Origin: an uncultured Anaerolineaceae bacterium
GTDB taxonomy: Bacteria > Chloroflexota > Anaerolineae > Anaerolineales > Anaerolineaceae
Length of the DNA stretch: 64,000 nt
NCBI GenBank assembly: GCA_964420835.1
Contig: CAYQUO010000001.1
Coordinates: forward strand, 19,643 to 83,642
Direction: 5' to 3'
Numbering within the stretch: the stretch's first letter is position 1; the number at the start of each line of letters is the position of its first letter. Below are positions 1 to 64,000 of the stretch, in pieces. The position numbers and the translations under genes are program-made. Below the pieces are notes generated by a model. The model saw only the letters and a list, made by a program, of their open reading frames with translations. It was not told the origin of the DNA and did not search any database.

Positions 1-2
1 GG

Positions 3-884
3 ATTGCACCACCAACCCCTGGCAGCCCCTTGCCGCAGGGACAAGATATATCCTATTCTCCGCTGGAAGGCGGCCAGGTGCTGCTGTGGGCCGTCGGGGC
101 GGCTGCCAGCTCCAACGCCGGGGATGCGGCGTACCATGCCTCCCGGGCGACCGGAAAGCCCGATACGTTCCTCTGCGGGGATTACGTAACCGCCTGGCAG
201 CCGTCTGAAGAGGAGCGGGAAGCCTGGCTCGAACTGGACTATCTCCCTCACATCCTCGCAAACGGGATCCATATCGAGCAATCCAACCGGCCCAACCAGG
301 TCAGCCGGGTCGAGTTGTTCACCGTGGATGGGGAGAGGATCACAATCTACGATTCCCGCCAGGAAGCACCTGTCGGGACGGGCGAATGCCCGGCATCCCT
401 CGTCCTCACCGTGCCGGATATGGATGCGCTTGTCCGCTCGGTGCGCATCACGGTAGAACGGGATGCAGATGAAGCCTGGACGCAGATCGATGCGGTGGGA
501 TTAACCGGCCTCGTCGCGGAAGGATTGCCGGCATTGGAGCCAACCCCGGTGTGGGCAAACGGGGAAGAGCCGGACGACCCGTTCCAACCCGTCCATTATT
601 CGAACAGGAACCGCATCAGCAGCATCCTTTTCGAGGGCGACACCCTCTGGGCAGCCGGTGACGGCGGCATCGTCGCCTGGGATTTGGGCGGGTCCGCGGA
701 ACCCGGGTACATCCATGCCGGCCCCATGGCCACCCATGCCCTTGCTTTCTGCGATTTTGCGGAACCGCTGATCGTCGCCGGCGGCGACAAAGGCGTCTTC
801 ACCCTCAGCCGGCCGAGCGATTCGGGGTTCAGCCCCCCCTTTCAACCGCTTGAGCACCCGGGGGGGACGGGTTTGGCCGGGTAA
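3..884 (+). CDS. beta-propeller repeat protein, N-terminal part (5' end runs off the window; reading frame breaks at a G7 tract)
   Basis: The frame is open from the window edge with no stop before the listed TTG at 30. The C-terminal text (LWAAGDGGIVAWDLGG...LIVAGGDKGVF) looks like two-component-regulator-propeller repeats. The stop at 882-884 lies just after the G-run at 860-866. Confidence 0.5.
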   Translation: MAPPTPGSPLPQGQDISYSPLEGGQVLLWAVGAAASSNAGDAAYHASRATGKPDTFLCGDYVTAWQPSEEEREAWLELDYLPHILANGIHIEQSNRPNQVSRVELFTVDGERITIYDSRQEAPVGTGECPASLVLTVPDMDALVRSVRITVERDADEAWTQIDAVGLTGLVAEGLPALEPTPVWANGEEPDDPFQPVHYSNRNRISSILFEGDTLWAAGDGGIVAWDLGGSAEPGYIHAGPMATHALAFCDFAEPLIVAGGDKGVFTLSRPSDSGFSPPFQPLEHPGGTGLAG

Positions 885-955
885 CTGCGCTGGGGTGTGA
901 TGAGGAACTGCAGCAGGTCTGGGTCGGTTATGCCGGGCATCTCAGCCGATACGAT

Positions 956-2410
956 GTGGGCACGCAAACCTGGAAGGAGACCCCGCTGGATGACCGTTTG
1001 CCAGGCGACAGCGTACGGCAGATCCGCGTTATTGACGGGAAGGTGTGGGTGGCCACTGCAGCCGGTGTTGCAGTCCTGCAAAACGGCCGCGTTCAGCAGG
1101 TTTACACGGCGGGTAACAGCGGGTTGCCCTCCCAATTTGTACATGCCATCGGCACCGATGAATCGTCCACAATTTGGATGGCCACTTCGGGCGGCCTGGC
1201 ATCCTTTGACGGGCGGTCCTGGCGATCCTGGCCCGCAGATGAGATCAATGCCGGCCCGATGGGCAACCACCTGGTGAGCCTGCGCCAGGACCCGGGCGGC
1301 AGCCTGTGGCTGGCGGATTTCTTTGGTTCAGTCTGCGAATTCATTCCCGGTTGGAACCACTGCAGGCAGGTGATCCTGCCGCCGGACCGGTTCAATTCGA
1401 CTGACGCCTTCGACATCGACGGGCGCGGGCGCATGGCCATCGGCAGCATCACTGATGGGCTGTGGTTGTACTCGGAAGGGGAGTGGACAGCCCTGCGCAC
1501 CCGCGACCAGCCGCTCAGCAACGCCTTCCTGGCCATGGCAGCCACACCCGACGGCCAGGTGTGGCTGGCTGGAAGGGATGGGCTGCAGCGGTTCCAGGCT
1601 TCCCGCCCGGCCGCCCCCTGGATGACCTTTCCCCTGCCGGACAATGCCACGCCGCACAGTTTTTTCGTGGGCAGCGACGGGCTATGGATCGGCTATACGG
1701 GCGGTGCGCGGTTCGTGCCCCACCTGAAAGGCCGGGAGGTTGTCGACATCCCCCTGCAGGATCAAGATCCCGGGGTCGACAATACCGTAACGGCCATCAA
1801 CCGGGATGACGAAGGCAGGCTGTATTTTGGGCTGGGCACCGGTTTGATCATTTGGAACGGGACAAGCCTGCAATTTGAGGACCTGCGCAGCGATGCGGAA
1901 AGGCAGGCCGGCCAGGCCGCCCCAAGGGTGAACAGCCTTTATTTTGACAGCGCATCCATGTGGGTGGGGGCAAGCAACGGGCTTTACCGGTTCAGGAATG
2001 GCAGGCTGGCGGAAACCTGGGCGGAAAAGTTGCAGGAAGTTTCTTCCTATTACGCATCTTCCGTGGGGGCGATCATGCCCTGTCCGCGCGGCGAACAATT
2101 GCTGGCAGGCATCGGCAGGGAACTGTTCCTGTTCGATGGCGGCCGTTTTGAGCGGGTTTTGGAACTGCCCGGCGAAATCCGCAGTATGGCCGCCGGCCCC
2201 TACCAGCTGTGGCTGGCCACCGCCAACTCCGGATTCTACAGCGTACCCATGGACGATTCGCCGACCATCTACTGGGAAAATGCATCCAGGAACCGGGAAT
2301 TGCCGGACCGTTTTGGCTACCAGGCCATCTGCATGACCGATGCATATACATTGTGGGTTGCATCCATGGAGAGCGGGCTGGTGCGAATCCCGGGCATGTT
2401 CGGCCAATGA
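956..2410 (+). CDS. beta-propeller repeat protein (two-component regulator propeller-like), C-terminal part
   Basis: The protein has repeated motifs such as VWVATAAGVAVL, IWMATSGGLASFDG, LWLYSEGEW, VWLAGRDGLQRF and LWVASMESGLVRI. This frame is already open from 854 and reads propeller-like text upstream of the listed GTG start. Confidence 0.6.
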   Translation: MGTQTWKETPLDDRLPGDSVRQIRVIDGKVWVATAAGVAVLQNGRVQQVYTAGNSGLPSQFVHAIGTDESSTIWMATSGGLASFDGRSWRSWPADEINAGPMGNHLVSLRQDPGGSLWLADFFGSVCEFIPGWNHCRQVILPPDRFNSTDAFDIDGRGRMAIGSITDGLWLYSEGEWTALRTRDQPLSNAFLAMAATPDGQVWLAGRDGLQRFQASRPAAPWMTFPLPDNATPHSFFVGSDGLWIGYTGGARFVPHLKGREVVDIPLQDQDPGVDNTVTAINRDDEGRLYFGLGTGLIIWNGTSLQFEDLRSDAERQAGQAAPRVNSLYFDSASMWVGASNGLYRFRNGRLAETWAEKLQEVSSYYASSVGAIMPCPRGEQLLAGIGRELFLFDGGRFERVLELPGEIRSMAAGPYQLWLATANSGFYSVPMDDSPTIYWENASRNRELPDRFGYQAICMTDAYTLWVASMESGLVRIPGMFGQ

Positions 2411-2537
2411 TCGCAGAACGGCCGCATCGCATGGGGCCACCCCTGTTGTTACGAACCCGGGGTTGAACCAGGCGTTCCAGGCCATGCCCTGGCAGCGGGC
2501 ATCCAGCCCTGCTCAAGGCCTGGCGCCCCAGCCCCGC

Positions 2538-2566
2538 TTGACACAGTTGGCAGGCCTATCTATAAT
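2538..2566 (+). promoter_or_regulatory. sigma70-type promoter, perfect consensus (TTGACA-N17-TATAAT), upstream of iolB
   Basis: ttgaca is at 2538-2543, followed by a 17-nt spacer and tataat at 2561-2566. This leaves a leader of about 95 nt before the iolB ATG at 2664. Confidence 0.7.
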
Positions 2567-2663
2567 GATGCCCACAATACCTGGTTGAAACACGGCGCCC
2601 GGCGGAAGGGCGGCAGCCCCATTTTCCCCAACTGCCGGCGCCCGGAATGCATGGAGAACCCCA

Positions 2664-3584
2664 ATGAGAACCTATAACGCAGGCAACCTGGTGGTGCACC
2701 CGCACACCCCCTCCGGCGACCCCGACCGCATTGTGCAGGTCACTCCCGAGATCGCCGGCTGGAGGTACATTCATTTTGAGGCCCGGCGCCTGGGCCGGGG
2801 CCGGCGCTGGCAGGCCGAAACAGGCGAAATGGAGGCCGCCCTGGTGATGCTGGGCGGCGTGCTGGATGTCGATTCCAGCGCCGGCTCATGGCAGGATGTG
2901 GGGGAACGGTCGAACGTCTTTGCCGGGCTTCCGCATGCCCTGTACCTGCCCCGCCGCACCCGCTTCTCCCTGAGCGCCCGCACGGATGTCGAATTCGGGC
3001 TGGCGATGGTGGAAACCGGCCAGGACCACCCGCCGCGCCTGGTGCGCCCGGAGGACATCCAGGTGGAAATCCGCGGCGGCGACAACGCCACGCGCATGAT
3101 CAACAACATCCTGCCGCCGGGCTCCGACGTGGAGCGCCTGGTGGTGGTGGAGGTGTACACGCCCAGCGGCGGCTGGTCCAGTTACCCGCCGCACAAGCAC
3201 GACCGGCGCCGGCTGGACGATGCCGGCCGCCTGGTGGAGGCCGACCTGGAGGAGATCTACTATTACAAGATCGACCGGCCGGAGGGTTTTGCCATCCAGT
3301 GGGTCTACACCGACCAGGGATCGCCCCTGCAATCGGGCGGCAGCCCCATCGACGCCCTGCTGCGGGTGCAAAACGACGACATCGTCCTGGTGCCCGAGGG
3401 CTACCACCCGGTGGTCTCACCGCCGGGTTACCGGACGTACTACCTGAACATCCTGGCCGGCTCGGACCAGGCCCTGACGGCCGTGGATGACCCGCGCTTC
3501 AGTTGGGTGAAGCAGAGTTACACCACCCGCAACCCGGCCGTGCCGCTGTACGACATCTCCCGGGCCGCCGGCGTTTCATCCTGA
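2664..3584 (+). CDS. iolB: 5-deoxy-glucuronate isomerase
   Basis: The 306-aa cupin-like protein carries IolB-type text (SYPPHKHDRR...EEIYYYKIDRPEGFAIQWVYTD...LVPEGYHPVVSPPGY). It lies next to iolD and iolG. Confidence 0.88.
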   Translation: MRTYNAGNLVVHPHTPSGDPDRIVQVTPEIAGWRYIHFEARRLGRGRRWQAETGEMEAALVMLGGVLDVDSSAGSWQDVGERSNVFAGLPHALYLPRRTRFSLSARTDVEFGLAMVETGQDHPPRLVRPEDIQVEIRGGDNATRMINNILPPGSDVERLVVVEVYTPSGGWSSYPPHKHDRRRLDDAGRLVEADLEEIYYYKIDRPEGFAIQWVYTDQGSPLQSGGSPIDALLRVQNDDIVLVPEGYHPVVSPPGYRTYYLNILAGSDQALTAVDDPRFSWVKQSYTTRNPAVPLYDISRAAGVSS

Positions 3585-3624
3585 GCCGGGGGTTGTCCAT
3601 GCCCCCGCGAACACGGAGACGACC

Positions 3625-5502
3625 ATGAGCACGATCCGACTGACCACTGCCCAGGCCATCGTCCGCTTCCTGAAGAACCAGCACGTGGAGCGCGATGGCC
3701 GTCAGGGCGCTTTTTTTGCCGGCATGCTGGGTATTTTTGGCCATGGCAACGTGGCTGGCATCGGCCAGGCGCTGCAGCAGAACCCGGACTTCCGCTACGT
3801 GCAGGTGAAGAACGAGCAGGCCGGCGTGCACCTGGCTGCAGGCTACGCCAAGATGCGCAACCGGCTGGGCGCCTGGGCCTGCACCTCTTCCATTGGCCCG
3901 GGGGCCACCAACATGGTCACCGGGGCGGCCCTGGCCACCATCAACCGGCTGCCTGTGCTGCTGCTTCCGGGCGACATCTTCGCCCGGCGCAACGTGGCTC
4001 CGGTGCTGCAGCAACTGGAATCCCCTTCCAGCCAGGATGTCAGCGTAAACGATGCCTTCAAACCGGTGTCGCGCTACTGGGACCGCATCAACCGTCCGGA
4101 GCAGGTCATCACCTCCTTGCCGGAGGCAATGCGCCTGCTCGTCTCGCCTTCTGACACCGGCGCGGTGACCCTGGCGCTGCCGCAGGATGTGCAGGCCGAG
4201 GCGTTCGACTTCCCGGCAGCACTGTTCGAGAAGCGGGTGTGGCACATCCCGCGCCCCCCGGCTGACCGCGGCCTGCTGCGGCGGGCGGTGGAGGTGATCC
4301 GCGGCAGCCAAAAGCCGCTCATCGTTGCCGGGGGCGGGGTTTTGTACAGCGAGGCCACGGCGGCGCTGGATGCCTTCACCCGGCAGACGGGCATCCCGGT
4401 CTGCGAAACACAGGCTGGCAAGGGCTGCCTGCCCTGGGACCATCCCCTGAACACGGGGGCGGTGGGCGCCACCGGAACACTGGCCGCCAACCGCCTGGCT
4501 GCCGCGGCCGACGTGGTCATCGGCATTGGCACGCGTTACAGCGACTTCACCACCGCCTCGCACACCGCCTTCCAGAACCCGCAGGTGGTGTTCATTAACA
4601 TCAACACGGCCGAATTCGACGCCCACAAGCATAGCGGCATCCCGCTGACCGCCGATGCCCGGGTGACCCTGGAGGAACTGGCTGAAGCCCTGCAGGGCTG
4701 GAAGACCGGGGCGGATTACGGCCGGACGATCAGCGGCCTGAAGCAGGAATGGGACGCCGAGGTGGAGCGCCTGTTCCACCTGGAAAACCAGCCGCTTCCG
4801 GCGCAAAGTGCCGTCATCGGGGCGGTTTGGGAGGCAGCCGGGCCGCGCGACGTGATGGTCTCGGCGGCTGGCAGCCACCCGGGCGACCTGCACAAACTGT
4901 GGCGCCCGCACGGACCAAACGGCTACCACCTGGAGTACGGCTACTCGTGCATGGGCTACGAGATCCCCGGCGCCCTGGGCGTAAAACTGGCCGACCCAAG
5001 CCGCGAGGTCTTCGCCTTCGTGGGCGATGGCACCTACCTGATGATGCCCGGCGAACTGGCAACCAGCGTGCAGGAGGGCATTAAAATAATCGTCGTCCTG
5101 ATGGACAACCACGGATTTGCCAGCATCGGCGGGCTGAGCGGCTCGCTGGGGAGCGCCGGTTTCGGCACACGCTATCGCAGCCGCAGCCCGCAGAGCGGGC
5201 AACTGGACGGCGAACCGCTGCAGATTGACTTCGCCGCCAACGCCGCCAGCCTGGGCGCCAGCAGTCTGCGGGCGCGCAGCATCCCCGAACTTCGCGAGGC
5301 GCTGCAGAAGGCCAAGGCCAGCACCCGTACAACGGTCATCGTGGTGGAGACCGAGCGCGAGGTGCGCGTTCCGGGCTACGAATCGTGGTGGGATGTGGCC
5401 GTGGCGGAGGTGTCCGAGATGGACAGCGTAAAACAGGCGCGGGCGGCTTATGAAGAGGCGCTGAAAAAAGAGCGCCATTACCTGAAGCCGGCGGGCAATT
5501 AA
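3625..5502 (+). CDS. iolD: 3D-(3,5/4)-trihydroxycyclohexane-1,2-dione acylhydrolase (ThDP-dependent)
   Basis: The 625-aa protein has an IolD-type N-terminus (IRLTTAQAIVRFLKNQ). It also has the ThDP-binding motif GDGTYLMMPGELAT...VVLMDNHGFASIG. Confidence 0.9.
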   Translation: MSTIRLTTAQAIVRFLKNQHVERDGRQGAFFAGMLGIFGHGNVAGIGQALQQNPDFRYVQVKNEQAGVHLAAGYAKMRNRLGAWACTSSIGPGATNMVTGAALATINRLPVLLLPGDIFARRNVAPVLQQLESPSSQDVSVNDAFKPVSRYWDRINRPEQVITSLPEAMRLLVSPSDTGAVTLALPQDVQAEAFDFPAALFEKRVWHIPRPPADRGLLRRAVEVIRGSQKPLIVAGGGVLYSEATAALDAFTRQTGIPVCETQAGKGCLPWDHPLNTGAVGATGTLAANRLAAAADVVIGIGTRYSDFTTASHTAFQNPQVVFININTAEFDAHKHSGIPLTADARVTLEELAEALQGWKTGADYGRTISGLKQEWDAEVERLFHLENQPLPAQSAVIGAVWEAAGPRDVMVSAAGSHPGDLHKLWRPHGPNGYHLEYGYSCMGYEIPGALGVKLADPSREVFAFVGDGTYLMMPGELATSVQEGIKIIVVLMDNHGFASIGGLSGSLGSAGFGTRYRSRSPQSGQLDGEPLQIDFAANAASLGASSLRARSIPELREALQKAKASTRTTVIVVETEREVRVPGYESWWDVAVAEVSEMDSVKQARAAYEEALKKERHYLKPAGN

Positions 5503-5574
5503 GCGCCGGCACGGGGCTGGTGCGGCAACGGCGGCACCTGCCCGGAAAATCACCTACAACCCGTGGAGGGAAAT

Positions 5575-6594
5575 ATGAGCAGGGAACGATTGAACATTGG
5601 AATCATCGGCGCAGGGCAAATTGGCCAGGTGCATACCGTCAACCTGGCCTTCCGCATCCCGGAGGCCAACCCGTTGCTGATCGCGGATGTGAACCTGGAA
5701 GCCGCCCGGAACCTGGCAGACCGTTGCCGCATTCCCCGCGCGGTTGCCGACTACCGGGAGGTGCTGGCTGACCCCGGTGTGGAGGCGGTGGTGATCTGTT
5801 CCTCCACCAACACGCACGCCCACCTCACCGCCGAGGCCGCCCGGGCGGGCAAGCACATCTTTTGTGAAAAACCGCTTGACCTGAGCCTGGAGAACATTGA
5901 CGCCGCCCTTGAGGTGGTGAAGCAGGCGAAGGTGAAACTGCAGGTCGGCTTTAACCGGCGCTTTGACCCCAATTTTGCCCGCGTCCGCCGGGCCGTGGTG
6001 GAAGGCGAGATCGGCAGGCCGCAGTTGCTGCACATCATCAGCCGCGACCCGGCCCCGCCGCCCATCAGTTACGTGCAGGTCTCCGGTGGCATGTTCCTGG
6101 ATATGACCATCCACGATTTTGACATGGCCCGCTTCCTCATCGGCAGCGAGGTGGAAGAGGTGTACACCGCCGCCGGGGTGACGGTGGACCAGGCCATTGG
6201 CAAAGCCGGCGACCTGGATACCGCCGTGGTGATGTTGAAGTTCGCCAACGGCGTGATCGGCACCATCGACAACTGCCGGCAGGCAGTGTACGGCTACGAC
6301 CAGAGGGTGGAACTGCTGGGCAGCAAGGGGTCGGTGGCTGCCAGCAACAACTACCCCAATGAGGTCGTCTTTTCGCTGGCAGACAACGTCCGCCGCGACC
6401 TGCCGCTCAATTTTTTCATGGAGCGCTACACTGAGAGTTATGTTAATGAAATGAGCGCCTTCGTGGAGTCGGTGTTGAAGGACAAACCCACCCCGGTAAC
6501 CGGAGCCGAAAGCCGAATCCCGGTGGTGATGGGGCTGGCGGCCCGCAGATCCTACGACGAGAACCGCCCGGTGCGCCTGGACGAGATCCAATAA
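5575..6594 (+). CDS. iolG: myo-inositol 2-dehydrogenase (Gfo/Idh/MocA family)
   Basis: It has a Rossmann N-terminus (NIGIIGAGQIGQVH) and the FCEKPL motif. I prefer the ATG at 5575 because GGAGG sits 5-6 nt upstream; the listed GTG at 5563 is less likely. Confidence 0.85.
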   Translation: MSRERLNIGIIGAGQIGQVHTVNLAFRIPEANPLLIADVNLEAARNLADRCRIPRAVADYREVLADPGVEAVVICSSTNTHAHLTAEAARAGKHIFCEKPLDLSLENIDAALEVVKQAKVKLQVGFNRRFDPNFARVRRAVVEGEIGRPQLLHIISRDPAPPPISYVQVSGGMFLDMTIHDFDMARFLIGSEVEEVYTAAGVTVDQAIGKAGDLDTAVVMLKFANGVIGTIDNCRQAVYGYDQRVELLGSKGSVAASNNYPNEVVFSLADNVRRDLPLNFFMERYTESYVNEMSAFVESVLKDKPTPVTGAESRIPVVMGLAARRSYDENRPVRLDEIQ

Positions 6595-6621
6595 GCAGCC
6601 GGGACGATAACAGGAACCCTG

Positions 6622-6650
6622 CCGCCCTTACCCTTCAGCGGTGAGGGCGG
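6622..6650 (+). terminator. GC-rich hairpin after iolG (possible terminator or attenuator, no U-tract)
   Basis: CCGCCCTTACC (6622-6632) pairs with GGTGAGGGCGG (6640-6650), giving 11 bp with one G-U and a 7-nt loop. It is followed by AUGUAUAUAUAGGAG and then the ATG at 6672. Confidence 0.35.
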
Positions 6651-6671
6651 ATGTATATATAGGAGACGAAC

Positions 6672-7340
6672 ATGATACCCGACTACCAGATCATTTTGCG
6701 CTTGCTGCTTGCCGCCGGGCTGGGAGCACTGGTGGGCTTGGAGCGTGAACTGCGCGGTCAGTTCGCCGGGCTGCGCACGTACATCATCCTGGTCACCGGT
6801 GCCGCGCTTTCCATGACTGTTTCCATCAACTTGGCCATCCAGTTCCATCCGCTGGCGCCCAATGGAGACCCGGCGCGGCTGGCCGCCCAGGTGGTTTCAG
6901 GCATCGGTTTTTTGGGGGCAGGTGCCATTCTGCGCTTTGGCAGCCACGTGAAGGGCCTGACCACGGCAACCTCGCTGTGGTCCATGGCCATGGTGGGGCT
7001 GGCGGTGGGGGCCGGGCATATTCATGCGGGATTGGCGGCCACGGTCATCCTGCTTGTGGCCCTGGCCGTGCTGGACTTCGTGGAAGGGCGCTTGATCCTC
7101 TCCTATGAGGACACACCCATCCACCTCTGTGCGGAGGAAGGCTCGGCCATCCTGGAAGGGCTGCGGAAGGCCGTTGCAGGCAACCGGGGCCGAATCAGGC
7201 ATCTGTCCTTTCAAAAGGACCTGGCCACCGGCGAGATGAACGTGGAGGCCATGGCCCGCTTCCGGGAAAGGCAGGATTTGCAGCCGCTGATGGATGCCCT
7301 CAGCGCGCTGAAGGGGGTGAAAAACGTCAAGATCGGTTGA
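6672..7340 (+). CDS. MgtC/SapB family membrane protein
   Basis: It has the MgtC signature N-terminus (LLLAAGLGALVGLERELRGQFAGLRTY), several TM helices and a soluble ACT-like C-terminal domain. Confidence 0.85.
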   Translation: MIPDYQIILRLLLAAGLGALVGLERELRGQFAGLRTYIILVTGAALSMTVSINLAIQFHPLAPNGDPARLAAQVVSGIGFLGAGAILRFGSHVKGLTTATSLWSMAMVGLAVGAGHIHAGLAATVILLVALAVLDFVEGRLILSYEDTPIHLCAEEGSAILEGLRKAVAGNRGRIRHLSFQKDLATGEMNVEAMARFRERQDLQPLMDALSALKGVKNVKIG

Positions 7341-7351
7341 GCACTGGGGGG

Positions 7352-8122
7352 TTAGGGGCGTGGCTGCCGCCGCAGTAGCCCGCCCAGAAGCAACCCGCTG
7401 AAGCGAAAGAGCAGGGCCAGGGCGCCCTGCAGCAACAGGCAGGCCAGGAGCACCCGGTTAACGGCCCGCAAGCCGCGGTCCACCGGCGGCAGCAGGTGCT
7501 GTTCAAGCCAGGGGCCGGCACCCGCCAGCAGCGCCAGGACCAGGAGCAGCCCGCAGACAAGCGCCAGGGAAAGCCACGGCTTTCGGTCGCTGGCGGAGGG
7601 CAGCATGGTGCCGCTGATGCAGAAAGCCAGGTAAAACCAGAGCCAAAAATCCCTTCCGGCGGGCAACGCAGCCAGGGAGGAAAAAAAAGCGGTCCAATCG
7701 TCGGACCGGGCGGCAGCCAGTGCGTTGGCCAGCCCGGGCAGGCGGCTGCCGATCCATGCCAGCAGCAGGATGCCGGTGATCAGCGGGGCAGCCCCGATGA
7801 GCGAAGCCCGCAGGTTGCCGGTGGCGCCAACCTCCACGTAGCCAAGGCGCAGGCGGCCCCCCGCAAGCCGCTTTGGCAAAATGGAAAAACGCCCCGTACG
7901 GACCCCCAGCAGGCGGGCGGAAAGGTAGTGGCTGCCCTCGTGAAGGAGCACGCCCGGCAGCAGGAACAGGGAGAACAGCATCACGGCCAGGTCCTCCCGG
8001 GCGGTGAGCAAAATAATGCTGCGCAGGAAAGCCCGCTGCGCGCCGCGCTGTACGATGTGGAAGGCCGGCATCAGCAGCAGGAGAATTGCCAGGCTCTCCA
8101 GGCCGGTCGGCAGGGGGATCAA
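7352..8122 (-). CDS. polytopic membrane protein with HExxH motif (putative zincin-like membrane peptidase)
   Basis: It has about 6 hydrophobic segments and the motif LLHEGSHYLSARLLG. Its start overlaps the tpiA stop by 4 nt. Confidence 0.5.
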   Translation of the reverse strand: MIPLPTGLESLAILLLLMPAFHIVQRGAQRAFLRSIILLTAREDLAVMLFSLFLLPGVLLHEGSHYLSARLLGVRTGRFSILPKRLAGGRLRLGYVEVGATGNLRASLIGAAPLITGILLLAWIGSRLPGLANALAAARSDDWTAFFSSLAALPAGRDFWLWFYLAFCISGTMLPSASDRKPWLSLALVCGLLLVLALLAGAGPWLEQHLLPPVDRGLRAVNRVLLACLLLQGALALLFRFSGLLLGGLLRRQPRP

Positions 8123-8883
8123 CCCCGGCGTGAAGCGGCGAAGGTGACGCTGATGAAATCGGCCGCTTTCAGGCTGGCCCCGCCCAACAGGCCGCCGTCG
8201 ATCTCCGGCTGGCCGAAGAACTCGGCGGCGTTGTCAGGCTTGACCGAGCCGCCGTAAAGGACGCGGATGGCCGCGGCCGCCCCTGACCCGAAGAGTTCCT
8301 CGAGGGGCGGGCGGATGTATTTGTGAACGACCTGGTTGGCGTTTTCGGCGCTGGAAGGTCTGCCGCTGCCGATGGCCCAGACGGGCTCGTAGGCGACGAT
8401 GATCTTCTCCTGCTGCAGGTTTTGCAGCCCCTGCAGGCCCAGGCGCACCTGGCGGGTGACCACTTCGGCCGTGCGGCCGGATTCGTACTCTTCCAGCGTC
8501 TCTCCCACGCAGACGATGGGCACCAGGCCGGCTTCCAGGGCGGCCCTTGTCTTCCTGTTCACACTCTCATCGGTCTCTCCGAAGTAGGTGCGCCGCTCGG
8601 AGTGGCCGACCAGGGCATACTGGCAGAACTCCCTGACCATTGCGGCGGAAACCTCGCCGGTGTAGGCTCCGGAAGGCTCCCAGAAAAGGTTCTGGGCGCC
8701 CAGTCCCACACCGGAATTTTCCAACAGGCAGGATACAGACATCAAGGCCGGGTAGGGCGGGATGATGACCCGTTCCACGGCGGGGATGGCCTGCAGCCCC
8801 GGCAGCATTTCGGTCACCAGGGCAACCGCCTCCTTTGAGTTCTTGTTCATCTTCCAGTTGCCGGCAACAAACGGTTTTCTCAT
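8119..8883 (-). CDS. tpiA: triosephosphate isomerase
   Basis: MRKPFVAGNWKMNK..., VGHSERR, and 254 aa with TIM signatures throughout. Confidence 0.95.
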   Translation of the reverse strand: MRKPFVAGNWKMNKNSKEAVALVTEMLPGLQAIPAVERVIIPPYPALMSVSCLLENSGVGLGAQNLFWEPSGAYTGEVSAAMVREFCQYALVGHSERRTYFGETDESVNRKTRAALEAGLVPIVCVGETLEEYESGRTAEVVTRQVRLGLQGLQNLQQEKIIVAYEPVWAIGSGRPSSAENANQVVHKYIRPPLEELFGSGAAAAIRVLYGGSVKPDNAAEFFGQPEIDGGLLGGASLKAADFISVTFAASRRG

Positions 8884-9173
8884 TAATGAATCTCCATTGG
8901 ATCAGATAATAATTGCTGGTGCTGAATACAGGGGGGAATGGGCGGGTGAACGCCCCCTCGGGGACGACGATCATCTCCGCGGCACAGCCTCTCCGTAATC
9001 AAATCCGCTTATTTTATCTTAATAATCAACAATCCGGCAAGGGAATTGTTGACAAATGACATTCAGGGGATGGAGCAGCATGCCAATGTGCCCATTGGTG
9101 GCATGAGTTTCGTCAAGCGTTTTAGGATGTTTGATACTACAAGCTCACCCATTCAATCATTACTATATGTCTA

Positions 9174-9683
9174 ATGTTAAGGCAGGAGATCACCGCATTG
9201 CCCCTGTTTCAGGGGCTCAAACCGTCGCAAATGGAACTGATGGGACCATTGGTCTACCCCATGGAGTGGAAGGCCGGCGAAACCATCATTTACCAGGGAC
9301 ACCCGGCGGTGCATCTTTTTGTGCTCCTGCGCGGCGAGGTGGCGCTGGATTTCAAGACCTATGACGGTGAGCGGATCGGGATCACCCACATTTTCCCCGG
9401 GGGGATCTTTGGCTGGTCCACGGCCCTGGGCAGAGCCATTTACAGTGCCAACGCCACGGCCGTGAAAGACATCACCGCACTTCGCCTGCTGGGGAGCGAC
9501 CTGCGCAGGATCTGCAAGGAACACCCTGAAACGGGTATAATTCTCCTGGGCAATCTGGCGGACCTCATTGCCGAAAAAGCCAATGCCACGCGCGACCAGG
9601 TTTTTGGGCTTTTGTGCCAGGGGATGGAAATGCATCCCCCAAATGGCGGGAAGGACGGGAATGATGACCAGGGTGATACCTGA
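9174..9683 (+). CDS. cyclic-nucleotide-binding domain protein (stand-alone cNMP domain)
   Basis: The text LPLFQGLKPSQMELMGPL...AGETIIYQGHPAVHLFVLLRGEV...GGIFGWS is typical of Crp/PKA-type cNMP-binding folds. No HTH domain is visible. Confidence 0.7.
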   Translation: MLRQEITALPLFQGLKPSQMELMGPLVYPMEWKAGETIIYQGHPAVHLFVLLRGEVALDFKTYDGERIGITHIFPGGIFGWSTALGRAIYSANATAVKDITALRLLGSDLRRICKEHPETGIILLGNLADLIAEKANATRDQVFGLLCQGMEMHPPNGGKDGNDDQGDT

Positions 9684-9927
9684 ATATTCCAAGGCGGAGC
9701 AGTTGCGCGGCTTGATCGAGCAACTCGACTCCTACATCAACCATTATCATGGGGGCTCGGTGGAACTGGTGTCCTTCGATGGCCGGGTGGTGAAACTCCA
9801 TCTTGGCGGTGCCTGCGAGGAGTGCCCGTTGAACATGACGACCCTGCACGGGTGGGTGGAAGGCACCCTGCGGCAGTTTTTCCCGGAGATCGAAAGCGTC
9901 GAAGAGGCCATTCCGCCCCCTGCCTGA
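9661..9927 (+). CDS. NifU C-terminal (Nfu)-like Fe-S scaffold domain protein
   Basis: It contains GGSVELVSFDGRVVKLHLGGACEECPLNMTTLHGWVE (CxxC). The start is set at the internal ATG at 9661 and overlaps the upstream cNMP ORF by 23 nt. Confidence 0.65.
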   Translation: MMTRVIPEYSKAEQLRGLIEQLDSYINHYHGGSVELVSFDGRVVKLHLGGACEECPLNMTTLHGWVEGTLRQFFPEIESVEEAIPPPA

Positions 9928-9955
9928 CAATTGCAACCACAACACCCGAATAAAT

Positions 9956-9990
9956 AAAAAAACCCCCATTGCCGGTCCGCAAGGGGGTTT
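9956..9990. terminator. bidirectional rho-independent terminator between convergent genes
   Basis: The hairpin is CCCCC(A)TTGC-cggtcc-GCAAGGGGG at 9963-9987. An A7 run lies upstream (a U-run for the minus strand) and TTT downstream. It sits 5 nt after the minus-strand stop at 9996. Confidence 0.7.
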
Positions 9991-9995
9991 GCCGT

Positions 9996-10910
9996 CTATT
10001 CTGTTGCCGATCGCAGGCTCATACTGCTTGCCCGCTGTTCCCATTCCTTAACGGCGCTGCGGATGACATTCCGGGCGGATTCGTCCGGAACGCTGTCCAG
10101 GTCACCGAACTGTTCCGTCCCCAGCCAGACGGTGACCCCTCCCCCCTGGGTATCCTCGGAAAGGTGCAGGTAGCCGTTCTCATAGGGTGTGCCGATCACC
10201 TTCTCCTGCAGCACCTGGTTGATCTGTACCACGATATTTGTGGCGGCGCCTTCGGGCTCCTCTTCCTGTTCGGAGTGCTTTGCCTGCCCGGGTTGTGGGT
10301 GAGGTTCGGGAGGGGGAGGCTGCACGGCAGGCGGGGCGGGCTCGGCGAAGACCAATTCCTCCACCGGCGCGGCAGGCTCGGCTGGGACGGGCTGCTCCAA
10401 CGGTGGGAGAGGTTTAGTGACCGCAGGTTCATCCGGCACCGGCAAGGGGCCGGGGAATGGCGGCTGATCCACCGTTGTCAGCGGCTCGAAGAATGGCGGT
10501 TGATCCACCTGCGGCAGTGGCTCGGTGAATGGCGGTTGATCCACCATTGGCAGTGGCTCGGGGAAAGGTGATGGTTCTGCTGTCGCAGGCTGATCTGCCG
10601 GAGGCGCTTCGGCGGGCATTTCCGCGATCCAGGCTTCCCAGTCGCGGCTCAGCAGCCCCACGGCGCGGCGCTGTTTTTCGGTCAACTCGTCAACGCTTCG
10701 GATGAGTTTGTCGCCGATGGCGATGGCGATTCGGTTGCCTTCGCGTTCGCGCAGCAGGGTAAGCAGTTCATCGTGGTCGGGGCTGATCTTCTTTCCCCCT
10801 GCGCCTGCCTTGTCCCGGTTGCTGATGATCATGATGGCAGCAACGCCCGAAACAAACCCCACCAGGGCGAACACAATTGCGATTAATATCACCATACCAG
10901 TGGATGTCAT
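9996..10910 (-). CDS. single-pass membrane protein with proline-rich 12-aa tandem repeats
   Basis: It has an N-terminal TM segment (MTSTGMVILIAIVFALVGFVSGVAAIMII) and a repeat block EPLPMVDQPPFT/EPLPQVDQPPFF/EPLTTVDQPPFP. The start is set at the ATG at 10910. Confidence 0.5.
   Translation of the reverse strand: MTSTGMVILIAIVFALVGFVSGVAAIMIISNRDKAGAGGKKISPDHDELLTLLREREGNRIAIAIGDKLIRSVDELTEKQRRAVGLLSRDWEAWIAEMPAEAPPADQPATAEPSPFPEPLPMVDQPPFTEPLPQVDQPPFFEPLTTVDQPPFPGPLPVPDEPAVTKPLPPLEQPVPAEPAAPVEELVFAEPAPPAVQPPPPEPHPQPGQAKHSEQEEEPEGAATNIVVQINQVLQEKVIGTPYENGYLHLSEDTQGGGVTVWLGTEQFGDLDSVPDESARNVIRSAVKEWEQRASSMSLRSATE
10455..10563 (-). repeat. three tandem 36-nt repeats inside the CDS
   Basis: The unit gaatggcggytgatccacc...cagyggctcg recurs at 10455, 10491 and 10527. 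It encodes the 12-aa proline-rich repeat. Confidence 0.85.
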
Positions 10911-10970
10911 GGCAATCTCGCCGCCTATCATTAATATCTTAATAAGTATACCGGAAAACCGACCTTGCAA

Positions 10971-11807
10971 TCACCTTTCAATTTCGAAAGGTTGGCAAAA
11001 AGGGCAATAATGGGTCGAACGCTGGCTGACCAGGATGCGTTCAATGGGTCTTTTGCAGCGGGGGCAGGGTTGACTGGTGCGTCCATAGACCCTGAAGTTG
11101 TTTTGGAAACCACCGCCGCGGTAAGCCCAATCGATGCTGGCTCCATTGAGCCGGATGCCCTCCCGCAGGGTTTGGCGAACCGCAGCGAGGAGGCGGTCGG
11201 CTTCGCTGCGGCCCAGGCTGCAGGCAGGGCGGCAGGGGTGCAGGCGGGCGCGGTGTAGGGCTTCGTCGCTGTAGATGTTGCCCAGGCCGGCCAGGAAGGA
11301 CTGGTCTAGGAGGAGGGCCTTGAGACGGGTGCGCCTCGCCTGGAGCATGGCGTGGAAGCGGGCGGGAGCCAGGGTTTCATCCAGGGGTTCCGGGCCCAGG
11401 CCGCCGAGCAGACCGCCGGGGTCATCGGTCAGCCACAGGCGGCCGAACTTGCGGGTGTCGTTAAAAACCAGGCGCATTCCATCCACAAAGGAGATGGCCG
11501 CCCGGTCGTGCGGTTGAAACGGCTGGTCCGCTGAATCCGGTTCCACGCGCAGGTCGCCGCTCATGCGCAGGTGGATGAGCAGGGTGTGGCGGTCGAGGTG
11601 GACAAGGATGAATTTTCCCCGACGGGTCACGTCCCGAACGGTCTGCCCGGGGAGGGCGTTTTCAAGTTCCCGCCAGGTTGGGCTGGCAAGGGCTCCAGGC
11701 CAGAAAAGGGTTGCCGAGCGGATGGTCTTCCCGGGAAGGGGGTCGCCGCCCCGCCCGCCCTGGCGCAGCGCCCGGACAATGGTCTCAACTTCCGGTAGTT
11801 CAGGCAT
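10971..11807 (-). CDS. mutM: formamidopyrimidine-DNA glycosylase
   Basis: It has the MPELPEVE N-terminus and the C-terminal zinc finger CPRCKRPI...YCPFCQ. Confidence 0.93.
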   Translation of the reverse strand: MPELPEVETIVRALRQGGRGGDPLPGKTIRSATLFWPGALASPTWRELENALPGQTVRDVTRRGKFILVHLDRHTLLIHLRMSGDLRVEPDSADQPFQPHDRAAISFVDGMRLVFNDTRKFGRLWLTDDPGGLLGGLGPEPLDETLAPARFHAMLQARRTRLKALLLDQSFLAGLGNIYSDEALHRARLHPCRPACSLGRSEADRLLAAVRQTLREGIRLNGASIDWAYRGGGFQNNFRVYGRTSQPCPRCKRPIERILVSQRSTHYCPFCQPFEIER

Positions 11808-11837
11808 GGGAGTGCGGGATGGCGGCTGCCGGCGGCA

Positions 11838-12827
11838 TCACTCGTTGAACATTTCGCCTACGCTGCGGCCTTCGTTTGCCCGGCGGATGACCTCCCCCAG
11901 CAGTGAAGCCGTGGAGAGGATCGTGATGCGGTCGCCAAAAAAGGCCATCTTCTCCGGGGGGATTGGGATGGTATCGGTGGTGATGAAGCGGGTTACCGGC
12001 AGTGCCGAAAGGCGCTCGGCGGCGTTCCCCGAGAGCAGGGGGTGGACAAAGGAGATGTACACATCGCGGGCGCCGTATTCCTTGACGATCTTGACCGCCT
12101 GGGCGATCGAGCCGCCGGTGTCCACCTCGTCGTCAACGATGACCACATCCCGGTCGAAGACATCGCCGATGAGGGTGAGGGCTTCAGCCTTGGAGTCGTT
12201 GCTCAGGCGCCGTTTTTCAATAAAGGCCATGGGAACATCCAGCCCGGCGGCGAAGTTGCGGCCCTTCTTGGCAAAACCGAGGTCGGCCGTGACGACCACG
12301 GGGTTGATCATCTTCGGTTTCAGCGATTTGAGGTGATCGTTGAGGAGGTAAAAGGTGGTGAGAACATCCCCGGGAATGGAGAAAAAGCCCTGGATTTGCC
12401 CGGCGTGCAGGTCGAGGGTGATGTAGCGGTCGGCGCCCGCCACTTCGATCATATCCGCCACCAGGCGGGCCGAAATGGGCACCCGGGGCTGGTCCTTCTT
12501 ATCGGAGCGGGAATAGCAAAGGTAGGGGATGACCGCGGTGATGCGGGCAGCCGAATCCAGGCGCAGGGTCTGGATGAGCAGGAGCATTTCCATCAGGTTC
12601 CGATGGACCGGGCGCGAGGTGGTCTGGATGACGTAGCAATCCTGCCCGCGTACACTGCTGTGCAGTTTTACAAAAAGGTTGTCGTTGGGAAACTGGATGA
12701 CATCCCGGCCACAAAGTTCAATGTTCAGGTATTCGGCGATACGCTCGGAAAGGTCCGGGCTGGCAGTGCCCGCGTACAATTTGATCTCGCCGTACATGCG
12801 TTCGTGGCGGTGGTAGGTAACCGACAT
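11838..12827 (-). CDS. prs: ribose-phosphate pyrophosphokinase
   Basis: It contains DLHAGQIQGFF and the PRPP loop VIVDDEVDTGGS. The start is set at ATG 12827 (MSVTYHR). The listed 505-aa ORF has an implausible N-terminal extension that overlaps aspS. Confidence 0.92.
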   Translation of the reverse strand: MSVTYHRHERMYGEIKLYAGTASPDLSERIAEYLNIELCGRDVIQFPNDNLFVKLHSSVRGQDCYVIQTTSRPVHRNLMEMLLLIQTLRLDSAARITAVIPYLCYSRSDKKDQPRVPISARLVADMIEVAGADRYITLDLHAGQIQGFFSIPGDVLTTFYLLNDHLKSLKPKMINPVVVTADLGFAKKGRNFAAGLDVPMAFIEKRRLSNDSKAEALTLIGDVFDRDVVIVDDEVDTGGSIAQAVKIVKEYGARDVYISFVHPLLSGNAAERLSALPVTRFITTDTIPIPPEKMAFFGDRITILSTASLLGEVIRRANEGRSVGEMFNE

Positions 12828-12837
12828 GGCAAACTCC

Positions 12838-14157
12838 TTATGGGTGCAGGCGGTTGGGCCCGCGGAAAAGATAAACGGCCTCGCGCACATTGGCCAGGTC
12901 GAGCATGGACATGAGGGTGCGCGAAAGGCCCAGGCCAAAGCCGCCGTGGGAGGGGCAGCCGTAACGGAAGAAATCCAGGTAGAAGCGGATGGGCTCAAGG
13001 CTGAGGCCCTTTTCCTGTGCCTGTCGGACCAGCACATCATAGCGGTGCTCGCGCTGGGCGCCGGTGGTGATCTCGAGCCCGTTGGCCAGCAGGTCAAAGG
13101 AGCGGGTGAGCCCGGGATTGTCGGGGTGGCGCATGTGGTAGAACGGGCGGACGTTGATGGGCCAGTCGGTGACGAAAACGAAATCGTGGCCCATTTCGCG
13201 CTTGATGTGGTCTGCCAGGGCGCGCTCGCCGCCGGGGTCCAGGTCGCCATGGCGGTCCGCTGGAAGCGGGTAGTTCTCCTTCCTGAGGATCTCCTGGGCC
13301 TGGGCCATGGTGATGCGCGGGAAGGGGATGGAGGGCACCTTGATCTCCCTGCCAAGAAGTTCCTGCACCTCCGGGCCGTGAACGTCCTTCACCCGCTGCC
13401 AGGTGTACTGCAGCCAGCCCTCCATGAAGTCCATCACTTCGTGGTGGTCGTCGATCCACGACATTTCCATGTCGACGCCGGTGAATTCCGTCATGTGGCG
13501 GGAGGTGAAGGAGGGGTCGGCGCGGAAGACGGGGCCGATTTCGAAGACACGCTCGAAGCCGGCCGCCATGCCCATCTGCTTGTAGAACTGGGGCGACTGT
13601 GCCAGGTAGGCCTTGCGCTCGAAATAGGGCAGTTCGAAGAGTTCGGCTCCGCTTTCGCTGGGGCTGCCCATTAACTTGGGGGTGTGGATCTCGATGAAGC
13701 CGTGCCGGATCCAGTACTCGCGCATGGCCATCTCGGCCGTGGTCTGCACCCGGAAGATGGCCAGGTTGGCCGGGCGCCGCAGGTCCAGGTAGCGCCAGTC
13801 GAGGCGGAAGTCGAGGGCCGGCAGGGTCTCGCCAAAGGGGTCAAAGGGCAGCAGCGGCTCGGCGGCGTTGTTCACCTCCAGGGTTTCCAACTGCAGTTCC
13901 AGGCCATTCAGTTTCACCACCGGGTTGTCAACCACGCTGCCGGTGATGGTGAGCGCCGATTCAACCCCCAGGCGCGAGATCTCCGCAGCCAGGGGCTCGT
14001 TGCCGGGTATCCAATTGGCCACCTGCACCAGGCCGGTGCGGTCGCGCAGGATGAGGAACTGCATCTTCTTCTGGTCGCGCAGGGTCTGCAGCCACCCCTG
14101 AATTTTGACCTTTTGCCCGATGTGCCGGCGAAGGTCACCAATGTTCGTTCTTTGCAT
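12838..14157 (-). CDS. aspS: aspartate--tRNA ligase, archaeal/type-2 form
   Basis: It is about 440 aa with an OB-fold N-terminus (KVKIQGWLQTLRDQKKMQFLILRD). Class II motifs GPVFRADPS and GGFGLGLSR are present. I prefer the ATG at 14157 because AGGAG lies 8 nt upstream. Confidence 0.9.
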   Translation of the reverse strand: MQRTNIGDLRRHIGQKVKIQGWLQTLRDQKKMQFLILRDRTGLVQVANWIPGNEPLAAEISRLGVESALTITGSVVDNPVVKLNGLELQLETLEVNNAAEPLLPFDPFGETLPALDFRLDWRYLDLRRPANLAIFRVQTTAEMAMREYWIRHGFIEIHTPKLMGSPSESGAELFELPYFERKAYLAQSPQFYKQMGMAAGFERVFEIGPVFRADPSFTSRHMTEFTGVDMEMSWIDDHHEVMDFMEGWLQYTWQRVKDVHGPEVQELLGREIKVPSIPFPRITMAQAQEILRKENYPLPADRHGDLDPGGERALADHIKREMGHDFVFVTDWPINVRPFYHMRHPDNPGLTRSFDLLANGLEITTGAQREHRYDVLVRQAQEKGLSLEPIRFYLDFFRYGCPSHGGFGLGLSRTLMSMLDLANVREAVYLFRGPNRLHP

Positions 14158-14192
14158 CCAGGTCACTCCTGATGAGAATAATGTTCACCTGT

Positions 14193-15176
14193 CTATTTTA
14201 CTTCCATCCGGGCCAATGCGGCAGCCGCCTGGCGGGGCGAGGTGCGGCGGGCGAGCAGGCTCCGCAGGGTGCGTTCATATTCCCCGGGGGGCACCCGCTC
14301 CTGCCAGCGGGCGAGTAGGTCCCGCTGCAGCAGGGCATCCAGTTCATGCTGCAGGCGCTGCCCGTCGCTGCGCTGCCAGGTCCCGCTCTCCTTCAGCCAC
14401 TGGCGGTGCTGGTGGATCATGTCAACCAGGTCCGGCAGGCCTTCCCCCGTGGTCGCCACGGTGGGCAGCACCGGCACCATCCACGCCTCCGGCCGGCCCG
14501 TGCCGCCGGAAGTGCCGGCCAGCGACAACATGGCCTGCAGCGCACGCACGGCTTCCTCGACGCCCGGCCGGTCGGCCTTGTTGACCACCAGGATGTCGGC
14601 GATCTCCAGGATGCCGGCCTTGATGGCCTGCACCTCGTCGCCCAGCCCGGGGGCTTCCACGACCAGGGTGGTGTGGGCCAGGCGGGCAATGTCCACTTCG
14701 GTCTGCCCGGCACCAACGGTTTCGACGATGATCGCCTCAAATCCGGCGGCATCCAGCGCGTGGACAACCGCCGGGCAGGTGCGCGAAAGGCCTCCGGCCG
14801 AGCCGCGGCTGGCCATCGAGCGGATGAAGGCGCCCGGGTCGGCAGCTAGGTCTCGCATGCGCAGCCGGTCACCAAGAACGGCGCCGCCGCTGAACGGGCT
14901 GGTTGGGTCCACCGCCACCACGGCCAACGTTTGGGGCGGGCGGCCCTGGGCGCCCTCCCGAAGGCATTTCCCCAGGCGGTTGACCAGGGTGGATTTTCCG
15001 GTGCCGGTGGCACCGGTGACGCCGATGATGTGGGCGTGCCCGGTATGGGGGAAGAGCGCATCGAGAACGACCTGCCCTGCGGGCGATTCGTCCTCAAGCA
15101 GGGTTAACAGGCGGGCAAGGGCAATTCGGTCTCCCTCCAGGATGGCGCGGGTGGGGCTGTGGTCGGGAGTGCTCAA
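14193..15176 (-). CDS. meaB: methylmalonyl-CoA mutase-associated G-protein chaperone (MeaB/ArgK)
   Basis: It has the P-loop [12 protein letters not shown] and the NKAD motif (VVNKADRPG). The TTG start at 15176 overlaps the upstream TGA. The listed 474-aa ORF is a read-through artefact across two genes. Confidence 0.82.
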
Positions 15177-15583
15177 GGGGCCGGTGCACCCCGAACAAAG
15201 GAGGTGATCTCTTCCACCATGCGCGTGGTGGAGGTTCCCGGGCCGTAAACAGCCCGCACACCAAGGGCAAGCAGCCCGGGGATGTCGGCGGGCGGGAAGA
15301 TGCCGCCGGCGACCACGCAGATATCCTGCCGGCCGGTGTCTTTCAACAGTTCCAGCAGGCGCGGGATGAGGCTCTCGTGGGCGCCCGAAAGGATGGAAAG
15401 GCCGATGACGTCTACATCTTCCTGCAGGGCGGCCGCGGCGATCATTTCCGGTGTTTGGCGCAGGCCGGTGTAGATCACCTCCATGCCGGCATCGCGCAGG
15501 GCGCGGGCCACCACCTTGGCCCCCCGGTCGTGCCCATCCAGCCCCGGTTTGGCGATCAGTACGCGGATCTTCTTTTCGGCCAT
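15173..15583 (-). CDS. methylmalonyl-CoA mutase, B12-binding (small) subunit
   Basis: It reads [25 protein letters not shown], which carries the DxHxxG cobalamin-binding motif. The ATG at 15583 is preceded by AGGAG. No catalytic large subunit is present in the window. Confidence 0.85.
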
Positions 15584-15693
15584 CACCAACTCCTGTGAAT
15601 GCAACCTGCCCCTTCATTATACTTCACACGGGCTGCAACCTGTTTGGTGTATAATGGGGGAACTGCTCCACCGGTAATGTGAGGGAACACCAG

Positions 15694-15716
15694 GCCGCCG
15701 CGAGAACCGCGGCGGC
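15694..15716 (+). promoter_or_regulatory. stable hairpin in the gyrA 5' leader
   Basis: gccgccgcg-agaac-cgcggcggc forms 9 perfect G/C-rich bp with a 5-nt loop and no U-tract. It lies 65 nt upstream of the gyrA ATG. Confidence 0.4.
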
Positions 15717-15780
15717 GGCTGTGTAGAGCCCGGAAGGAGCACCAGCGAACCAGTGTAACCACCCAAGGCAGGAACCACCT

Positions 15781-18242
<2,462 letters not shown>

Positions 18243-18246
<4 letters not shown>

Positions 18247-18455
18247 TAGATGGGGGGAACGACCTTCTCAAAGGCCAGCAGGGCAAAAGCCCCCAGCACG
18301 CAGACCATGAGAAGCAGCAGCAGGGCGATGACAAAACGCTGTTTTGCCGTCATGCCCAGGAAGTTGCCCTTTTCCCTTGCCGGCCGGGCCGGAACGGGCG
18401 ATTTCGGCGGCTCCTCCTCTGGCGTGGAAATTGAGTCTCGCAGGTCATCCAGCAT
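18243..18455 (-). CDS. small single-TM protein, function unknown
   Basis: The 70-aa protein has one clear TM helix ([22 protein letters not shown]). It lies 3 nt downstream of birA, and its 3' end overlaps the gyrA stop. Confidence 0.35.
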
Positions 18456-18458
18456 CCT

Positions 18459-19250
18459 TCACCTCCCGGGTTCGATCGGGCGCAAACGAACATCACCCGC
18501 TTCTATTGCAATCTCTGTGCCATCCTCCAACTGCAGCCTCAGGCTTCCGCCGGGGTTCAGCCCCAGCACCCTCCCGCTCACCCGGGTTGCACCGTCCTTT
18601 TCCCCCTGTACCATTTGCCCCTTAAAGGCCAGGCGCTGTTCCCAGGCCTGAAGGAAGGCAGCCTCGGGCAACAGCCGGCGCCATTCCAGCAGGCTGGTGA
18701 GCAGGCTCACGAGCAGGGCCTGGCGGTCCACCGGCCTGCCGAGCAGCCCCTCCAGGCAGGCTGCCGGCAGGTTCAACCCGGCTTGGGGTGGCAGGGAGGC
18801 CGGGGTGACGTTGACGCCGATGCCGACGACAACCGCAGACAGCACCCCGCCCTGCCAGACGGATTCGGCAAGCACGCCGGCGATCTTTTTCCCGTCAACG
18901 AGCACATCATTGGGCCACTTCACCACGCTTTGCAGGCCGTAATCGTTCTGCAGGGTGCTGCTGAGGGCCATGGCTCCCAGCGGGGAAAACAAGCCCGGCA
19001 GCCTGGCCTCGGCCGGCAGCGGGTGCAGGACCAGGCTGAAGATGAGCGATGAGCCCGGCCGGCTCAGCCAGCGGCGGTCCAGCCGGCCGCGGCCGGCGGT
19101 CTGCTGGTTGGCAACCACCAGGGCCATGTCGGGGGCGCCTTCGGCAGCCCAGCCCAGCGCCACATCGTTGGTGGAACCGGTGCTGTTAAAGTAACGCAGC
19201 CCGGCAACCGGGAGCCCCGCCAGGGCATTTTGCAGGCTTTGCCGGTCCAT
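18459..19250 (-). CDS. birA: biotin--[acetyl-CoA-carboxylase] ligase (class I, no HTH)
   Basis: It has STGSTND and GRGRLDRRW motifs. I prefer the ATG at 19250. The listed TTG at 19340 lies inside the hairpin that follows hsp20. Confidence 0.82.
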   Translation of the reverse strand: MDRQSLQNALAGLPVAGLRYFNSTGSTNDVALGWAAEGAPDMALVVANQQTAGRGRLDRRWLSRPGSSLIFSLVLHPLPAEARLPGLFSPLGAMALSSTLQNDYGLQSVVKWPNDVLVDGKKIAGVLAESVWQGGVLSAVVVGIGVNVTPASLPPQAGLNLPAACLEGLLGRPVDRQALLVSLLTSLLEWRRLLPEAAFLQAWEQRLAFKGQMVQGEKDGATRVSGRVLGLNPGGSLRLQLEDGTEIAIEAGDVRLRPIEPGR

Positions 19251-19361
19251 GCCAGGATTGTACCTTAAATCGATAGGCGCCGAATCAAATCCCGGCGGCA
19301 GGGAATTTGCCGCCGGGTTGAAGGGAGATAAGGCCGGCAATTGCAGCCGGCCGTGCCGCCT

Positions 19362-19772
19362 TTACTTATAACTGACCTTGATGCTCTTGGGCTTGGCTTC
19401 CTCGGCCTTGGGCACCCGCAGCACAAGCACGCCATCCTTCAGGTTGGCCTCGGCCTTGGCCGAGTTCATCGGCTCGGGCAGGGTCACCGTGCGGCAGAAC
19501 CTGCCGGAGGGGCGCTCTTCCAACAGGTAGTTGGCGCCTTCCTCGCGGTCGTTGTGCAGTTCGCCCTGGATGCTGACGGTTTCATTGACGACCTGGATGT
19601 TCAGGTCTTCGGCTTTTACGCCGGGGATGAGTGCGGTGATGATGTAATCATCCGCCTCGGCTTTCACGTCCACGGGGACGATCACTTCGGGCTCGTAAGC
19701 CGGCCAATCGGGATCCATCATTCTCTCCAGCATGCGTCGCCGGCGGGTAAACGGGGTGATGTAGTATGTCAT
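19362..19772 (-). CDS. Hsp20/alpha-crystallin family small heat-shock protein
   Basis: The 136-aa protein has an alpha-crystallin domain (VDVKAEADDYIITALIPGVKAEDLNIQV...DGVLVLRVPK). Confidence 0.9.
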   Translation of the reverse strand: MTYYITPFTRRRRMLERMMDPDWPAYEPEVIVPVDVKAEADDYIITALIPGVKAEDLNIQVVNETVSIQGELHNDREEGANYLLEERPSGRFCRTVTLPEPMNSAKAEANLKDGVLVLRVPKAEEAKPKSIKVSYK

Positions 19773-19988
19773 TTCAAACCTCCTGTAAAATCCTATCCTT
19801 CTTTTCGGGTTTAACTGCCTTCAGTATATTCGGCCAGTATCAGAGCAATACAAGAGAAGCATCAGCGTATTATCAGAAATTTCACCCTGGCTGCCGCCGC
19901 GGAAGGCGGGACGGCTTTCCCCGGGCGGATGCGGGCAGGAGAAAATTTGTGGTATCATCAACGGCAGGCAACGGAGAAATTAACTTCA

Positions 19989-20357
19989 ATGGAAGATCGC
20001 ATTACCATCATCGAGGGGCCGCCGCCCGTTTTTGAGAGCATCAATGACGGCTGGGCCCTGGGCTTGAATGAAAGCCCATACATGTACGACATGGCCCTCA
20101 CCCATGTACGGACCTTTAACGGGCCCGCCCTGGTGGAGCGCTGCTACCGCGCCTGGAGCCGCCAAGACCCCATTTATCTCCATTACCGCAACGAAATCGG
20201 CCTGGAGGAGAAGGCACCCATCCTGGCTGCCCGCTCGGTGGAGACCGCCGAAGGCCAGATGCTCATGTTGTGGATCCGCCTGGAACCGCAGTTGGAAGAT
20301 GAGGATATGGAGATCGACCTGGACGAAGGCGACGAGGACCTGACCACGGGAAAATGA
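19989..20357 (+). CDS. hypothetical protein with acidic C-terminal tail
   Basis: The 122-aa protein ends in EPQLEDEDMEIDLDEGDEDL. Its stop overlaps the next start (ATGA). I recognise no family. Confidence 0.45.
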   Translation: MEDRITIIEGPPPVFESINDGWALGLNESPYMYDMALTHVRTFNGPALVERCYRAWSRQDPIYLHYRNEIGLEEKAPILAARSVETAEGQMLMLWIRLEPQLEDEDMEIDLDEGDEDLTTGK

Positions 20358-21610
20358 CACCGCTTGACCCCCACGAGATCCGGGAGCACTTTCCGGCTCT
20401 AAAACAACCCCATGTATACCTGGACAACCCCGGCGGCACACAGATCGCCCGGGAGAGTCTGCAGGCCATGGAAGCCTACCTGGTGGAGTGCAATGCCAAT
20501 CACGGCGGGTTGTTCCCCACCAGCATGGAATCGGATGCCCGCGTGCAGGATGCCCGGGTGGCCATGGCCGATTTTTTGAACGCCGCCCGGCCGGAGGAGA
20601 TCGTCTTTGGCCTGAATATGACCTCGCTGACCTACAACCTCAGCCGGGCGCTGGGCCGCACCTTTCGTTCCGGCGAAACCCTGCTGGTGACCCACATGGA
20701 CCACGATGGCAACATCTCCCCCTGGCTGCAGGTGGCCGAGGATCGCGGCATGCGCGTTCGCTGGGTGAAGTTCAACCGCCAGGATGGCACGCTGGACCTG
20801 GATGACCTGGCCAGGGCGCTGAAGGAAAGACCCCGCCTGCTGGCCTGCGGCTACGCCTCCAACCTGCTGGGAACAATCAACCCGATTGGCCGCATCCTGG
20901 AAATGGCGCACGAGGCCGGTGCGCTGGTGTACCTGGATGCCGTGCAATATGCCCCGCACGGGCCCATCGATGTGCAAAGCCTTGGCGCCGACTTTTTGGT
21001 CTGTTCGGCCTACAAGTTCTTTGGCCCGCATATGGGTGCGCTTTACGGGCGCCACGACCTGCTGGAAAACCTGCAGGCCTACCGGGTGCGCCCGGCCCCG
21101 CAGGACCCGCCGGGCAAGTTCGAGACCGGCACCGGCGCCTTTGAATCCATCTGCGGGCTGGCGGGTGTGCTGGAATACTTTGAATGGCTGGGCAAAACCT
21201 TTGGCGCCGAGCACCGCGAGCAGTACGCCGGCACCTACGACGGCCGCCGGCTGACCTTCAAAACCGCCATGACGGCCATCCGCGCCGGCGAGTTCGAGAT
21301 CAGCCGGGCGCTGCTGGAGGGGCTGCAGTCCATCCCGGGGGTGACGCTGTACGGCCTGAAGGACCTGCAGAAGATCGACCAGCGCGTACCGACCTTCTCT
21401 TTCACCCTGGCGGGCCGCAGCCCGGCCGGGGTTGCCAGGGCACTGGGGGAGAGGAATATCAACATCTGGAACGGCAATTTCTATGCACTGGCTATCACCC
21501 AGTACCTGGGGCTGGAGGACAAGGGGGGTGTTATCCGGGTCGGCCCGGTGCACTATAACACGCTCGACGAGATCCAACAGTTCCTGGACGCCATCCGCTC
21601 ACTCTCCTAG
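20354..21610 (+). CDS. class V aminotransferase, cysteine desulfurase / selenocysteine lyase-like
   Basis: It is a PLP fold-type I protein with SAYKFFGPH (Lys for PLP), THMDHDGN and LLGTINP. Length is 418 aa. Confidence 0.8.
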   Translation: MTPLDPHEIREHFPALKQPHVYLDNPGGTQIARESLQAMEAYLVECNANHGGLFPTSMESDARVQDARVAMADFLNAARPEEIVFGLNMTSLTYNLSRALGRTFRSGETLLVTHMDHDGNISPWLQVAEDRGMRVRWVKFNRQDGTLDLDDLARALKERPRLLACGYASNLLGTINPIGRILEMAHEAGALVYLDAVQYAPHGPIDVQSLGADFLVCSAYKFFGPHMGALYGRHDLLENLQAYRVRPAPQDPPGKFETGTGAFESICGLAGVLEYFEWLGKTFGAEHREQYAGTYDGRRLTFKTAMTAIRAGEFEISRALLEGLQSIPGVTLYGLKDLQKIDQRVPTFSFTLAGRSPAGVARALGERNINIWNGNFYALAITQYLGLEDKGGVIRVGPVHYNTLDEIQQFLDAIRSLS

Positions 21611-21619
21611 GCTGCGGCC

Positions 21620-22906
21620 ATGAAAAAGAGAACCAAGACCCTCCTGCTGGCTCTTTGCGGCCTTGTGGCTCTTGCCGGAGCCTCCATGGTCGTCCTGCCC
21701 TTTCGCCAGTCCATCGCCTGGCATTTTAACGACCTGCGCACCCGGTTGTTCTACAAACTGAACCCGCCGGAGGACACCGTCTTCCGGCCGGAGGAGAACG
21801 TGGAGAGCGCGGTCACCGCCACCTTCATGGCCATGACGGCCATGGTGCCAACACACACGGCCACGCTGCCGCCCAACCCCCCCGAGCCGACCATAACGCC
21901 CACCCCCCTGCCGGCCGCCATCAGCCTTAAGGGCACCCGCTACATGGACCAGCACGGCATCATGAACTACTGCGCCCCGGCCAACCTGGCCATGGCGCTC
22001 TCCTTCTGGGGCTGGGGTGGCACACGCCTGGACCCCGGCAAGTACCTGAAACCGAACGATAAAGACAAGAACGTGATGCCCTACGAGATGATCGACTACG
22101 TGAATACCCAGACCGTCTTCAAGGCCATCGGCCGGGAGGGCGGCACGCTGCACCTGGCAAAGGCGCTCATCGCCGGGGGCTTCCCGGTGCTCATCGAAAA
22201 GGGCGCTTACATCACGGATACCACGGGCACGCTGAGCTGGATGGGCCATTACAACCTGCTTACCGGCTACGATGACGCGGCCGGCAATTTCATCGTCCAG
22301 GATTCCTACTTCCAGCCCGACTACCTCATTCCCTATGCCACCATCCAGGACGAGTGGCGCTCCTTCAACTACACCTTCATCGTGGTCTACCCGTCCAACT
22401 ACGAAGAGCGGCTGTTTTCCATCCTGGGCGACTACGTCGACGAGCAGAAGAGTTACGAGATCGCCCTGCAGATCGCCTCCAACGAGACTGCCGCCCTGCA
22501 GCCGGTGAACCGCTTGTTCGCCTATTTCAATCGCGGCACCAGCCTGGTGAAGTTAAAGGACTACAGTGGGGCTGTTGTCGCCTACAACGAGGCTTTTCGC
22601 ATCGATGGAGAACTGGCGGAGGCCAAGGACCCCAAACGGCCCTGGCGCATCACCTGGTACGAGACCGGCCCTTACTTTGCCTACTATTACACGGGAAATT
22701 ATTCGAATGTCATTCAACTGGCAGATAAAACCTTAAGCCAGATGGCGGAGCCGAACCTGGAGGAAAGTTTCTACTGGCGGGCCATGGCAAGGAATGCCCT
22801 GGGCGACACCCAGGGCGCCCTGGCGGACCTGCGCGCCAGCCTGAAACATCACCCCGGCTTTGCCCCCAGCGAACAGCTCCTGATGCAGATGGGCTACTCC
22901 GGATGA
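21620..22906 (+). CDS. membrane-anchored peptidase C39-like domain + TPR protein
   Basis: It has an N-terminal signal/anchor. The C39_2-like Cys/His context is NYCAPANLAMALSFWGW ... MGHYNLLTGYD. The C-terminal half has TPR-like helices. Confidence 0.6.
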   Translation: MKKRTKTLLLALCGLVALAGASMVVLPFRQSIAWHFNDLRTRLFYKLNPPEDTVFRPEENVESAVTATFMAMTAMVPTHTATLPPNPPEPTITPTPLPAAISLKGTRYMDQHGIMNYCAPANLAMALSFWGWGGTRLDPGKYLKPNDKDKNVMPYEMIDYVNTQTVFKAIGREGGTLHLAKALIAGGFPVLIEKGAYITDTTGTLSWMGHYNLLTGYDDAAGNFIVQDSYFQPDYLIPYATIQDEWRSFNYTFIVVYPSNYEERLFSILGDYVDEQKSYEIALQIASNETAALQPVNRLFAYFNRGTSLVKLKDYSGAVVAYNEAFRIDGELAEAKDPKRPWRITWYETGPYFAYYYTGNYSNVIQLADKTLSQMAEPNLEESFYWRAMARNALGDTQGALADLRASLKHHPGFAPSEQLLMQMGYSG

Positions 22907-22910
22907 TGCG

Positions 22911-24164
22911 ATGCTGACCGTCCTCCATTTTGCAGATGCCCACATTGACATTGCCACCCAGGGGAAACACGACCCGGCCAGCGGCCTGCCGCTGCGGGCG
23001 ATGGACTTCCTGAAGGCCCTGGATGTGATCATCGACACCGCCCTGCAGGAAAGGGTGGACCTGGTGCTCTTCGCCGGCGATGCCTACAAGGACCGCACGC
23101 CCTCGCCCACCTTCCAGCGCGAGTGGGGGCGGCGCATCATGCGCCTTTCGGAGGCCGGCATACCCACCCTGCTGCTGGTGGGCAACCACGACCTTTCCCC
23201 GGCCATTGGCCGGGCGAACGCCCTGCACGAGTTCGACACCCTGCAGGTGCCGCACGTGCGGGTGGTGGGGCGGCCCGAGTTCATCCGCAAGGGCGAACTG
23301 GACGGCCTGCCACTGCAGATACTGGCCCTGCCGTGGATCACCCGCTCCGGGCTGATGGCCGCCCGCGGCACAGGGGAGGAAGGCGCCACCCCCGTCGACC
23401 GGGAGTTGATCGAGGGGCTGGATGGCTTGCTGCAGGGCTGGCTGGCGGAACTGGATGATGGCGTGCCGGCCATCCTAGCCGCCCACGCCTCGGTGGAGGG
23501 GGCGGTTTACGGCGGTGAGCGCAGCGTGATGCTGGGCGGCGACATCAACCTCCCCGGGCGCTTTGTGCGCGACCCGCGCCTGGATTATGTGGCCCTTGGC
23601 CACATCCACAAGCACCAGAACCTGAACCCGCAGAACAACCCGCCGGCGGTCTATCCCGGCTCGATTGAACGGGTGGATTTCGGCGAAGCTGCCGACGAAA
23701 AAGGGTTTGTGATCGCTCGGGTGGAACGTGGCAGCACCACCTGGGAATGGCGCCGCCTGGATGGCCGCCGCTTCATCGACCGGGCCCTCACGCTGAGCGG
23801 GGAGGACGCCTTCATGGAAAAGGTGTTCGCCGCACTGCCGTCCGAAGAAGAACTGGCCGGCGCCATTGTGCGCCTGGTGCTCACCTACCCGCGCCCGCTG
23901 GAGCCGATGCTGGACGAGCCCGCCCTGCGCCGCCGCATGGAGGGGGCTTTCGAGTTCCACCTGCAGCGTCGCCCGCAGACCGAGGTGCGCCTGCGCCTGG
24001 CGGGCGACCAGTTGATCACTTCCATCGGCCCGCTGGAACTGCTCGACCAGTACTGGAAGATCATCAACATCCCCGCCGGGGATGCCGGCCACCTGCAGGA
24101 ACTGGCCCGCCTGGTCATCGAAGGCACCCGGGAAGCGGAACCCCCGGCGGTGGGCGATGAATAA
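22911..24164 (+). CDS. sbcD: Mre11-type nuclease SbcD
   Basis: It carries calcineurin-like phosphoesterase motifs: LHFADAHID, FAGDAYKD, GNHD and GHIH. Confidence 0.85.
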   Translation: MLTVLHFADAHIDIATQGKHDPASGLPLRAMDFLKALDVIIDTALQERVDLVLFAGDAYKDRTPSPTFQREWGRRIMRLSEAGIPTLLLVGNHDLSPAIGRANALHEFDTLQVPHVRVVGRPEFIRKGELDGLPLQILALPWITRSGLMAARGTGEEGATPVDRELIEGLDGLLQGWLAELDDGVPAILAAHASVEGAVYGGERSVMLGGDINLPGRFVRDPRLDYVALGHIHKHQNLNPQNNPPAVYPGSIERVDFGEAADEKGFVIARVERGSTTWEWRRLDGRRFIDRALTLSGEDAFMEKVFAALPSEEELAGAIVRLVLTYPRPLEPMLDEPALRRRMEGAFEFHLQRRPQTEVRLRLAGDQLITSIGPLELLDQYWKIINIPAGDAGHLQELARLVIEGTREAEPPAVGDE

Positions 24165-24176
24165 GGGGGGGTTGCC

Positions 24177-25526
24177 GTGTCCGTGATCCTTGTGCAGGTT
24201 CTTGTCATCCTGCTCCTCATTCTGCTGAACGGGTTCTTCGCCATGGCGGAAATGGCCCTCATCTCGGCACACCCGGCGCGCCTGGAACCGCTGGCCGATG
24301 ACGGCGACACAGCCGCCCGCACCGCCCTGGAACTGGCCGGGAACCCCCGGCACATGCTTTCCACCGTGCAGGTGGGCATCACCCTCATCGGCATCCTGAA
24401 CGGCGCTCTGGGCGGCGTGACCCTGGGTGACGAGGCGGCCAAACTACTAGCGCGGGTTCCCTGGCTGCAGCGCCACAGCCTGGAACTGGGTGTAGTGCTG
24501 GTGGTGGTTCCCATCACCTACCTTTCGCTGGTGGTGGGCGAACTGATCCCCAAGCAAATTGCCCTGCGGGAGCCGGAAAAACTGGCCCGTTTTGCCGCCC
24601 GGCCGATGAAGGCGCTGGCCTGGCTGATGCGCCCGGTCATCTCCCTGTTGAACGGCTCCAGCGCGCTGGGCATGAAACTGCTCGGGCTTTCCAGTTCCAA
24701 CCGCCCAAGCATGACCGAGGACGAATTGAAGAGCGTGATCGAAGAGGGAACCCGTTCCGGTGTGCTGGAGGAAAGCGAACAGGACATCGTGGAAGGCGTC
24801 CTGCGCTTCGGCGGGCGGACGGTGGATGCCATCATGACCGCCCGCATCGACATCACCTGGCTGGACCTGAATGACCCCTTTGAGGTCAACCTGAAGAAGG
24901 TGCGTGAAAACCAGCGCAGCCTCTTCCCGGCCTGCATTGACAGCCTGGATGAGGTGCAGGGGGTGCTGCTGGCGAAGGATGTGCTGGCTGCGGCACTGGA
25001 ACAGCAGGAACCCAACCTGAAGAACCTGGTGCAACCGGTGCTTTACGCCCCCGAAAGCATGCCGGCACTGCGGCTGCTGGAGGAGTTCAAGCGCAGCGGG
25101 CAGCGGGCGGCCCTGGTGCTGGACGAGTTCGGCGGCGTGCTGGGGATGGTGACCCCCACCGATGTGCTCGAATCGATCGTGGGCGATTTCTCGGAGACCG
25201 ACGGGCAGGAGGAGCCCTCCGTGGTGCAGCGCGAGGATGGCTCCTGGCTGATGGACGGCCTTTTGCGGGTGGATGAACTGAAGGAGGTCCTGGACCTGGA
25301 TGCCCTGCCGGACGAGGAGCGGGTGGGCTACCAGACCCTCGGTGGCATGGTGATGAGTTGCCTGGGCAGCATCCCGGTCAGCGGCCAATCCTTCACCTGG
25401 AAGGGCCTGAGGTTCGAGGTCATGGACATGGATGGCAAACGTGTGGACAAGGTGCTTGTGGCCCCCGCCCGCGGGGCGGCTGAAGATGGCGCGGCAGGCA
25501 CGGAGGAGGAAAACGGCAGCGCATGA
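24177..25526 (+). CDS. CNNM/TlyC/CorC family membrane protein (DUF21 + CBS pair + CorC_HlyC)
   Basis: It has an N-terminal 4-TM DUF21 region (LLLILLNGFFAMAEMALIS) followed by a CBS pair. The C-terminus is CorC-like (GQSFTWKGLRFEVMDMDGKRVDKVLV). Confidence 0.85.
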   Translation: MSVILVQVLVILLLILLNGFFAMAEMALISAHPARLEPLADDGDTAARTALELAGNPRHMLSTVQVGITLIGILNGALGGVTLGDEAAKLLARVPWLQRHSLELGVVLVVVPITYLSLVVGELIPKQIALREPEKLARFAARPMKALAWLMRPVISLLNGSSALGMKLLGLSSSNRPSMTEDELKSVIEEGTRSGVLEESEQDIVEGVLRFGGRTVDAIMTARIDITWLDLNDPFEVNLKKVRENQRSLFPACIDSLDEVQGVLLAKDVLAAALEQQEPNLKNLVQPVLYAPESMPALRLLEEFKRSGQRAALVLDEFGGVLGMVTPTDVLESIVGDFSETDGQEEPSVVQREDGSWLMDGLLRVDELKEVLDLDALPDEERVGYQTLGGMVMSCLGSIPVSGQSFTWKGLRFEVMDMDGKRVDKVLVAPARGAAEDGAAGTEEENGSA

Positions 25527-28084
25527 TCCCCGTCCGACTGCGGCTTTCCGGGTTCCTTTCCTACCGCCAGCCGGCGGAACTGGATTTTAGCGCCTTTGAC
25601 CTGGCCTGCATTTCCGGCGCCAACGGGGCGGGAAAGTCCTCGCTGCTGGATGCCATCACCTGGGTGCTCTTTGGGCAGGCGCGCCGGCGCGACGATTCGC
25701 TCATCCACAGCCGGGCCGGCAGCAGTGCCGATGTGAGCCTGGAATTCATCCACGAGGGCATCCTGTACCGGGCACAGCGCATGAAGGCGCCCGGAAAGAG
25801 CGCCGTGCTGGAACTGCAGCAGCAGGGCGAGGGCGGCTGGCGTCCGCTCACCGAACACAGCCTGCGGGGGACCGAGGAGCGCATCCAGCGCATCCTTGGC
25901 CTGGATTACGACACTTTTATTAACGCCTCCTTTTTTTTGCAGGGCAAGGCGGACCAGTTCGCCCAGCAGCGCCCCGGGAGGCGCAAGGAGATCCTGGGGA
26001 ACATCCTGGGGCTGGAGGTTTGGGAGGAGTACCGCGCGGCGGCCAAAACAAGGCGCCAGGCGGTGGAAACCGACCTGGCCGGGGTGGACAGCCGCCTGGA
26101 GGAGATCGAAGCTGAACTTGGGCTGGAAGGGGAACGGCGCGCCCGCCTGAAGCAACTGGAGGAGGACCTGGCGCGCCTGGCGACCCTGCGCGGCAGCATG
26201 GAAACCACGTTAAAGAGCCTGCGCACCCTGGCAGATACGCTGGAACAGCAGCGTCAACTGGTTGCCAACCTGGAAACCCAGGCCCAGACCGCCCGCCAGC
26301 GCCGCGACGACCTGGCAGCCCGCCTGGAGGAACGCCGCTCCGAACTGGGGCAGTACCAGGAGCGCATCCGCAACGCAAAGAAGATCGAAAAAGCCCACAA
26401 AGCCTGGCTGGCGGCGCGCGCTGAACTGGAGCGTTGGGAGCAGACGGCTGCCAATTTCCATCAGTTCGAATCCCTGCGCTCCAAACCCCTGCTGGCCCTG
26501 GAAGCCGAGCGGGCACGCCTGGAGCAGGAAGGAACCGCCCTGGAGGCGGAGCAGCAGGCCGTGAACGCCTCGGCGGAGGAGGAAAAGGGCCTTGCCGGGC
26601 AGACCGCCCAACTGGAGGAACAGATCACCAGCCTTGAAGCCACTGCAGCCGGCCGGCCAGGGCTGGAAGCGGAACAGGCCGCCCTGCAAACGGCCGTGGC
26701 CGAACTGCAGGCCGAAAACCGCCGCTGGCGCGAGGCCATGAACGAACTGAAGGAACGCATTGACCGGTTACACGGGGCCACGGGGGCGGATTGCCCCCTG
26801 TGCGGACAGCCGCTGGAAGCCGGCAGCCGCGAAGCCCTGGTGCGGCAACTGGAGGAGCAGGGCCGGGAGATGGGCGACCGCTACCGGGCCAACCAGGAGG
26901 CGCAGAAACAGAGCGAGGCCCGGGCACGGGAGATCGAATCTGCGCTGCAGGCGGTTCAGAAGGCTGGCGAGGAACAGCGAAACCTGCAGCGCCAGCACGA
27001 CCAACTGCAGGCCCGCCGCGAACAACTGGCCCGGAAGATCGGGGAATGGGAACAGGGCGGGGGGCGCAGGCTTCCCGAGGTTCTGCGCATTCTGCAGGCC
27101 GGCGAATATGCGCCCGAGGCCCGGGCCGAGTTGGCCCGGGTGGACGCCCGGCTGCAGGAACTGGGCTACGATGCAGCCGCCCACGATGCCGCCCGCAAGG
27201 CCGAGCAGGAAGGCCGCCAGGCCGACGACGAGATGCGCCAGTTGGAGGCCGCCCGGGCAGCCCTGGGGCCGCTGCAGCGGGAGGTGGGCGAAATGGAGCA
27301 GCAGTTGCAGGCCGCCGCAAGCGAGGTTGAGGCGGCAGAGACAGCCTGGCAGCAGGCCCGCGCCCGCCACGAAGAAGAAAGCAAAACCCTGCCCGACCTG
27401 CGCCAGGCCGAACTGGACCTGCTGGATACACAGAGCGAGGAGAACCGGCTGCGCCTCGAGGTGGGTGGCGCCCGCCAGGCCGTGGACGTGTTAAAGAAGT
27501 TGACCGCCCGCAAGGCGGACCTGGCTGGAAGGCGCGAGGAACTGGCCCGCCTCATCGCCCATTACCGCGTGCTGGACAAGGCCTTCGGACCGGATGGCGT
27601 GCCGGCGCTGCTCATCGAGCAGGCATTGCCGGAGATCGAGTCCCAGGCCAACGAGGTGCTGGACCGGTTAACAGCGGGGGGAATGTCGCTCAAGTTTGAG
27701 ACCCAGCGCGAGTATCGCGACCGTCACCGCCAGGACCGCCAGGAGACGCTGGACATCCTGATCAGCGACTCCACCGGGCGCCGGGAGTACGAACTGTTCT
27801 CGGGCGGCGAGGCATTCCGCATCAACTTTGCCATCCGCCTGGCGCTCTCCCGGGTTCTGGCCAGGCGTTCCGGATCGCACCTGCAAACCCTGGTCATCGA
27901 CGAGGGCTTCGGCAGCCAGGATGCAGAAGGGCGCCAGCGCCTGATCGAGGCGATCAACCTGGTGCGGCCGGATTTTGCCAAGATCCTGGTCATCACCCAC
28001 CTGGAGGAATTGAAGGATGTCTTCCCGGCGCGCATCGAGGTGGAAAAAACGCCCGGCGGTTCCACCCTGCGGGTGGTGGCATGA
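25523..28084 (+). CDS. sbcC: Rad50-type SMC-like ATPase SbcC
   Basis: It has Walker A GANGAGKSS, a long coiled coil and a central zinc hook (CPLCGQPL, near 26790-26810). The signature SGGE and Walker B LVIDEGFG are present. The start overlaps the upstream stop (ATGA). Confidence 0.87.
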   Translation: MIPVRLRLSGFLSYRQPAELDFSAFDLACISGANGAGKSSLLDAITWVLFGQARRRDDSLIHSRAGSSADVSLEFIHEGILYRAQRMKAPGKSAVLELQQQGEGGWRPLTEHSLRGTEERIQRILGLDYDTFINASFFLQGKADQFAQQRPGRRKEILGNILGLEVWEEYRAAAKTRRQAVETDLAGVDSRLEEIEAELGLEGERRARLKQLEEDLARLATLRGSMETTLKSLRTLADTLEQQRQLVANLETQAQTARQRRDDLAARLEERRSELGQYQERIRNAKKIEKAHKAWLAARAELERWEQTAANFHQFESLRSKPLLALEAERARLEQEGTALEAEQQAVNASAEEEKGLAGQTAQLEEQITSLEATAAGRPGLEAEQAALQTAVAELQAENRRWREAMNELKERIDRLHGATGADCPLCGQPLEAGSREALVRQLEEQGREMGDRYRANQEAQKQSEARAREIESALQAVQKAGEEQRNLQRQHDQLQARREQLARKIGEWEQGGGRRLPEVLRILQAGEYAPEARAELARVDARLQELGYDAAAHDAARKAEQEGRQADDEMRQLEAARAALGPLQREVGEMEQQLQAAASEVEAAETAWQQARARHEEESKTLPDLRQAELDLLDTQSEENRLRLEVGGARQAVDVLKKLTARKADLAGRREELARLIAHYRVLDKAFGPDGVPALLIEQALPEIESQANEVLDRLTAGGMSLKFETQREYRDRHRQDRQETLDILISDSTGRREYELFSGGEAFRINFAIRLALSRVLARRSGSHLQTLVIDEGFGSQDAEGRQRLIEAINLVRPDFAKILVITHLEELKDVFPARIEVEKTPGGSTLRVVA

Positions 28085-29199
28085 GCCTGATCGAAGCCCG
28101 CCTGGGGTTGCAGCAGCGCGTGCTGCCCGCCTACCGGGCGGCATTTTTTGATGCCCTGGCCGGGCGCTGCCGCGGCGGGCTGGAGGTGTTCGCCGGGCAG
28201 GCGCGCCGCGGGGAGGCCCTGGGCCAGACCGCCCGCCTGGAAAAGGCCCGCCTGACGCAGGGGCGCAACCTGCACCTGTTCGGTGGCAGCCTGTACCTGT
28301 GCTGGCAGGACGGGTTGATGGCCTGGCTGGAGACGGTGCAGCCGCAGGCGCTGGTGGTGGAGGCCAACCCGCGCTACCTGCGCACCCGGCAGGCCGTGCG
28401 CTGGATGCACCGCCGCGGCCGGCCGGTGATCGGCTGGGGGTTGGGGTTGCGGCCCGGAGGGGGGCTGCCGGCGGGGGTGCTGCGCCGGGGCCTGTTGGGC
28501 AGCCTGGATGCCCTGCTGACCTACTCGCCGCAGGGGATGGAGGAATATCAACAGGCCGGCTTCCCGGCGGAGCGCATCTTCGTTGCGCCCAACGCCGTCA
28601 TGCCCAGGCCCGCCTCTCCCCCGCCGCCGCGCCCGGAGGGGTACCGGGGCGGACGCCCGGTGGTGCTGTTCACCGGGCGACTGCAGGAGCGCAAGCGGGT
28701 GGACCTGCTGCTGCGCGCCTGTGCCGCCCTGCCCGGGCGCCTGCAACCAATCCTGTGGGTGGTGGGCGATGGTCCGGCGCGCAGGCATCTTGAAGCCCTG
28801 GCCGGCAGCATCTATCCGCAGGCGGAATTCACGGGCAGCCTGTACGGCCCCGAACTGGAGCGCCGTTTTGGCGGAGCCGACCTTTTTGTGCTTCCAGGGA
28901 CGGGCGGGCTGGCGCTTCAGCAGGCCATGTCCTTCGGATTGCCGGTGATCTCGGCGGAGGCCGACGGCACCCAGGCCTGCCTGGTGACCCCGGGCAACGG
29001 CTGGATCATCCCCCCGGGGGACCTGGCAGCCCTCAGCGAACTGCTGCAGACCGCCCTGCAGGACCCTGCCACCCTGCGCCGCATGGGGCGGGAATCCTTC
29101 CGCATCGCCTCGGAAGAGGTGAACGTTGAAGCCATGGTGGATGCGTTCGCCCGGGCGGTGAACTTTGCCCTGGGAGGCCGGGCATGCACATCCTGCTGA
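28081..29199 (+). CDS. glycosyltransferase, GT-B fold (GT4-like)
   Basis: The C-terminal half reads VLFTGRLQERKRVDLL...LPGTGGLALQQAMSFGLPVISAE, which is typical of family-1 glycosyltransferases. The start overlaps the sbcC stop (ATGA). Confidence 0.7.
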   Translation: MSLIEARLGLQQRVLPAYRAAFFDALAGRCRGGLEVFAGQARRGEALGQTARLEKARLTQGRNLHLFGGSLYLCWQDGLMAWLETVQPQALVVEANPRYLRTRQAVRWMHRRGRPVIGWGLGLRPGGGLPAGVLRRGLLGSLDALLTYSPQGMEEYQQAGFPAERIFVAPNAVMPRPASPPPPRPEGYRGGRPVVLFTGRLQERKRVDLLLRACAALPGRLQPILWVVGDGPARRHLEALAGSIYPQAEFTGSLYGPELERRFGGADLFVLPGTGGLALQQAMSFGLPVISAEADGTQACLVTPGNGWIIPPGDLAALSELLQTALQDPATLRRMGRESFRIASEEVNVEAMVDAFARAVNFALGGRACTSC

Positions 29200-30407
29200 T
29201 CGCCGACGGGCGCAGCCCGATCACTCTGGGCTGGATCCGCAGCCTGCAGGCGATCCCCCATGCCGTTTCGCTCATCTCCACCTACCCCTGCGATCCCCCC
29301 TCCGGCCTGGAGCATTTTGCCGTGCTGCCGGCCGCCTTTGCCTTCCTGGGTGGCAGCCAGGCCGGCAGAAGCCGAGAACTGAACCGCCCGGGGCGGGCGC
29401 GCCGGCTGGTGAGCCGATTTCGCCGGGCCTTCCTGGCCAGCCGTTACCTGCTGGGCCCGCTGACGCTTCTCGGCGCTGCACGGCGCTACCGCCGCCTGCT
29501 GGAGGAGGTGAAGCCGGACCTGGTGCACGCCCTGCGCATCCCCTTCGAGGGCATGCTGGCGGCCGGCACCCCGCCGGATACCCCGCTGGCCGTTTCCATT
29601 TGGGGCAACGACCTGACCCTGCACGCCCGTGGTTCCCCCTTGATGGGGGCAGCCACCCGGCGCACACTGCGGCGTGCGGATGGCCTGCTGGCCGATACCC
29701 GGCGCGACCTGCGGCTGGCGCAGGCCTGGGGATTTGACCCCCAACGGCCTTCGGCGGTGGTGCCCGGCGGGGGCGGGGTGGACCTGGAGGAAATCGACCG
29801 GCTGAGGGAACGTCCACCGGACATCCCGCTGGAACTGCTGCCGCGGGGCGTGCCCCTGGTGGTGAACCCGCGCGGCTTCCGTCCCGGCAGTGTGCGCAAC
29901 GATACGTTCTTTAAGGCCGTGCCGCTGGTGCTGGAACGCCAGCCGAAGGTTTGCTTTGCCTGCTGCGGCATGGCCGGCCAGCCGGAAGCCCTGCATTGGC
30001 TGGAGCGCTTGGGCATCGTCGGCCAGGTGCGCCTTCTGCCTTTCCTTTCACAAGTGGAACTGTGGGAATTGTTCCTGCGGGCCGCGGTGACCGTCTCGGT
30101 CAGCCAGCACGATGGAACGCCCAACTCGCTGCTGGAGGCCATGGCCTGCGGTTGTTTCCCGGTGGCGGGAGACATCGAATCGCTGCGCGAGTGGATCACC
30201 CCCGGCTTGAACGGGCTGCTGTGCCCCCCGGACGACCCGGCCGCCCTGGCCGAAGCCATTTTACAGTCGCTGGAGAGCGAAGCGCTGCGTGCCCGTGCCG
30301 CCCGGGTGAACCGGGAGATCATCCTGGAGCGCGCCGGGCGCCGCCAGGTGCGGCAGGCCATCGCCGGCTTTTACACCGCCCTGCAGCCTGGCAGGGCCTC
30401 TCCCTGA
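29184..30407 (+). CDS. glycosyltransferase, GT-B fold (GT4-like)
   Basis: It begins MHILLIADGRSPIT and contains DGTPNSLLEAMACGCFPVAGD (EX7E region). It overlaps the previous GT gene by 16 nt. Confidence 0.75.
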   Translation: MHILLIADGRSPITLGWIRSLQAIPHAVSLISTYPCDPPSGLEHFAVLPAAFAFLGGSQAGRSRELNRPGRARRLVSRFRRAFLASRYLLGPLTLLGAARRYRRLLEEVKPDLVHALRIPFEGMLAAGTPPDTPLAVSIWGNDLTLHARGSPLMGAATRRTLRRADGLLADTRRDLRLAQAWGFDPQRPSAVVPGGGGVDLEEIDRLRERPPDIPLELLPRGVPLVVNPRGFRPGSVRNDTFFKAVPLVLERQPKVCFACCGMAGQPEALHWLERLGIVGQVRLLPFLSQVELWELFLRAAVTVSVSQHDGTPNSLLEAMACGCFPVAGDIESLREWITPGLNGLLCPPDDPAALAEAILQSLESEALRARAARVNREIILERAGRRQVRQAIAGFYTALQPGRASP

Positions 30408-30418
30408 TCCGCAGGATA

Positions 30419-30442
30419 AAAAAAACCTGCTCAACGCAGGCT
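30419..30442 (-). terminator. rho-independent terminator for the 30474-31406 gene
   Basis: On the minus strand, GCCUGC-guuga-GCAGG is followed by U8 (the A-run at 30419-26 on the plus strand). Confidence 0.6.
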
Positions 30443-30473
30443 GAGGAAACCCGTTTGGGAAAACCTCGGGGGC

Positions 30474-31406
30474 TCACCACCAAACGCGGAACCAGGTGGC
30501 GGCTTCGACCTTGGTGCCACCCGGAAAGGCGTTAATGCGCACGGGCACGACCTGGCGAATGGGCGACTGGCGCACAGTGAATTCGTACTGGCTGATGCCG
30601 TTGGTGTCTGTTGGCTCCAGGTAGATGGATTGCACCTCCGAGCCCGGCCAGAACACCTGGGCTTCCAGCACCACCCCGCGCACCGGTTGGAATTGCTGGT
30701 CCAGGACGACGACGCTGAGTTTTTGCCAGCCATTCACCTGCACCAGGGGGCGGGAGACGAAGGCAAAAACCCGGGTATGCGTTGGGGAGAGGATGGTGTC
30801 CAGGCCGGAGGTGCCCTTGATCGCCTGCCGGCGCATGTGTGCCAGGCCCAGGTCGCTCAGCACCACCCGCTGGCCGGAGGGCATCTCCGGGCGCCATTCC
30901 ATGCGCACGAACTGGAAGTTCTGCACCAGGCGCCCGTCCTTCTCCTCCACGCCGGAGATCGGGCTGCCAAAGTAGATCTCCCCGTTGTAGCGCTCATAAA
31001 AATCCAGGAAACTGGAGCAGACGGAATGACCGGTTTGGGGGAATTGCCGGCAGCCGCCAACCCGGCTGGCTGCCACCATGGGAACGCCCGGTTCGTAAAG
31101 CATCTGGCCCAGTGGTGCCAGGACCACGTGGCCGTTCACCAGGTCCAGGCGCACTTTCTGGAAGTACTGCACCTGCCCGCTGCCGCCCTGCGGGTCGGCC
31201 ATGCCATCGCTCACCGGGTAGCCGAAGACAACCAGCGGGTCCCCTGTGCCCAGGTACACCCGGGCGAACTCGCCGCGGATCCAGTGACCGGTCGCTTCGA
31301 TGTAAATGTCGCCGCTGTCCTGCGAAAAGGCCTGCATGGGGCCGGCAGCGATGGCAGCCAGGGCCAAAACCAGCACAAATAGGGTAAATCGAATCGCGCC
31401 CCGCAT
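30474..31406 (-). CDS. secreted hypothetical protein
   Basis: It has a signal peptide (MRGAIRFTLFVLVLALAAIAAGPMQAFS) and two similar modules (...FGYPVSDG...QYFQKVRL / ...FGSPISGV...QNFQFVRM). It has its own terminator. Confidence 0.5.
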   Translation of the reverse strand: MRGAIRFTLFVLVLALAAIAAGPMQAFSQDSGDIYIEATGHWIRGEFARVYLGTGDPLVVFGYPVSDGMADPQGGSGQVQYFQKVRLDLVNGHVVLAPLGQMLYEPGVPMVAASRVGGCRQFPQTGHSVCSSFLDFYERYNGEIYFGSPISGVEEKDGRLVQNFQFVRMEWRPEMPSGQRVVLSDLGLAHMRRQAIKGTSGLDTILSPTHTRVFAFVSRPLVQVNGWQKLSVVVLDQQFQPVRGVVLEAQVFWPGSEVQSIYLEPTDTNGISQYEFTVRQSPIRQVVPVRINAFPGGTKVEAATWFRVWW

Positions 31407-31500
31407 ACGTAGATATTATACAGAGGTTTGAATCAAAAAACAATCCTATACGCAAGCAAGGGTTAAATTTGCAGGGTATAATGGCATGTGGAGGTGTGAA

Positions 31501-31887
31501 ATGACATCGGGACCGCAGAGGAACATCACCCCGTCCAAGGGGGTTGGTTTTTTCAGGGAGTTGACCACGCGCGCCAAACTGGTCCTTCGCCTGATGGGTG
31601 ACCGGCGGGTGAGCATCTTCCTCAAGGCGCTGCCGGTCTTTTCGCTGGCGTACTTTCTGATCCCGGACCTCGTCCCTGGCCCGCTCGATGATGCCTTCAT
31701 CATCTGGCTGGGCTCCTACCTGTTCGTGGAACTTTGCCCCGAATGGGTGGTCGCGGAACACCTCCAGCACCTCAGATCCGTGGTGCCAGGGGAATGGAAG
31801 GACCTCTCCGATGGAGAAGGGCCCATCGACGGCCAGTTCCATGAGGAGGTCCCCCTTTATGGGGCGGAGGAGGACGGCGGGCCCTGA
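31501..31887 (+). CDS. DUF1232 (YkvA-like) membrane protein
   Basis: It contains YFLIPDLVPGPLDDAFIIWLGSYL. I prefer the ATG at 31501 because GGAGGTG lies 5 nt upstream. A TATAAT is present at 31477-31482. Confidence 0.6.
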   Translation: MTSGPQRNITPSKGVGFFRELTTRAKLVLRLMGDRRVSIFLKALPVFSLAYFLIPDLVPGPLDDAFIIWLGSYLFVELCPEWVVAEHLQHLRSVVPGEWKDLSDGEGPIDGQFHEEVPLYGAEEDGGP

Positions 31888-31940
31888 TCCCGCCGCCGGG
31901 CCGGCGCACCCGCCGGCGAACAAGGTTAAGGAGCAAACCC

Positions 31941-32165
31941 ATGAGCAAACAAACCTGGAAGATAAGCCGCATCCGCTATTGTGACCATGCCGGGCGCGAG
32001 GTCTCGCTGGAAACGGAGATCATCCTCCCGGCCGAGTTCATGCCGGAAACACCGCCGCGTATCCGCGCCCATCGCTGTTCGATGGCGATGGAGTGCCGGC
32101 AGGTCGACCAGCCTGCCTGCGTGTGGTGTGGCAGCAACCCGAGCGTGGACCCGTTCCACGGCTGA
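31941..32165 (+). CDS. small Cys-containing hypothetical protein (74 aa)
   Basis: AAGGAG lies 8 nt upstream of the ATG. The five Cys include CVWC near the C-terminus. The gene is followed by a hairpin and a T8 run. Confidence 0.4.
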   Translation: MSKQTWKISRIRYCDHAGREVSLETEIILPAEFMPETPPRIRAHRCSMAMECRQVDQPACVWCGSNPSVDPFHG

Positions 32166-32193
32166 ACAGGCTTTCCTGCCTTGCCATGGGAAT

Positions 32194-32231
32194 GGCTGCC
32201 GGCGCCAGCCCGGCCGTGGGGGTTTTTTTTA
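32194..32231 (+). terminator. probable terminator (GC hairpins + T8)
   Basis: GGCTG-ccggcgc-CAGCC, or alternatively GCCGG...CCGGC, is followed by gtggggg and T8 at 32223-32230. The geometry is not canonical. Confidence 0.4.
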
Positions 32232-32249
32232 AATTACCGTGAGTTTGAT

Positions 32250-32278
32250 TTCACAAAAACATCTTAATAAGATATAAT
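32250..32278 (+). promoter_or_regulatory. promoter candidate P1 (TTCACA-N17-TATAAT)
   Basis: ttcaca is at 32250-55, followed by a 17-nt spacer and tataat at 32273-78. The spacer contains the ATCTTAATAAGAT inverted repeat. Confidence 0.5.
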
Positions 32279-32297
32279 ATGTCCATTAAAATTTTGC

Positions 32298-32326
32298 TTG
32301 ACTTTCGCCGGCGAAATCATTATAGT
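32298..32326 (+). promoter_or_regulatory. promoter candidate P2 (TTGACT-N17-TATAGT) with a 14-bp perfect palindrome in the spacer
   Basis: ttgact is at 32298-303 and tatagt at 32321-326. The spacer holds TTTCGCCGGCGAAA (32303-32316), which is a perfect palindrome. Confidence 0.6.
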
Positions 32327-32339
32327 AGAAATTGCCGCG

Positions 32340-32497
32340 GTTTCCAGGCGAATGGGCTGGGAGGTCAGGCAGGGTGTAACCCGGGAACGGGTTGCAACCG
32401 GCGCCTGTGCGGGCTGGGTGCACAAGCCGGCCCAGGCATGGAGAACGATGTCACCGGTGAGGAAGCAAGCAGTACCACAATTTAAGGAGGAGTTAAG
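32340..32497 (+). ncRNA. long structured 5' leader; candidate riboswitch (weak cobalamin-riboswitch-like core)
   Basis: The leader runs about 165 nt between P2 and the ATG. A closing helix forms between GUUUCC (32340-45) and GGAAGC (32461-66). Internal elements are GGGAGG, GGGUGUAACCC, the GNRA hairpin AACCCG-GGAA-CGGGUU, GCAACCGGCGCCUGUG, and GUCACCGGUGAGGAAGC-AAGCAGUACC just before the RBS AAGGAGG. I hand-aligned these elements from my recollection of the cobalamin riboswitch consensus and of the T. tengcongensis AdoCbl sequence. Confidence 0.35.
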
Positions 32498-33310
32498 ATG
32501 AACAAACGTTTGTTGCTGTTGATTGCTGTTCTTGTATTTGTCACCTTGGCTTGCGATATTGGCGGTATCGGCGCCCAGGCCACTGAAACCCCGCCACCGC
32601 CACCCACGGAAGCACCCCCGCCACCTCCAACGGTGGAAGAGCCCGTAGCTGAGCCGGGCACCACGGGAGAAACCCATGTTGTCGAGGAGAGCAGCGGCTA
32701 CTTTGTGGACGAGTTCGACGGAGACCTGGAGGACTGGGAGCATTTTGTGATCGTTGGCAACCCGGATGGCAAGTACATCCGCCAGGTGGGCGGTGACCGC
32801 GTCAAGTTCGAACTGCCCAAGCAGGACACCTCGGTTTATTATGATAAGACCGGTTTCGTCATGGAGGACGTCCTTGTTGAGACTGAGGTGGAAACCGTGG
32901 GCGGTGACGACAACGGCATCATGCTCTTTTGCCGCCGCTCGGACAAGGGCTGGTATGAGATGCGGGTGCACACGGTGGGGCGGTTTGCCGGCACTTACGA
33001 GGCCTACCGGTTCGACCCCAAGTTGCGCTCGCGCAACCAGAACCCTTACGTGAACCTGTTGAAGGACATCGAGCGGATCTCCACCTACGAACTTAAATCC
33101 GGCTTCCAGGTCAACAAAATTGGACTGCTTTGCCAGGAGGACGAGATCCGCATCATGATCAACGGCGTTGAGGAGTTGCCATTGAACCGAAAGACCGACA
33201 TCATCCGCGACAGCACGCTCAAGGAAGGCACGGTGGGCCTTGGCGTCATGTCCATGGGGTGGGGCCCGGTCAATATCGAGTTCGAATCGATTTCCGCCTC
33301 TCAACCCTGA
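32498..33310 (+). CDS. lipoprotein with jelly-roll (LamG/DUF1080-like) domain, function unknown
   Basis: It has a lipobox (LLLIAVLVFVTLAC-DIGG), a Pro-rich linker and then beta-rich text ending GTVGLGVMSMGWGPVNIEFESI. Sample lines are about 48-55% GC, clearly lower than the neighbouring genes. Confidence 0.6.
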   Translation: MNKRLLLLIAVLVFVTLACDIGGIGAQATETPPPPPTEAPPPPPTVEEPVAEPGTTGETHVVEESSGYFVDEFDGDLEDWEHFVIVGNPDGKYIRQVGGDRVKFELPKQDTSVYYDKTGFVMEDVLVETEVETVGGDDNGIMLFCRRSDKGWYEMRVHTVGRFAGTYEAYRFDPKLRSRNQNPYVNLLKDIERISTYELKSGFQVNKIGLLCQEDEIRIMINGVEELPLNRKTDIIRDSTLKEGTVGLGVMSMGWGPVNIEFESISASQP

Positions 33311-33339
33311 TCCATTGCAGGCTTAACGGGCCATTCAAA

Positions 33340-33368
33340 GGCGGGCGCATTGGCGCCCGCCTTTTTTT
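33340..33368 (+). terminator. rho-independent terminator
   Basis: GGCGGGCGC-attg-GCGCCCGCC (9 bp) is followed by T7. Confidence 0.9.
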
Positions 33369-33413
33369 GCCTGTGATACAATCATCGCGTGACCTTCTCC
33401 GGGGGCTCCCAGC

Positions 33414-34595
33414 ATGCCGGTTAATTTCCAGCAGATTCAGCAGCAGGTACGGGATTATGTCGCTCGGGCGCCGCGGCGCCGGCAGGAACTGCAGCAGCGC
33501 CGCGACTTGGCCCTGCGCCAGTTTGCCCTCTACCGGGAGCGCCTGGAGGAACTGGGCCGGCTGGCCGAACAGGCAGCCGCCCGCAACGAAGCCCTGCGCA
33601 GCGCCCTGCCTGCAGCCGGACCGCTGGATGCCCGCCACCCGGCACCCCCGCCCCCGGCTGAACCCTACGTGCTGCTGGCCGCCGACGGATCGCAGGTGCA
33701 CCCCGACCGCCACGAACAGGTGGAGTTTGCCGTAATCAATGCCGGGGTGTTCCGCATCCTGCCCGGGCAGGGGCAGCCGCCCCGGGAACTGCGCGGCAGC
33801 CGGCTGCTGGTGGATGAGGAACTGCATCCCGCGGAAGGCCCGGTTACCGAGGAGGGGGTTTCACTGCTGCGCGACCTGAGCGAACGCCAGGCGCTGGCCG
33901 ACCAGGTGGAGCGGGAGGAACTGCCCGTGGTGGCCCTCACCGATGGACCGCTGGAACTGTTCCGGGAGCCCAGCCAGCGGGCGGATTATCAGCGCCATTT
34001 TCGCGAATACCTGGAGGCCCTGCACCGCCTGGCGGCTAGGAGGACAGCCCTGTGCGGCTACGTGGACCGGCCGCGCTCCGACCTGGTGGTGCGCCTGTTG
34101 GAATTGACCCTGTTGGACCCTGCCGCCCCGGACCCCGGCCGCGCCGGCCGCCCCCTGCAGCAGGTGGGCGATGCTGATCTCTTCGGCCCCCTGCTGGCGC
34201 CCGGTGAACGCTCGGCCGTGTTCGGTATCCAGTCCCTTTCCGCCCGCCATTTCCGGGCGGAACTGGCGCTGCATTTCTTCTACCTGAATGTGGGTCCGCA
34301 GGAAAACGGTCAACTGGCCCGGGTTGAAATTCCCCGCTGGGTGGCTGATGACCCGGCGCTTTTGGGCATGCTGCAGGCTGTGCTGGTGGAACAGGTGAAG
34401 CCCGCCGGCGGAAGGCCTTATCCCTACGCCCTGCACCGGGCGCACGAGGTGGCGCTGGTGGGCTTTGAGGAAAAGAACCAGTTGCGCGACCTGATCGTTC
34501 ACGAGATGCTGCGGCAGGGCATCCCTGTCCGGAGCATCTCGAGCAAACAAGGAATGAAGAACATCTCCGAAAAACGAGCGAGGTATTCAAAATGA
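33414..34595 (+). CDS. nurA: NurA-domain nuclease
   Basis: NurA-type motifs appear in order: VLLAADGSQVHP, VVALTDGPLELF, GYVDRPRSDLVVRLL and LLAPGERSAVFGIQS. Length is 393 aa. Confidence 0.7.
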   Translation: MPVNFQQIQQQVRDYVARAPRRRQELQQRRDLALRQFALYRERLEELGRLAEQAAARNEALRSALPAAGPLDARHPAPPPPAEPYVLLAADGSQVHPDRHEQVEFAVINAGVFRILPGQGQPPRELRGSRLLVDEELHPAEGPVTEEGVSLLRDLSERQALADQVEREELPVVALTDGPLELFREPSQRADYQRHFREYLEALHRLAARRTALCGYVDRPRSDLVVRLLELTLLDPAAPDPGRAGRPLQQVGDADLFGPLLAPGERSAVFGIQSLSARHFRAELALHFFYLNVGPQENGQLARVEIPRWVADDPALLGMLQAVLVEQVKPAGGRPYPYALHRAHEVALVGFEEKNQLRDLIVHEMLRQGIPVRSISSKQGMKNISEKRARYSK

Positions 34596-35206
34596 GCGTG
34601 ATCGAGATTGGCCGCCTGCTGCGCTCCGGCACTGCCGGCTGCGTAATCGGCTGCCAGGCTGACCGCCTGGAAACGCCTGCCTTTGGCGCCATGGTGCGCA
34701 TCCCCATCGGTGGCCCGCAGCCGCTGGATATTTACGGGATCATCCATGACATCCACATCGATGACGACGGGCTGGTTCGCCAATTGGTGACCGCCGGCGA
34801 TGTGCCCGAGGAACTGATCCTGGACAACCGCCTGAACCGCAACGTGCCGGTGGAGATGAGCGTGTTGTTCATCGGCCATGCCGCGGGTGGCGGCCTCCGG
34901 CACCTGCTGCCGCCGCGCCCGCCGCTGACCCTGGAGTCCATCTACCTGTGCTCACCGGCCGAGATCTGTGCCTTCACCGCAGCCGGGCGCTTTGGCTATT
35001 TCCGGCATATCCTGCGCGCCGTGGACCTGCCCACTGCCGAACTGCTGGCCGCCCACCTGCTGCAGGCCGCCCGGGCCCAGGGCTCCGCCGGCAACCCCGC
35101 CTGGGTGGCCGATGCCGAGCGCGAACTGATCACCCTGCTGCGGGATGACTACCCGACCCTGATGTCCGTGTTGGGCGCCCTGGCCGATGCCGACCTGCCC
35201 GCCTGA
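34592..35206 (+). CDS. hypothetical protein, N-terminal HAS-barrel-like region (nurA/herA-associated)
   Basis: The 204-aa ORF starts in an ATGA overlap with the nurA stop. Its N-terminal pattern (IEIGRLLRSG..VIG....L..PAFGAMVRIPI.....DIYGIIHDIHI) is collinear with the N-terminus of the downstream HerA (IGYIVGGS....ARLTL....EGSFVVIES..WRFYGLATDLQL). The functional call is inference. Confidence 0.45.
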   Translation: MSVIEIGRLLRSGTAGCVIGCQADRLETPAFGAMVRIPIGGPQPLDIYGIIHDIHIDDDGLVRQLVTAGDVPEELILDNRLNRNVPVEMSVLFIGHAAGGGLRHLLPPRPPLTLESIYLCSPAEICAFTAAGRFGYFRHILRAVDLPTAELLAAHLLQAARAQGSAGNPAWVADAERELITLLRDDYPTLMSVLGALADADLPA

Positions 35207-35227
35207 CCCCCCCAGAGGAGCAGCCCA

Positions 35228-36955
35228 ATGAACGACTTCCACGCAAATGAAAATCAAACCCCCGTGGCCGGATCCATCGGCTACATCGTTGGCGGCAGCC
35301 TGAAGGAGAACCTGCGCGCCCGCCTGACCCTGCCGCCCGAACAGGTGCAGGAGGGCAGTTTTGTGGTCATCGAGAGTGACCTGTGGAGGTTCTATGGCCT
35401 GGCGACAGACCTGCAACTGGGCGCCACCGACCCGCGCTTCGCCGACGAGCAGAGCGAGGTGCGCCTGCCGGCCAGCCTGGCCGCCCACCTGCATGGGCAA
35501 ACGCTGTTCACCACGCTGGAGATCCTGCCGGCGTTGATGCTGGAATGCGGGCCGGACCCGGCTTCTCCGGAATACGCCGCCTGGCGCCTGGAACACCCGG
35601 AGGACGACCGCCCGCGCCCAATCAAGACCATCCCGCGGCACCATGCCGCCGTACGCCTGGCCACGGAAGGCGACGTGGCCGAGATCTTCGGGCAGCCGGG
35701 GAAGGGCGGCAACTTTGCCATCGGCACCACCCGCGAGCAGGGCCACCCGGTATGCCTGGACCTGGACAGGCTGATCCTGCGCTCGGCGGGCATCTTCGGC
35801 GCCACCGGCACCGGAAAATCCTTCCTGGCGCGCCTCCTGCTGGCCGGGCTGATCCGGCACAACAAAGCCTCGGTGCTGGTCTTTGACATGCACAACGAGT
35901 ACGGCTTCGATGACCGGGCTTCGGATACCGGGCAGCAGGTGCCCGGCCTGCGAACAAAATTCCCCGCCATGGTGCGGGTGGTGGCACTGGGGCGCGGTTC
36001 CATGGTGCGCGAGGACCAGCCGGACTTCCAATTGGAGATCGCCGGCAGCGACATCCAGCCGGAGGATATTGAAATGCTCACCCGTGAACTGAACCTGAAG
36101 GAGACCACCCCGGCCACCCTGGATGCCCTGGTGACCAAATTCGGGCGGGCCGACTGGTACCGGCAATTTAAAGCCATGAAGGTGGGATCGGTGTTAAAGG
36201 ATGAAGAAAGCGGCAAGACCACCCCGGCGCCGGACAGCGTGGCCGCCTGGGCCAACGAAGCCGGGGTGAACGTGATGGCCGCCGAAGGCCTGCACAACAA
36301 ACTGGGGCGTGTGTTCCGCCTGCCGTACATCACAGACCGCCCGGCAGCCGATACACTGCAGGAGATCATCCGGCTGTTGGAGGCGGGCAACCACATCGTC
36401 CTCTCCTTTGCCAACCACGAGACGGACCTGGACTACCTGCTGGTGACCAACCTGATCACCCGGCGAATCCGCGAGGCCTGGGAGAAGAAGACCAACGAGG
36501 CGCGCAGCCGGGAGGGCGGCGAACCGCGCCAACTGGTGGTTGTGCTGGAGGAAGCCCACAAACTGCTCAACCGGGAGATGTCGCGCCAGACGGCCTTCAG
36601 CATCATCGCCCGGGAGATGCGCAAATACTTCGTCACCCTGCTGGTGATCGACCAGCGCCCCTCGCAGATCGACGACGAGGTGATGTCACAATTGGGCACA
36701 CGCATTTCGGGCTGGCTGGGGGATGACCTGGACATCCAGGCCGTGCTCTCGGGGTTGGCCGGCCGCGAGGCGCTGCGGGGCATGCTCTCGCGCCTGCAGC
36801 CCAAGGAGGAGGTGCTCCTGCTCGGCTGGGGCATGCCCATGCCGCTGCCGGTGCGCTCGCGGCGCTACGACGACCGCTTCTGGCAGGAACTGACCGGAAA
36901 GCCGGCCGCCCGGCGCAGCGCGCAGGAATTCATCGATACGATCGCCCCGCAGTGA
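35228..36955 (+). CDS. herA: HerA/DUF87 family hexameric ATPase-translocase
   Basis: It has Walker A GATGTGKS (35798-35821), Walker B VVVLEEAHKLL and an N-terminal barrel-like region. The text VTLLVIDQRPSQID is typical of HerA/FtsK-class ATPases. GAGGAG lies upstream of the ATG. Confidence 0.8.
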   Translation: MNDFHANENQTPVAGSIGYIVGGSLKENLRARLTLPPEQVQEGSFVVIESDLWRFYGLATDLQLGATDPRFADEQSEVRLPASLAAHLHGQTLFTTLEILPALMLECGPDPASPEYAAWRLEHPEDDRPRPIKTIPRHHAAVRLATEGDVAEIFGQPGKGGNFAIGTTREQGHPVCLDLDRLILRSAGIFGATGTGKSFLARLLLAGLIRHNKASVLVFDMHNEYGFDDRASDTGQQVPGLRTKFPAMVRVVALGRGSMVREDQPDFQLEIAGSDIQPEDIEMLTRELNLKETTPATLDALVTKFGRADWYRQFKAMKVGSVLKDEESGKTTPAPDSVAAWANEAGVNVMAAEGLHNKLGRVFRLPYITDRPAADTLQEIIRLLEAGNHIVLSFANHETDLDYLLVTNLITRRIREAWEKKTNEARSREGGEPRQLVVVLEEAHKLLNREMSRQTAFSIIAREMRKYFVTLLVIDQRPSQIDDEVMSQLGTRISGWLGDDLDIQAVLSGLAGREALRGMLSRLQPKEEVLLLGWGMPMPLPVRSRRYDDRFWQELTGKPAARRSAQEFIDTIAPQ

Positions 36956-36995
36956 GAGCGAACGCGGGCTCGTTTGCAATTGGGAACGGGGGAGA

Positions 36996-37445
36996 TCAGG
37001 GCCAGATCAGCTTGAAGGCGATGGACGTAAGCGCCCCTAGGATCACACCGCCGACCACCTGGCGCGGGGTGTGCCCCAGTACCTCTTTTAACAACTCCTG
37101 GTAAACCTGCTGCCCTTGCAGCAGTTCGCGAAAGAGGATGTTAATGCGCTCGGCATGCATGCCCGCTTGCCGGCGCACCCCGGCCGCGTCGTGAATGACG
37201 ACCATGCTTATCGCCAGTGCCAGGGCAAAGACAGGGGTGTTGAACCCGTCGTACAGGCCTATTGCCAGGGTCATGCCGGCCATGAGGGCTGCATGCGAAC
37301 TGGGCATGCCGCCGGTATCCAGCATGACCCCCCAACGCCACTTGCCGTTGGTCAGGCGGTGAAAGGGCGCTTTGAGCAGTTGTGCCAGTGCCCAGGCGGT
37401 CAGCCCGGAGATGAGGATGCGGTAATCAGGCAGCACCAGGGGCAT
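36996..37445 (-). CDS. divergent PAP2 / DUF212 family membrane protein
   Basis: It contains GGMPSSHAALMAGMTLAIG...VVIHDAAGVRRQAG. The start is set at ATG 37445 and overlaps the end of xseB by 20 nt. Confidence 0.75.
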   Translation of the reverse strand: MPLVLPDYRILISGLTAWALAQLLKAPFHRLTNGKWRWGVMLDTGGMPSSHAALMAGMTLAIGLYDGFNTPVFALALAISMVVIHDAAGVRRQAGMHAERINILFRELLQGQQVYQELLKEVLGHTPRQVVGGVILGALTSIAFKLIWP

Positions 37446-37686
37446 CCTCCGGGCCGTTTTCCCCACGTTCTTCCCCTGCAGCCACATCCAGTTGCCTCAC
37501 GCGCAGTTCAGCCTGTTCCAGCAGTTGCCGGCAGTGACGCACCAGTGCCTGCCCGCGCTCAAACAGGGCCATGGCCTGTTCCAGCGAGGGCTGGCCGCCC
37601 TCCAGCGAGCCGACGACCCCTTCCAGTTCGCTGTAGGCTTCTTCATAGGTCATTTCTTCGACCGGTTTTGCTGCCGTTTTGGCCAT
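37426..37686 (-). CDS. xseB: exodeoxyribonuclease VII small subunit
   Basis: It reads MTYEEAYSELEGVVGSLEGGQPSLEQAMALFERGQALVRHCRQLLEQAE. Confidence 0.85.
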   Translation of the reverse strand: MAKTAAKPVEEMTYEEAYSELEGVVGSLEGGQPSLEQAMALFERGQALVRHCRQLLEQAELRVRQLDVAAGEERGENGPEDAPGAA

Positions 37687-37698
37687 GTTTCACCTCTC

Positions 37699-38928
37699 TC
37701 ACTTTTCGCCCGGCACCCGTGCCGGGAACTGCCCGTCTGCCACCCGCACCTGCAGGCTGCTGCCCGGGGGAGCCTGTTTTACGCTGCGGACGATGGCCCC
37801 ATTATCCTCCCGGCTGACCACGGCAAAGCCCCGTTGCAACACGCTCAGCGGGTCCAGCGAACCCAGGCGCAGCCCAAGCCCCTCCAGGCCGGACCGCCTC
37901 AGGCGCAGGTCCTGGCGGATGTCCCGTTCCAGGCGCATGGAGAGCATGTCGGTTTGCTGCGAGGCATCCTGCACCCGGCGCAGGGGCGAGGCGCGCAGAA
38001 GCCGCTCACCGCGGAGGCCCAGTTCATGGCTCAGCCCGTCCAGGCGGGCGCGGGTGTACTCGGCGGCCGCCGAACCCAGGGCTGCCAGGGTTGCCTTCCA
38101 CTCGGCGATATCCGGCGAGGCGGCCACGGCGGCACCGGTGGGCGTGGGGGCGCGCAGGTCGGCGGCGAAGTCGGCCAGGGTAAAGTCGGTCTCATGGCCC
38201 ACCCCGCTGATGACCGGGGCTGGAGAATTTACAACAGCCCGCACCACCTGCTCATCGTTGAAGGCCCATAGATCCTCCAGGGAACCGCCGCCGCGCCCCA
38301 GCAGGATGACATCCGGCTGTTCGCGCCGGTTAAGCGCCCGGATGGCCGCCACGATCTGGGCGGGCGCCTCGGCGCCCTGCACGGCCGCTGGCGCCAGCAC
38401 GACCTCCGCCAGCGGGTAGCGGGCGGCCAGGGTGGTCAGCATGTCGTGCAGGGCGGCGCCGGTGGCCGAGGTGACGATGCCAATGCGCTGCGGGCGCTCC
38501 GGGATGGGGCGCTTGCGTTCGGGGGCGAACAGGCCTTCGGCCTCCAGGCGGGCTTTCAGGCGCAGGAATTCCTGGTACAGGCGCCCTTCCCCCACCATGC
38601 GCACCGCGCTGACGTACAACTGGCAGGTGCCGTCACGTTCGTAAAAACTGACTGAGCCGAAAGCCTCCAGCGCCAGTCCGTTCTGCAGGTCCATGCGCAG
38701 GCGGGCGGCCTGGCTGCGCCAGACCACGCAGCGGATGGAAGCCTCGCCCTCCTTCAGGCTGAAATAGATGTGCCCCGAGGAGGGAAAGGCCAGGTTGGAG
38801 ACCTCGCCGAAGACCCAGATGTTGGCCAGGTGTGGGCTGCCCTCGATCCAGCGGTGCAGGTAGCGTGCCAGTTCGGAGACGGTGAGCGATGCGGGGAGAA
38901 AAAGGGCTTCCTGTTCCGGGGTATCCAT
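37699..38928 (-). CDS. xseA: exodeoxyribonuclease VII large subunit
   Basis: It has an OB-fold N-terminus (LTVSELARYL...IWVFGEVSN) and catalytic-region text (IGIVTSATGAALHD, RGGGSLEDLWAFNDE, ISGVGHETDFTLADF). The ATG at 38928 directly abuts the upstream stop. Confidence 0.9.
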   Translation of the reverse strand: MDTPEQEALFLPASLTVSELARYLHRWIEGSPHLANIWVFGEVSNLAFPSSGHIYFSLKEGEASIRCVVWRSQAARLRMDLQNGLALEAFGSVSFYERDGTCQLYVSAVRMVGEGRLYQEFLRLKARLEAEGLFAPERKRPIPERPQRIGIVTSATGAALHDMLTTLAARYPLAEVVLAPAAVQGAEAPAQIVAAIRALNRREQPDVILLGRGGGSLEDLWAFNDEQVVRAVVNSPAPVISGVGHETDFTLADFAADLRAPTPTGAAVAASPDIAEWKATLAALGSAAAEYTRARLDGLSHELGLRGERLLRASPLRRVQDASQQTDMLSMRLERDIRQDLRLRRSGLEGLGLRLGSLDPLSVLQRGFAVVSREDNGAIVRSVKQAPPGSSLQVRVADGQFPARVPGEK

Positions 38929-38930
38929 TC

Positions 38931-40382
38931 CTAAATGAACTTGAGGCGGCGGGCGGCGAAGACGACCATTTTGAGCAGCAGCCAACCATGGCGCCAGCGC
39001 TGGATGTTGGTGGTGCCGTAGGTGCGCTCGCGGTAGCGGATGGGCAGGTCGATGATCTTGTGGTTCAGGCGGGCGGCGCCAAAGAGCAGGTCGTAATCGC
39101 CGAAGGGGTCAAAGTCACCAAAATAGGAGCGGTTGGCGGCGATCTTGCGGTAGTCGCTCTTCCAGAGCACCTTGGTGCCGCACAGGGTATCCTTGACCGG
39201 CTGGCCGAGCAGCCAGGAGAAGATGAGGCTGAAGGACTTGTTGCCCAAAAGGTTGAAGAAGCGCATGGCCTGCTTTTCCATCGGGTAGACCAGGCGCACA
39301 CCGTTGATAAAATCACCCCTGCCTTCCACCAGGGCCTGGTAAAAGCGGGGCAGGTCCTCCGGCGGAACGGTCAGGTCGGCATCGAGGATCATCAACACCT
39401 CGCCGCTGGCCGCCTCGAACCCGGCACGCACGGCGTCGCCCTTGCCCTGGCCCGGTTGCCGGAGCAGGATGGCTGGCTGTTTTTTTCGACGGGCCATCTC
39501 CGCTTCGATCGCCTTAAAAGTGCGGTCCCGCGAGTGACCTTCAACAAAGACCAGTTCGGTGCCGGAGCCCATCTGCGGCAGGCGTTCAAAGATCGCCGGG
39601 ATGTTGCCCTCCTCGTTGCGCGCCGGAACGATGACCGAGACGCGGGGTTTATTGCCGGCCGGTGGGTTGGCCGGGCGGGGGCGGGCGAGGATGAAATTGG
39701 ACAGCGCCAGGTGGCGGAAGGGCCACAGGCGGACGAGAAAGCGGTCACAAAGGGGCGCCAGCAGCGGGATATCCAGCGGGCAGAGGACCTCCTCCCAATG
39801 GCGGATCGCCTCGCAGCCGGCCAGGTCGAGCAAATTAACCGTATCCTCCACGGTCAGCCAGTTCTGCTCCAGGTTGGGGATGGCCAGTTCCATCCAGCGG
39901 GCGAAATCCAGCGGCAGTTCCCAAAAGCGGCTGTGATTGTTGATGATGATGCGCGTGGAAGGGAGGCACAGGGGCTTCAGCCGTTCCAGGACCGCCTGCA
40001 CATCCCACAGGTCGTTGAGGACATCCGAGAGGATGATGAAGTCGAAGGTCTCTTTTAATTCAAGGCTGTGCAGGTCCGCCTGGATGAGGGTGAGTTCCGG
40101 GTGGCGCGAGCGGGCCAGGGAGAGCATGGCCGGCGAGAAATCCACCCCCACGCCTGGTGAGGGCTGCAGGCTGGCCAGCAGGTCCCCGCTGCCGCAGCCG
40201 AGCTCCAGCACCCGCGAACCGGCAGGCACCAGCGAGCGGTAAACAGCCGCCAGGCGCCGGTGGTAATGGCCGTTCAGGCCCTTCCATCCCGCCAGCAGGG
40301 CGGCAACGCCCTCCCAGTGGGCCAGGCGTTCCTGGCAGTAGGCCGCATACCCGGGGTCCGCCGGCCGGGGTTTTTGCTTCAT
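38931..40382 (-). CDS. fusion protein: class I SAM methyltransferase + GT2 glycosyltransferase
   Basis: The N-terminus carries methyltransferase motif I (VLELGCGSGDL). The C-terminal part is GT2 (VSVIVPARNEEGNI, LMILDADLTVP). I prefer the ATG at 40382. Confidence 0.75.
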   Translation of the reverse strand: MKQKPRPADPGYAAYCQERLAHWEGVAALLAGWKGLNGHYHRRLAAVYRSLVPAGSRVLELGCGSGDLLASLQPSPGVGVDFSPAMLSLARSRHPELTLIQADLHSLELKETFDFIILSDVLNDLWDVQAVLERLKPLCLPSTRIIINNHSRFWELPLDFARWMELAIPNLEQNWLTVEDTVNLLDLAGCEAIRHWEEVLCPLDIPLLAPLCDRFLVRLWPFRHLALSNFILARPRPANPPAGNKPRVSVIVPARNEEGNIPAIFERLPQMGSGTELVFVEGHSRDRTFKAIEAEMARRKKQPAILLRQPGQGKGDAVRAGFEAASGEVLMILDADLTVPPEDLPRFYQALVEGRGDFINGVRLVYPMEKQAMRFFNLLGNKSFSLIFSWLLGQPVKDTLCGTKVLWKSDYRKIAANRSYFGDFDPFGDYDLLFGAARLNHKIIDLPIRYRERTYGTTNIQRWRHGWLLLKMVVFAARRLKFI

Positions 40383-40428
40383 GGTCGCCAAGTGTTCCCT
40401 CCGTTCCTTGCAGGCCGGCTGTCCGGCT

Positions 40429-41151
40429 TCAGGCCTTTGGTGTGGTGATGGCCCGGCAAACCTCTACCCCGCTCAGGGCCATGTGGTAGAGGAAGACGGC
40501 GTGCAACAGGTCCCCATCGTGGGGCAGGCCGCCCTGCTGGCGGGCAACGCTCACCGGCCGGTCATAGGTGGCCACCACGTTGGCGGGGACGATCACCCGC
40601 CGGCTGGTCTGGGTTGCGTTGGCTGCGGTCTTCAGGTCCAGGGCCATCTCGTAGACGCAAATATCGGTGCAGTCGCCGGCAAGGATGAAGGTGTCCAGTT
40701 GCGGGTGGTCTGCCAGCCAGCCGCCCAGCCCGGTGTTGTGGCTGGAGGAGGTGGAATTTTTCTCCAGCAGCAGCATTTGATCATAAAAGGGCAGCGCCTG
40801 GATCTCGCGCACCGTCTCGGCCTCCGGGGTGCCGCGCACACAGTGGGGTGGGAAGGCGGAGAACTCCAGTGCCTTGGGGTCGTGGGCGTCCTGCACCAGC
40901 ACGACCTGGCGGATGCCGTGGTCCCAGCCCGCCTGCAGCAACCGGCAGGTGGCCGGGACGATATCCTTCACCCGCGGGCTGGCCAGGGCACCGCTGTTGC
41001 AAAAGCCGTTGGTCAGGTCCACGACCAGGAGGGCGGCCTTTTCCGGGTTGGGGGCTGCCAGGCCGATGGGCAGGTCTGGCAGGCCTTCCAGCCATTCGTC
41101 CAGGTAATCCAAAAAAAGTTGGCTGTTCTGCCAAAGGGAATTTGTTTTCAT
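40429..41151 (-). CDS. isochorismatase-family cysteine hydrolase (nicotinamidase-like)
   Basis: It contains ALLVVDLTNGF, VLVQDAH and FILAGDCTDICV (catalytic Cys context). The ATG at 41151 is preceded by GGAGG. Confidence 0.78.
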   Translation of the reverse strand: MKTNSLWQNSQLFLDYLDEWLEGLPDLPIGLAAPNPEKAALLVVDLTNGFCNSGALASPRVKDIVPATCRLLQAGWDHGIRQVVLVQDAHDPKALEFSAFPPHCVRGTPEAETVREIQALPFYDQMLLLEKNSTSSSHNTGLGGWLADHPQLDTFILAGDCTDICVYEMALDLKTAANATQTSRRVIVPANVVATYDRPVSVARQQGGLPHDGDLLHAVFLYHMALSGVEVCRAITTPKA

Positions 41152-41217
41152 GGGAACCTCCATTCCATATTCCGTAATCCCGTGCCCCGGGGCGGCTTTT
41201 TCCCCGCCGAAGGGCTG

Positions 41218-42360
41218 TTATCCGCCTGCGCCTCCGCCCGCCAGGGGTTTCTGGTAGATGCGGTAGCGCCGCAGCGGCTTAAGGTCCATTTTCAGGATGG
41301 CGTTGTTCATCGGGCCGTTATCCTCAAGGACGTAGTTTACCTCCATGCGCAGCCGGGGGTGCCAGGTGGACTGGTAGAGCGCCCGGTAGAGCAGGCTGTC
41401 CACGGCCCGGCCCTGGTACCTGCTGATGACGCCGAGGGCGAACATGCGGTACTGGTGCAGCCGGGGCAGCCCCACCAGCAGGCGCAGCCAGCCAAAGGGC
41501 AGCAGGCGCCCGTTCATCTTTTTCAGGATCACGTTCACATCCGGGATGGCAATGGCGAACCCAACCGGGTCCCCGGTTGCCTGCTCCTCGGCGAATATCA
41601 CGCCCTTGGGGTGGATGATGGGTTTAAGGTCACGGGCCATGGCGCGCACTTCGGCTTCGGTCACCGGGGAATAGCCCCAGTTGTTGGCCAGGCTGTCGTT
41701 GGAAAGGGCGATGATGGTATCCACCTCCTGGTCCAGCCGCTTCATATCCAGGGTGCGCAGGCGAATGCCGTTGTGCCTGGCCACGCGGTCGGTCAGGGTG
41801 AGGATGCGGTCGGGGATCTGGTACCCTTCCGCGTAGTCCACGTAATAAACCAGCAGGTCCTTCACCTTTTCCAGCCCCCAGGCGCGGTATTGGTCGTTGT
41901 AGAAGGGTGGGTTGTATGGAGACATGACCACCGGGGAAGGGGTGAAGCCCTCAACGACCGAACCCCACTCCTGGGAGACGAAACTCCACGGGCCGCGGAT
42001 GCAGTCCGCCCCGGCCTCCTGCAACCACCCGGCTGCGGTGTCCAGCAGCAGGCGCGAACAGGCTTCGTCCGGCGGGCACTCGTAATAACCGAAGAGTCCG
42101 ACCGGCTTCTTCCAGTAATCATTGGCCAGGGTATCCAGGAAGGCGGCGATGCGCCCCACCGGTCTGCCGGCATCCTCCAGCAGGTAAAGCCGCCAGCGGC
42201 AGTGGTCGAGGGTGGGGTTGCGCCGGGGGTTGAACTGGGATTCAACCTCGCTGTACAAAGGGGGGACCCAAACCGGGTCATCCCGGTAGATGCGGTAAGG
42301 CAGCCGGATGAAGGCCTTCAGGTCGGCAGAGGTTTCCACGGGGCGGATTTTCATGGTCAT
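41218..42360 (-). CDS. GNAT-fold N-acetyltransferase-like protein (about 380 aa family)
   Basis: The text MKIRPVETSADLKAFIRLPYRIYRDDPVWVPPL is typical of a widespread uncharacterised GNAT-like family. The substrate is unknown. Confidence 0.55.
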   Translation of the reverse strand: MTMKIRPVETSADLKAFIRLPYRIYRDDPVWVPPLYSEVESQFNPRRNPTLDHCRWRLYLLEDAGRPVGRIAAFLDTLANDYWKKPVGLFGYYECPPDEACSRLLLDTAAGWLQEAGADCIRGPWSFVSQEWGSVVEGFTPSPVVMSPYNPPFYNDQYRAWGLEKVKDLLVYYVDYAEGYQIPDRILTLTDRVARHNGIRLRTLDMKRLDQEVDTIIALSNDSLANNWGYSPVTEAEVRAMARDLKPIIHPKGVIFAEEQATGDPVGFAIAIPDVNVILKKMNGRLLPFGWLRLLVGLPRLHQYRMFALGVISRYQGRAVDSLLYRALYQSTWHPRLRMEVNYVLEDNGPMNNAILKMDLKPLRRYRIYQKPLAGGGAGG

Positions 42361-42368
42361 TCCTTGTG

Positions 42369-43190
42369 TCAACCTCGGATGGCCGGATGGCGGATCTCGT
42401 TGCAGCGCTCGCAATCCGGGCGGTCACAGAGAAGTGCCAGGGGGTCCAGTGCCAGCACCTCGCGCACAACGCGCACCAGTTCGGCCACCGGCACAGCCTG
42501 CACCTCCGCCGGGCCGATCATGCCGGTGCGGACGACATCCTGCAGGAAGAAGTTGAGCGCGTTGAAGCCATCCGAACAGCCGGGGAAATTGGGGCAGGCC
42601 ACCACGCCCTCGGGAGTGAGCGCCCAACGGGTGAACTGGCGGCGGCCGGCCAGTTTTTCGGCGTAGTGAATGCTGGTGTTAACCCGCTGGTCCACGCCCA
42701 GCAGCAGTACCCAGCCGTTGTGATCCATCAGCGTCTGGATGGGCGCCAGGGGCTCCTGCAGGGTCTGTGAACGGATGATGCCGGCTGCATGGATCCCGCA
42801 AAATGAGAGGATGGGATGCCCCGAACGCAGGGCGTGCGGATGGAGGCGGCAGGCCTCGGCCAGGGCGCCCATCAACCGGTCCGCCGGCATGTCCGGGTGG
42901 TGAAACTCAGCCAGCCGGTTGAGGTCCCCGCCGGAGCCGTAGCGGATGCCGTTCTCGGGCGGCCCCTCTTCGGGGATGATCATGGTCTTGTACGTGAAGG
43001 CAGGCATGACGATGCTGTCGCTGGTGGCCATCAGCGCCTCCAGCAGGCTTTCGGCGCCGCCTTCGATGCCCCCAAAGGCGGACAGGGAGGCATGGACGAT
43101 CACCGGCAACGCCGGGTCCAGGTCCAGCCTTCTCAGGCCGGTCCGGAGGTCGTGATAGGTGAGTGACCGGCTGTCCGTTGTCGTGTTCAT
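42369..43190 (-). CDS. AAC(3)-family aminoglycoside N3-acetyltransferase-like protein
   Basis: It contains LPVIVHASLSAFGGIEGGAESLLEAL. The 273-aa length and the C-terminal Cys cluster fit the AAC(3)/YokD family. Confidence 0.72.
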   Translation of the reverse strand: MNTTTDSRSLTYHDLRTGLRRLDLDPALPVIVHASLSAFGGIEGGAESLLEALMATSDSIVMPAFTYKTMIIPEEGPPENGIRYGSGGDLNRLAEFHHPDMPADRLMGALAEACRLHPHALRSGHPILSFCGIHAAGIIRSQTLQEPLAPIQTLMDHNGWVLLLGVDQRVNTSIHYAEKLAGRRQFTRWALTPEGVVACPNFPGCSDGFNALNFFLQDVVRTGMIGPAEVQAVPVAELVRVVREVLALDPLALLCDRPDCERCNEIRHPAIRG

Positions 43191-43305
43191 GATTCAATGG
43201 CATTCATTATACGACATACTCGCTCCATTTTGCAGCCCGGGGGCGCGAATGGGGCGGCTCTTCGATGCTATAATTTGCTCACAGGAGTAAGCCAGGGCAC
43301 CCGCC

Positions 43306-45543
43306 TTGAAAAAGCCGCAGGAAGTTCAACCCAAAACGGGGAAAGAGACCCACATCCACCTGGACGGCCGCCGGAGGGCCATTCACCTGCACGCCCATCC
43401 CGGCAGCACGGTGCACATCAGCCTGACCGTGGAGCCGGAACCGGGCAGCCCGGTGGGGCCATTGCCAGGAACGGAAGCCCCATTGCCCGAAAAACCACCG
43501 GGCCTGCTGCAACGGCTGGCCGCCCGCAGGGCCTTTCGCAGCGCGGATGGCTGGTTGTTGGCCCTGTCGCTGGCCATCTACCTGGCTGTGCGGCTGATCG
43601 GCCTGGCCCAATACCCGATCTACTTCTTTACCGACGAAGCCGTGCAGAGCGTGCTGGCCTCAGACCTGCTCCGGGATGGCTTTCATGGGGCCGATAAGCA
43701 GTTTCTGCCGACGTATTTCTACAATTCCTACCAATACAACCTGGGGACCTCGGTGTACCTGCAGGTGCTCCCGGTGGTACTTTTCGGGCACTCGGTGTGG
43801 GTCACGCGGGCGGCATGTGTGCTGGTGTCGCTGCTGGCCGGCCTGGCGGTTGGCCTGGCGCTTTGGCAGGTCTTTTCCAGCCGGATGGCCTGGGCGGGGG
43901 TGCTGTTGCTCTCCATGACCCCGGCCTGGTTCCTGCATTCCCGCACAGCCTTTGAGACCGGCATCGCCACCAGTTTTTACGCCGGCTTTCTCTTCCTTTA
44001 CCTGGTGTATCTCAAATCCGGCCGGCCGGCAGCCCTGTATGCGGCCGCCGGGTTCGGGGCGCTTGCCTTTTACAGTTACAGCCCCATGCGGATGGTCATG
44101 CTGCTCAGCGGGCTGTTCTTCCTGGTTGGCAACCTGCGCAGGCACCTACAGCACTGGAAGCCCTTGCTGGCAACTGCCGGCATCCTGGCGGTTCTGGTCA
44201 TACCACAACTGCGTTTTCAATTGGCCCATCCCGGGGAGAATCTGCACCACCTGCAGGTGCTCGGCTCCTACTGGAACCTGGATATCCCCCTGGGGGAAAA
44301 ACTGGCCGCCTACCTGCGGGAATACAGCCGCGGGCTGGACCCGTTTTACTGGTTCCTGGCCGACCAGAGCGACCTGGCCCGCCATATCATGGATGGATAC
44401 GGTCACCTGTTGCGGACGACCGCCCCCCTGCTGCTGGCAGGCCTGGCGCTGGTGCTGCGGCGCATTCGCCAGCCGGCTGAGCGGACCCTGTTGCTGGCGT
44501 TGCTGGCTGCCCCCGGCGGGGCGGCCCTGGTCGGGCGCGGCATCACGCGGATGCTGGCGCTGGTCATTCCGGCGGCGGTGCTCAGCGCCATGGGGCTGGA
44601 AGCACTGCTGGAATGGCTGTCCCGCCGGGCCAGGCTCCGCCGGTCGGTGCTGCTAACGGGCACCTTTGCCCTGCTGGCCGGCTTCAATTTCTGGCTGCTG
44701 CGGGATGCCCTGGTGAACGGCCCCCTGTGGGAAACGGACTACGGCCTGGGTGGGATGCAGTACGGGGCGCAGCAACTCTTCGATGCCGTGCGCCAAACGG
44801 TTGCAGAAGACCCCGGCCGGAAGATCGTCCTCTCCCCTTCCTGGGCCAACGGGACCAACAACTTGGTGCTTTTCTTCTTTGACGACCCGGCACCGTTCAC
44901 CCTTGGCAGCATCGAAGGCTACCTGGTGGAAAAGCAGCCGCTGGACCACCAGACCCTCTTCATCACCACGCCGGCTGAATACAGGCTGGCGAACCAGAGC
45001 GGCAAACTGACCGGCCTGGTGGTGGAACGCACCCTTCCCTGCCCCAACGGGCAGCCCTGTTTCTACTTCCTGCATGCCTCCTATGTGAAGAACATCGATG
45101 AGATCCTGGCTGCCGAAAAGGCCGCCCGGGCCGTGCTGCAGGAGTTCCAGGTGGAGGTGGCTGGAGAAACCGCCCTGGTGCGCCATTCCTACCTGGATAT
45201 GGGCACCATCCAGGAACTGTTCGACGGTGACCCGGACAGCCTTATCCGCACCTTGGAAGCCAACCCCCTGGTTGTCGACCTGACCTTCAGCCGTCCCCGA
45301 TCGCTGAAAGGGGTGACCGTGAAGGTTGGCGGACCTCCAACCCAATTAACCGTGGAATTGTACGACGAGGCGGACAGGCTGCTTATGCTGCAGTCCGTTG
45401 AAGTGCCGGACAGCCCCAACCCGCGTGACCTGGACCTCTCCCTCAGGCCAGGGGCTGCGGTCCGGCGGGTGCGGCTGCAGGTGCGCAACACCGACGAAGG
45501 CGAACCGGCTCATGTGCACGCCTGGGAGGTGACCTTCCGTTGA
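43306..45543 (+). CDS. ArnT/PMT-like (GT39/GT83) polytopic glycosyltransferase with C-terminal soluble domain
   Basis: It has at least 10 TM segments, and the first loop reads YPIYFFTDEAVQ. The large C-terminal beta-rich domain ends VRLQVRNTDEGEPAHVHAWEVTF. The TTG start is uncertain. A TGcTATAAT extended -10 lies at 43266-43274. Confidence 0.68.
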   Translation: MKKPQEVQPKTGKETHIHLDGRRRAIHLHAHPGSTVHISLTVEPEPGSPVGPLPGTEAPLPEKPPGLLQRLAARRAFRSADGWLLALSLAIYLAVRLIGLAQYPIYFFTDEAVQSVLASDLLRDGFHGADKQFLPTYFYNSYQYNLGTSVYLQVLPVVLFGHSVWVTRAACVLVSLLAGLAVGLALWQVFSSRMAWAGVLLLSMTPAWFLHSRTAFETGIATSFYAGFLFLYLVYLKSGRPAALYAAAGFGALAFYSYSPMRMVMLLSGLFFLVGNLRRHLQHWKPLLATAGILAVLVIPQLRFQLAHPGENLHHLQVLGSYWNLDIPLGEKLAAYLREYSRGLDPFYWFLADQSDLARHIMDGYGHLLRTTAPLLLAGLALVLRRIRQPAERTLLLALLAAPGGAALVGRGITRMLALVIPAAVLSAMGLEALLEWLSRRARLRRSVLLTGTFALLAGFNFWLLRDALVNGPLWETDYGLGGMQYGAQQLFDAVRQTVAEDPGRKIVLSPSWANGTNNLVLFFFDDPAPFTLGSIEGYLVEKQPLDHQTLFITTPAEYRLANQSGKLTGLVVERTLPCPNGQPCFYFLHASYVKNIDEILAAEKAARAVLQEFQVEVAGETALVRHSYLDMGTIQELFDGDPDSLIRTLEANPLVVDLTFSRPRSLKGVTVKVGGPPTQLTVELYDEADRLLMLQSVEVPDSPNPRDLDLSLRPGAAVRRVRLQVRNTDEGEPAHVHAWEVTFR

Positions 45544-45998
45544 AACCGGGGCGCACCAGCTGGTTGTGGGTGTTAATCCTCGCCGGGGCAGTCACGGCGC
45601 TGTTTGGGTTCATGCGCGCCTGGGCGGCGCTGAACAATTGGGACCTGCTGAGGCGGCTCAACCTGCCCTTCAACCCCGTTTACCTCCCGGCGGGTGGCAT
45701 CCTGTGGTTGCTGCTGGGGCTGGCGGCCGTTGCCGCCATCTTCGCCCGCTGGCGGCACGGCCCCTGGCTGATCCGGGGGGTGGCGCTAACGGTGGCTGCC
45801 AGTTACTGGGCCGACCGCCTGCTTTTCACCCGTTCGGATGCTTCCCGGACGAACCAGGCGTTTGCCTTCTGGTTCACCCTGCTGGCGGTCGGCGGGAGTT
45901 TCCTCATCCTGCTGCTCCCCGACGAGCGGCGCTACTTCCAGGCGCGTCCGGAACGAACCCGGCGGAAGGAGATTGGGGATGGACCCGGGCGGGAATGA
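45540..45998 (+). CDS. 4-TM membrane protein, unknown function
   Basis: It has four hydrophobic helices. The TTG start overlaps the upstream stop. Confidence 0.4.
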   Translation: MKPGRTSWLWVLILAGAVTALFGFMRAWAALNNWDLLRRLNLPFNPVYLPAGGILWLLLGLAAVAAIFARWRHGPWLIRGVALTVAASYWADRLLFTRSDASRTNQAFAFWFTLLAVGGSFLILLLPDERRYFQARPERTRRKEIGDGPGRE

Positions 45999-46605
45999 GA
46001 TCGAAGTAAAGTTCTATGTGAATGACCCCGGGGCGGTGGAGAATCACCTGCTGGCCGCCGGGGCGCGGCTGGAACAGCGACGTGTTTTTGAGCGCAACCT
46101 GCGCTTTGATGACAGCCAGGGCAGCCTGGCTCGCGCCGGCTGCGTGCTGCGACTGCGCCAGGACCAGGGCGTCCGCCTGGCCTACAAGGGGCCCTTGCAG
46201 CCCGGCCGGGATGTGGCCGTGCGGCGGGAGATCGAATTCAGCGTGGGGGATGCCGTTGCCGCGCAGGCCTTCCTGGAGGCGCTGGGCTACCGGGTGGCGG
46301 TGGCCTATGAAAAATACCGCACCACCTATCGCCTGGAAGAGGTGGAGGTGGTGCTGGACGAGATGCCTTACGGCAACTTCGTGGAGATCGAGGCCGCCTC
46401 GGCGGAACAGGTGAAACGGGCAGCCCTCCTTCTTGGGCTGAACTGGAACGCCCGCAGCACTGCCAGTTACCTGGAACTGTTCCGCCGGCTGAAGCAGGCC
46501 CGCGAACTGGGCATGGCCGACCTGACCTTTGGCAACTTCAGCGGCCTGGTCTTTACGGCAGCCGATTTTGACCTGCATCCGGCCGATGCCGGCTGGGAGG
46601 CCTGA
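45979..46605 (+). CDS. CYTH-domain protein (class IV adenylate cyclase / triphosphatase family)
   Basis: It has the ExExK signature at the N-terminus (NEIEVKFYV), followed by VLRLRQD..RLAYKG and a C-terminal part. The start is set at ATG 45979. Confidence 0.72.
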   Translation: MDPGGNEIEVKFYVNDPGAVENHLLAAGARLEQRRVFERNLRFDDSQGSLARAGCVLRLRQDQGVRLAYKGPLQPGRDVAVRREIEFSVGDAVAAQAFLEALGYRVAVAYEKYRTTYRLEEVEVVLDEMPYGNFVEIEAASAEQVKRAALLLGLNWNARSTASYLELFRRLKQARELGMADLTFGNFSGLVFTAADFDLHPADAGWEA

Positions 46606-46610
46606 ACGGT

Positions 46611-46823
46611 TCACTCGGGCGTGGCGTGATAGCCCCTGCGGGCGACGGCCTCCACAATCTGTTCGATCGTCAAGCGGGATTCATCGTATTCCACCACCAT
46701 CCTGCCGCCATGGTAACTGGCCCGGGCACGCTGAATGCCGGGCAGGTCATCCTCAATGGCTTCCAGCCGCATAACGCAGTTGCTGCAGTGCATGTCCGCT
46801 ATTGTTAGGGTCACCCTGGCCAT
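46611..46823 (-). CDS. heavy-metal-associated (HMA) domain protein
   Basis: The 70-aa protein has a ferredoxin-like HMA fold with the metal site MHCSNC. Confidence 0.75.
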   Translation of the reverse strand: MARVTLTIADMHCSNCVMRLEAIEDDLPGIQRARASYHGGRMVVEYDESRLTIEQIVEAVARRGYHATPE

Positions 46824-46831
46824 TGCGCCCC

Positions 46832-47965
46832 TCAGTTGAACTGGATGGCCCCGCCGTACATGCCCATCGAGCAGGAGTAATAGAGGACCTTGCCGGCTGC
46901 CTGGGCAGGGATGTCCACGCGGGTGACGCCGCTGGCCGGCAGGAACTGCTCCACCCCCAGTTCCGGGATTGTGAAGGCCCGGCTGCAGGAATGCGTATCC
47001 TGCGTTAGCAGGGTGAGCCGGATGGGCCTGCCGGCAGGCGCCTGCTGGAAGGCGGGGGCATAGCCATTGTTCTTCACCTCCACCAGCACGTCCACCACGC
47101 CCTGCCCGGTCCGGGCGGCCAGGGTTGGCGATGCCGGGTCGTTGGCTTCAACCGGCTGGGATGCCTCGGCCCGGCTTTGAAACGCCGGCGGCAGGCCGGC
47201 TGGCGCCGGCAGGGGGGAGGCCAGGCGCAGCAGCAGGTTGCCGGGTGCAAAGGGCGCCCCGGCCAGTGTGAGCCCGGAGTTAATGGAAATGAGGCCGAGC
47301 ACCAGCAGCACGGCAGCCACGAGGCGCATGAAGTGCCTCTCCATGGCCGCCCCCAGGCGGGTGGCCAGGTAGGAAACGGCGAAGAAGAGCGGACTGGTGC
47401 CGAGGGTGAAGGCGAACAGGATGGCCGCCCCGGACAGGGGGTTGCCGCTGCCAACCGCCAGGGCCATCATGGCCTGGGTGATGCCGCAGGGGATGAAAAC
47501 GGTGAGGGCCCCCAGGAAGAGCGGCGTCACCCAGCCGTCGCCGTTCCTGGCTGTTTTACGGATGTAGCGGCGCAGGGCAGCCGGCGGCTCGAACGAAAAG
47601 AAGCGGAAGATGGGGTGCACGTTGAACAGGCGCAGCGCCGAGCCGGCCATGAAGATGCCGATGGCAACCTGCAGGATGCCGCGGCTGAGCGGGGTGAATT
47701 GCAGGACCGAGCCCAGTGCCCCGAGGCCGGCCCCCAGCAGGGTGTACGTGATCAGTTTGGCCAGCAGGAAAAGCAGGATCGGGCGGACAAGGTGCAGGCG
47801 GGCCGCCAGGCTGCCGGAGGGCCTGCGCCTGCGGGCTGCCTGCACTTGCAGGTCCTGCTCCACCTGGGCGGCCAGCGAAGAGGCCAGCAGCCCTCCCTGC
47901 ACGGCCAGGCAACTTAACCCGCCGGTGGTCAGGCCGGTCACAAAGGCGATGAGGATCTGGTCCAT
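46832..47965 (-). CDS. DsbD_2/TauE-like permease fused to a C-terminal cupredoxin-like domain
   Basis: The N-terminus reads GLTTGGLSCLAVQGG and is followed by about 6 TM segments. The C-terminus reads RPIRLTLLTQDTHSCSRAFTIPELG...YYSCSMGMYGGAIQF, which is a cupredoxin-like pattern. Confidence 0.62.
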   Translation of the reverse strand: MDQILIAFVTGLTTGGLSCLAVQGGLLASSLAAQVEQDLQVQAARRRRPSGSLAARLHLVRPILLFLLAKLITYTLLGAGLGALGSVLQFTPLSRGILQVAIGIFMAGSALRLFNVHPIFRFFSFEPPAALRRYIRKTARNGDGWVTPLFLGALTVFIPCGITQAMMALAVGSGNPLSGAAILFAFTLGTSPLFFAVSYLATRLGAAMERHFMRLVAAVLLVLGLISINSGLTLAGAPFAPGNLLLRLASPLPAPAGLPPAFQSRAEASQPVEANDPASPTLAARTGQGVVDVLVEVKNNGYAPAFQQAPAGRPIRLTLLTQDTHSCSRAFTIPELGVEQFLPASGVTRVDIPAQAAGKVLYYSCSMGMYGGAIQFN

Positions 47966-48060
47966 GGGTCAGGTTCTCCCGGGGAGCCTTTAACCTTCTC
48001 CCCTATACAATGAAAAGGGGTCATCCGTCATGCAAAAAGGGGCGTTCAGGATCAACCGGC

Positions 48061-50505
48061 TTACCGCGGGGCGGGAAGGTTCCCCGGGTCGAAACGGCGC
48101 AGGCGCAGGCTGTTGCTGACGACGAAGACGCTGCTGAAGGCCATGGCGGCGGCGGCCAGCATGGGGTTCATCAGGCCGGCGGCGGCTGCCGGGATGAGGA
48201 TGATGTTATAGAAGAAGGCCCAGAACAGGTTCTGTTTGATTGTCCGTAACGTGCGCCGGGAAAGCGCCACCGCCCTTGGCACGCCCAGCAGGTCGCCGCT
48301 GATAAGCACGACCGGGGCTGAGGCCATGGCCACATCGGTGCCGCTGCCAATGGCCATGCCCACATCGGCCTGGGCCAGGGCCGGCGCATCGTTGATGCCA
48401 TCGCCCACCATGGCCACCACGGCCTTCTCCTGCTGCAGTTTTTTCACGGCATCCGCCTTGTCTCCAGGCAGCACCTCGGCCAGGACGGTTTGGATGCCCG
48501 CCTGGCGGGCGATTGCCTCGGCCGTGCGGCGGTTGTCGCCGGTGATCATGGCCACCTGCAGGCCCTGCCCCCGCAGCGCCCTGACGGCTTCCACCGAACC
48601 GGGTTTCAACGTGTCGGCAATGCCGATGGCGCCGGCGGGTTTGCCGTCCACCAGCACCACGGCAACCGTGCGGGCCTCGTCCTGCAGCCGGTCAACAGCC
48701 TGCTGCAGGCCATCCAGGGGTATGCCCAAACCGGCGGCCATGCGCGGGCTGCCAACGGCCACGTCCCGGCCATCCACCTGGGCGCCAACGCCCTGCCCGG
48801 CCTGGGCCTGAAAACCCTGCGGCTCGGAGAGCGCCAGTTCCCGGTTGCCGGCCTCGGCCAGGATGGCCTCGCCCAGCGGGTGCTCGCTGCCCTTCTCCAC
48901 CGAGGCGGCCAGGCGCAGCAGTTCATTTTCACCGCCGGCGAGGCCCGCAACGATCACATCGGTCACCGCCGGCTGGCCGCGGGTGAGTGTTCCGGTCTTG
49001 TCAAAGACGACCGTGGTCAAACGGCCGGCCTGCTCCAGGGCCCCGCCGCTCTTGAAAAGGATGCCCATGCCGGCGCCGCGGCCGGTGCCGACCATGACGG
49101 CGGTGGGTGTGGCCAGGCCCATGGCGCAGGGGCAGGCGATGACCAGCACGGCAACGGTGTGGATCAGCGCCCGGGTGAAGGCGCTTGTTTCGGTGGCTGC
49201 CGGCGCTGGAACGAGGAAGTACCAGGCGGCGAAGGTGAGGGCGGCAATGAGGATGACCGCCGGGACAAAAACGGCCGAAATGCGGTCGGCCAGCGCCTGG
49301 ATGGGCGCCTTGCTTCCCTGGGCCTCCTCCACCAGGCGGATGATCTGCGCCAGGGCGGTCTCCCGGCCGACCTTGGTGGCCTCAAAACGCAGCAGGCCCA
49401 ATTTGTTCAATGTGGCACCGATGAGCGGATCGCCGGGGCCTTTTTCCACCGGCAGCGATTCGCCGGTGAGCATGGATTCGTCCACGGCGCTGCGGCCCTC
49501 GATGACCACCCCGTCCACGGGCACTTTTTCTCCCGGGCGCACCAGCACCAGGTCGCCCACGGCCACCTCTTCCACGGGCACCTCCATTTCGGCGCCATCG
49601 CGCAGCACGTGCGCCGTGCGCGGCCGCAACTCCATTAATTTTTTAATGGCCTCGCTGGTGCGCCCCTTGGCGCGGGCCTCCAGGAACTTGCCCACTTTGA
49701 TGAGGGTGATGATGACCGCCGAGGTCTCAAAATAAACGTGCCCGCCAAGCAGCCCGAGGGTGACCGGGATCGAATAGAAATACGCCACCGATGAACCCAT
49801 GGCCACCAGCACGTCCATGTTGGCCGAACCGGCCCTCAGCGAGCGGTAGGCGCCCACGTAATACTGCCAGCCCACGTAGAACTGCACGGGGGTGGCCAGG
49901 GCCAGCAGCACCCAGTTGAAGGCCGGCGAATGGGCGATGGACATGGGCAGCAGGCCAAAATCGCGGCTCATGGAGAGCAGGAAAAGGGGGATGGTGAAGA
50001 CCAGCCCGGTGATGAGCAGGTGCCGCTGGCGGGCGGTCTCCTCCCGGCGCACACGGGCTTCCACGTCCTCGGCCTCGCCTCCGGTCTCAATGGTCTCAAA
50101 GCCGGCAGCGGCGGCCGCCTGGCGCAGTTCTGCCTGGGTGACCAGGGTGGGGATGTAGCGCACCCGGGCGCGCTCGGCGGTCAGGCTCACCTGGGCGGAG
50201 AGCACGCCCTCAATGGCCTGCAGGGCCTTTTCCAGGCGGCGGGCGTCATTGTCATCGGCCAGGCGGCGGATGAGCAGGTCGGCCTCGCCGGAGGCCACGC
50301 CGTAGCCGGCGCGTTCCACCCGGCTGACCAGTTCCGCCACATCCGCTTTTTGCGGGTCAATGGTGACGGTGGCGCGCTCGGAGGAGAGGTTCACCGCCGC
50401 CTCCTGCACGCCATCGGCGCGCTTGAGGTTGCGCTCCACCGTGGCAACGCAGTTGGCGCAGGTCATGCCCGTGATGGGGAGGATGACTTGTTTCGGGCTG
50501 CTCAT
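48061..50505 (-). CDS. copA: copper-translocating P1B-type ATPase
   Basis: It has HMA GMTCANC followed by a second, Cys-less HMA-like repeat. It also has the TM CPC motif, DKTGTLT and [11 protein letters not shown] prefer the ATG at 50505. Confidence 0.95.
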
Positions 50506-50527
50506 AAGGTTGCCTTCCACGGCCGGG

Positions 50528-50734
50528 TCAGCCGGCCGGGGGGTAGTTGATCTCCTTCAGCAGGGAGACGATCTGTTCCTCGCTGGCGGGATCCTCGTAG
50601 GTGACCTGCGCCTGGTGCTGCTCCACGCTGGCCTTGACCTCTTTTACGCCGGGCAGTTGCATCAGTTCGCTGGTGATGGTGTGCACACAGTGGTGGCAGG
50701 AAATTGAGGGAATGCTGTAGGTGACTGTTTTCAT
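50528..50734 (-). CDS. copZ: copper chaperone CopZ-like HMA protein
   Basis: It reads [20 protein letters not shown] (CxxC). AAGGAG lies upstream of the ATG at 50734. Confidence 0.82.
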
Positions 50735-50767
50735 GGGGTTCTCCTTTGCCTGTATGTGGAACTGCAC

Positions 50768-51040
50768 TCAAACCTTTGTGGCGGTTTCGAACACTTCGGT
50801 GATCTCGCGCAGCACGCGGCTGCGCTCTTCGGGGTCTTCACCCTGCACGGCGGTTACCAGGCAGGAATTGAGGTGCTGGTCGAGGATGAGGGTGCTGAGC
50901 TTGTTGAGGGCGGCCTGTACGGCCTGTACCTGGTGGATGATGTTGATGCAGTAGACGTCCTCTTCGACCATGCGCTGGATGCCGCGCAGGTGTCCCTCGG
51001 CGGACTTAAGGCGCCGGATCACTTCTTCGTGGTTGTGCAT
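50768..51040 (-). CDS. csoR: CsoR-family copper-sensing repressor
   Basis: It contains RLKSAEGHLRGIQRMVEED.YCI.IIHQVQAVQAAL....L..HL.SC, which is the C-H-C metal ligand pattern. Confidence 0.88.
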   Translation of the reverse strand: MHNHEEVIRRLKSAEGHLRGIQRMVEEDVYCINIIHQVQAVQAALNKLSTLILDQHLNSCLVTAVQGEDPEERSRVLREITEVFETATKV

Positions 51041-51051
51041 GTTCTCCTTCC

Positions 51052-51076
51052 TACCCCTCCCCCTTGGGGGGGGTTA
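51052..51076 (-). promoter_or_regulatory. candidate CsoR operator (C/G-tract pseudo-palindrome)
   Basis: TACCCCTCCCCC-TT-GGGGGGGGTTA lies between the -10 element and the csoR RBS. Confidence 0.6.
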
Positions 51077-51084
51077 TTGCAACC

Positions 51085-51113
51085 ATCATATCCCCATTTT
51101 CCGCCCGTGTCAA
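51085..51113 (-). promoter_or_regulatory. promoter of the csoR-copZ-copA operon (TTGACA-N17-TATGAT on the minus strand)
   Basis: The reverse complement of 51108-51113 is TTGACA. It is followed by a 17-nt spacer, and the reverse complement of 51085-51090 is TATGAT. Confidence 0.7.
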
Positions 51114-51219
51114 GAGGCTGTTCGCCCGCCGTTCATCCGGCCTGGCAGGCGCAATTCCAATCCACCCTCACGTTGTATAATCATGGGCAGATTTCACGAA
51201 CAGGGAGGCCTGAAACAGA

Positions 51220-52542
51220 ATGCCCGAAGGGACCTATTCCTTCCCCAGGGGCTTCCTTTGGGGATGCGCCACCGCCGCCCACCAGGTGGAAGGCAACAAC
51301 CGCAACAACAATTGGGCTGAATGGGAGGGCCAGCCCGGCCGCATCCTCTTTGATCAGCGCGCCGGCCTGGCCTGCGACTGGTGGGGTGGCCGCTGGCGCG
51401 AGGACCTGGACCGGGCCATGGAAACCGGCCAGAACGCCCACCGCTTTTCAGTGGAGTGGAGCCGCATCCAGCCGGAGCCCGGCCGCTGGGACGACGACGC
51501 CCTCGAGTTTTACCGCCGCATGGCCCGCGGGATGCTGGAGCGTGGGCTCAGGCCCATGGTGACCCTGCACCATTTCACCGACCCCCTGTGGCTGGCCGCT
51601 GGCTGGGAGGATGACAAAACCCCGGCCCTGTTCGCCCGTTACTGCGAAAGGGTGGTCGAAGCCCTAAAGGAGTACACCAACCTGTGGGTGACCATAAATG
51701 AACCCAACGTGTACACCCAGGGCGGTTACCTGGGCGGGGGTTTTCCTCCGGGGAAGAACGAAGCCGGCAGCGCCGTGCGGGTCTTCACCAACCTGCTGCG
51801 CGGCCATGCCGCCGCCTACCGGGTGATCCACCGGCTGCAGCCGGATGCGCGGGTGGGAGTGGCCCACCATTACCGGGGCTTCCTGCCGGCCCACCCCTGG
51901 CTGCCAACCGACTCGCTGGCGGCCAACAGCCTGTCGGCGGCATTCAATGATTCCTTTCCCCGGGCCATCGCCACCGGCCGCCTGAAACTCCCCTTTTACC
52001 AGGCCAGCCTGCCGGAAGCCGCGGGCACCCAGGACTTCTTCGGTCTGAACTATTACACCGGGGAGAATGTCCTGCTGGACCTGTTCAAGCCGCGCCAGTT
52101 CTTCCACCGCCGTTTCTACCGCCGGGATGCCGCCCTCAGCCAGCACGGATTCCTGGACAGCCGTCCGGACGTCTTCTGGAAGGCCCTCAAATGGGCCCGC
52201 GGTTACGATCTGCCGATCCTAATCACCGAGAACGGCTGGGAGGACGCCGGGGACGACACCCGCCCGGATTACATGGTGCAGCACCTGAAGAAGTTGTGGT
52301 GGGCGGCCAATTCCAACTGGCGGGTGGAGGGCTACTTTCATTGGACGCTGGTGGACAACTTCGAGTGGTCCGCCGGCTGGACACTGCGCTTTGGCTTGTG
52401 GGGGTTGGATGAGAACAACCAGCAGCGCATCCGCCGGCCCAGTGTGGACCTGTACGAAGCCATCTGCAAACAGAACGCCATTTCCTCCGACGTGGTGAGC
52501 CGCTTCGCCCCCCGTTCCTTCCCCCTCCTCTTTCCGGGCTGA
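51220..52542 (+). CDS. GH1 beta-glucosidase
   Basis: It contains FLWGCATAAHQVEG, TINEPN (acid/base Glu) and ITENG (nucleophile). Confidence 0.92.
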   Translation: MPEGTYSFPRGFLWGCATAAHQVEGNNRNNNWAEWEGQPGRILFDQRAGLACDWWGGRWREDLDRAMETGQNAHRFSVEWSRIQPEPGRWDDDALEFYRRMARGMLERGLRPMVTLHHFTDPLWLAAGWEDDKTPALFARYCERVVEALKEYTNLWVTINEPNVYTQGGYLGGGFPPGKNEAGSAVRVFTNLLRGHAAAYRVIHRLQPDARVGVAHHYRGFLPAHPWLPTDSLAANSLSAAFNDSFPRAIATGRLKLPFYQASLPEAAGTQDFFGLNYYTGENVLLDLFKPRQFFHRRFYRRDAALSQHGFLDSRPDVFWKALKWARGYDLPILITENGWEDAGDDTRPDYMVQHLKKLWWAANSNWRVEGYFHWTLVDNFEWSAGWTLRFGLWGLDENNQQRIRRPSVDLYEAICKQNAISSDVVSRFAPRSFPLLFPG

Positions 52543-52590
52543 GCCCGGCCTTCCCTGCCAGGCTGGCCGCCGGACGCAACCCGGCCCTGT

Positions 52591-54201
52591 TCAGCCCAGG
52601 GGTTTGACCATGTACAGGCTTCCCCCGTTGTAGCCGCGCGCCTGGTAGTACCGGCGGGTGCCGATGGCCGAGATGACCGCCAGGCGCAGGAAGCCTGCCT
52701 GGAGGGCAAGCCTTTCGGCCTCCGCCAGCAGGCGTGTCCCCAGCCCGCTGTGCTGGGCTGCCCCCTCCTGTTCGGATCCCACTGCCAGGCTCTGCCCGTA
52801 AACATGCACCTCGCGCACCAGGGCCGCCCCGGCCAGGTCTTCCAGGCCGGTGTCCGGCGCGTCCGGTGCGGGCAGCGAAAGTCGCAGGTAACCGGCCAGG
52901 CGGTCGGTGGGTGTGACGTAGGAGAGGAAATGCTCCACGGCGAAGGCCGGGCGGTATACAAGGTCCTGCAGGTGCAGTTCCCCGGCCTGCACCGGCTGGC
53001 TGCGCACCTCGCGGCAGCGGATGCAGCGGCAGCGCAACCCCCTTCGGGCCAGTTCGGCGGATATGTCCTGCCGCAGGCTGGTGCGGCGGTTGCCGGCCAC
53101 CACGTGGTGCGAGGGGATGTCGCGGATGACCCGGTTCAACCGGCAGTACTCGGGGATGGAAGGTTTGAGGTCCGCCACCAGGTTCACCAGCGTTTCCATG
53201 TCGTAGGGCTGGTACTCTCCGGACTGCCAGCGCCTGTAAAGCGCCGTGCCGGCCAGCAACTGGGTGGGGTAGATCTTCAACTCATCCGGGCAGATGCCCA
53301 GGCCCCGGCCGGCCTCCAGCCACAGGCGGGCAAAGTCCTGCCGGTCCGAATCCGGGGTGGCACCCAGCAGGTTGGGCATCCAGTGGGCCACGATCTTGAA
53401 GCCGGCCGCCCGCAGCAGGGCGAAGGCCCGCTGAACTGCGGCCGTGTCGTGGCCGCGGCAGTTGCGGGCCAGGATGGCATCGTCCAGGCTTTGCACCCCC
53501 AGTTGCACCTTGGTGACACCCAGGCGGCGCATGTAGCGGATGGATGCCGGGGTGACCTCGTCCGGGCGGGTCTCCACCACCATGCCCACGTTGCGCCGGC
53601 TGGCGGTTTCGTTCAACTGTTGGGCTTCCTCCAGCGAGGAGGATTCGCTGCCGTTGAGGGCGTCCAGGCAGCGCTGCACAAAACGCTGGCGGTATTCCGG
53701 CGGGTAGGCATCCCAGGTGCCTCCCAGGATGAGCAGTTCGACCTTGTCCACCGGGTGGCCGACGGCGGTGTAGGAATCCAGGCGCGAGCGCACCTGCGCA
53801 AAGGCGTCGAACCGGTTCTGGAAGGCGCGCGCCGCCCCGGGCTCGTCGGCCAGGTAACTCTTGGGCATGCCCGGCTCCTGCGGGCAGAAGATGCAATGGC
53901 CAGGGCAGGGCTGCGGCCCGGTGAGCACCGTGACCGTGGTGACGCCGGAGAGCGAGCGCACGGGCTTCCTGCGGATGCGTGCCAGCAGGGAATCATCTTC
54001 GGGCCATTCCCCGGCGGCCACGCCCTGGCGGTACACCGTCACCAGCGTGTGCTTGGGGACGTACCCTCCGCTGGAAAGCGGGTGGCGGCGGATGGCCTTC
54101 ATCACCTCGCGGCCGGCGCGCACCTCGTCCAGGACTGTGCGGGCCACAGCCAGCATTTCCGGCGTGTTCTCCAGCGAAGCCAGCCAGGTCTCTGCATCCA
54201 T
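52591..54201 (-). CDS. elp3: bacterial Elp3 homologue (radical SAM + GNAT, tRNA U34 cm5-type modification enzyme)
   Basis: It has the radical-SAM cluster CPGHCIFC, the Elp3-specific middle region and a C-terminal GNAT domain (RLAVISAIGTRRYYQARGY). Length is 536 aa. Confidence 0.85.
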   Translation of the reverse strand: MDAETWLASLENTPEMLAVARTVLDEVRAGREVMKAIRRHPLSSGGYVPKHTLVTVYRQGVAAGEWPEDDSLLARIRRKPVRSLSGVTTVTVLTGPQPCPGHCIFCPQEPGMPKSYLADEPGAARAFQNRFDAFAQVRSRLDSYTAVGHPVDKVELLILGGTWDAYPPEYRQRFVQRCLDALNGSESSSLEEAQQLNETASRRNVGMVVETRPDEVTPASIRYMRRLGVTKVQLGVQSLDDAILARNCRGHDTAAVQRAFALLRAAGFKIVAHWMPNLLGATPDSDRQDFARLWLEAGRGLGICPDELKIYPTQLLAGTALYRRWQSGEYQPYDMETLVNLVADLKPSIPEYCRLNRVIRDIPSHHVVAGNRRTSLRQDISAELARRGLRCRCIRCREVRSQPVQAGELHLQDLVYRPAFAVEHFLSYVTPTDRLAGYLRLSLPAPDAPDTGLEDLAGAALVREVHVYGQSLAVGSEQEGAAQHSGLGTRLLAEAERLALQAGFLRLAVISAIGTRRYYQARGYNGGSLYMVKPLG

Positions 54202-54207
54202 GGCAGC

Positions 54208-55227
54208 CTATGCGGGTGAAAGCGAGGCGCGCACGATGAAGCGGTCCACCGCCCCGAAGCGGTACTTGTAGTCCTCGTCGCCGCGCATGAAATCCAGTTC
54301 GGAGTACTGGTTGGTGATGGCCCACTGGATGAGGTTGGCCAGCAGCACCCAGCCGGGGGACTGCTCGCGAAAGGCCGGGTCGAGGCCGGAATTGTAGACC
54401 CACAGGCGGTTAAGGTACTGGAAGCTGAGGTAGCCGGCCGCCTTTTTCCCGCCCACCTCCAAAAAAGCCAGGTTCAGGCAATCCACTTCAAAGGCGCAGC
54501 GGGCCACCTGGCGCATGAACTCCCGCATGGGCGGGGTGAGGAAGGCTGCCTTCTCCTGGTCGTGGGCCATCAGGTGCATAAAGTCATCCATGGCGGCGTC
54601 CAGGGTGGCCGGGTCGTTGTGGATGTGCCAGTTGACCGGCTCGGGCGATTCCTCCGCCCGGCGCAGTTTGCGGCGGATCTCGTGGCGCTGTTTCTTGTCG
54701 ATTCCGGCCAGGTAGGTCTCCCAGTCGCCGGGCAGGGTAATGAAGGGGGAGTGCTGCAGGCGGGCGTTGTGATACTTCCAGCCGAGGTCTGCAGCGGCTT
54801 GCTGCAGCGCTGGCAGGGTGGGGGAGGTTTCGACCAGGTTGTAGAACTCCAGGCTCTGCCAGGCCGGCAACCCGGCGCGGGGCAGGTACCCCAGCAGGCC
54901 GCGGCAGAAGGCCGGCAGGTCCTCCGGGGGGCAGAGCAGGTCCAGGTAGTCGGAAACCTCGAAACTTCCCACCAGCAGCAGGGACGGTTTGCCATCGTGC
55001 TGCGGGGCGTGGAAGAGCGGTGCGGCGGCGGCCAGCCGGCCCTGCCTGCGGGCCAGCACAAGCGCCAGGCGGGTCCCCGCCGGCCATTCTCCCCCGCCGC
55101 GGCTGCGCCACCAGGTTTCCAGGTACTCATGGCGCATGAAGGGGGCATGACAAGGGCTGCCGCCCAGCAGGGCATTCCACTCCTCCAGGGGGACCGCAGA
55201 AAATGAATCGCTGATCGAAAACTCCAT
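54208..55227 (-). CDS. GNAT-fold acyltransferase, CelD/BioF2-like (Acetyltransf_6-like)
   Basis: The C-terminus reads LDFMRGDEDYKYRFGA, which is typical of this family. It lies 6 nt upstream of elp3. Confidence 0.68.
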   Translation of the reverse strand: MEFSISDSFSAVPLEEWNALLGGSPCHAPFMRHEYLETWWRSRGGGEWPAGTRLALVLARRQGRLAAAAPLFHAPQHDGKPSLLLVGSFEVSDYLDLLCPPEDLPAFCRGLLGYLPRAGLPAWQSLEFYNLVETSPTLPALQQAAADLGWKYHNARLQHSPFITLPGDWETYLAGIDKKQRHEIRRKLRRAEESPEPVNWHIHNDPATLDAAMDDFMHLMAHDQEKAAFLTPPMREFMRQVARCAFEVDCLNLAFLEVGGKKAAGYLSFQYLNRLWVYNSGLDPAFREQSPGWVLLANLIQWAITNQYSELDFMRGDEDYKYRFGAVDRFIVRASLSPA

Positions 55228-55293
55228 GGCTGCTCCAGTTTGGTGTTGACTGTGTGCCGCCCGGCTTGGATGCCGGTCGGCCTGGGCATTGCC

Positions 55294-56739
55294 CTATGCC
55301 GGTTCCAACGCCCGGACGGCCCGCCCCAGGATCTCGCCCAGGGCGGTTTCCACCTCCCGATCCAGGGGGGCGGGCTGGTGGGTTTGCAGCAGGTGGGCGG
55401 CCTCGCGGCGGGCGCGGGCCGGCATCTCCTCCGCCCCGGCCTCCAGCCAGGACTGGCGGGGCTGGCGCACCAGCAGGTGCGAGCGCAGGCGCGGCTCACG
55501 GCGCATGAACTGCAGGGTATGTTCATCCATCAGCAGGTTCCCCTGCTCCAGGCTGCGGGCGATCGCACCCGGCGCCAGGGTATCCTTGTTGACCGCAAAA
55601 CCCCCGGCTGCCCGGCGGGCGATGGCGGTGAGTTCGTTGTCCATCACCAGTTGCGGGTAACTGATGTACAGGCCGCCGTCCATGTGCCCGGCGCCGGTGA
55701 GGATGGTCGCGCCCGCCAGGGCGGGCAGAAAGACAAAATAGGCGTTCTCCATGCCGGCCTGCAAGTCCGAGGCCGGGGAATCGGTGTAGGGGCCGTGCAT
55801 GTTCACGGGCAGGTTGTAGGCCTCCCGGGCCAGTTGCACACCGGCAGCCGCCACGAGGGCGTTCTCCACCGAGCCGGTCAGGGCGCGGCCGCTGGACATC
55901 TCCATGACCATGATGCGCGGGGCGAAGATCACCGGAGACCCCGGGTTGGCCAGTTGGGAGATGACGATGGACGCCACCATTTCGATGTTGGAGACCAGCA
56001 ACGCCCCGGCCAGGGTCACCGGACCGGTGGCACCGGAGATGGGCATGCTGCAGATCTCCACCGGAATGCCGGCCTCCCCGCAGGCCAGCAGAACGTCCAC
56101 CAGCACATCCGGCAGTTTGAGCGGGGAGATGGGCGATTCGAGCATGGTCAGCGGCGGGCAGCGCCGCAGGGCCTTGCGGCTTCCGGCCAGCACAACGGCC
56201 ATTTCCAGGACGTAGGGCAGGCTGCCCGGGTTGAGCAGGCGCATGTTGATGTGCTTGCTGCAGTTGGAGGCCATGGCCAGCAGGGCGTGCAGGTCGCGGG
56301 TGGCCGCCGGGCGGTCCTGCGGGTAAAGCGGGGCAACGATGTCCAGGTTCGGCAGGGCATCCACCAGGCGGGCGTAATCGGAGGTATCCTGCAGTGTGGC
56401 GTCGCGCACCTGCCCGCTCTCCATGTCCAGCACATGTCCTGGGCCGCCGCCGTTGCGGGCGTACAGCCCTTTGCCGGGTGCGATCTCCAGGTCCTGCGCC
56501 GGGAGGCGCCCGCCCAGGGTGAACTCGCCCGGCGCCAGGGCCAGGCAGTGCTCCACCAGGTCCGCCGGCAGGCGGACCAGCCGGCGGGCAAAATCCACCC
56601 GCGCCCCGGCTTCAGCCAGCAGGCTCAACCCGCCGGCATGCATCACCGTGATGCCCGTGGTTTGCAGGTGTTCGAGCGTCTGCTGCTGGATGGCGGTGAT
56701 GTCTTTTTTGGACAATATCTTCAATGCAGGGCAGGTCAT
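55294..56739 (-). CDS. MttB-superfamily methyltransferase, non-pyrrolysine type
   Basis: The 481-aa uninterrupted ORF has no in-frame TAG. The MttB-like text includes ILSKKDITAIQQQTLEHLQTTGITV and GAGHMDGGL. Confidence 0.8.
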   Translation of the reverse strand: MTCPALKILSKKDITAIQQQTLEHLQTTGITVMHAGGLSLLAEAGARVDFARRLVRLPADLVEHCLALAPGEFTLGGRLPAQDLEIAPGKGLYARNGGGPGHVLDMESGQVRDATLQDTSDYARLVDALPNLDIVAPLYPQDRPAATRDLHALLAMASNCSKHINMRLLNPGSLPYVLEMAVVLAGSRKALRRCPPLTMLESPISPLKLPDVLVDVLLACGEAGIPVEICSMPISGATGPVTLAGALLVSNIEMVASIVISQLANPGSPVIFAPRIMVMEMSSGRALTGSVENALVAAAGVQLAREAYNLPVNMHGPYTDSPASDLQAGMENAYFVFLPALAGATILTGAGHMDGGLYISYPQLVMDNELTAIARRAAGGFAVNKDTLAPGAIARSLEQGNLLMDEHTLQFMRREPRLRSHLLVRQPRQSWLEAGAEEMPARARREAAHLLQTHQPAPLDREVETALGEILGRAVRALEPA

Positions 56740-56835
56740 GATTGTGGCATCCTTTCAGAAATATCCTGCCGTCACACCCCAACTGCCATGGCGGTGTACG
56801 GGCCATCCTTTTCAGTCCCAATTATAAATGAAGAA

Positions 56836-56854
56836 CACCCCCGTCTTGGGGGTG
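56836..56854 (-). terminator. terminator after the NMO-like gene
   Basis: On the minus strand, CACCCCC-aagac-GGGGGTG is followed by UUCUUCAUUUAUAAU. Confidence 0.5.
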
Positions 56855-56978
56855 CTTTCATTCTGGGCCGTGGCCGGCGTGGAAAAACGGCTGGCAGGCT
56901 TGGATGCTGCGGCTGGCTGTGAAGGGCCGGGGCAGGCCTTGGGGGCGGGGAGGGGGGGTTCGGCCTTCGTTCGAAGGT

Positions 56979-58532
56979 TCAGCCTTCCTCTCCCAGGAGG
57001 TCGCTGATCACATCGCGCGCCCAGTAGCGTGCCTGTCCCTGGCGGGAAAGGCGGCGGACGGCATCCAGGTGATTGCCCAGGGTGACGATGGACGGCTCTT
57101 CGCTGGTACGGTCATCCTGGTTGCCCACCTGGGGCAGGCCAATGGCGGAAACCAGCCCGTTGCACAGGCAGCGCCGGCCTTCGGTGTTGCGCTCCAGGCC
57201 GCGCTTGGAAACAAAGGAGGACAGCGGGGCAGCCGAACAGCGCTGGAAGAGACGTCGACTGCCGTCCTCCCCCGGCTTGGAGAGCCCCGGCTGCTGGAGG
57301 ATCCCCAGGTCACAAACACGGCGCCGGCGGGTATAGACCTCATCACTGGAGAGGGTGCCCTCCAGTTGGGCGACCTTGAACGGAAAACCCGTCGGCGAGT
57401 AAAGCGTTGTGCGAACCAGCCCGGCATCGCTGATGCCCTGCCTTAACTTGGCAAAGATGGCGTTCCGGTACTCCGGTCTAAGGCCGGATTCTTCCGCCAG
57501 GGCGAAGGCTGTGCCCACCTGGACGCCGCGGGCTCCGGCCGCCTGGGCCTGGGCAAGTTTCTGGCGGCTTCCGTACCCGCCTGCCAGCCAAAAAGGCAGG
57601 CCAGCCTGGCGGATGGCCTCCAGGTCCGGTTCATCTTCGGGCCCGTAAACCGGCTGCCCGCTCTCATCCAGTTTGAGTGGCCCCTGCGGGGCGGCGTTGT
57701 GCCCGCCGGCGGTGTGGTGCTCGATAATGAAACCATCCGGCGGGCCGGACTGGCTCTGCGCCAGGGCCAGCACCAGGTTCTGCAGCGAAACAATGGCCAA
57801 AAAAGCCGGGCGCTTGAGCGGTTCTCCGGCGAGCCGGCCTCCGGCCACCTGCCGGGGGTCGAATTGCAGGTTCAGTTCCTCTCCCGCCTCGCGGTAAAGC
57901 ACGGTAAGGGGCTGCTGGACGGGTTCGTGGCGCGCAAGGCGGCTGCAGGCCTGCGGCAGCCCGTCCGGGTTGCCGGCCCCCACCACAACGCCGTCCACCC
58001 CCGCCAGCATGGCCCCGTACATGCAGTAGACCAGCGGGGCTTCGATCTTGTTCAGGAAATTTATGAAGACCAGGCCGTTGTGGTCCTGGCGGGCCAGCCA
58101 GACCTCGGCAAAACTGGAGGCAATGAGCAGTTCAATGGCTTCCGGTTCCAGCGAAAGCGCCAGTGGCCCCGGGTTGGCAGTTCTTTGAACCTCCACCGCC
58201 CTGCCGTCTACCGTGCGCAGGTTGTGCCGGGGGGTGTTCCGGTAGCGGGCGGTGGGCGCCTTGCCGCCCGGGAGGTAGTACCGCTCGACCAGTTTTGCCC
58301 CAATCCCGGCGTTGAACTGCCGGTCAAATGCCTGCAGGGCGCGGCAGATGTGCCCGCCTGGGTCGCCCAACTGCAGCAGCCGGGCATGGACGATATCCAG
58401 GGCCGTGCCCGAGACGGTTCCGGCGGTGACCCCGGGCTTTTCCATGGCCACCGCCTTGGCCAGTCGCCAGTTGGAGACGTATACCCCCATTCCCCCCTGG
58501 ATCAGGCGTACGGCGTTGAGATCAAACATCAT
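56979..58532 (-). CDS. nitronate monooxygenase / NPD-like FMN oxidoreductase (long form)
   Basis: It has an N-terminal IQGGMGVYVS motif and TIM-barrel text throughout. The ATG at 58532 has AGGAG 6 nt upstream. Confidence 0.78.
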   Translation of the reverse strand: MMFDLNAVRLIQGGMGVYVSNWRLAKAVAMEKPGVTAGTVSGTALDIVHARLLQLGDPGGHICRALQAFDRQFNAGIGAKLVERYYLPGGKAPTARYRNTPRHNLRTVDGRAVEVQRTANPGPLALSLEPEAIELLIASSFAEVWLARQDHNGLVFINFLNKIEAPLVYCMYGAMLAGVDGVVVGAGNPDGLPQACSRLARHEPVQQPLTVLYREAGEELNLQFDPRQVAGGRLAGEPLKRPAFLAIVSLQNLVLALAQSQSGPPDGFIIEHHTAGGHNAAPQGPLKLDESGQPVYGPEDEPDLEAIRQAGLPFWLAGGYGSRQKLAQAQAAGARGVQVGTAFALAEESGLRPEYRNAIFAKLRQGISDAGLVRTTLYSPTGFPFKVAQLEGTLSSDEVYTRRRRVCDLGILQQPGLSKPGEDGSRRLFQRCSAAPLSSFVSKRGLERNTEGRRCLCNGLVSAIGLPQVGNQDDRTSEEPSIVTLGNHLDAVRRLSRQGQARYWARDVISDLLGEEG

Positions 58533-58665
58533 CCTGTGCTCCTTGCCCGCCATCCAGTCTGCGGCGAGCGGAAGGGGATTTACCTGTATATAACCCCGGA
58601 AGGTTGCAGAGGGTATGGTGTGTCCGGGAAATTCCGGCTTCTGTGGAAGGGGGAATCAACAACAG

Positions 58666-58683
58666 GGCGGGGGCAACCCCGCC
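58666..58683 (-). terminator. hairpin downstream of the repeat ORF (GGCGGGG-GCAA-CCCCGCC)
   Basis: A 7-bp GC stem with a GNRA loop lies 45 nt after the stop at 58728. The minus-strand tail CUGUUGUUGAUU is only moderately U-rich. Confidence 0.4.
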
Positions 58684-58727
58684 TTATGCAGGGCAGAGTC
58701 TTCTCGTGGGTTGCTGTTCCCGGCCGC

Positions 58728-59114
58728 CTACCAGGTGCGCCTGGGCCCGGCGGCGTTATCGGCAGCCACCTGGGCCTTCACCTCCGGGGTAACGCAAACT
58801 TTGTCGCCGGGGAAGGCCTCGCGCCAAACGTAGCCTTCAATGCAGTCTTCCGGGCCGGAAACGCGCGAGGCGGCGGCGGCGTTGTCCGCCAGGGTCTGGT
58901 TGCGGACAGCCCCGGTGACACAGACATCATCTCCGGGGGTAGCCTCCCGCCAGACGAAACCAGATGTACAGGTGTGGCCAACCGACCTCCCGTTTGCAGC
59001 AGGATGGGTCAGGGAATGCCGGGCAGGGCGGGGTTTGCGGCCGGGAAACCGCCCCCAAACCAACCGCCATTGCAGAAGCCAGCCCCGGGTGTTCCAGCGC
59101 CGGTCGGGCACCAT
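58728..59114 (-). CDS. possible small ORF or gene remnant with two 32-aa Cys-containing repeats (C..G[FY]VWREA.PGD.VCVT..V..Q..ADNAA)
   Basis: Repeat A (58875-58970) and repeat B (58749-58844) share 21/32 identical residues. A degenerate third copy lies upstream. There is no signal peptide and the start context is poor. Confidence 0.3.
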   Translation of the reverse strand: MVPDRRWNTRGWLLQWRLVWGRFPGRKPRPARHSLTHPAANGRSVGHTCTSGFVWREATPGDDVCVTGAVRNQTLADNAAAASRVSGPEDCIEGYVWREAFPGDKVCVTPEVKAQVAADNAAGPRRTW

Positions 59115-59277
59115 CCACCGTGCCGGTGGTAGTTCCGAACCCTTTACGGGACGGAGAACACCGCAACGCCCCGGATTGGCCTGCATGCAGGGCACACAGC
59201 GAGGGCGCCTTGAGGTAAAATCACTGGCAGGTCGACCCCCACAGGGAGGATGTGCCCTCCCGGCTCCAACGGGGGGA

Positions 59278-60501
59278 ATGGAACCGGAAAGAATGGGAGT
59301 CACAACCGCCACAACAGGCCAGGCCAGGTCCGCCACCGTGCTGCACCGCTCGGTCCTGTTGGCATCCATGGCCTTCACCTTCCTCGGCTTTATGCTGCCC
59401 ATTTACAGCCGGGGCATTGGGGCCAGCGCGGTGGAGATCGGCGGGCTGTACTCCATCTTTACGATCACCGTGCTGATCGGCCGGCCGGTGGTGGGCTGGG
59501 CCATCGACCGTTTTGGCCGGCGGCGCTTCTTCATCACGGCCCTGGCCTTTTACAGTCTGACCATGGTGTTGTTTGCCTTTGCCGGCAGCCTTGGCGGCCT
59601 GTACCTGGCGCGCATGGCCCAGGGGGTGGCCTCCTCGCTGATGTGGATCACCGTGCGCACGATTGTGGCCGACCTGGCTTCCAGCAGCGAACGGGGCAGC
59701 GGCATGGGCAAGGTAAACGAGGCCAGTTACCGCGGCGGGCTGATCGGCGTGTTCCTCGGTTTTGCCATCTTCACCGGCCTGTCGAAAGTGTTCGACCAGG
59801 AGACGGCCTGGATCGCCACCTTTGCCGTTTATGCCCTCCTGGCGGCGGCCGGAGCCTGGTACGCCTGGTCCTGCCTTCCGGAGACGCTGCCCGGCAGGGT
59901 CAGCCGGCCGGTCAACCGGGCGCCCGTCCAGCGCAAACTGCTCCTGCTGCTGGTGGTGGTCTTCACCACCAACCTGGGGCTGGCGCTCATTACGCCCATC
60001 TTCCTCATCTACCTGCAGGACCGCTTCACCACCAACATCACCTCGCTGGCCTGGGCCTTCTTCCCGGCGGGCATCCTGTACAGTTTTTTGCCCTCGCGCC
60101 TGGGAAAACTGAGCGACCGCTATGGCCGGGCGCCGATGATGGCGCTGGGCGTTGTGTTCTCGGCCATCCTCTCGATCTGCATCCCCAGCCTGCCGGGCAT
60201 GGTTTGGCTGGCCGTGCTGTACGCGCTGGAGGCGGTGGGCTGGTCGCTGGCCGACCCGGCCGAAACGGCCATGGTGGCCGACCTGGTGGGGCACGAAGCC
60301 CGCGGGCGGGGTTTTGGCTTTTACGAACTGGCCGCCAGCGTGGGGGCCAGCGCCGGGCCGCTGATCGGCGGCTGGCTGTACGATTCCATCGGCCACAGCG
60401 CCCCCTTCTATTTCAACGGCGGCATGCTCCTCTTCGGGGCTGCCTGGGTTCTGCTCTTCCTGCGTCAAAGGTCTCCCCGGCCGGCGGATGGCGGGGGTTA
60501 G
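59278..60501 (+). CDS. MFS transporter
   Basis: It has about 12 TM segments and motif A (GRPVVGWAIDRFGRRR). The start is set at ATG 59278. The listed start at 58840 gives a non-membrane, Arg/Pro-rich extension. Confidence 0.85.
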   Translation: MEPERMGVTTATTGQARSATVLHRSVLLASMAFTFLGFMLPIYSRGIGASAVEIGGLYSIFTITVLIGRPVVGWAIDRFGRRRFFITALAFYSLTMVLFAFAGSLGGLYLARMAQGVASSLMWITVRTIVADLASSSERGSGMGKVNEASYRGGLIGVFLGFAIFTGLSKVFDQETAWIATFAVYALLAAAGAWYAWSCLPETLPGRVSRPVNRAPVQRKLLLLLVVVFTTNLGLALITPIFLIYLQDRFTTNITSLAWAFFPAGILYSFLPSRLGKLSDRYGRAPMMALGVVFSAILSICIPSLPGMVWLAVLYALEAVGWSLADPAETAMVADLVGHEARGRGFGFYELAASVGASAGPLIGGWLYDSIGHSAPFYFNGGMLLFGAAWVLLFLRQRSPRPADGGG

Positions 60502-60565
60502 GCCAAGCAACTGGTGGCCAGTGGTGATGTCTGACAGCGCTGCCTGGGCGCATGAATGGGGGTGG

Positions 60566-60593
60566 TTGCCATTTAAGCATATTTGGATATAAT
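60566..60593 (+). promoter_or_regulatory. promoter (TTGCCA-N16-TATAAT) of the peroxiredoxin gene
   Basis: ttgcca is at 60566-71 and tataat at 60588-93. The RBS AGGAGG at 60619-24 lies 6 nt before the ATG at 60631. Confidence 0.65.
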
Positions 60594-60630
60594 TGGTAAA
60601 ATTATTAAGACCCAATTCAGGAGGAACCCC

Positions 60631-61380
60631 ATGGCAAAACTGAACACCGGTGACAAGGCGCCCGATTTCATCCTCCCCAGCCACCTGGACAAGCCCGTTC
60701 ACCTGGCCGACCTGAAAGGCAGGACGGTGGTCCTGGTCTTCTTCCCCATGGCCTGGACCCCTATATGAACGAGCCAGATCCCGTCCTACCAGGCCGCCCT
60801 GGCCCGGCTGGCGGGATTAAATGTCCAGGTCCTGGGCATCTCCGTGGATCACGTACCCTGTCTCAAAGCCTGGGCAGAGAGCCTGGGCGGCATCTCCTAC
60901 CCGCTGCTGAGCGACTTCTGGCCGCACGGCGAGACCGCCGGCAAGTACGGTGTGCTGCGGCCGGACGGGATCACCGAGCGCGCCATCTTCATCATTGATG
61001 GAGAGGGCATCATCCGCTATATCGACATTCACGACATCGATGACCAGCCCAGCAACGAAGTGCTCTTTGAAGAGATGCGGAAGATCATCCCTGAGAACTT
61101 CAAGCACGAGCCGCCGGCGCCGAAGAAGGCGCCCCTGCCCCGCGGGGGTGTGGTGATGTACTGCAACTCCTGGTGCCCGGACTGCCGGCGGGCGCGCACG
61201 TGGCTCAAGGAACATAACATCCCCTTCACCGAGGTGGACATTGACCGCACCCCCGGCGCCGGCGAGCAGGTGCGCAAGTGGGCCGGCGGCAACCAGGTTA
61301 CGCCCACCTTTGACATCGATGGCACCATCATCGTTGATTTTGACCAGGCACGCCTGGAAAAAACCCTGCTGCAGAAATGA
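60631..61380 (+). CDS. peroxiredoxin-glutaredoxin-like fusion with in-frame TGA (putative selenocysteine) at the peroxidatic position
   Basis: ORFs 60583-60768 and 60844-61380 are in the same frame, and no stop other than the TGA at 60766-68 lies between them. The translation reads VVLVFFPMAWTPI-U-TSQIPSYQ...LGISVDHVPCLKAW, so the universal Prx motif PxxxTxxC has TGA in place of Cys. The C-terminal domain is VVMYCNSWCPDCRRARTWLKEHNIPFTEVDID, a Grx/NrdH-like CPDC fold. Confidence 0.78.
60777..60818 (+). promoter_or_regulatory. candidate bacterial SECIS hairpin
   Basis: By hand folding, GAUCCCG (60777-83) pairs with CGGGAUU (60812-18). There is a 5-nt internal loop, then CCAG/CUGG and CCG/CGG with a bulged G. 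The 8-nt apical loop is CCCUGGCC. The hairpin starts 8 nt after the UGA, and the loop G residues lie about 35 nt from the UGA. Confidence 0.5.
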
Positions 61381-61387
61381 ACCAGCC

Positions 61388-61420
61388 GCGGGCGGGCAAA
61401 CCCCGCCCGCGTTTTTTTTA
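61388..61420 (+). terminator. rho-independent terminator
   Basis: GCGGGCGGG-caaac-CCCGCCCGC (9 bp) is followed by G and T8. Confidence 0.92.
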
Positions 61421-61545
61421 TCCACCGGCGTTTGTGAGAAATGGGGCATCCCCATGGGAAGTTGCCGGGTGGATGCCTTTGACAGCCCGCCCCGGCTGGG
61501 GTATCATAGCGGCGCAATGCCATCCCAACCCGCCTGCAGGGCCCA

Positions 61546-62961
61546 ATGAACGACCCATTCACAGAAAATGACCCCCAACCCGGCGGGAACGCCGCCAGTG
61601 AGGCTGCGGTTTCCACCGGCAATGAGGCCGACGACACGGCGGAAGATGCCATTCCGGGCGAAGTGGACGCCAGCGAAGAGAGCCGGCCGAAAAGACCCAA
61701 GCCCCTGTTCATCGCCCTGGGGGTTGTGGGCGGCCTGCTGCTACTGGGTATTATGGGCTGGCTGTACTCCCCCTGGCTGAACGACCTGGTTTCCGTCATC
61801 CGCACCTTCACCCCCACACCCCTGCCCCCCACCTTCACCCCGCAGCCCACACGCACGCCAACCTTGACCGCCACGGTGACCATCACCCCCACCATCACCC
61901 CCACACCCCTGCCAGCCTCAGCCTTTGCGGCCGACCCGGCAGGCATCGACCCGCCCATCCCCGGCGTCGCCTGGCCGGTTTACATCCTGGACGAATCCCA
62001 CGCGGTCACCCCCGATCCGCCTTTCGATTCCCCGGTCTGGTCCTCCTCGGCACAGATTGCCGCCGACCTGATGACCGAGATCAGCGAGGGGTATTACGTC
62101 ACCTACGGCGAGGGTTCGGCCACCTGGATGCTGGACATCCAGCCGCCCCCGGGCCTGTATGAGATCCTGGTGATGGACACCTACAATGGCTCGGCCGGTC
62201 CGCTGCAATTCGAGGTGAACCTGGACGGCCAGCCTCAAACACCGCTGAACGGGAGCACATCCATCACCATGCGCTCGCCCAGATTAAGCACACCGCCCCA
62301 GGTGAGCGACCAGTGGAGGAGCCTGGGCTATTTCGACCTGGACCATGCCGGCAGCCTTTCGGTACATACAGCCTGGGAGGCCCGCGACGAGTGGTCGCCC
62401 GTGGCGATTGACCGGGTGGCGGTGGTGCCCCTGCCGGAATCCGCCCGCAGCATGCTGGCCGCCCTGCCAGACGACCGGTTGTACTACCTGGTGGATGATG
62501 CCGCCGCCAGCGTGACGGGACTGGATTCCACGCTGCAGGTCAACGACCGCCTGGCCTGGTTCGACCGCTTCCTGCTGGTGACCAATCCCACCAGCGAAGT
62601 GCAGGTGACCTGGGCGCTTCCGGAGACCGTGCCCCAGGGCACCTGGGAGGTGGTGGTCTGGATACCGGAGAACCTGGGCAACGCCCCATTGAGTTACATG
62701 TTCCTGGTCAACGGCGAAGCCCTTGGCCGGGGGGCGGATGACCAGTTGGAACTGCTCGTCCCCGACGGGCAAGGCAACCGCCCCGGCGGGCAGTGGCTTT
62801 CGCTGGGCGCCTGGGAGATCCCGCTGACCTACGCGCCCACCGTGCGCCTGGGGCTGAAGATGCGCCTGCCTGCGGAGGCGGTTGGCGAGGCGGCTGCCGA
62901 TGCTGTGGCCTTCCTCCTCGTGCCGGGAACCGGGTTCAGCGGCATCACCCCCGAGCCTTGA
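61546..62961 (+). CDS. single-pass membrane-anchored protein with Thr/Pro linker and two related beta-rich extracellular modules
   Basis: It has an acidic cytoplasmic N-terminus, a TM segment (LFIALGVVGGLLLLGIMGWL) and the linker TPTPLPPTFTPQPTRTPTLTATVTITPTITPTPLP. Two modules follow, each containing G.Y/W E..V......G...L.F.V...G...........W.SLG. Confidence 0.5.
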   Translation: MNDPFTENDPQPGGNAASEAAVSTGNEADDTAEDAIPGEVDASEESRPKRPKPLFIALGVVGGLLLLGIMGWLYSPWLNDLVSVIRTFTPTPLPPTFTPQPTRTPTLTATVTITPTITPTPLPASAFAADPAGIDPPIPGVAWPVYILDESHAVTPDPPFDSPVWSSSAQIAADLMTEISEGYYVTYGEGSATWMLDIQPPPGLYEILVMDTYNGSAGPLQFEVNLDGQPQTPLNGSTSITMRSPRLSTPPQVSDQWRSLGYFDLDHAGSLSVHTAWEARDEWSPVAIDRVAVVPLPESARSMLAALPDDRLYYLVDDAAASVTGLDSTLQVNDRLAWFDRFLLVTNPTSEVQVTWALPETVPQGTWEVVVWIPENLGNAPLSYMFLVNGEALGRGADDQLELLVPDGQGNRPGGQWLSLGAWEIPLTYAPTVRLGLKMRLPAEAVGEAAADAVAFLLVPGTGFSGITPEP

Positions 62962-62971
62962 AACCGCATTC

Positions 62972-63020
62972 ATAAAAACACAGGCTGCCCGCTTGCCTGG
63001 CGGACAGCCTGTTGGTTTAA
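62972..63020. terminator. bidirectional terminator between convergent genes
   Basis: ACAGGCTG-C-CCGC-ttgcctg-GCGG-A-CAGCCTGT spans 62980-63012. It is flanked by AAAAA upstream (a U-run for the minus strand) and TGGTTTAAT downstream. Confidence 0.7.
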
Positions 63021-63038
63021 TCGCTTCCTGTCGTCGGA

Positions 63039-64000
63039 TTATTCCTTGATGTACCACTGGTCCGGTTTGTAAGGATAATCCAGGAAGAACTGTCCATTGG
63101 GTCCCTGTGGCGGATAGAAGTTTCCCAGCCGGTCCCTGGCGATCTCGACAGCCGGTTGAGCCCCGAGAACACCGATCATGAACATGTTTTTGCTGTGGAT
63201 GTCACCGATCTCCTGGCCGATCTTGATATATTCATCGGAACCAGGTCGTGCCGATTTGAATTGTTCCGTCAGTTCAAACAGGCGTTTGATATCCGCAGGC
63301 GGTTCTTCACCGCTTGCGCCACCGCTCTTTTGCCATTCCAGGTAGGGAAGCCCGCATTGCGGTTCAAGTACCGGGTCGCCGAAGGGCGGATAGAAACGGT
63401 ATTGGTTTCCCAGGAAGATCTGCTCCAGCGTATGACCGCTGGTGAAGGCGGCTAGGTCGTGGTCGTTGTTGGATACCAGCGAGCGATAGGCTTCGGTGGC
63501 AACCTCCTTGGTCTCGACCTTGACACCCACGGCTTCCCAGAAACTCTTCAGCAGGTTCATGGCCTCGGAGGATATACCCTGGATGGTGTAATTGGCCAGG
63601 ATTACCAGCCGTTTGCCATCCGGGCGCAGGCGCCAGCCCTCTGAATCCCGCTTGTTCAAGCCAAGTTCGTCCAGCATGGCGTTCGCCTTATCCGGGTCAT
63701 ATTCGGCTGCCTTGCTGTACCATTCCGGTTTGGCGAAACTGGTCGTGGGGTCCATGGGCACACCGGTGTTGATCTCCTCGCACTCGCCAAAACAGGTTAC
63801 CTTGTTGACCTCATGGCGGTCGACGGCGATGGACATGGCGTAATTGAAATCCGGATTGGAGAATAGTGCCCGCAGCACGGGGTCTTTGCTGGTGCAGTTG
63901 AAGGAAACCACCGTGCCACCCAGTCCGGAGGGAACCAGATAGGTCTTGTATTTCCCATCCGCCTCTTTTTCCTTAAAGACCGGCACCGAGGTGAACTTTA
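63039..64000 (-). CDS. ABC transporter substrate-binding protein, family 5 (peptide/oligosaccharide type), 5' end beyond the window
   Basis: The C-terminal two-thirds matches an SBP_bac_5-like protein (DRHEVNKV..., LRPDGKRLVILANYT, PQGPNGQFFLDYPYKPDQWYIKE). The listed GTG start is internal. The gene is visibly lower in GC, about 50% in a hand-counted 60-nt line. Confidence 0.78.
   Translation of the reverse strand, partial: KFTSVPVFKEKEADGKYKTYLVPSGLGGTVVSFNCTSKDPVLRALFSNPDFNYAMSIAVDRHEVNKVTCFGECEEINTGVPMDPTTSFAKPEWYSKAAEYDPDKANAMLDELGLNKRDSEGWRLRPDGKRLVILANYTIQGISSEAMNLLKSFWEAVGVKVETKEVATEAYRSLVSNNDHDLAAFTSGHTLEQIFLGNQYRFYPPFGDPVLEPQCGLPYLEWQKSGGASGEEPPADIKRLFELTEQFKSARPGSDEYIKIGQEIGDIHSKNMFMIGVLGAQPAVEIARDRLGNFYPPQGPNGQFFLDYPYKPDQWYIKE

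Follow-up and report, generated by a model that had tools for sequence, protein, structure and literature searches.

A conserved gene for a predicted HAS-barrel protein between nurA and herA in Anaerolineae-type bacteria

The nurA–Mid–herA cluster

The window (the whole stretch of DNA analysed, 64,000 nucleotides) contains a tight cluster of three open reading frames, all on the + strand: nurA (33414–34595, 393 aa), a 204-aa ORF (34592–35206) that is designated Mid here, and herA (35228–36955, 575 aa). The first two genes meet in the sequence ATGA, such that the ATG of Mid (34592–34594) overlaps the TGA of nurA (34593–34595). Mid ends in a TGA at 35204–35206, and the ATG of herA follows after 21 nt, at 35228. 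The spacer holds a putative GAGGAG Shine–Dalgarno sequence (35215–35220, + strand), which lies 7 nt 5′ of that ATG. Mid and herA share a reading frame (their starts, 34592 and 35228, each leave a remainder of 2 on division by 3). The initial annotation had described a three-gene cluster with this overlap, gap and GAGGAG, and all of these, with their coordinates, were verified.

The product of nurA is predicted to be a nuclease of Pfam family NurA (PF09376), which matches the ORF with 73.2 bits (cut-off 21, E 3e-20) over residues 87–347, corresponding to profile positions 3–252 of 254. Nucleases of this family characteristically form a toroidal dimer with Mn2+-dependent 5′–3′ exo- and endonuclease activity. 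Residues 1–86, beyond the Pfam domain, make up a basic helical extension with a pI of 10.6. The motifs AADGSQ and ALTDGPLE (both acidic) and GERSAVF are read directly in the ORF. None of the solved NurA structures was matched by phmmer at E ≤ 0.1.

HerA is a DUF87/RecA-like ATPase, in which the central DUF87 domain scores 101.3 bits (cut-off 23.2) and the Walker A (GATGTGKS) and Walker B (VVVLEEAH) motifs are both present. Both family assignments made previously, and the motifs on which they were based, therefore hold. A probable N-terminal HAS-barrel of HerA is placed at residues 17–79, where PF09378 (HAS-barrel) gives 21.0 bits, below its cut-off of 25.2; the HerA proteins encoded in the corresponding position of related operons, which are 38–39% identical, pass this cut-off (L087 with 35.6 bits and L093 with 38.7 bits). 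Comparison was also made with the NCBIfam equivalogs for repair HerA (NF040937/NF040819) and anti-phage HerA (NF042943/NF042944). The best scores were 78 and 68 bits, and none reached the cut-offs of 800–970. The best sequence match of the window HerA is Sir2-HerA, and a phmmer search from it did not find the D. radiodurans protein DrHerA at E ≤ 1e-3. On sequence comparison, the window HerA is assigned to a separate HerA subfamily.

Upstream of nurA on the + strand is an intrinsic-terminator-like hairpin with a T-run (33337–33371), which confirms the strong terminator noted earlier. The scan called it at 33337–33364, with a 12-bp stem containing nine G–C pairs and a 4-nt loop. It would terminate the upstream gene (32498–33310) and so insulate the nurA–Mid–herA operon. 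The proposed extended −10 was upheld in part: TGaTACAAT is present at 33374–33382 (+ strand) and is a candidate for this element, but the promoter scan called no full sigma-70 −35/−10 promoter there, and the −35 is not recognisable.

Predicted structure and family of Mid

The AlphaFold2 model of Mid (pLDDT 83.9, pTM 0.80) suggests a stand-alone HerA-type HAS-barrel (approximately residues 1–120), followed by a family-specific domain of five helices (approximately 121–204). When the model was compared with the PDB using Foldseek, the best 50 matches were all HerA chains, aligned via their HAS-barrel, with E values down to 6e-5, a probability of 1.0, and an rmsd of 2.6 Å over about 130 columns. 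The best of these are the HerA chains of the Sir2-HerA, DUF4297-HerA and TdpAB systems, and the collar fold of archaeal HerA also matches the model. A HerA-type HAS-barrel fold for the N-terminal half of Mid is thus supported by the predicted structure. The N-terminal β-barrel crown of the α and β subunits of F1-ATPase is of the same small-barrel class, likewise acts as a ring-stabilising collar, and accounts for the other half of the name ‘HerA-ATP Synthase’ barrel. There were no ATP-synthase chains among the 50 Foldseek matches listed for Mid, and on the basis of the model Mid appears to resemble specifically the HerA version of the barrel, not the F1-ATPase crown.

Sequence comparisons across the family point the same way. 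PF09378 is matched by 20 of 68 diverse Mid members (best E 6.9e-5), and no other family recurs among the 68. The window's own Mid has no match in the Pfam (E ≤ 1), NCBIfam, PADLOC and PHROGs scans, and BLASTP finds no significant match between it and the window HerA. An hhalign comparison of the Mid family with the HerA of its own clade gave a weak match (P = 0.005, 20 columns), and the sole stretch aligned is the expected G.fV.I...YGL..D strand. Sequence-profile searches of the PDB returned no meaningful match, and a Foldseek comparison with viral structures had no match at E ≤ 0.001. The suggestion that the ORF begins with a HAS-barrel-like region and ends in a helical tail is thus supported, the tail being confirmed in the AlphaFold models, and the profile and fold searches place the N-terminal half with the HerA HAS-barrel rather than in an unrelated family. 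That Mid might itself be a HerA ATPase was considered and excluded: it is 204 aa long, has neither Walker motifs nor a DUF87 match, and its C-terminal half is the five-helix bundle.

Within the barrel is an acidic insert (residues 53–90; 34748–34861, + strand) with a pI of 4.1. It has the highly conserved sequence DIHIDDDGLVRQL...DNRxNRNxPxE, and is where the model is least confident (pLDDT 47–69). It includes an invariant DDD at residues 57–59, of which D59 is kept in 61 of the 68 diverse members. The insert is a candidate partner-binding element. The C-terminal helical domain (34952–35203, + strand), which carries FTxxGRFGYFRH...LLRDDYPTL, was modelled separately with a pLDDT of 92.9. Foldseek of this domain against solved structures returned only generic helical-repeat matches, none of them significant (E ≥ 3.2).

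Conservation and gene neighbourhood

There are 6004 homologs of Mid at E ≤ 1e-3, which fall into 564 clusters at 50% identity. Identity of Mid among the sampled genomes is 57–69%, compared with 38–54% for NurA, and by this measure of sequence it is a genuine gene under constraint. In genomes of the Anaerolineae type, nurA is directly upstream of Mid in 78 of the 80 species-level genomes, and nurA and Mid overlap by 4 nt in 47 of 85 loci and by 1–8 nt in nine more. A herA gene occurs on the same strand within 5 kb downstream in 64 of the 74 loci that could be scored (adjacent to Mid in 40, and 0.1–5 kb away in 24) and is absent for at least 3 kb downstream in the other 10, so that herA is displaced or missing nearby in 34 of the 74. 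Within Anaerolineae, the small gene is therefore more tightly linked to nurA than to herA. The operon is present in at least 396 species-level genome loci, with high identity, and the recurrence of the arrangement, seen at 80 of 80 loci from species-representative genomes, is beyond chance.

The neighbourhood survey that was proposed with the initial annotation thus found the middle ORF kept at the nurA–herA loci of Anaerolineae-type relatives, and it found the same order, NurA-Mid-HerA, in two divergent lineages (L085 and L093). Three others (L086, L087 and L092) have Mid-HerA, joined by 4-nt overlaps or by spacers of at most 36 nt, with nurA not immediately upstream; L089 has NurA-Mid; and a distant homolog, L088, is in an operon with neither nurA nor herA. 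Even between lineages in which Mid is no more than 25–40% identical, its start or stop still overlaps nurA or herA. At each of the loci examined, Mid stays a separate ORF of about 200 aa. In two fragmentary proteins from metagenomes (P0144 and P0243), the C-terminus of NurA is fused to the N-terminus of Mid; these were kept out of the evidence because their contigs are short and the fusions could be frameshift artefacts.

The operon in the window is flanked by genes of housekeeping type, for glycosyltransferases, a PAP2-like protein and XseA/XseB. The flanks vary among relatives but are again mostly housekeeping. A tblastn search of plasmids and phages gave no match to Mid, and inheritance of nurA-Mid-herA looks vertical. 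An operon of the archaeal herA-mre11-rad50-nurA type was ruled out from the neighbours just listed.

The cyanobacterial ‘HAS-barrel domain-containing protein’ of about 215 aa (for example MEB3268597.1 from Leptolyngbya) is a full-length homolog of Mid, aligned by hhalign over 191 columns (99.65%, E 5e-25). Precomputed matches of the cyanobacterial homologs exceed the Pfam threshold for PF09378, and the motifs LPPRPP, FTxxLDFLR and LLKDDYDRL are common to the two. Unlike Mid, the cyanobacterial protein is encoded alone among housekeeping genes (infB-X-ubiA and ndhS-X-alaS) and adjoins neither nurA nor herA. It carries an automatic domain label only, and no functional study of it was found in the literature. 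In work on reduced cyanobacterial genomes, both a ‘HAS barrel domain protein’ and a ‘NurA domain-containing protein’ are listed among UCYN-A1-specific genes (PMC12234771). The first of these is only putatively of the Mid family, and this co-listing is ambiguous evidence.

Possible roles of Mid

The bacterial complex that has been described consists of two components, HerA6:NurA2, in which the HAS-barrels make the inter-subunit collar of the HerA hexamer and provide the surface on which NurA docks (the D78/E80/D81 acidic patch in D. radiodurans) (PMC9960219). Its role is still disputed, because deletions of NurA-HerA in Deinococcus and Thermus gave changes in DNA-damage resistance that were modest, or even improved it (PMC9960219). 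The D. radiodurans system (DR_0836/DR_0837; PDB 7WRW/7WRX) resembles the window in that a NurA nuclease and a HerA hexameric translocase are encoded together in a chromosomal context of housekeeping type, but it has no third gene, where the window has a conserved one between the two, and the proteins are only remotely related in sequence. The archaeal HerA-NurA systems (Sulfolobus 4D2I and Thermococcus 9X1M) use the same two enzyme families, but go with Mre11-Rad50, whereas the window cluster has no mre11 or rad50. We know of no report of a stand-alone HAS-barrel subunit in the archaeal operons, and the searchable literature yielded no description of a third HAS-barrel component of NurA-HerA.

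One reading is that Mid acts mainly on HerA, by co-assembling with it or by nucleating or capping its ring (as a loader, ring-opening factor or controller of stoichiometry), with the coupling to nurA being a matter of operon economy. HAS-barrels do build the collar of HerA (PMC9960219), and in L086, L087 and L092 it is herA that directly follows Mid, at close junctions, and nurA that is not immediately upstream. Against this, the Anaerolineae loci have nurA as the neighbour in 78 of 80 cases, while 34 of 74 have herA farther off or missing from the vicinity, and L089 pairs Mid with NurA. HerA moreover probably keeps a barrel of its own, so there is no obvious need for one in trans. We regard an action mainly on HerA as fairly unlikely.

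The cyanobacterial homologs, which sit amid unrelated housekeeping genes, and L088, which sits in a different operon, are what would be expected if Mid worked independently, for example in another pathway as a small barrel that oligomerises and binds DNA or protein, and were merely a conserved neighbour of nurA and herA in Chloroflexota. The C-terminal domain, for which no fold relative is known that would link it to DNA repair, is consistent with this. It is, however, hard to reconcile with overlaps to nurA or herA that persist at 25–40% identity, or with the finding that the only fold relatives of Mid (the best 50 Foldseek matches) are HerA proteins; the UCYN-A1 co-listing (PMC12234771) also counts against it, ambiguously. 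An independent function is judged unlikely.

A role in defence, which the initial annotation had left open, is disfavoured. On that view the cluster would be one of the anti-phage systems that combine HerA with an effector; NurA would be this effector, and Mid would have a sensing or regulatory part. Sir2-HerA, DUF4297-HerA and TdpAB all use HerA ATPases and rank among the best matches by fold and by sequence, and Longilinea has a Gabija-like OLD-nuclease/UvrD pair about 1.4 kb upstream. These systems also resemble the window in pairing an effector with a HerA ATPase. The effector is, however, Sir2, DUF4297 or TdpB where the window has NurA; there is no adjacent Sir2 or DUF4297 effector in the window; and the two-gene systems have no counterpart of Mid. 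PADLOC matched only the third ORF, with generic HerA models, and neither NurA nor Mid. The conserved context, with at least 396 species-level loci of high identity among variable, mostly housekeeping flanks and no plasmid or phage copies, makes defence very unlikely, and the cellular role is most likely in chromosomal DNA repair or maintenance.

That Mid is a remnant, as a split N-terminal piece of a frameshifted herA or a tail of nurA, might be suggested by its HerA-like N-terminal fold and its place in the herA reading frame, but this is effectively refuted, because HerA is full length and appears to keep its own barrel, and also by a full-length NurA, an extra 85-residue helical domain that HerA lacks, the separate ORF at every locus and solitary gene in Cyanobacteria, and a conservation better than that of NurA.

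The reading that we prefer, and consider somewhat probable, is that Mid is a third component, itself non-enzymatic, of a NurA-HerA system of the Chloroflexota type that processes DNA ends, and that it uses the contacts of a HerA-type barrel. The second part is by analogy with the characterised systems, where the HAS-barrel collar of HerA is the docking face for NurA. Translational coupling would match the synthesis of Mid to that of NurA. Mid would bind NurA or slot onto the HerA collar, or both, and could control the timing of nuclease–translocase coupling as an adaptor, assembly factor or gate. We infer the physical interaction, its stoichiometry and whether it activates or restrains; the reality of the gene, its predicted fold, synteny and conservation are shown by the analyses above. 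There is a parallel with the known docking in that Mid has an acidic insert with its DDD, and NurA here has a basic N-terminal extension. The DDD could not be mapped onto D78/E80/D81 of D. radiodurans HerA, the N-terminus of the window HerA having aligned with no PDB sequence.

A bolder and more tentative version, which we think possible, is that Mid is the first trans-acting HAS-barrel subunit, in effect a detachable copy of the HerA collar. It might assemble into a separate ring that sits between the NurA dimer and the HerA hexamer, or act as a mimic on the HerA-docking surface of NurA, and so license or restrain coupling; by homology, the cyanobacterial orphans might then be the same regulator acting on unlinked nurA and herA. 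If so, Chloroflexota and Cyanobacteria would share a conserved NurA-HerA machine of three components. NurA-HerA serves as a model of DNA delivery to a nuclease by a ring translocase, and a conserved, translationally coupled protein that copies only the HerA collar on which NurA docks suggests a level of regulation or assembly that is absent from the two-component models. The proposal also offers a function and a set of partners for an orphan family that exceeds 6000 sequences and has widespread members in Cyanobacteria. The invariant DDD, LPPRPP and LLRDDYP motifs provide a concrete experimental handle, and Cyanobacteria offer genetically tractable model strains.

The nurA-Mid-herA cluster

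The three open reading frames lie together on the forward strand of the window, exactly where the initial annotation had placed them: nurA (ORF1, 33414-34595, 393 aa; Pfam NurA, 73 bits, cut-off 21), the middle ORF, here called Mid (34592-35206, 204 aa, stop at 35204-35206), and herA (ORF3, 35228-36955, 575 aa; Pfam HerA central domain, 101 bits, cut-off 23). All of the NurA and HerA motifs quoted in that annotation are found in the ORFs, and the gene junctions are also as described: the ATG of Mid shares bases with the TGA of ORF1 (ATGA), and 21 nt separate the Mid stop from the herA ATG, with GAGGAG at 35215-35220. The upstream terminator was recovered at 33337-33364 by a terminator scan; it has a 12-bp hairpin stem with 9 G-C pairs, and a T-run. 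The proposed extended -10 sequence, TGaTACAAT, is present at 33374-33382, but it has no -35 partner and was not called by the promoter scan.

NurA and HerA of the window are members of known enzyme families, with enzymology of a familiar type. Both are distant from the family members with solved structures. phmmer reaches Sir2-HerA and SsoHerA but not DrHerA (E<=1e-3), and no solved NurA is matched by the window NurA (E<=0.1). Scores against the NCBIfam equivalogs are far under the cut-offs for both. The herA product has a HAS-barrel match at residues 17-79, below the Pfam threshold. Residues 1-86 of NurA are a basic extension that lies outside the Pfam domain and has a pI of 10.6. This extension (33414-33671) is helix-rich and is a candidate partner- or DNA-binding arm; NurA of the divergent locus L093 likewise has about 78 residues ahead of its NurA domain. 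The flanks of the cluster hold glycosyltransferases, a PAP2-like gene and exonuclease VII. The genes for the small and large subunits of the latter, xseB and xseA, lie on the reverse strand at 37426-38985, about 0.5 kb past herA, and encode a second DNA-end nuclease near herA.

Mid is a genuine gene. A search of a 5.8-billion-protein collection gave 6004 homologs at E<=1e-3. The best 120 of these are about 200 aa long with 59-100% identity, and only three of them exceed 71%; where a label is given it is 'hypothetical protein', and the named sources are Anaerolineae or Chloroflexota. When 1.84 billion representatives were searched exhaustively with a profile, 564 clusters (50% identity) were recovered. 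In an alignment of 31 sequences, 59 columns are invariant, among them those of DIHIDDDGLVRQL, LLPPRPPL, GRFGYFRH and LLRDDYPTL. Relatives retain 57-69% identity to the window protein for Mid, 38-54% for NurA and 63-73% for HerA, and Mid is thus more constrained than the neighbouring nuclease.

Fold and proposed role of Mid

The window Mid has no match in Pfam, NCBIfam, PADLOC or PHROGs. A confident AlphaFold2 model made from the family alignment (pLDDT 83.9, pTM 0.80) predicts a β-barrel at approximately residues 1-120, broken by a low-confidence helical insert at 59-82, and then five helices at 122-199, in keeping with the HAS-barrel-like N-terminal half and helical tail suggested previously. 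When the model was compared with the PDB using Foldseek, the best 50 matches were HerA chains throughout, among them DUF4297-HerA, TdpA, Sir2-HerA, the HerA of T. kodakarensis HerA-NurA, and those of D. radiodurans and S. solfataricus (probability 1.0, E down to 6e-5, rmsd 2.6 Å, ~130 columns, which is about the barrel length). The Pfam HAS-barrel, PF09378, is matched by 20 of 68 diverse family members (best E 6.9e-5), and no other family is matched more than once among the 68. The β-strand pattern that the initial annotation saw in both Mid and HerA reappears in a profile comparison of the Mid family with the HerA of its own clade, where the central strand only is aligned (Mid 32-54, HerA 43-62, P=0.005). 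The C-terminal domain modelled alone has a pLDDT of 92.9; a structural search with it gave no significant relative (best E 3.2). The fold and sequence evidence therefore makes Mid a free-standing HAS-barrel of the HerA type, joined to a helical bundle specific to its family and lacking an ATPase.

In all characterised NurA-HerA systems the NurA dimer docks on a collar made by the HAS-barrels of the HerA hexamer. The D. radiodurans contact is ionic and depends on the acidic HerA barrel residues D78, E80 and D81, which face basic motifs of NurA; when all three are mutated the complex is lost (PMC9960219). Conservation in Mid is highest in an acidic insert at residues 53-90 (pI 4.1, charge -6), which contains an invariant DDD; D59 of this triad is kept in 61 of the 68 diverse members; no residue correspondence between this triad and Deinococcus D78/E80/D81 was obtained by alignment. 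The low model confidence of the insert would fit a segment that becomes ordered only upon binding, and the translational coupling of nurA and Mid predicts co-synthesis. The reading of Mid as a free HAS-barrel-like subunit in a three-gene operon is supported, and we infer a mechanism by analogy with the docking precedent, which is fitted by a free collar copy, an acidic DDD insert, a basic NurA extension and translational coupling. We propose that Mid, as a free copy of the HerA collar domain, would make contacts of the HAS-barrel type, through which it may bind NurA and/or the HerA collar and work as an adaptor, assembly factor or gate.

The NurA-HerA complexes published for bacteria and archaea are HerA6:NurA2 (PMC9960219) and thus have two components, whereas the window cluster adds a third gene. 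The searchable literature, whose coverage leaves out the key 2004 comparative-genomics work, makes no mention of a HAS-barrel protein as a third subunit or of NurA-HerA in Chloroflexota, and the link of the Mid family to NurA-HerA appears to be undescribed. It would be a specific and testable surprise to specialists, and would annotate a large orphan family.

Gene neighbourhoods and alternative readings

A species-level scan (one genome each) gave at least 396 loci, of which 80 were analysed; the middle ORF is kept at the nurA-herA loci of relatives, both here and in the divergent loci L085 and L093. nurA is immediately 5' of Mid in 78 of the 80. In 47 of 85 loci the two genes overlap by 4 nt, and in 9 more they overlap by 1 or 8 nt. 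herA is less than 100 nt from Mid in 40/80 and on the same strand at 0.1-5 kb in 24/80, often past one small inserted gene; it was not found within at least 3 kb in 10/80, and 6 more were not scorable. The 10 loci without a nearby herA include one on a complete chromosome of 4.9 Mb, where the genes after nurA-Mid are unrelated. These counts indicate that within the Anaerolineae-type clade Mid tracks nurA more faithfully than herA. Gaps of 0.35-1.1 kb with one small inserted gene occur in Longilinea arvoryzae (L001:6654-7088) and about 20 other Anaerolineae loci; in L. arvoryzae, where its identity was read, the gene encodes a PF05635 '23S rRNA-intervening-sequence protein', a four-helix bundle. 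Two fragmentary metagenomic proteins, P0144 and P0243, run from the NurA C-terminus into the Mid N-terminus in a single frame; they could be genuine but rare fusions, or else artefacts of frameshifts in short contigs.

Among divergent family members (25-40% identity to Mid), L085 and L093 have the order NurA-Mid-HerA, and L089 has NurA-Mid before the contig ends. L086, L087 and L092 have Mid-HerA, with 4-nt overlaps or short spacers and no nurA immediately upstream. Mid is therefore linked to both NurA and HerA across deep divergence. We consider it rather unlikely that Mid acts mainly on HerA. In L092, a long-read contig, herA is broken by a frameshift into ORFs of 432 and 165 aa (7591-9334); two tblastn HSPs span HerA 17-340 and 339-564, and the frameshift probably reflects misassembly rather than a pseudogene.

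A function of Mid independent of NurA and HerA is supported by the homologs that lie apart from both genes, although we regard it too as rather unlikely. One is in L088, where neither partner is beside it. This distant homolog (P0231) leads four overlapping ORFs of 278, 450, 350 and 265 aa (L088:6001-10651, Logan SRR31893901_53808), which have no significant Pfam match, about 700 nt 3' of a 998-aa SNF2-like helicase; the run may be a different system reusing a free HAS-barrel protein. The others are cyanobacterial proteins of ~215 aa with precomputed PF09378 matches, reached by a search seeded with divergent Mid members. They are full-length homologs (hhalign 99.65%, E 5e-25, 191 columns) with C-terminal motifs in common with Mid. 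Two are named 'HAS-barrel domain-containing protein' by NCBI, and it is because of such automatic domain labels that the family is visible to databases. Two cyanobacterial homologs are solitary among housekeeping genes (L090:4703-5359, infB-X-ubiA; L091:6001-6663, ndhS-X-alaS), with no adjoining nurA or herA. In reduced cyanobacterial genomes, a 'HAS barrel domain protein' and a 'NurA domain-containing protein' are both among the UCYN-A1-specific genes (PMC12234771), which hints at co-retention, should the former be a member of the Mid family.

Mid/NurA/HerA is probably not a defence system. PADLOC gave only generic HerA models, no copies of Mid were found among 72,556 plasmids and 50,697 phage records, a Foldseek search of viral structures gave no relative (E<=0.001), and the genes that flank the cluster differ between relatives, most of them having housekeeping functions. 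The wide, high-identity spread of the cluster across species looks like vertical inheritance, and a chromosomal DNA-maintenance role is more likely. Mid is not a split-off piece of a frameshifted herA or nurA, since HerA keeps its own HAS-barrel in related operons and, going by the sub-threshold match, probably also in the window, NurA is full length, and Mid bears a domain absent from HerA and is a solitary gene in Cyanobacteria. A Gabija-like pair, absent from the window and from L002 (the other annotated upstream flank), lies about 1.4 kb 5' of nurA in L. arvoryzae (L001:1-3393), and consists of an OLD-family ATPase/TOPRIM nuclease followed by a UvrD-type helicase.

What the first reader, a model, noticed from the sequence alone, without database searches (positions are those of the whole stretch)
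60566..61420. Peroxiredoxin-glutaredoxin fusion with TGA at the peroxidatic cysteine position: a likely selenoprotein
What the sequence shows: the two listed ORFs (60583-60768 and 60844-61380) are in the same frame, and the only stop between them is the TGA at 60766-60768. Reading through gives ...LVFFPMAWTPI-[TGA]-TSQIPSYQAALARLAGLNVQVLGISVDHVPCLKAW.... The universal Prx active-site motif PxxxTxxC therefore appears as P-MAW-T-PI-TGA, with the stop codon exactly where the catalytic Cys belongs. The gene has a good promoter (TTGCCA-N16-TATAAT), a strong RBS (AGGAGG), an intact C-terminal Grx/NrdH-like domain with CPDC, and a perfect terminator. None of this is expected for a decaying pseudogene. 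A 42-nt hairpin (60777-60818) starts 8 nt after the UGA. It has 14 bp and an apical loop CCCUGGCC, which is the region where bacterial SECIS elements lie. Established knowledge: Sec-containing peroxiredoxins exist (PrxU of Eubacterium acidaminophilum, and Prx-like selenoproteins in bacterial selenoproteome surveys). Prx-Grx hybrids with Cys are also known. Inference: this is a Sec-Prx fused to a Grx-like reductant domain, a combination I do not recognise as characterised. It would also mean the organism has the Sec machinery.
Basis: partly seen in the sequence, partly recalled or inferred. Interest (0 to 1): 0.75.

Follow-up and report, generated by a model that had tools for sequence, protein, structure and literature searches.

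The report
Selenocysteine peroxiredoxin–glutaredoxin fusion gene
This is a real gene for a peroxide-destroying enzyme whose catalytic residue is selenocysteine, encoded by a recoded TGA "stop" and followed by the RNA hairpins that direct the recoding; dozens of environmental Chloroflexi share it, but public annotation splits or mistranslates it.

Summary
One reading frame runs from ATG 60631 to the stop at 61378-61380, interrupted only by TGA 60766-60768. That TGA sits exactly at the peroxidatic position (P39-x3-T43-x2-U46).

Read through, the 249-aa product is an AhpC/TSA peroxiredoxin domain plus a glutaredoxin domain with C182-P-D-C185.

Among 97 orthologous fusion genes fetched as DNA, 85 carry TGA at this codon and 11 carry TGC or TGT. 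Both flanks evolve as coding sequence, and the 86 TGA-form genes compared, the window's included, have no other in-frame stop in the 36 upstream and 60 downstream codons checked.

Two adjacent hairpins follow the TGA (60777-60818 and 60821-60839). They are 92% base-paired with 90 compensatory cells in 76 TGA forms, but at shuffle level (58%) in 10 Cys forms. The first has its apical loop 25-29 nt after UGA.

TGA ends 32 of 48 supported ORFs in the window, so the genetic code is not reassigned.

The Prx domain is AhpE-type (M. tuberculosis AhpE, TM-score 0.9). The Grx domain resembles mycoredoxin-1, AhpE's known reductant.

Selenocysteine peroxiredoxins (TxxU) are a known family. The fused AhpE-type architecture and the second hairpin are new variants.

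No selA, selB, selC or selD lies in the window, so the machinery is untested for this genome.

The parts
60566..60593 (+). sigma-70-like promoter, TTGCCA-16 nt-TATAAT
   Evidence: 11 of 12 matches; 2 sites found against 0.4 expected in shuffles. This is a consensus match only.
60619..60624 (+). ribosome-binding site AGGAGG, 6 nt before the ATG
   Evidence: Read directly from the sequence.
60631..61380 (+). Selenoprotein CDS: 249 codons plus TGA stop. AhpE-type peroxiredoxin fused to a glutaredoxin-like domain.
60649..61023 (+). Peroxiredoxin (AhpC/TSA) domain, residues 7-131. Active-site residues P39, T43, U46 and R117.
   Evidence: Pfam PF00578, E 4.5e-38. P39, T43, P44 and R117 are invariant in alignment A1. 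The best solved structures are M. tuberculosis AhpE.
60766..60768 (+). In-frame TGA, read as selenocysteine 46, the peroxidatic residue
   Evidence: The codon is TGA in 85 and TGC/TGT in 11 of 97 orthologous fusion genes. It is identical in two independent assemblies.
60777..60818 (+). SECIS-like hairpin 1: lower stem GAUCCCG/CGGGAUU, upper stem GGCC/GGCC, apical loop GCCCU starting 27 nt after UGA
   Evidence: Helices 1 and 2 are 93% and 84% paired in 76 TGA forms and 51-52% paired in Cys forms. Mean MFE is -18.9 against -6.0 kcal/mol.
60821..60839 (+). Hairpin 2, AUGUCCAG-GUC-CUGGGCAU, 2 nt after hairpin 1; specific to Sec forms; role unknown
   Evidence: It is 96% paired in TGA forms, with 17 GC-to-AU swaps at columns 64:78. 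It is 67.5% paired with no compensatory change in Cys forms.
61150..61329 (+). Glutaredoxin-like domain, residues 174-233
   Evidence: Pfam PF00462, E 1.3e-12. The best solved relatives are glutaredoxin 7c10 and mycoredoxin-1 2lqo.
61174..61185 (+). C182-P-D-C185 redox motif of the Grx domain
   Evidence: W181 and C182 are invariant and C185 is nearly invariant in A1.
61387..61419 (+). Intrinsic terminator: 10 G-C pairs, 5-nt loop, T run

Best explanation
The locus is one gene (60631-61380) for a 249-residue selenoprotein.

Recoding (inferred from anatomy). During translation, UGA 60766-60768 is read as selenocysteine. A SECIS-type stem-loop starting 8 nt downstream (60777-60818, apical loop 27 nt after the UGA) would recruit SelB·GTP·Sec-tRNASec to the ribosome. 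A second hairpin 2 nt further on (60821-60839) co-evolves with the UGA and probably assists, by stacking on or stabilising the first or by pausing the ribosome.

The protein (shown by sequence and fold comparison). It is an AhpE-type peroxiredoxin. Sec46 sits in the P39-x3-T43-x2-U46 pocket with R117. A linker of about 40 residues joins it to a mycoredoxin/YruB-like glutaredoxin domain carrying C182-P-D-C185.

Catalytic cycle (inferred).
1. The selenolate of Sec46 attacks the peroxide and becomes a selenenic acid.
2. Cys182 of the fused Grx domain, in the same chain or across a dimer, resolves it to a selenenyl-sulfide.
3. Cys185 releases reduced Sec46 and forms a Cys182-Cys185 disulfide.
4. 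That disulfide is reduced by a cellular thiol system that was not identified here.

Shown: the frame, the domains, the Sec/Cys alternation, the Sec-specific RNA structure and the subfamily assignment. Inferred: SelB dependence, the role of hairpin 2 and the electron path.
For: - Single frame with TGA at the peroxidatic position, and the two domains.
- 85 of 97 orthologous fusion genes have TGA at this codon and 11 have TGY. 25 of the top 120 database proteins show 'W' there on short contigs; the one checked at DNA level is TGA.
- Pairwise divergence at codon positions 1/2/3 is 0.25/0.20/0.61 upstream and 0.20/0.15/0.50 downstream of the TGA. There are no other in-frame stops in the 36 upstream and 60 downstream codons of 86 genes.
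- Structure in 76 distinct TGA forms: 92.2% of cells paired, against 21-43% when the partners are slid. There are 90 compensatory cells, and 0 of 500 shuffles reach that.
- The same structure on 10 Cys forms is 57.6% paired against a shuffle mean of 58.1%.
- Mean MFE of hairpin 1 is -18.9±3.1 against -6.0±2.8 kcal/mol; of hairpin 2, -10.3 against -3.5. The apical loop lies 25-29 nt after UGA in 75 of 76.
- The 3' arm of hairpin 1 imposes the peptide F-A-G-L in 49 of 76 Sec forms and 0 of 10 Cys forms.
- TGA terminates 32 of 48 supported ORFs in the window, including this gene itself.
- The TGA is identical in two independent assemblies.
- The Prx domain matches M. tuberculosis AhpE: phmmer E 4.5e-24; Foldseek TM 0.89-0.92, rmsd 1.3-1.5 Å, on a model of the Cys orthologue P0010 with pLDDT 88.5.
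- The Grx domain matches mycoredoxin-1 2lqo, E 3.2e-8. AhpE is reduced by Mrx1 in M. tuberculosis (PMC6178380).
- Anaerolineales genomes encode SelB (PMC4959059).
- TxxU peroxiredoxins are an established selenoprotein family.
Against: - No selA, selB, selD or tRNA-Sec gene lies in the 64-kb window or in the flanks of the related loci. The decoding machinery of this genome is therefore unverified.
- On the single sequence the hairpin is not more stable than shuffles (z = -1.22).
- Only 48 of 76 minimum-energy apical loops have a G in their first two positions, so the fit to the published bacterial SECIS consensus is incomplete.
- No Rfam model matches.
- Hairpin 2 lies further from the UGA than any described SECIS and has no known role.
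- The cultured Ornatilinea apprima copy (L008) has the TGA but a weak hairpin 1 and a broken hairpin 2.
- The Cys control set is small (10 sequences).
- The intramolecular Sec-to-Grx electron path is inference only.
Confidence: 0.86

Rival explanations
1. Decaying pseudogene: a Cys-peroxiredoxin gene that picked up a TGC/TGT-to-TGA nonsense mutation and is no longer functional.
For: Gene callers treat it as broken, giving a 45-aa and a 178-aa ORF. A single-base change from TGC or TGT gives TGA.
Against: - The same codon is TGA in 85 of 97 orthologues from many lineages.
- Both flanks are under purifying selection, with no other in-frame stop in the flanks checked in 86 genes.
- An RNA structure co-varies with the TGA.
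- The promoter, RBS and terminator are intact.
Confidence: 0.02
2. Two separate products, as annotated: translation stops at the UGA to give a 45-aa peptide, and an independent 178-aa protein starts at GTG 60844. That protein would be the C-terminal half of the Prx fold plus the Grx domain.
For: Public gene calls are exactly this (P0001 of 178 aa; a 45-aa gene in L161 and L162). Other truncated calls of 193-197 aa exist.
Against: - The 25 codons between the TGA and GTG 60844 are conserved in frame and carry invariant residues Q49, I50, P51 and Y53.
- The internal start positions differ between orthologues.
- The Prx fold and its active site (P, T, U, R117) would be split across two chains.
- I saw no AGGAGG-type RBS immediately upstream of 60844 when reading the sequence.
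Confidence: 0.03
3. UGA is read through with a standard amino acid (Trp, Cys or Gly), without selenium. This would happen either by near-cognate suppression stimulated by the downstream hairpins or because the organism reassigns UGA.
For: Downstream structures can stimulate read-through in general (own knowledge). The Sec machinery was not found in the window. Some gene callers chose a TGA=Trp code for short contigs.
Against: - TGA ends 32 of 48 supported ORFs here, including this gene, so there is no reassignment.
- Trp or Gly at a peroxidatic position would kill catalysis.
- The alternation is strictly with Cys, the signature of Sec.
- The hairpin's position matches bacterial SECIS spacing.
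- The clade is reported to encode SelB.
Confidence: 0.06
4. Assembly or sequencing error: the true codon is TGC or TGT.
For: The window probably comes from a metagenome assembly; raw reads were not inspected.
Against: Two assemblies from different runs are identical over 1.4-1.9 kb, TGA included. 85 orthologues have the same TGA.
Confidence: 0.01

Closest known systems
Selenocysteine-containing peroxiredoxins (Prx, TxxU motif; prototype PrxU of Eubacterium acidaminophilum)
   Same: AhpC/TSA fold, with Sec replacing the peroxidatic Cys in PxxxTxxU. The UGA is followed directly by a stem-loop. The family alternates with Cys forms. It is listed as an established and abundant bacterial selenoprotein family (PMC1794560, PMC2398784, PMC13188914).
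   Different: This gene is not PrxU: NCBIfam NF040737 scores 60 bits against a cut-off of 270. The Prx domain belongs to the AhpE subfamily. It is fused to a Grx-like domain. A second Sec-specific hairpin follows the first.
Mycobacterium tuberculosis AhpE (Rv2238c), a 1-Cys peroxiredoxin, with its reductant mycoredoxin-1 (Rv3198.1)
   Same: AhpE is the closest solved structure for the Prx domain (E 4.5e-24; TM 0.89-0.92; 36% identity). The Grx domain's second-best solved relative is Mrx1. AhpE is recycled by Mrx1 (PMC6178380), so the fusion joins in one chain a pair that works as two proteins in mycobacteria.
   Different: AhpE uses Cys45, is a separate protein and depends on mycothiol. Here the residue is Sec, the two partners are fused, the Grx motif is CPDC rather than CGYC, and the host is a Chloroflexi-type organism whose low-molecular-weight thiol was not established here. 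The mycoredoxin model TIGR02200 is not reached (48 bits against 89.5).
Hybrid Prx5-glutaredoxin of Haemophilus influenzae (PDB 1nm3)
   Same: Same domain order, with the peroxiredoxin N-terminal and the glutaredoxin C-terminal, and the same logic of a built-in reductant. Foldseek aligns both domains.
   Different: The Prx subfamily is different (Prx5-type). Identity is 22-23%, and rmsd is 9.5-11.4 Å over the two-domain alignment. It is a Cys enzyme and depends on glutathione.
Bacterial SECIS elements (the fdhF type of E. coli; the bSECISearch consensus)
   Same: A stem-loop starts a few nucleotides after the UGA within the coding region. Its apical loop lies 25-29 nt downstream, inside the 16-37 nt range I recall for the consensus model (own knowledge, not checked here). 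The structure is conserved through compensatory changes and absent from Cys homologues.
   Different: There is no sequence match to any Rfam family. The loop G is present in only 48 of 76 minimum-energy loops. A second, equally conserved hairpin follows 2 nt later; I do not know of this as a described feature.

Membership tests
Bacterial selenoprotein gene (Sec decoded at UGA) | In-frame UGA aligned with Cys in homologues at a redox-active site | tested here: met
   TGA in 85 and TGC/TGT in 11 of 97 orthologous genes at the PxxxTxx[U/C] position. 85 Cys forms are among the top 120 protein hits.
Bacterial selenoprotein gene (Sec decoded at UGA) | SECIS stem-loop immediately 3' of the UGA, conserved in Sec forms only | tested here: met
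   92.2% paired with 90 compensatory cells in 76 TGA forms, against 57.6% (shuffle level) in 10 Cys forms. The loop lies 25-29 nt after UGA in 75 of 76.
Bacterial selenoprotein gene (Sec decoded at UGA) | Genome encodes SelA, SelB, SelD and tRNA-Sec | not testable with these tools
The literature reports SelB in Anaerolineales SAGs and A. thermophila UNI-1 (PMC4959059).
Bacterial selenoprotein gene (Sec decoded at UGA) | Selenium actually incorporated into the full-length protein | not testable with these tools
   Needs 75Se labelling or mass spectrometry.
Peroxiredoxin (AhpC/TSA, PF00578) | Pfam domain above threshold, with the active-site residues P, T, Cp and R | tested here: met
   130.4 bits against a cut-off of 26. 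P39, T43 and R117 are invariant, and U/C is at position 46.
AhpE subfamily of peroxiredoxins | Closest sequence and structure relatives are AhpE; no obligatory resolving Cys within the Prx domain | tested here: met
   The top seven PDB sequence hits and the top nine Foldseek hits are M. tuberculosis AhpE chains. The only other Cys in the Prx domain (C76) is not in the invariant or nearly invariant lists and is S, T or G in some members. No formal subfamily classifier was run.
PrxU (NCBIfam NF040737, thioredoxin-dependent Sec peroxiredoxin) | Score at or above the curated cut-off of the equivalog model | tested here: not met
   60.2 bits against 270.
Hybrid Prx5-Grx (H. influenzae type) | Prx5-type N-terminal domain with a superimposable two-domain arrangement | tested here: not met
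   1nm3 aligns at 22-23% identity with rmsd 9.5-11.4 Å; the best Prx matches are AhpE, not Prx5.
Glutaredoxin (PF00462) | Pfam domain above threshold and a CxxC motif | tested here: met
   48.2 bits against a cut-off of 22.9. C182-P-D-C185 is conserved.
Mycoredoxin (TIGR02200) / YruB-family Grx-like (TIGR02196) | Score at or above the curated cut-off | tested here: not met
   48.1 against 89.5 and 58.8 against 88.55 bits. These are resemblances only.

The most novel reading that the evidence does not exclude
The two adjacent hairpins together form a distinct, bipartite class of bacterial SECIS. The second hairpin has its loop about 61 nt after the UGA, is conserved by GC-to-AU swaps, and is also present in stand-alone Sec AhpE-type peroxiredoxins of Bacillota. 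On this reading it is required for efficient Sec insertion. The fused protein would be a self-recycling selenoperoxidase in which a selenenyl-sulfide is passed directly to a built-in mycoredoxin-like domain. That would be a natural 'Rosetta stone' for the AhpE-Mrx1 partnership, and Sec would be the ancestral state in Anaerolineae.
Probability: 0.25. Interest if true: 0.55.

Novelty: new variant of a known kind. Interest (0 to 1): 0.45.

Why it matters
- **Annotation.** In the gene calls seen here the gene is cut into 45-aa and 178- to 197-aa pieces, or the TGA is translated as Trp. No NCBIfam model reaches its cut-off. A widespread Chloroflexi selenoprotein is therefore largely invisible to annotation, and selenoproteome counts that rely on such gene calls would miss it.
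- **Biochemistry.** The fusion links an AhpE-type peroxidase to a mycoredoxin-like reductant in one chain. This independently supports the AhpE-Mrx1 pairing known from mycobacteria. It also offers a compact system for comparing Sec with Cys in a 1-Cys peroxiredoxin, because natural Cys variants 76-80% identical to Sec variants exist.
- **RNA.** A set of 76 distinct natural SECIS variants with matched Cys controls, plus an unexplained second hairpin, is useful material for refining bacterial SECIS models.
- **Limits.** None of this overturns current understanding; it extends a known family.

Tried and rejected
- **Rfam.** The whole window at gathering threshold, and 60600-60950 at E ≤ 10, gave no SECIS or other relevant family.
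- **ARAGORN.** The window and 21 related loci contain no tRNA-Sec.
- **Pfam.** 40 GC3-supported ORFs of the window include no SelA, SelB or SelD. The only nearby candidate is a generic class-V aminotransferase at 20303-21607.
- **tblastn.** E. coli SelA, SelB and SelD against the window and all fetched loci gave no hit.
- **RNAalifold.** Run on the 76 TGA forms it predicted only hairpin 2. Hairpin 1 needed an explicit structure, because its upper stem shifts register between lineages.
- **Other candidates.** A scan for other in-frame TGAs with coding-like flanks gave six sites. Apart from the focal one, none has a redox motif. The two I examined (35204 and 50768) are ordinary gene junctions, with a Met start soon after the TGA.
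- **Structure prediction.** The Cys orthologue P0010 was modelled instead.
- **DNA look-up.** The look-up of P0002 returned no DNA.
- **Literature.** Searches for a Sec AhpE-type or Sec Prx-Grx fusion found no description. One query was rejected for syntax.
- **Rejected readings.** Pseudogene, split genes, code reassignment and sequencing error are treated under the rival explanations.
Full report
**1. What is in the sequence**

Reading 60400-61600 and translating 60583-61380 shows a single frame. Its only internal stop is TGA at 60766-60768. The first ATG in that frame is 60631-60633, with AGGAGG at 60619-60624. The frame ends at TGA 61378-61380.

Read through, the product is 249 residues: MAKLNTGDKAPDF...VLVFFPMAWTPI-U-TSQIPSYQ...YCNSWCPDCRRAR...LLQK. 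Pfam places AhpC/TSA on residues 7-131 (E 4.5e-38) and Glutaredoxin on residues 174-233 (E 1.3e-12).

The TGA falls on the peroxidatic position of the universal P-x3-T-x2-C motif (P39, T43, position 46). The conserved active-site arginine is R117.

The consensus scans find TTGCCA-16-TATAAT at 60566-60593. They also find a terminator with 10 G-C pairs and a T run at 61387-61411.

**2. Is the TGA real and selected?**

The protein search returned 7127 relatives. Among the best 120, 85 have Cys at the position. Another 25 have 'W', all on short contigs. Eight, including P0001 of this window, are N-truncated ORFs that lack the N-terminal part with the peroxidatic site; the six whose sequences I read (178-197 aa) begin 16 to 26 residues after it. 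The one 'W' protein checked at DNA level (P0105) has TGA at that codon (L163).

At DNA level, a scan of one genome per species returned Anaerolineae loci L001-L016. All of them have TGA at the codon except L007 (TGT). Pelolinea submarina (L031) has TGC.

A metagenome scan was seeded on purpose with Cys forms only (A2), yet it still returned mostly TGA forms. Over both scans, 85 fusion genes have TGA and 11 have TGC or TGT.

In the 86 TGA-form genes compared (the 85 loci plus the window), mean pairwise divergence at codon positions 1, 2 and 3 is 0.25, 0.20 and 0.61 in the 36 codons upstream of the TGA. It is 0.20, 0.15 and 0.50 in the 60 codons downstream. No other in-frame stop occurs in these flanks. 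Both halves are therefore translated and under purifying selection.

The window's sequence, TGA included, is reproduced without a mismatch in two assemblies of different runs. TGA is the ordinary stop in this genome. It ends 32 of 48 ORFs supported by GC3, including this gene itself, so a reassigned code is excluded.

**3. The RNA structure**

The window's hairpin (60777-60818) folds at -27.7 kcal/mol in its 76-nt context. That is not unusual for this G+C-rich sequence (z = -1.22). The decisive evidence is comparative.

The 93 nt around the codon align without gaps in 76 distinct TGA forms (A3) and in 10 Cys forms (A4). I wrote down one structure:
- Hairpin 1: columns 18-24 with 53-59, 26 with 52, 30 with 48, and 33-36 with 42-45.
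- Hairpin 2: columns 62-69 with 73-80.

| Measure | 76 TGA forms | 10 Cys forms |
|---|---|---|
| Cells forming standard pairs | 92.2% | 57.6% |
| Control | 21-43% with partners slid | shuffle mean 58.1% |
| Cells with compensatory change | 90 (0 of 500 shuffles reach this) | 5 (270 of 500 shuffles reach this) |
| Mean MFE, hairpin 1 (kcal/mol) | -18.9 ± 3.1 | -6.0 ± 2.8 |
| Mean MFE, hairpin 2 (kcal/mol) | -10.3 ± 2.0 | -3.5 ± 1.8 |

In the TGA forms, 10 of the 21 pairs show changes on both sides.

The apical loop of hairpin 1 starts 25-29 nt after the UGA in 75 of 76 TGA forms. This lies within the 16-37 nt range I recall for the published bacterial SECIS consensus (own knowledge, not checked here).

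Examples of covariation:
- Columns 21:56 are C-G 65 times, G-C 4 times and U-A 4 times.
- Columns 24:53 are G-C 58 times, U-A 5 times and C-G 4 times.
- Columns 64:78 are G-C 54 times, A-U 17 times and G-U 3 times.

The RNA constrains the protein. The 3' arm CGGGAU forces the peptide F-A-G-L in 49 of 76 Sec forms and in 0 of 10 Cys forms.

Close relatives make the same point. L084-L087 (TGA) keep both hairpins. L081-L083 (Cys) are 76-80% identical to their nearest Sec form, L086, at protein level and have lost both.

RNAalifold alone recovered only hairpin 2. The upper stem of hairpin 1 changes sequence and register between lineages. One example is GAAGUAU...AUACUUU in L006 against GGCC...GGCC in the window, which is itself covariation.

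**4. What the protein is**

The Prx domain's best solved relatives are all M. tuberculosis AhpE, the 1-Cys peroxiredoxin Rv2238c. The sequence match has E 4.5e-24. An AlphaFold model was made of the Cys orthologue P0010, which is 66% identical to the window protein. It has mean pLDDT 88.5. It superposes on AhpE with TM 0.89-0.92 and rmsd 1.3-1.5 Å.

The Grx domain's best solved relatives are a glutaredoxin (7c10) and mycoredoxin-1 of M. tuberculosis (2lqo, E 3.2e-8).

In mycobacteria AhpE is recycled by mycoredoxin-1 (PMC6178380, citing Hugo et al. 2014). The fusion thus joins a known enzyme-reductant pair in one chain. The H. influenzae hybrid Prx5-Grx (1nm3) has the same domain order but aligns poorly, at 22-23% identity and rmsd 9.5-11.4 Å.

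No NCBIfam model reaches its curated cut-off:

| Model | Score (bits) | Cut-off (bits) |
|---|---|---|
| PrxU | 60 | 270 |
| YruB-type Grx | 58.8 | 88.55 |
| Mycoredoxin | 48.1 | 89.5 |

The gene is therefore not a member of any curated equivalog family. That fits with the way it is mis-annotated.

**5. Mechanism**

Recoding. SelB·GTP·Sec-tRNASec is inferred to bind the upper part of hairpin 1 while the ribosome has the UGA in the A site. Hairpin 2, two nucleotides downstream, may stack on hairpin 1 or slow the ribosome. This part is inferred from anatomy and was not tested.

Catalysis. Sec46 is oxidised by peroxide to a selenenic acid. Cys182 of the CPDC motif resolves it, and Cys185 completes a disulfide. 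A cellular reductant then reduces that disulfide. These steps are inferred by analogy with 1-Cys Prx/Grx systems and AhpE/Mrx1.

**6. Distribution and evolution**

Record titles place the fusion almost entirely in Anaerolineae/Chloroflexota, plus one MAG labelled Acidobacteria.

Stand-alone Sec AhpE-type peroxiredoxins occur in several other lineages:
- Sulfobacillus harzensis (L020) and a Bacillota MAG (L029), both of which show the same two-hairpin layout.
- Another MAG labelled Acidobacteria (L017).
- An Anaerolineales MAG with a membrane anchor (L026).
- A deltaproteobacterial MAG with a signal peptide (L046).

On a neighbour-joining tree of 97 fusion proteins, Cys forms sit in at least six places among Sec forms. 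This suggests repeated Sec/Cys conversion. The sample is biased towards Sec forms and the direction is not settled.

**7. What could not be shown**

The window has no tRNA gene. None of its 40 ORFs scanned with Pfam is SelA, SelB or SelD. tblastn with the E. coli proteins finds nothing in the window or in any fetched locus.

The only support is the literature. Anaerolineales single-cell genomes and A. thermophila UNI-1 encode the Sec-specific elongation factor, and some carry Sec formate dehydrogenases (PMC4959059).

**8. Comparison with the known, and verdict**

Sec peroxiredoxins with TxxU are an experimentally founded family (PrxU) and are abundant:
- 12 selenoproteins in the 2006 genome survey.
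- 253 in the Global Ocean Sampling data.
- Listed in the 2026 review of the prokaryotic selenoproteome.

These come from PMC1794560, PMC2398784 and PMC13188914. Those papers describe Prx fusions to other domains, but in the passages I searched, none to a glutaredoxin. Searches for a Sec AhpE-type enzyme found nothing.

I therefore rate this as a new variant of a known kind. It is a genuine, widespread and systematically mis-annotated selenoprotein. Its architecture is informative, and it carries an unexplained second RNA hairpin. Interest is moderate.

Noticed in passing
window 60821-60839; A3 columns 62-80; also L020 and L029: A second perfect hairpin lies 2 nt after the SECIS-like one. It is conserved by GC-to-AU swaps only in TGA forms, and its loop is about 61 nt after the UGA. 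It is also present in stand-alone Sec peroxiredoxins of Sulfobacillus harzensis and a Bacillota MAG. Its role is unknown.
   Followed up: partly
L008 (Ornatilinea apprima P3M-1, NZ_LGCL01000026.1) 6124-6216: This cultured isolate carries the TGA form but has a weak hairpin 1 (-10.5 kcal/mol) and a broken hairpin 2. It may be a decaying copy or may use a different structure.
   Followed up: no
database proteins P0002-P0112; L161, L162, L163: In the gene calls seen here the gene is either split into 45 aa plus 178-197 aa, or the TGA is translated as Trp on short contigs (25 of the top 120 hits). The latter probably results from a TGA=Trp code being chosen for short contigs.
   Followed up: partly
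window 22884-28081 (+) and 33393-36952 (+): A Mre11-like phosphoesterase and a Rad50/SbcC protein with a zinc hook (with a CNNM/CorC transporter gene between them), plus a separate NurA-HerA pair a few kb downstream: a set of DNA end-resection genes within about 14 kb.
   Followed up: no
window 52594-56754 (-): Three frame-contiguous genes: an MttB-family methyltransferase (no in-frame TAG within the ORF), a GNAT/FemAB-like acetyltransferase, and a radical SAM protein with the Radical_SAM_C domain. Whether they form a functional unit is unknown.
   Followed up: no
window 48064-51073 (-): A CsoR-type metal-sensing repressor sits directly upstream of a P-type ATPase with heavy-metal-associated (HMA) domains. 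This looks like a copper-export operon.
   Followed up: no
window 61479-62961 (+): The downstream gene has its own promoter-like site (TTGACA-17-TATCAT). It encodes a 471-aa protein with a Pro/Thr-rich N-terminal region and no Pfam match.
   Followed up: no
window 27700-29220: Long ORFs on both strands (499 and 498 codons) have similar composition statistics (GC3 0.76 and 0.77), so GC3 cannot tell which strand is coding. They were not annotated.
   Followed up: no
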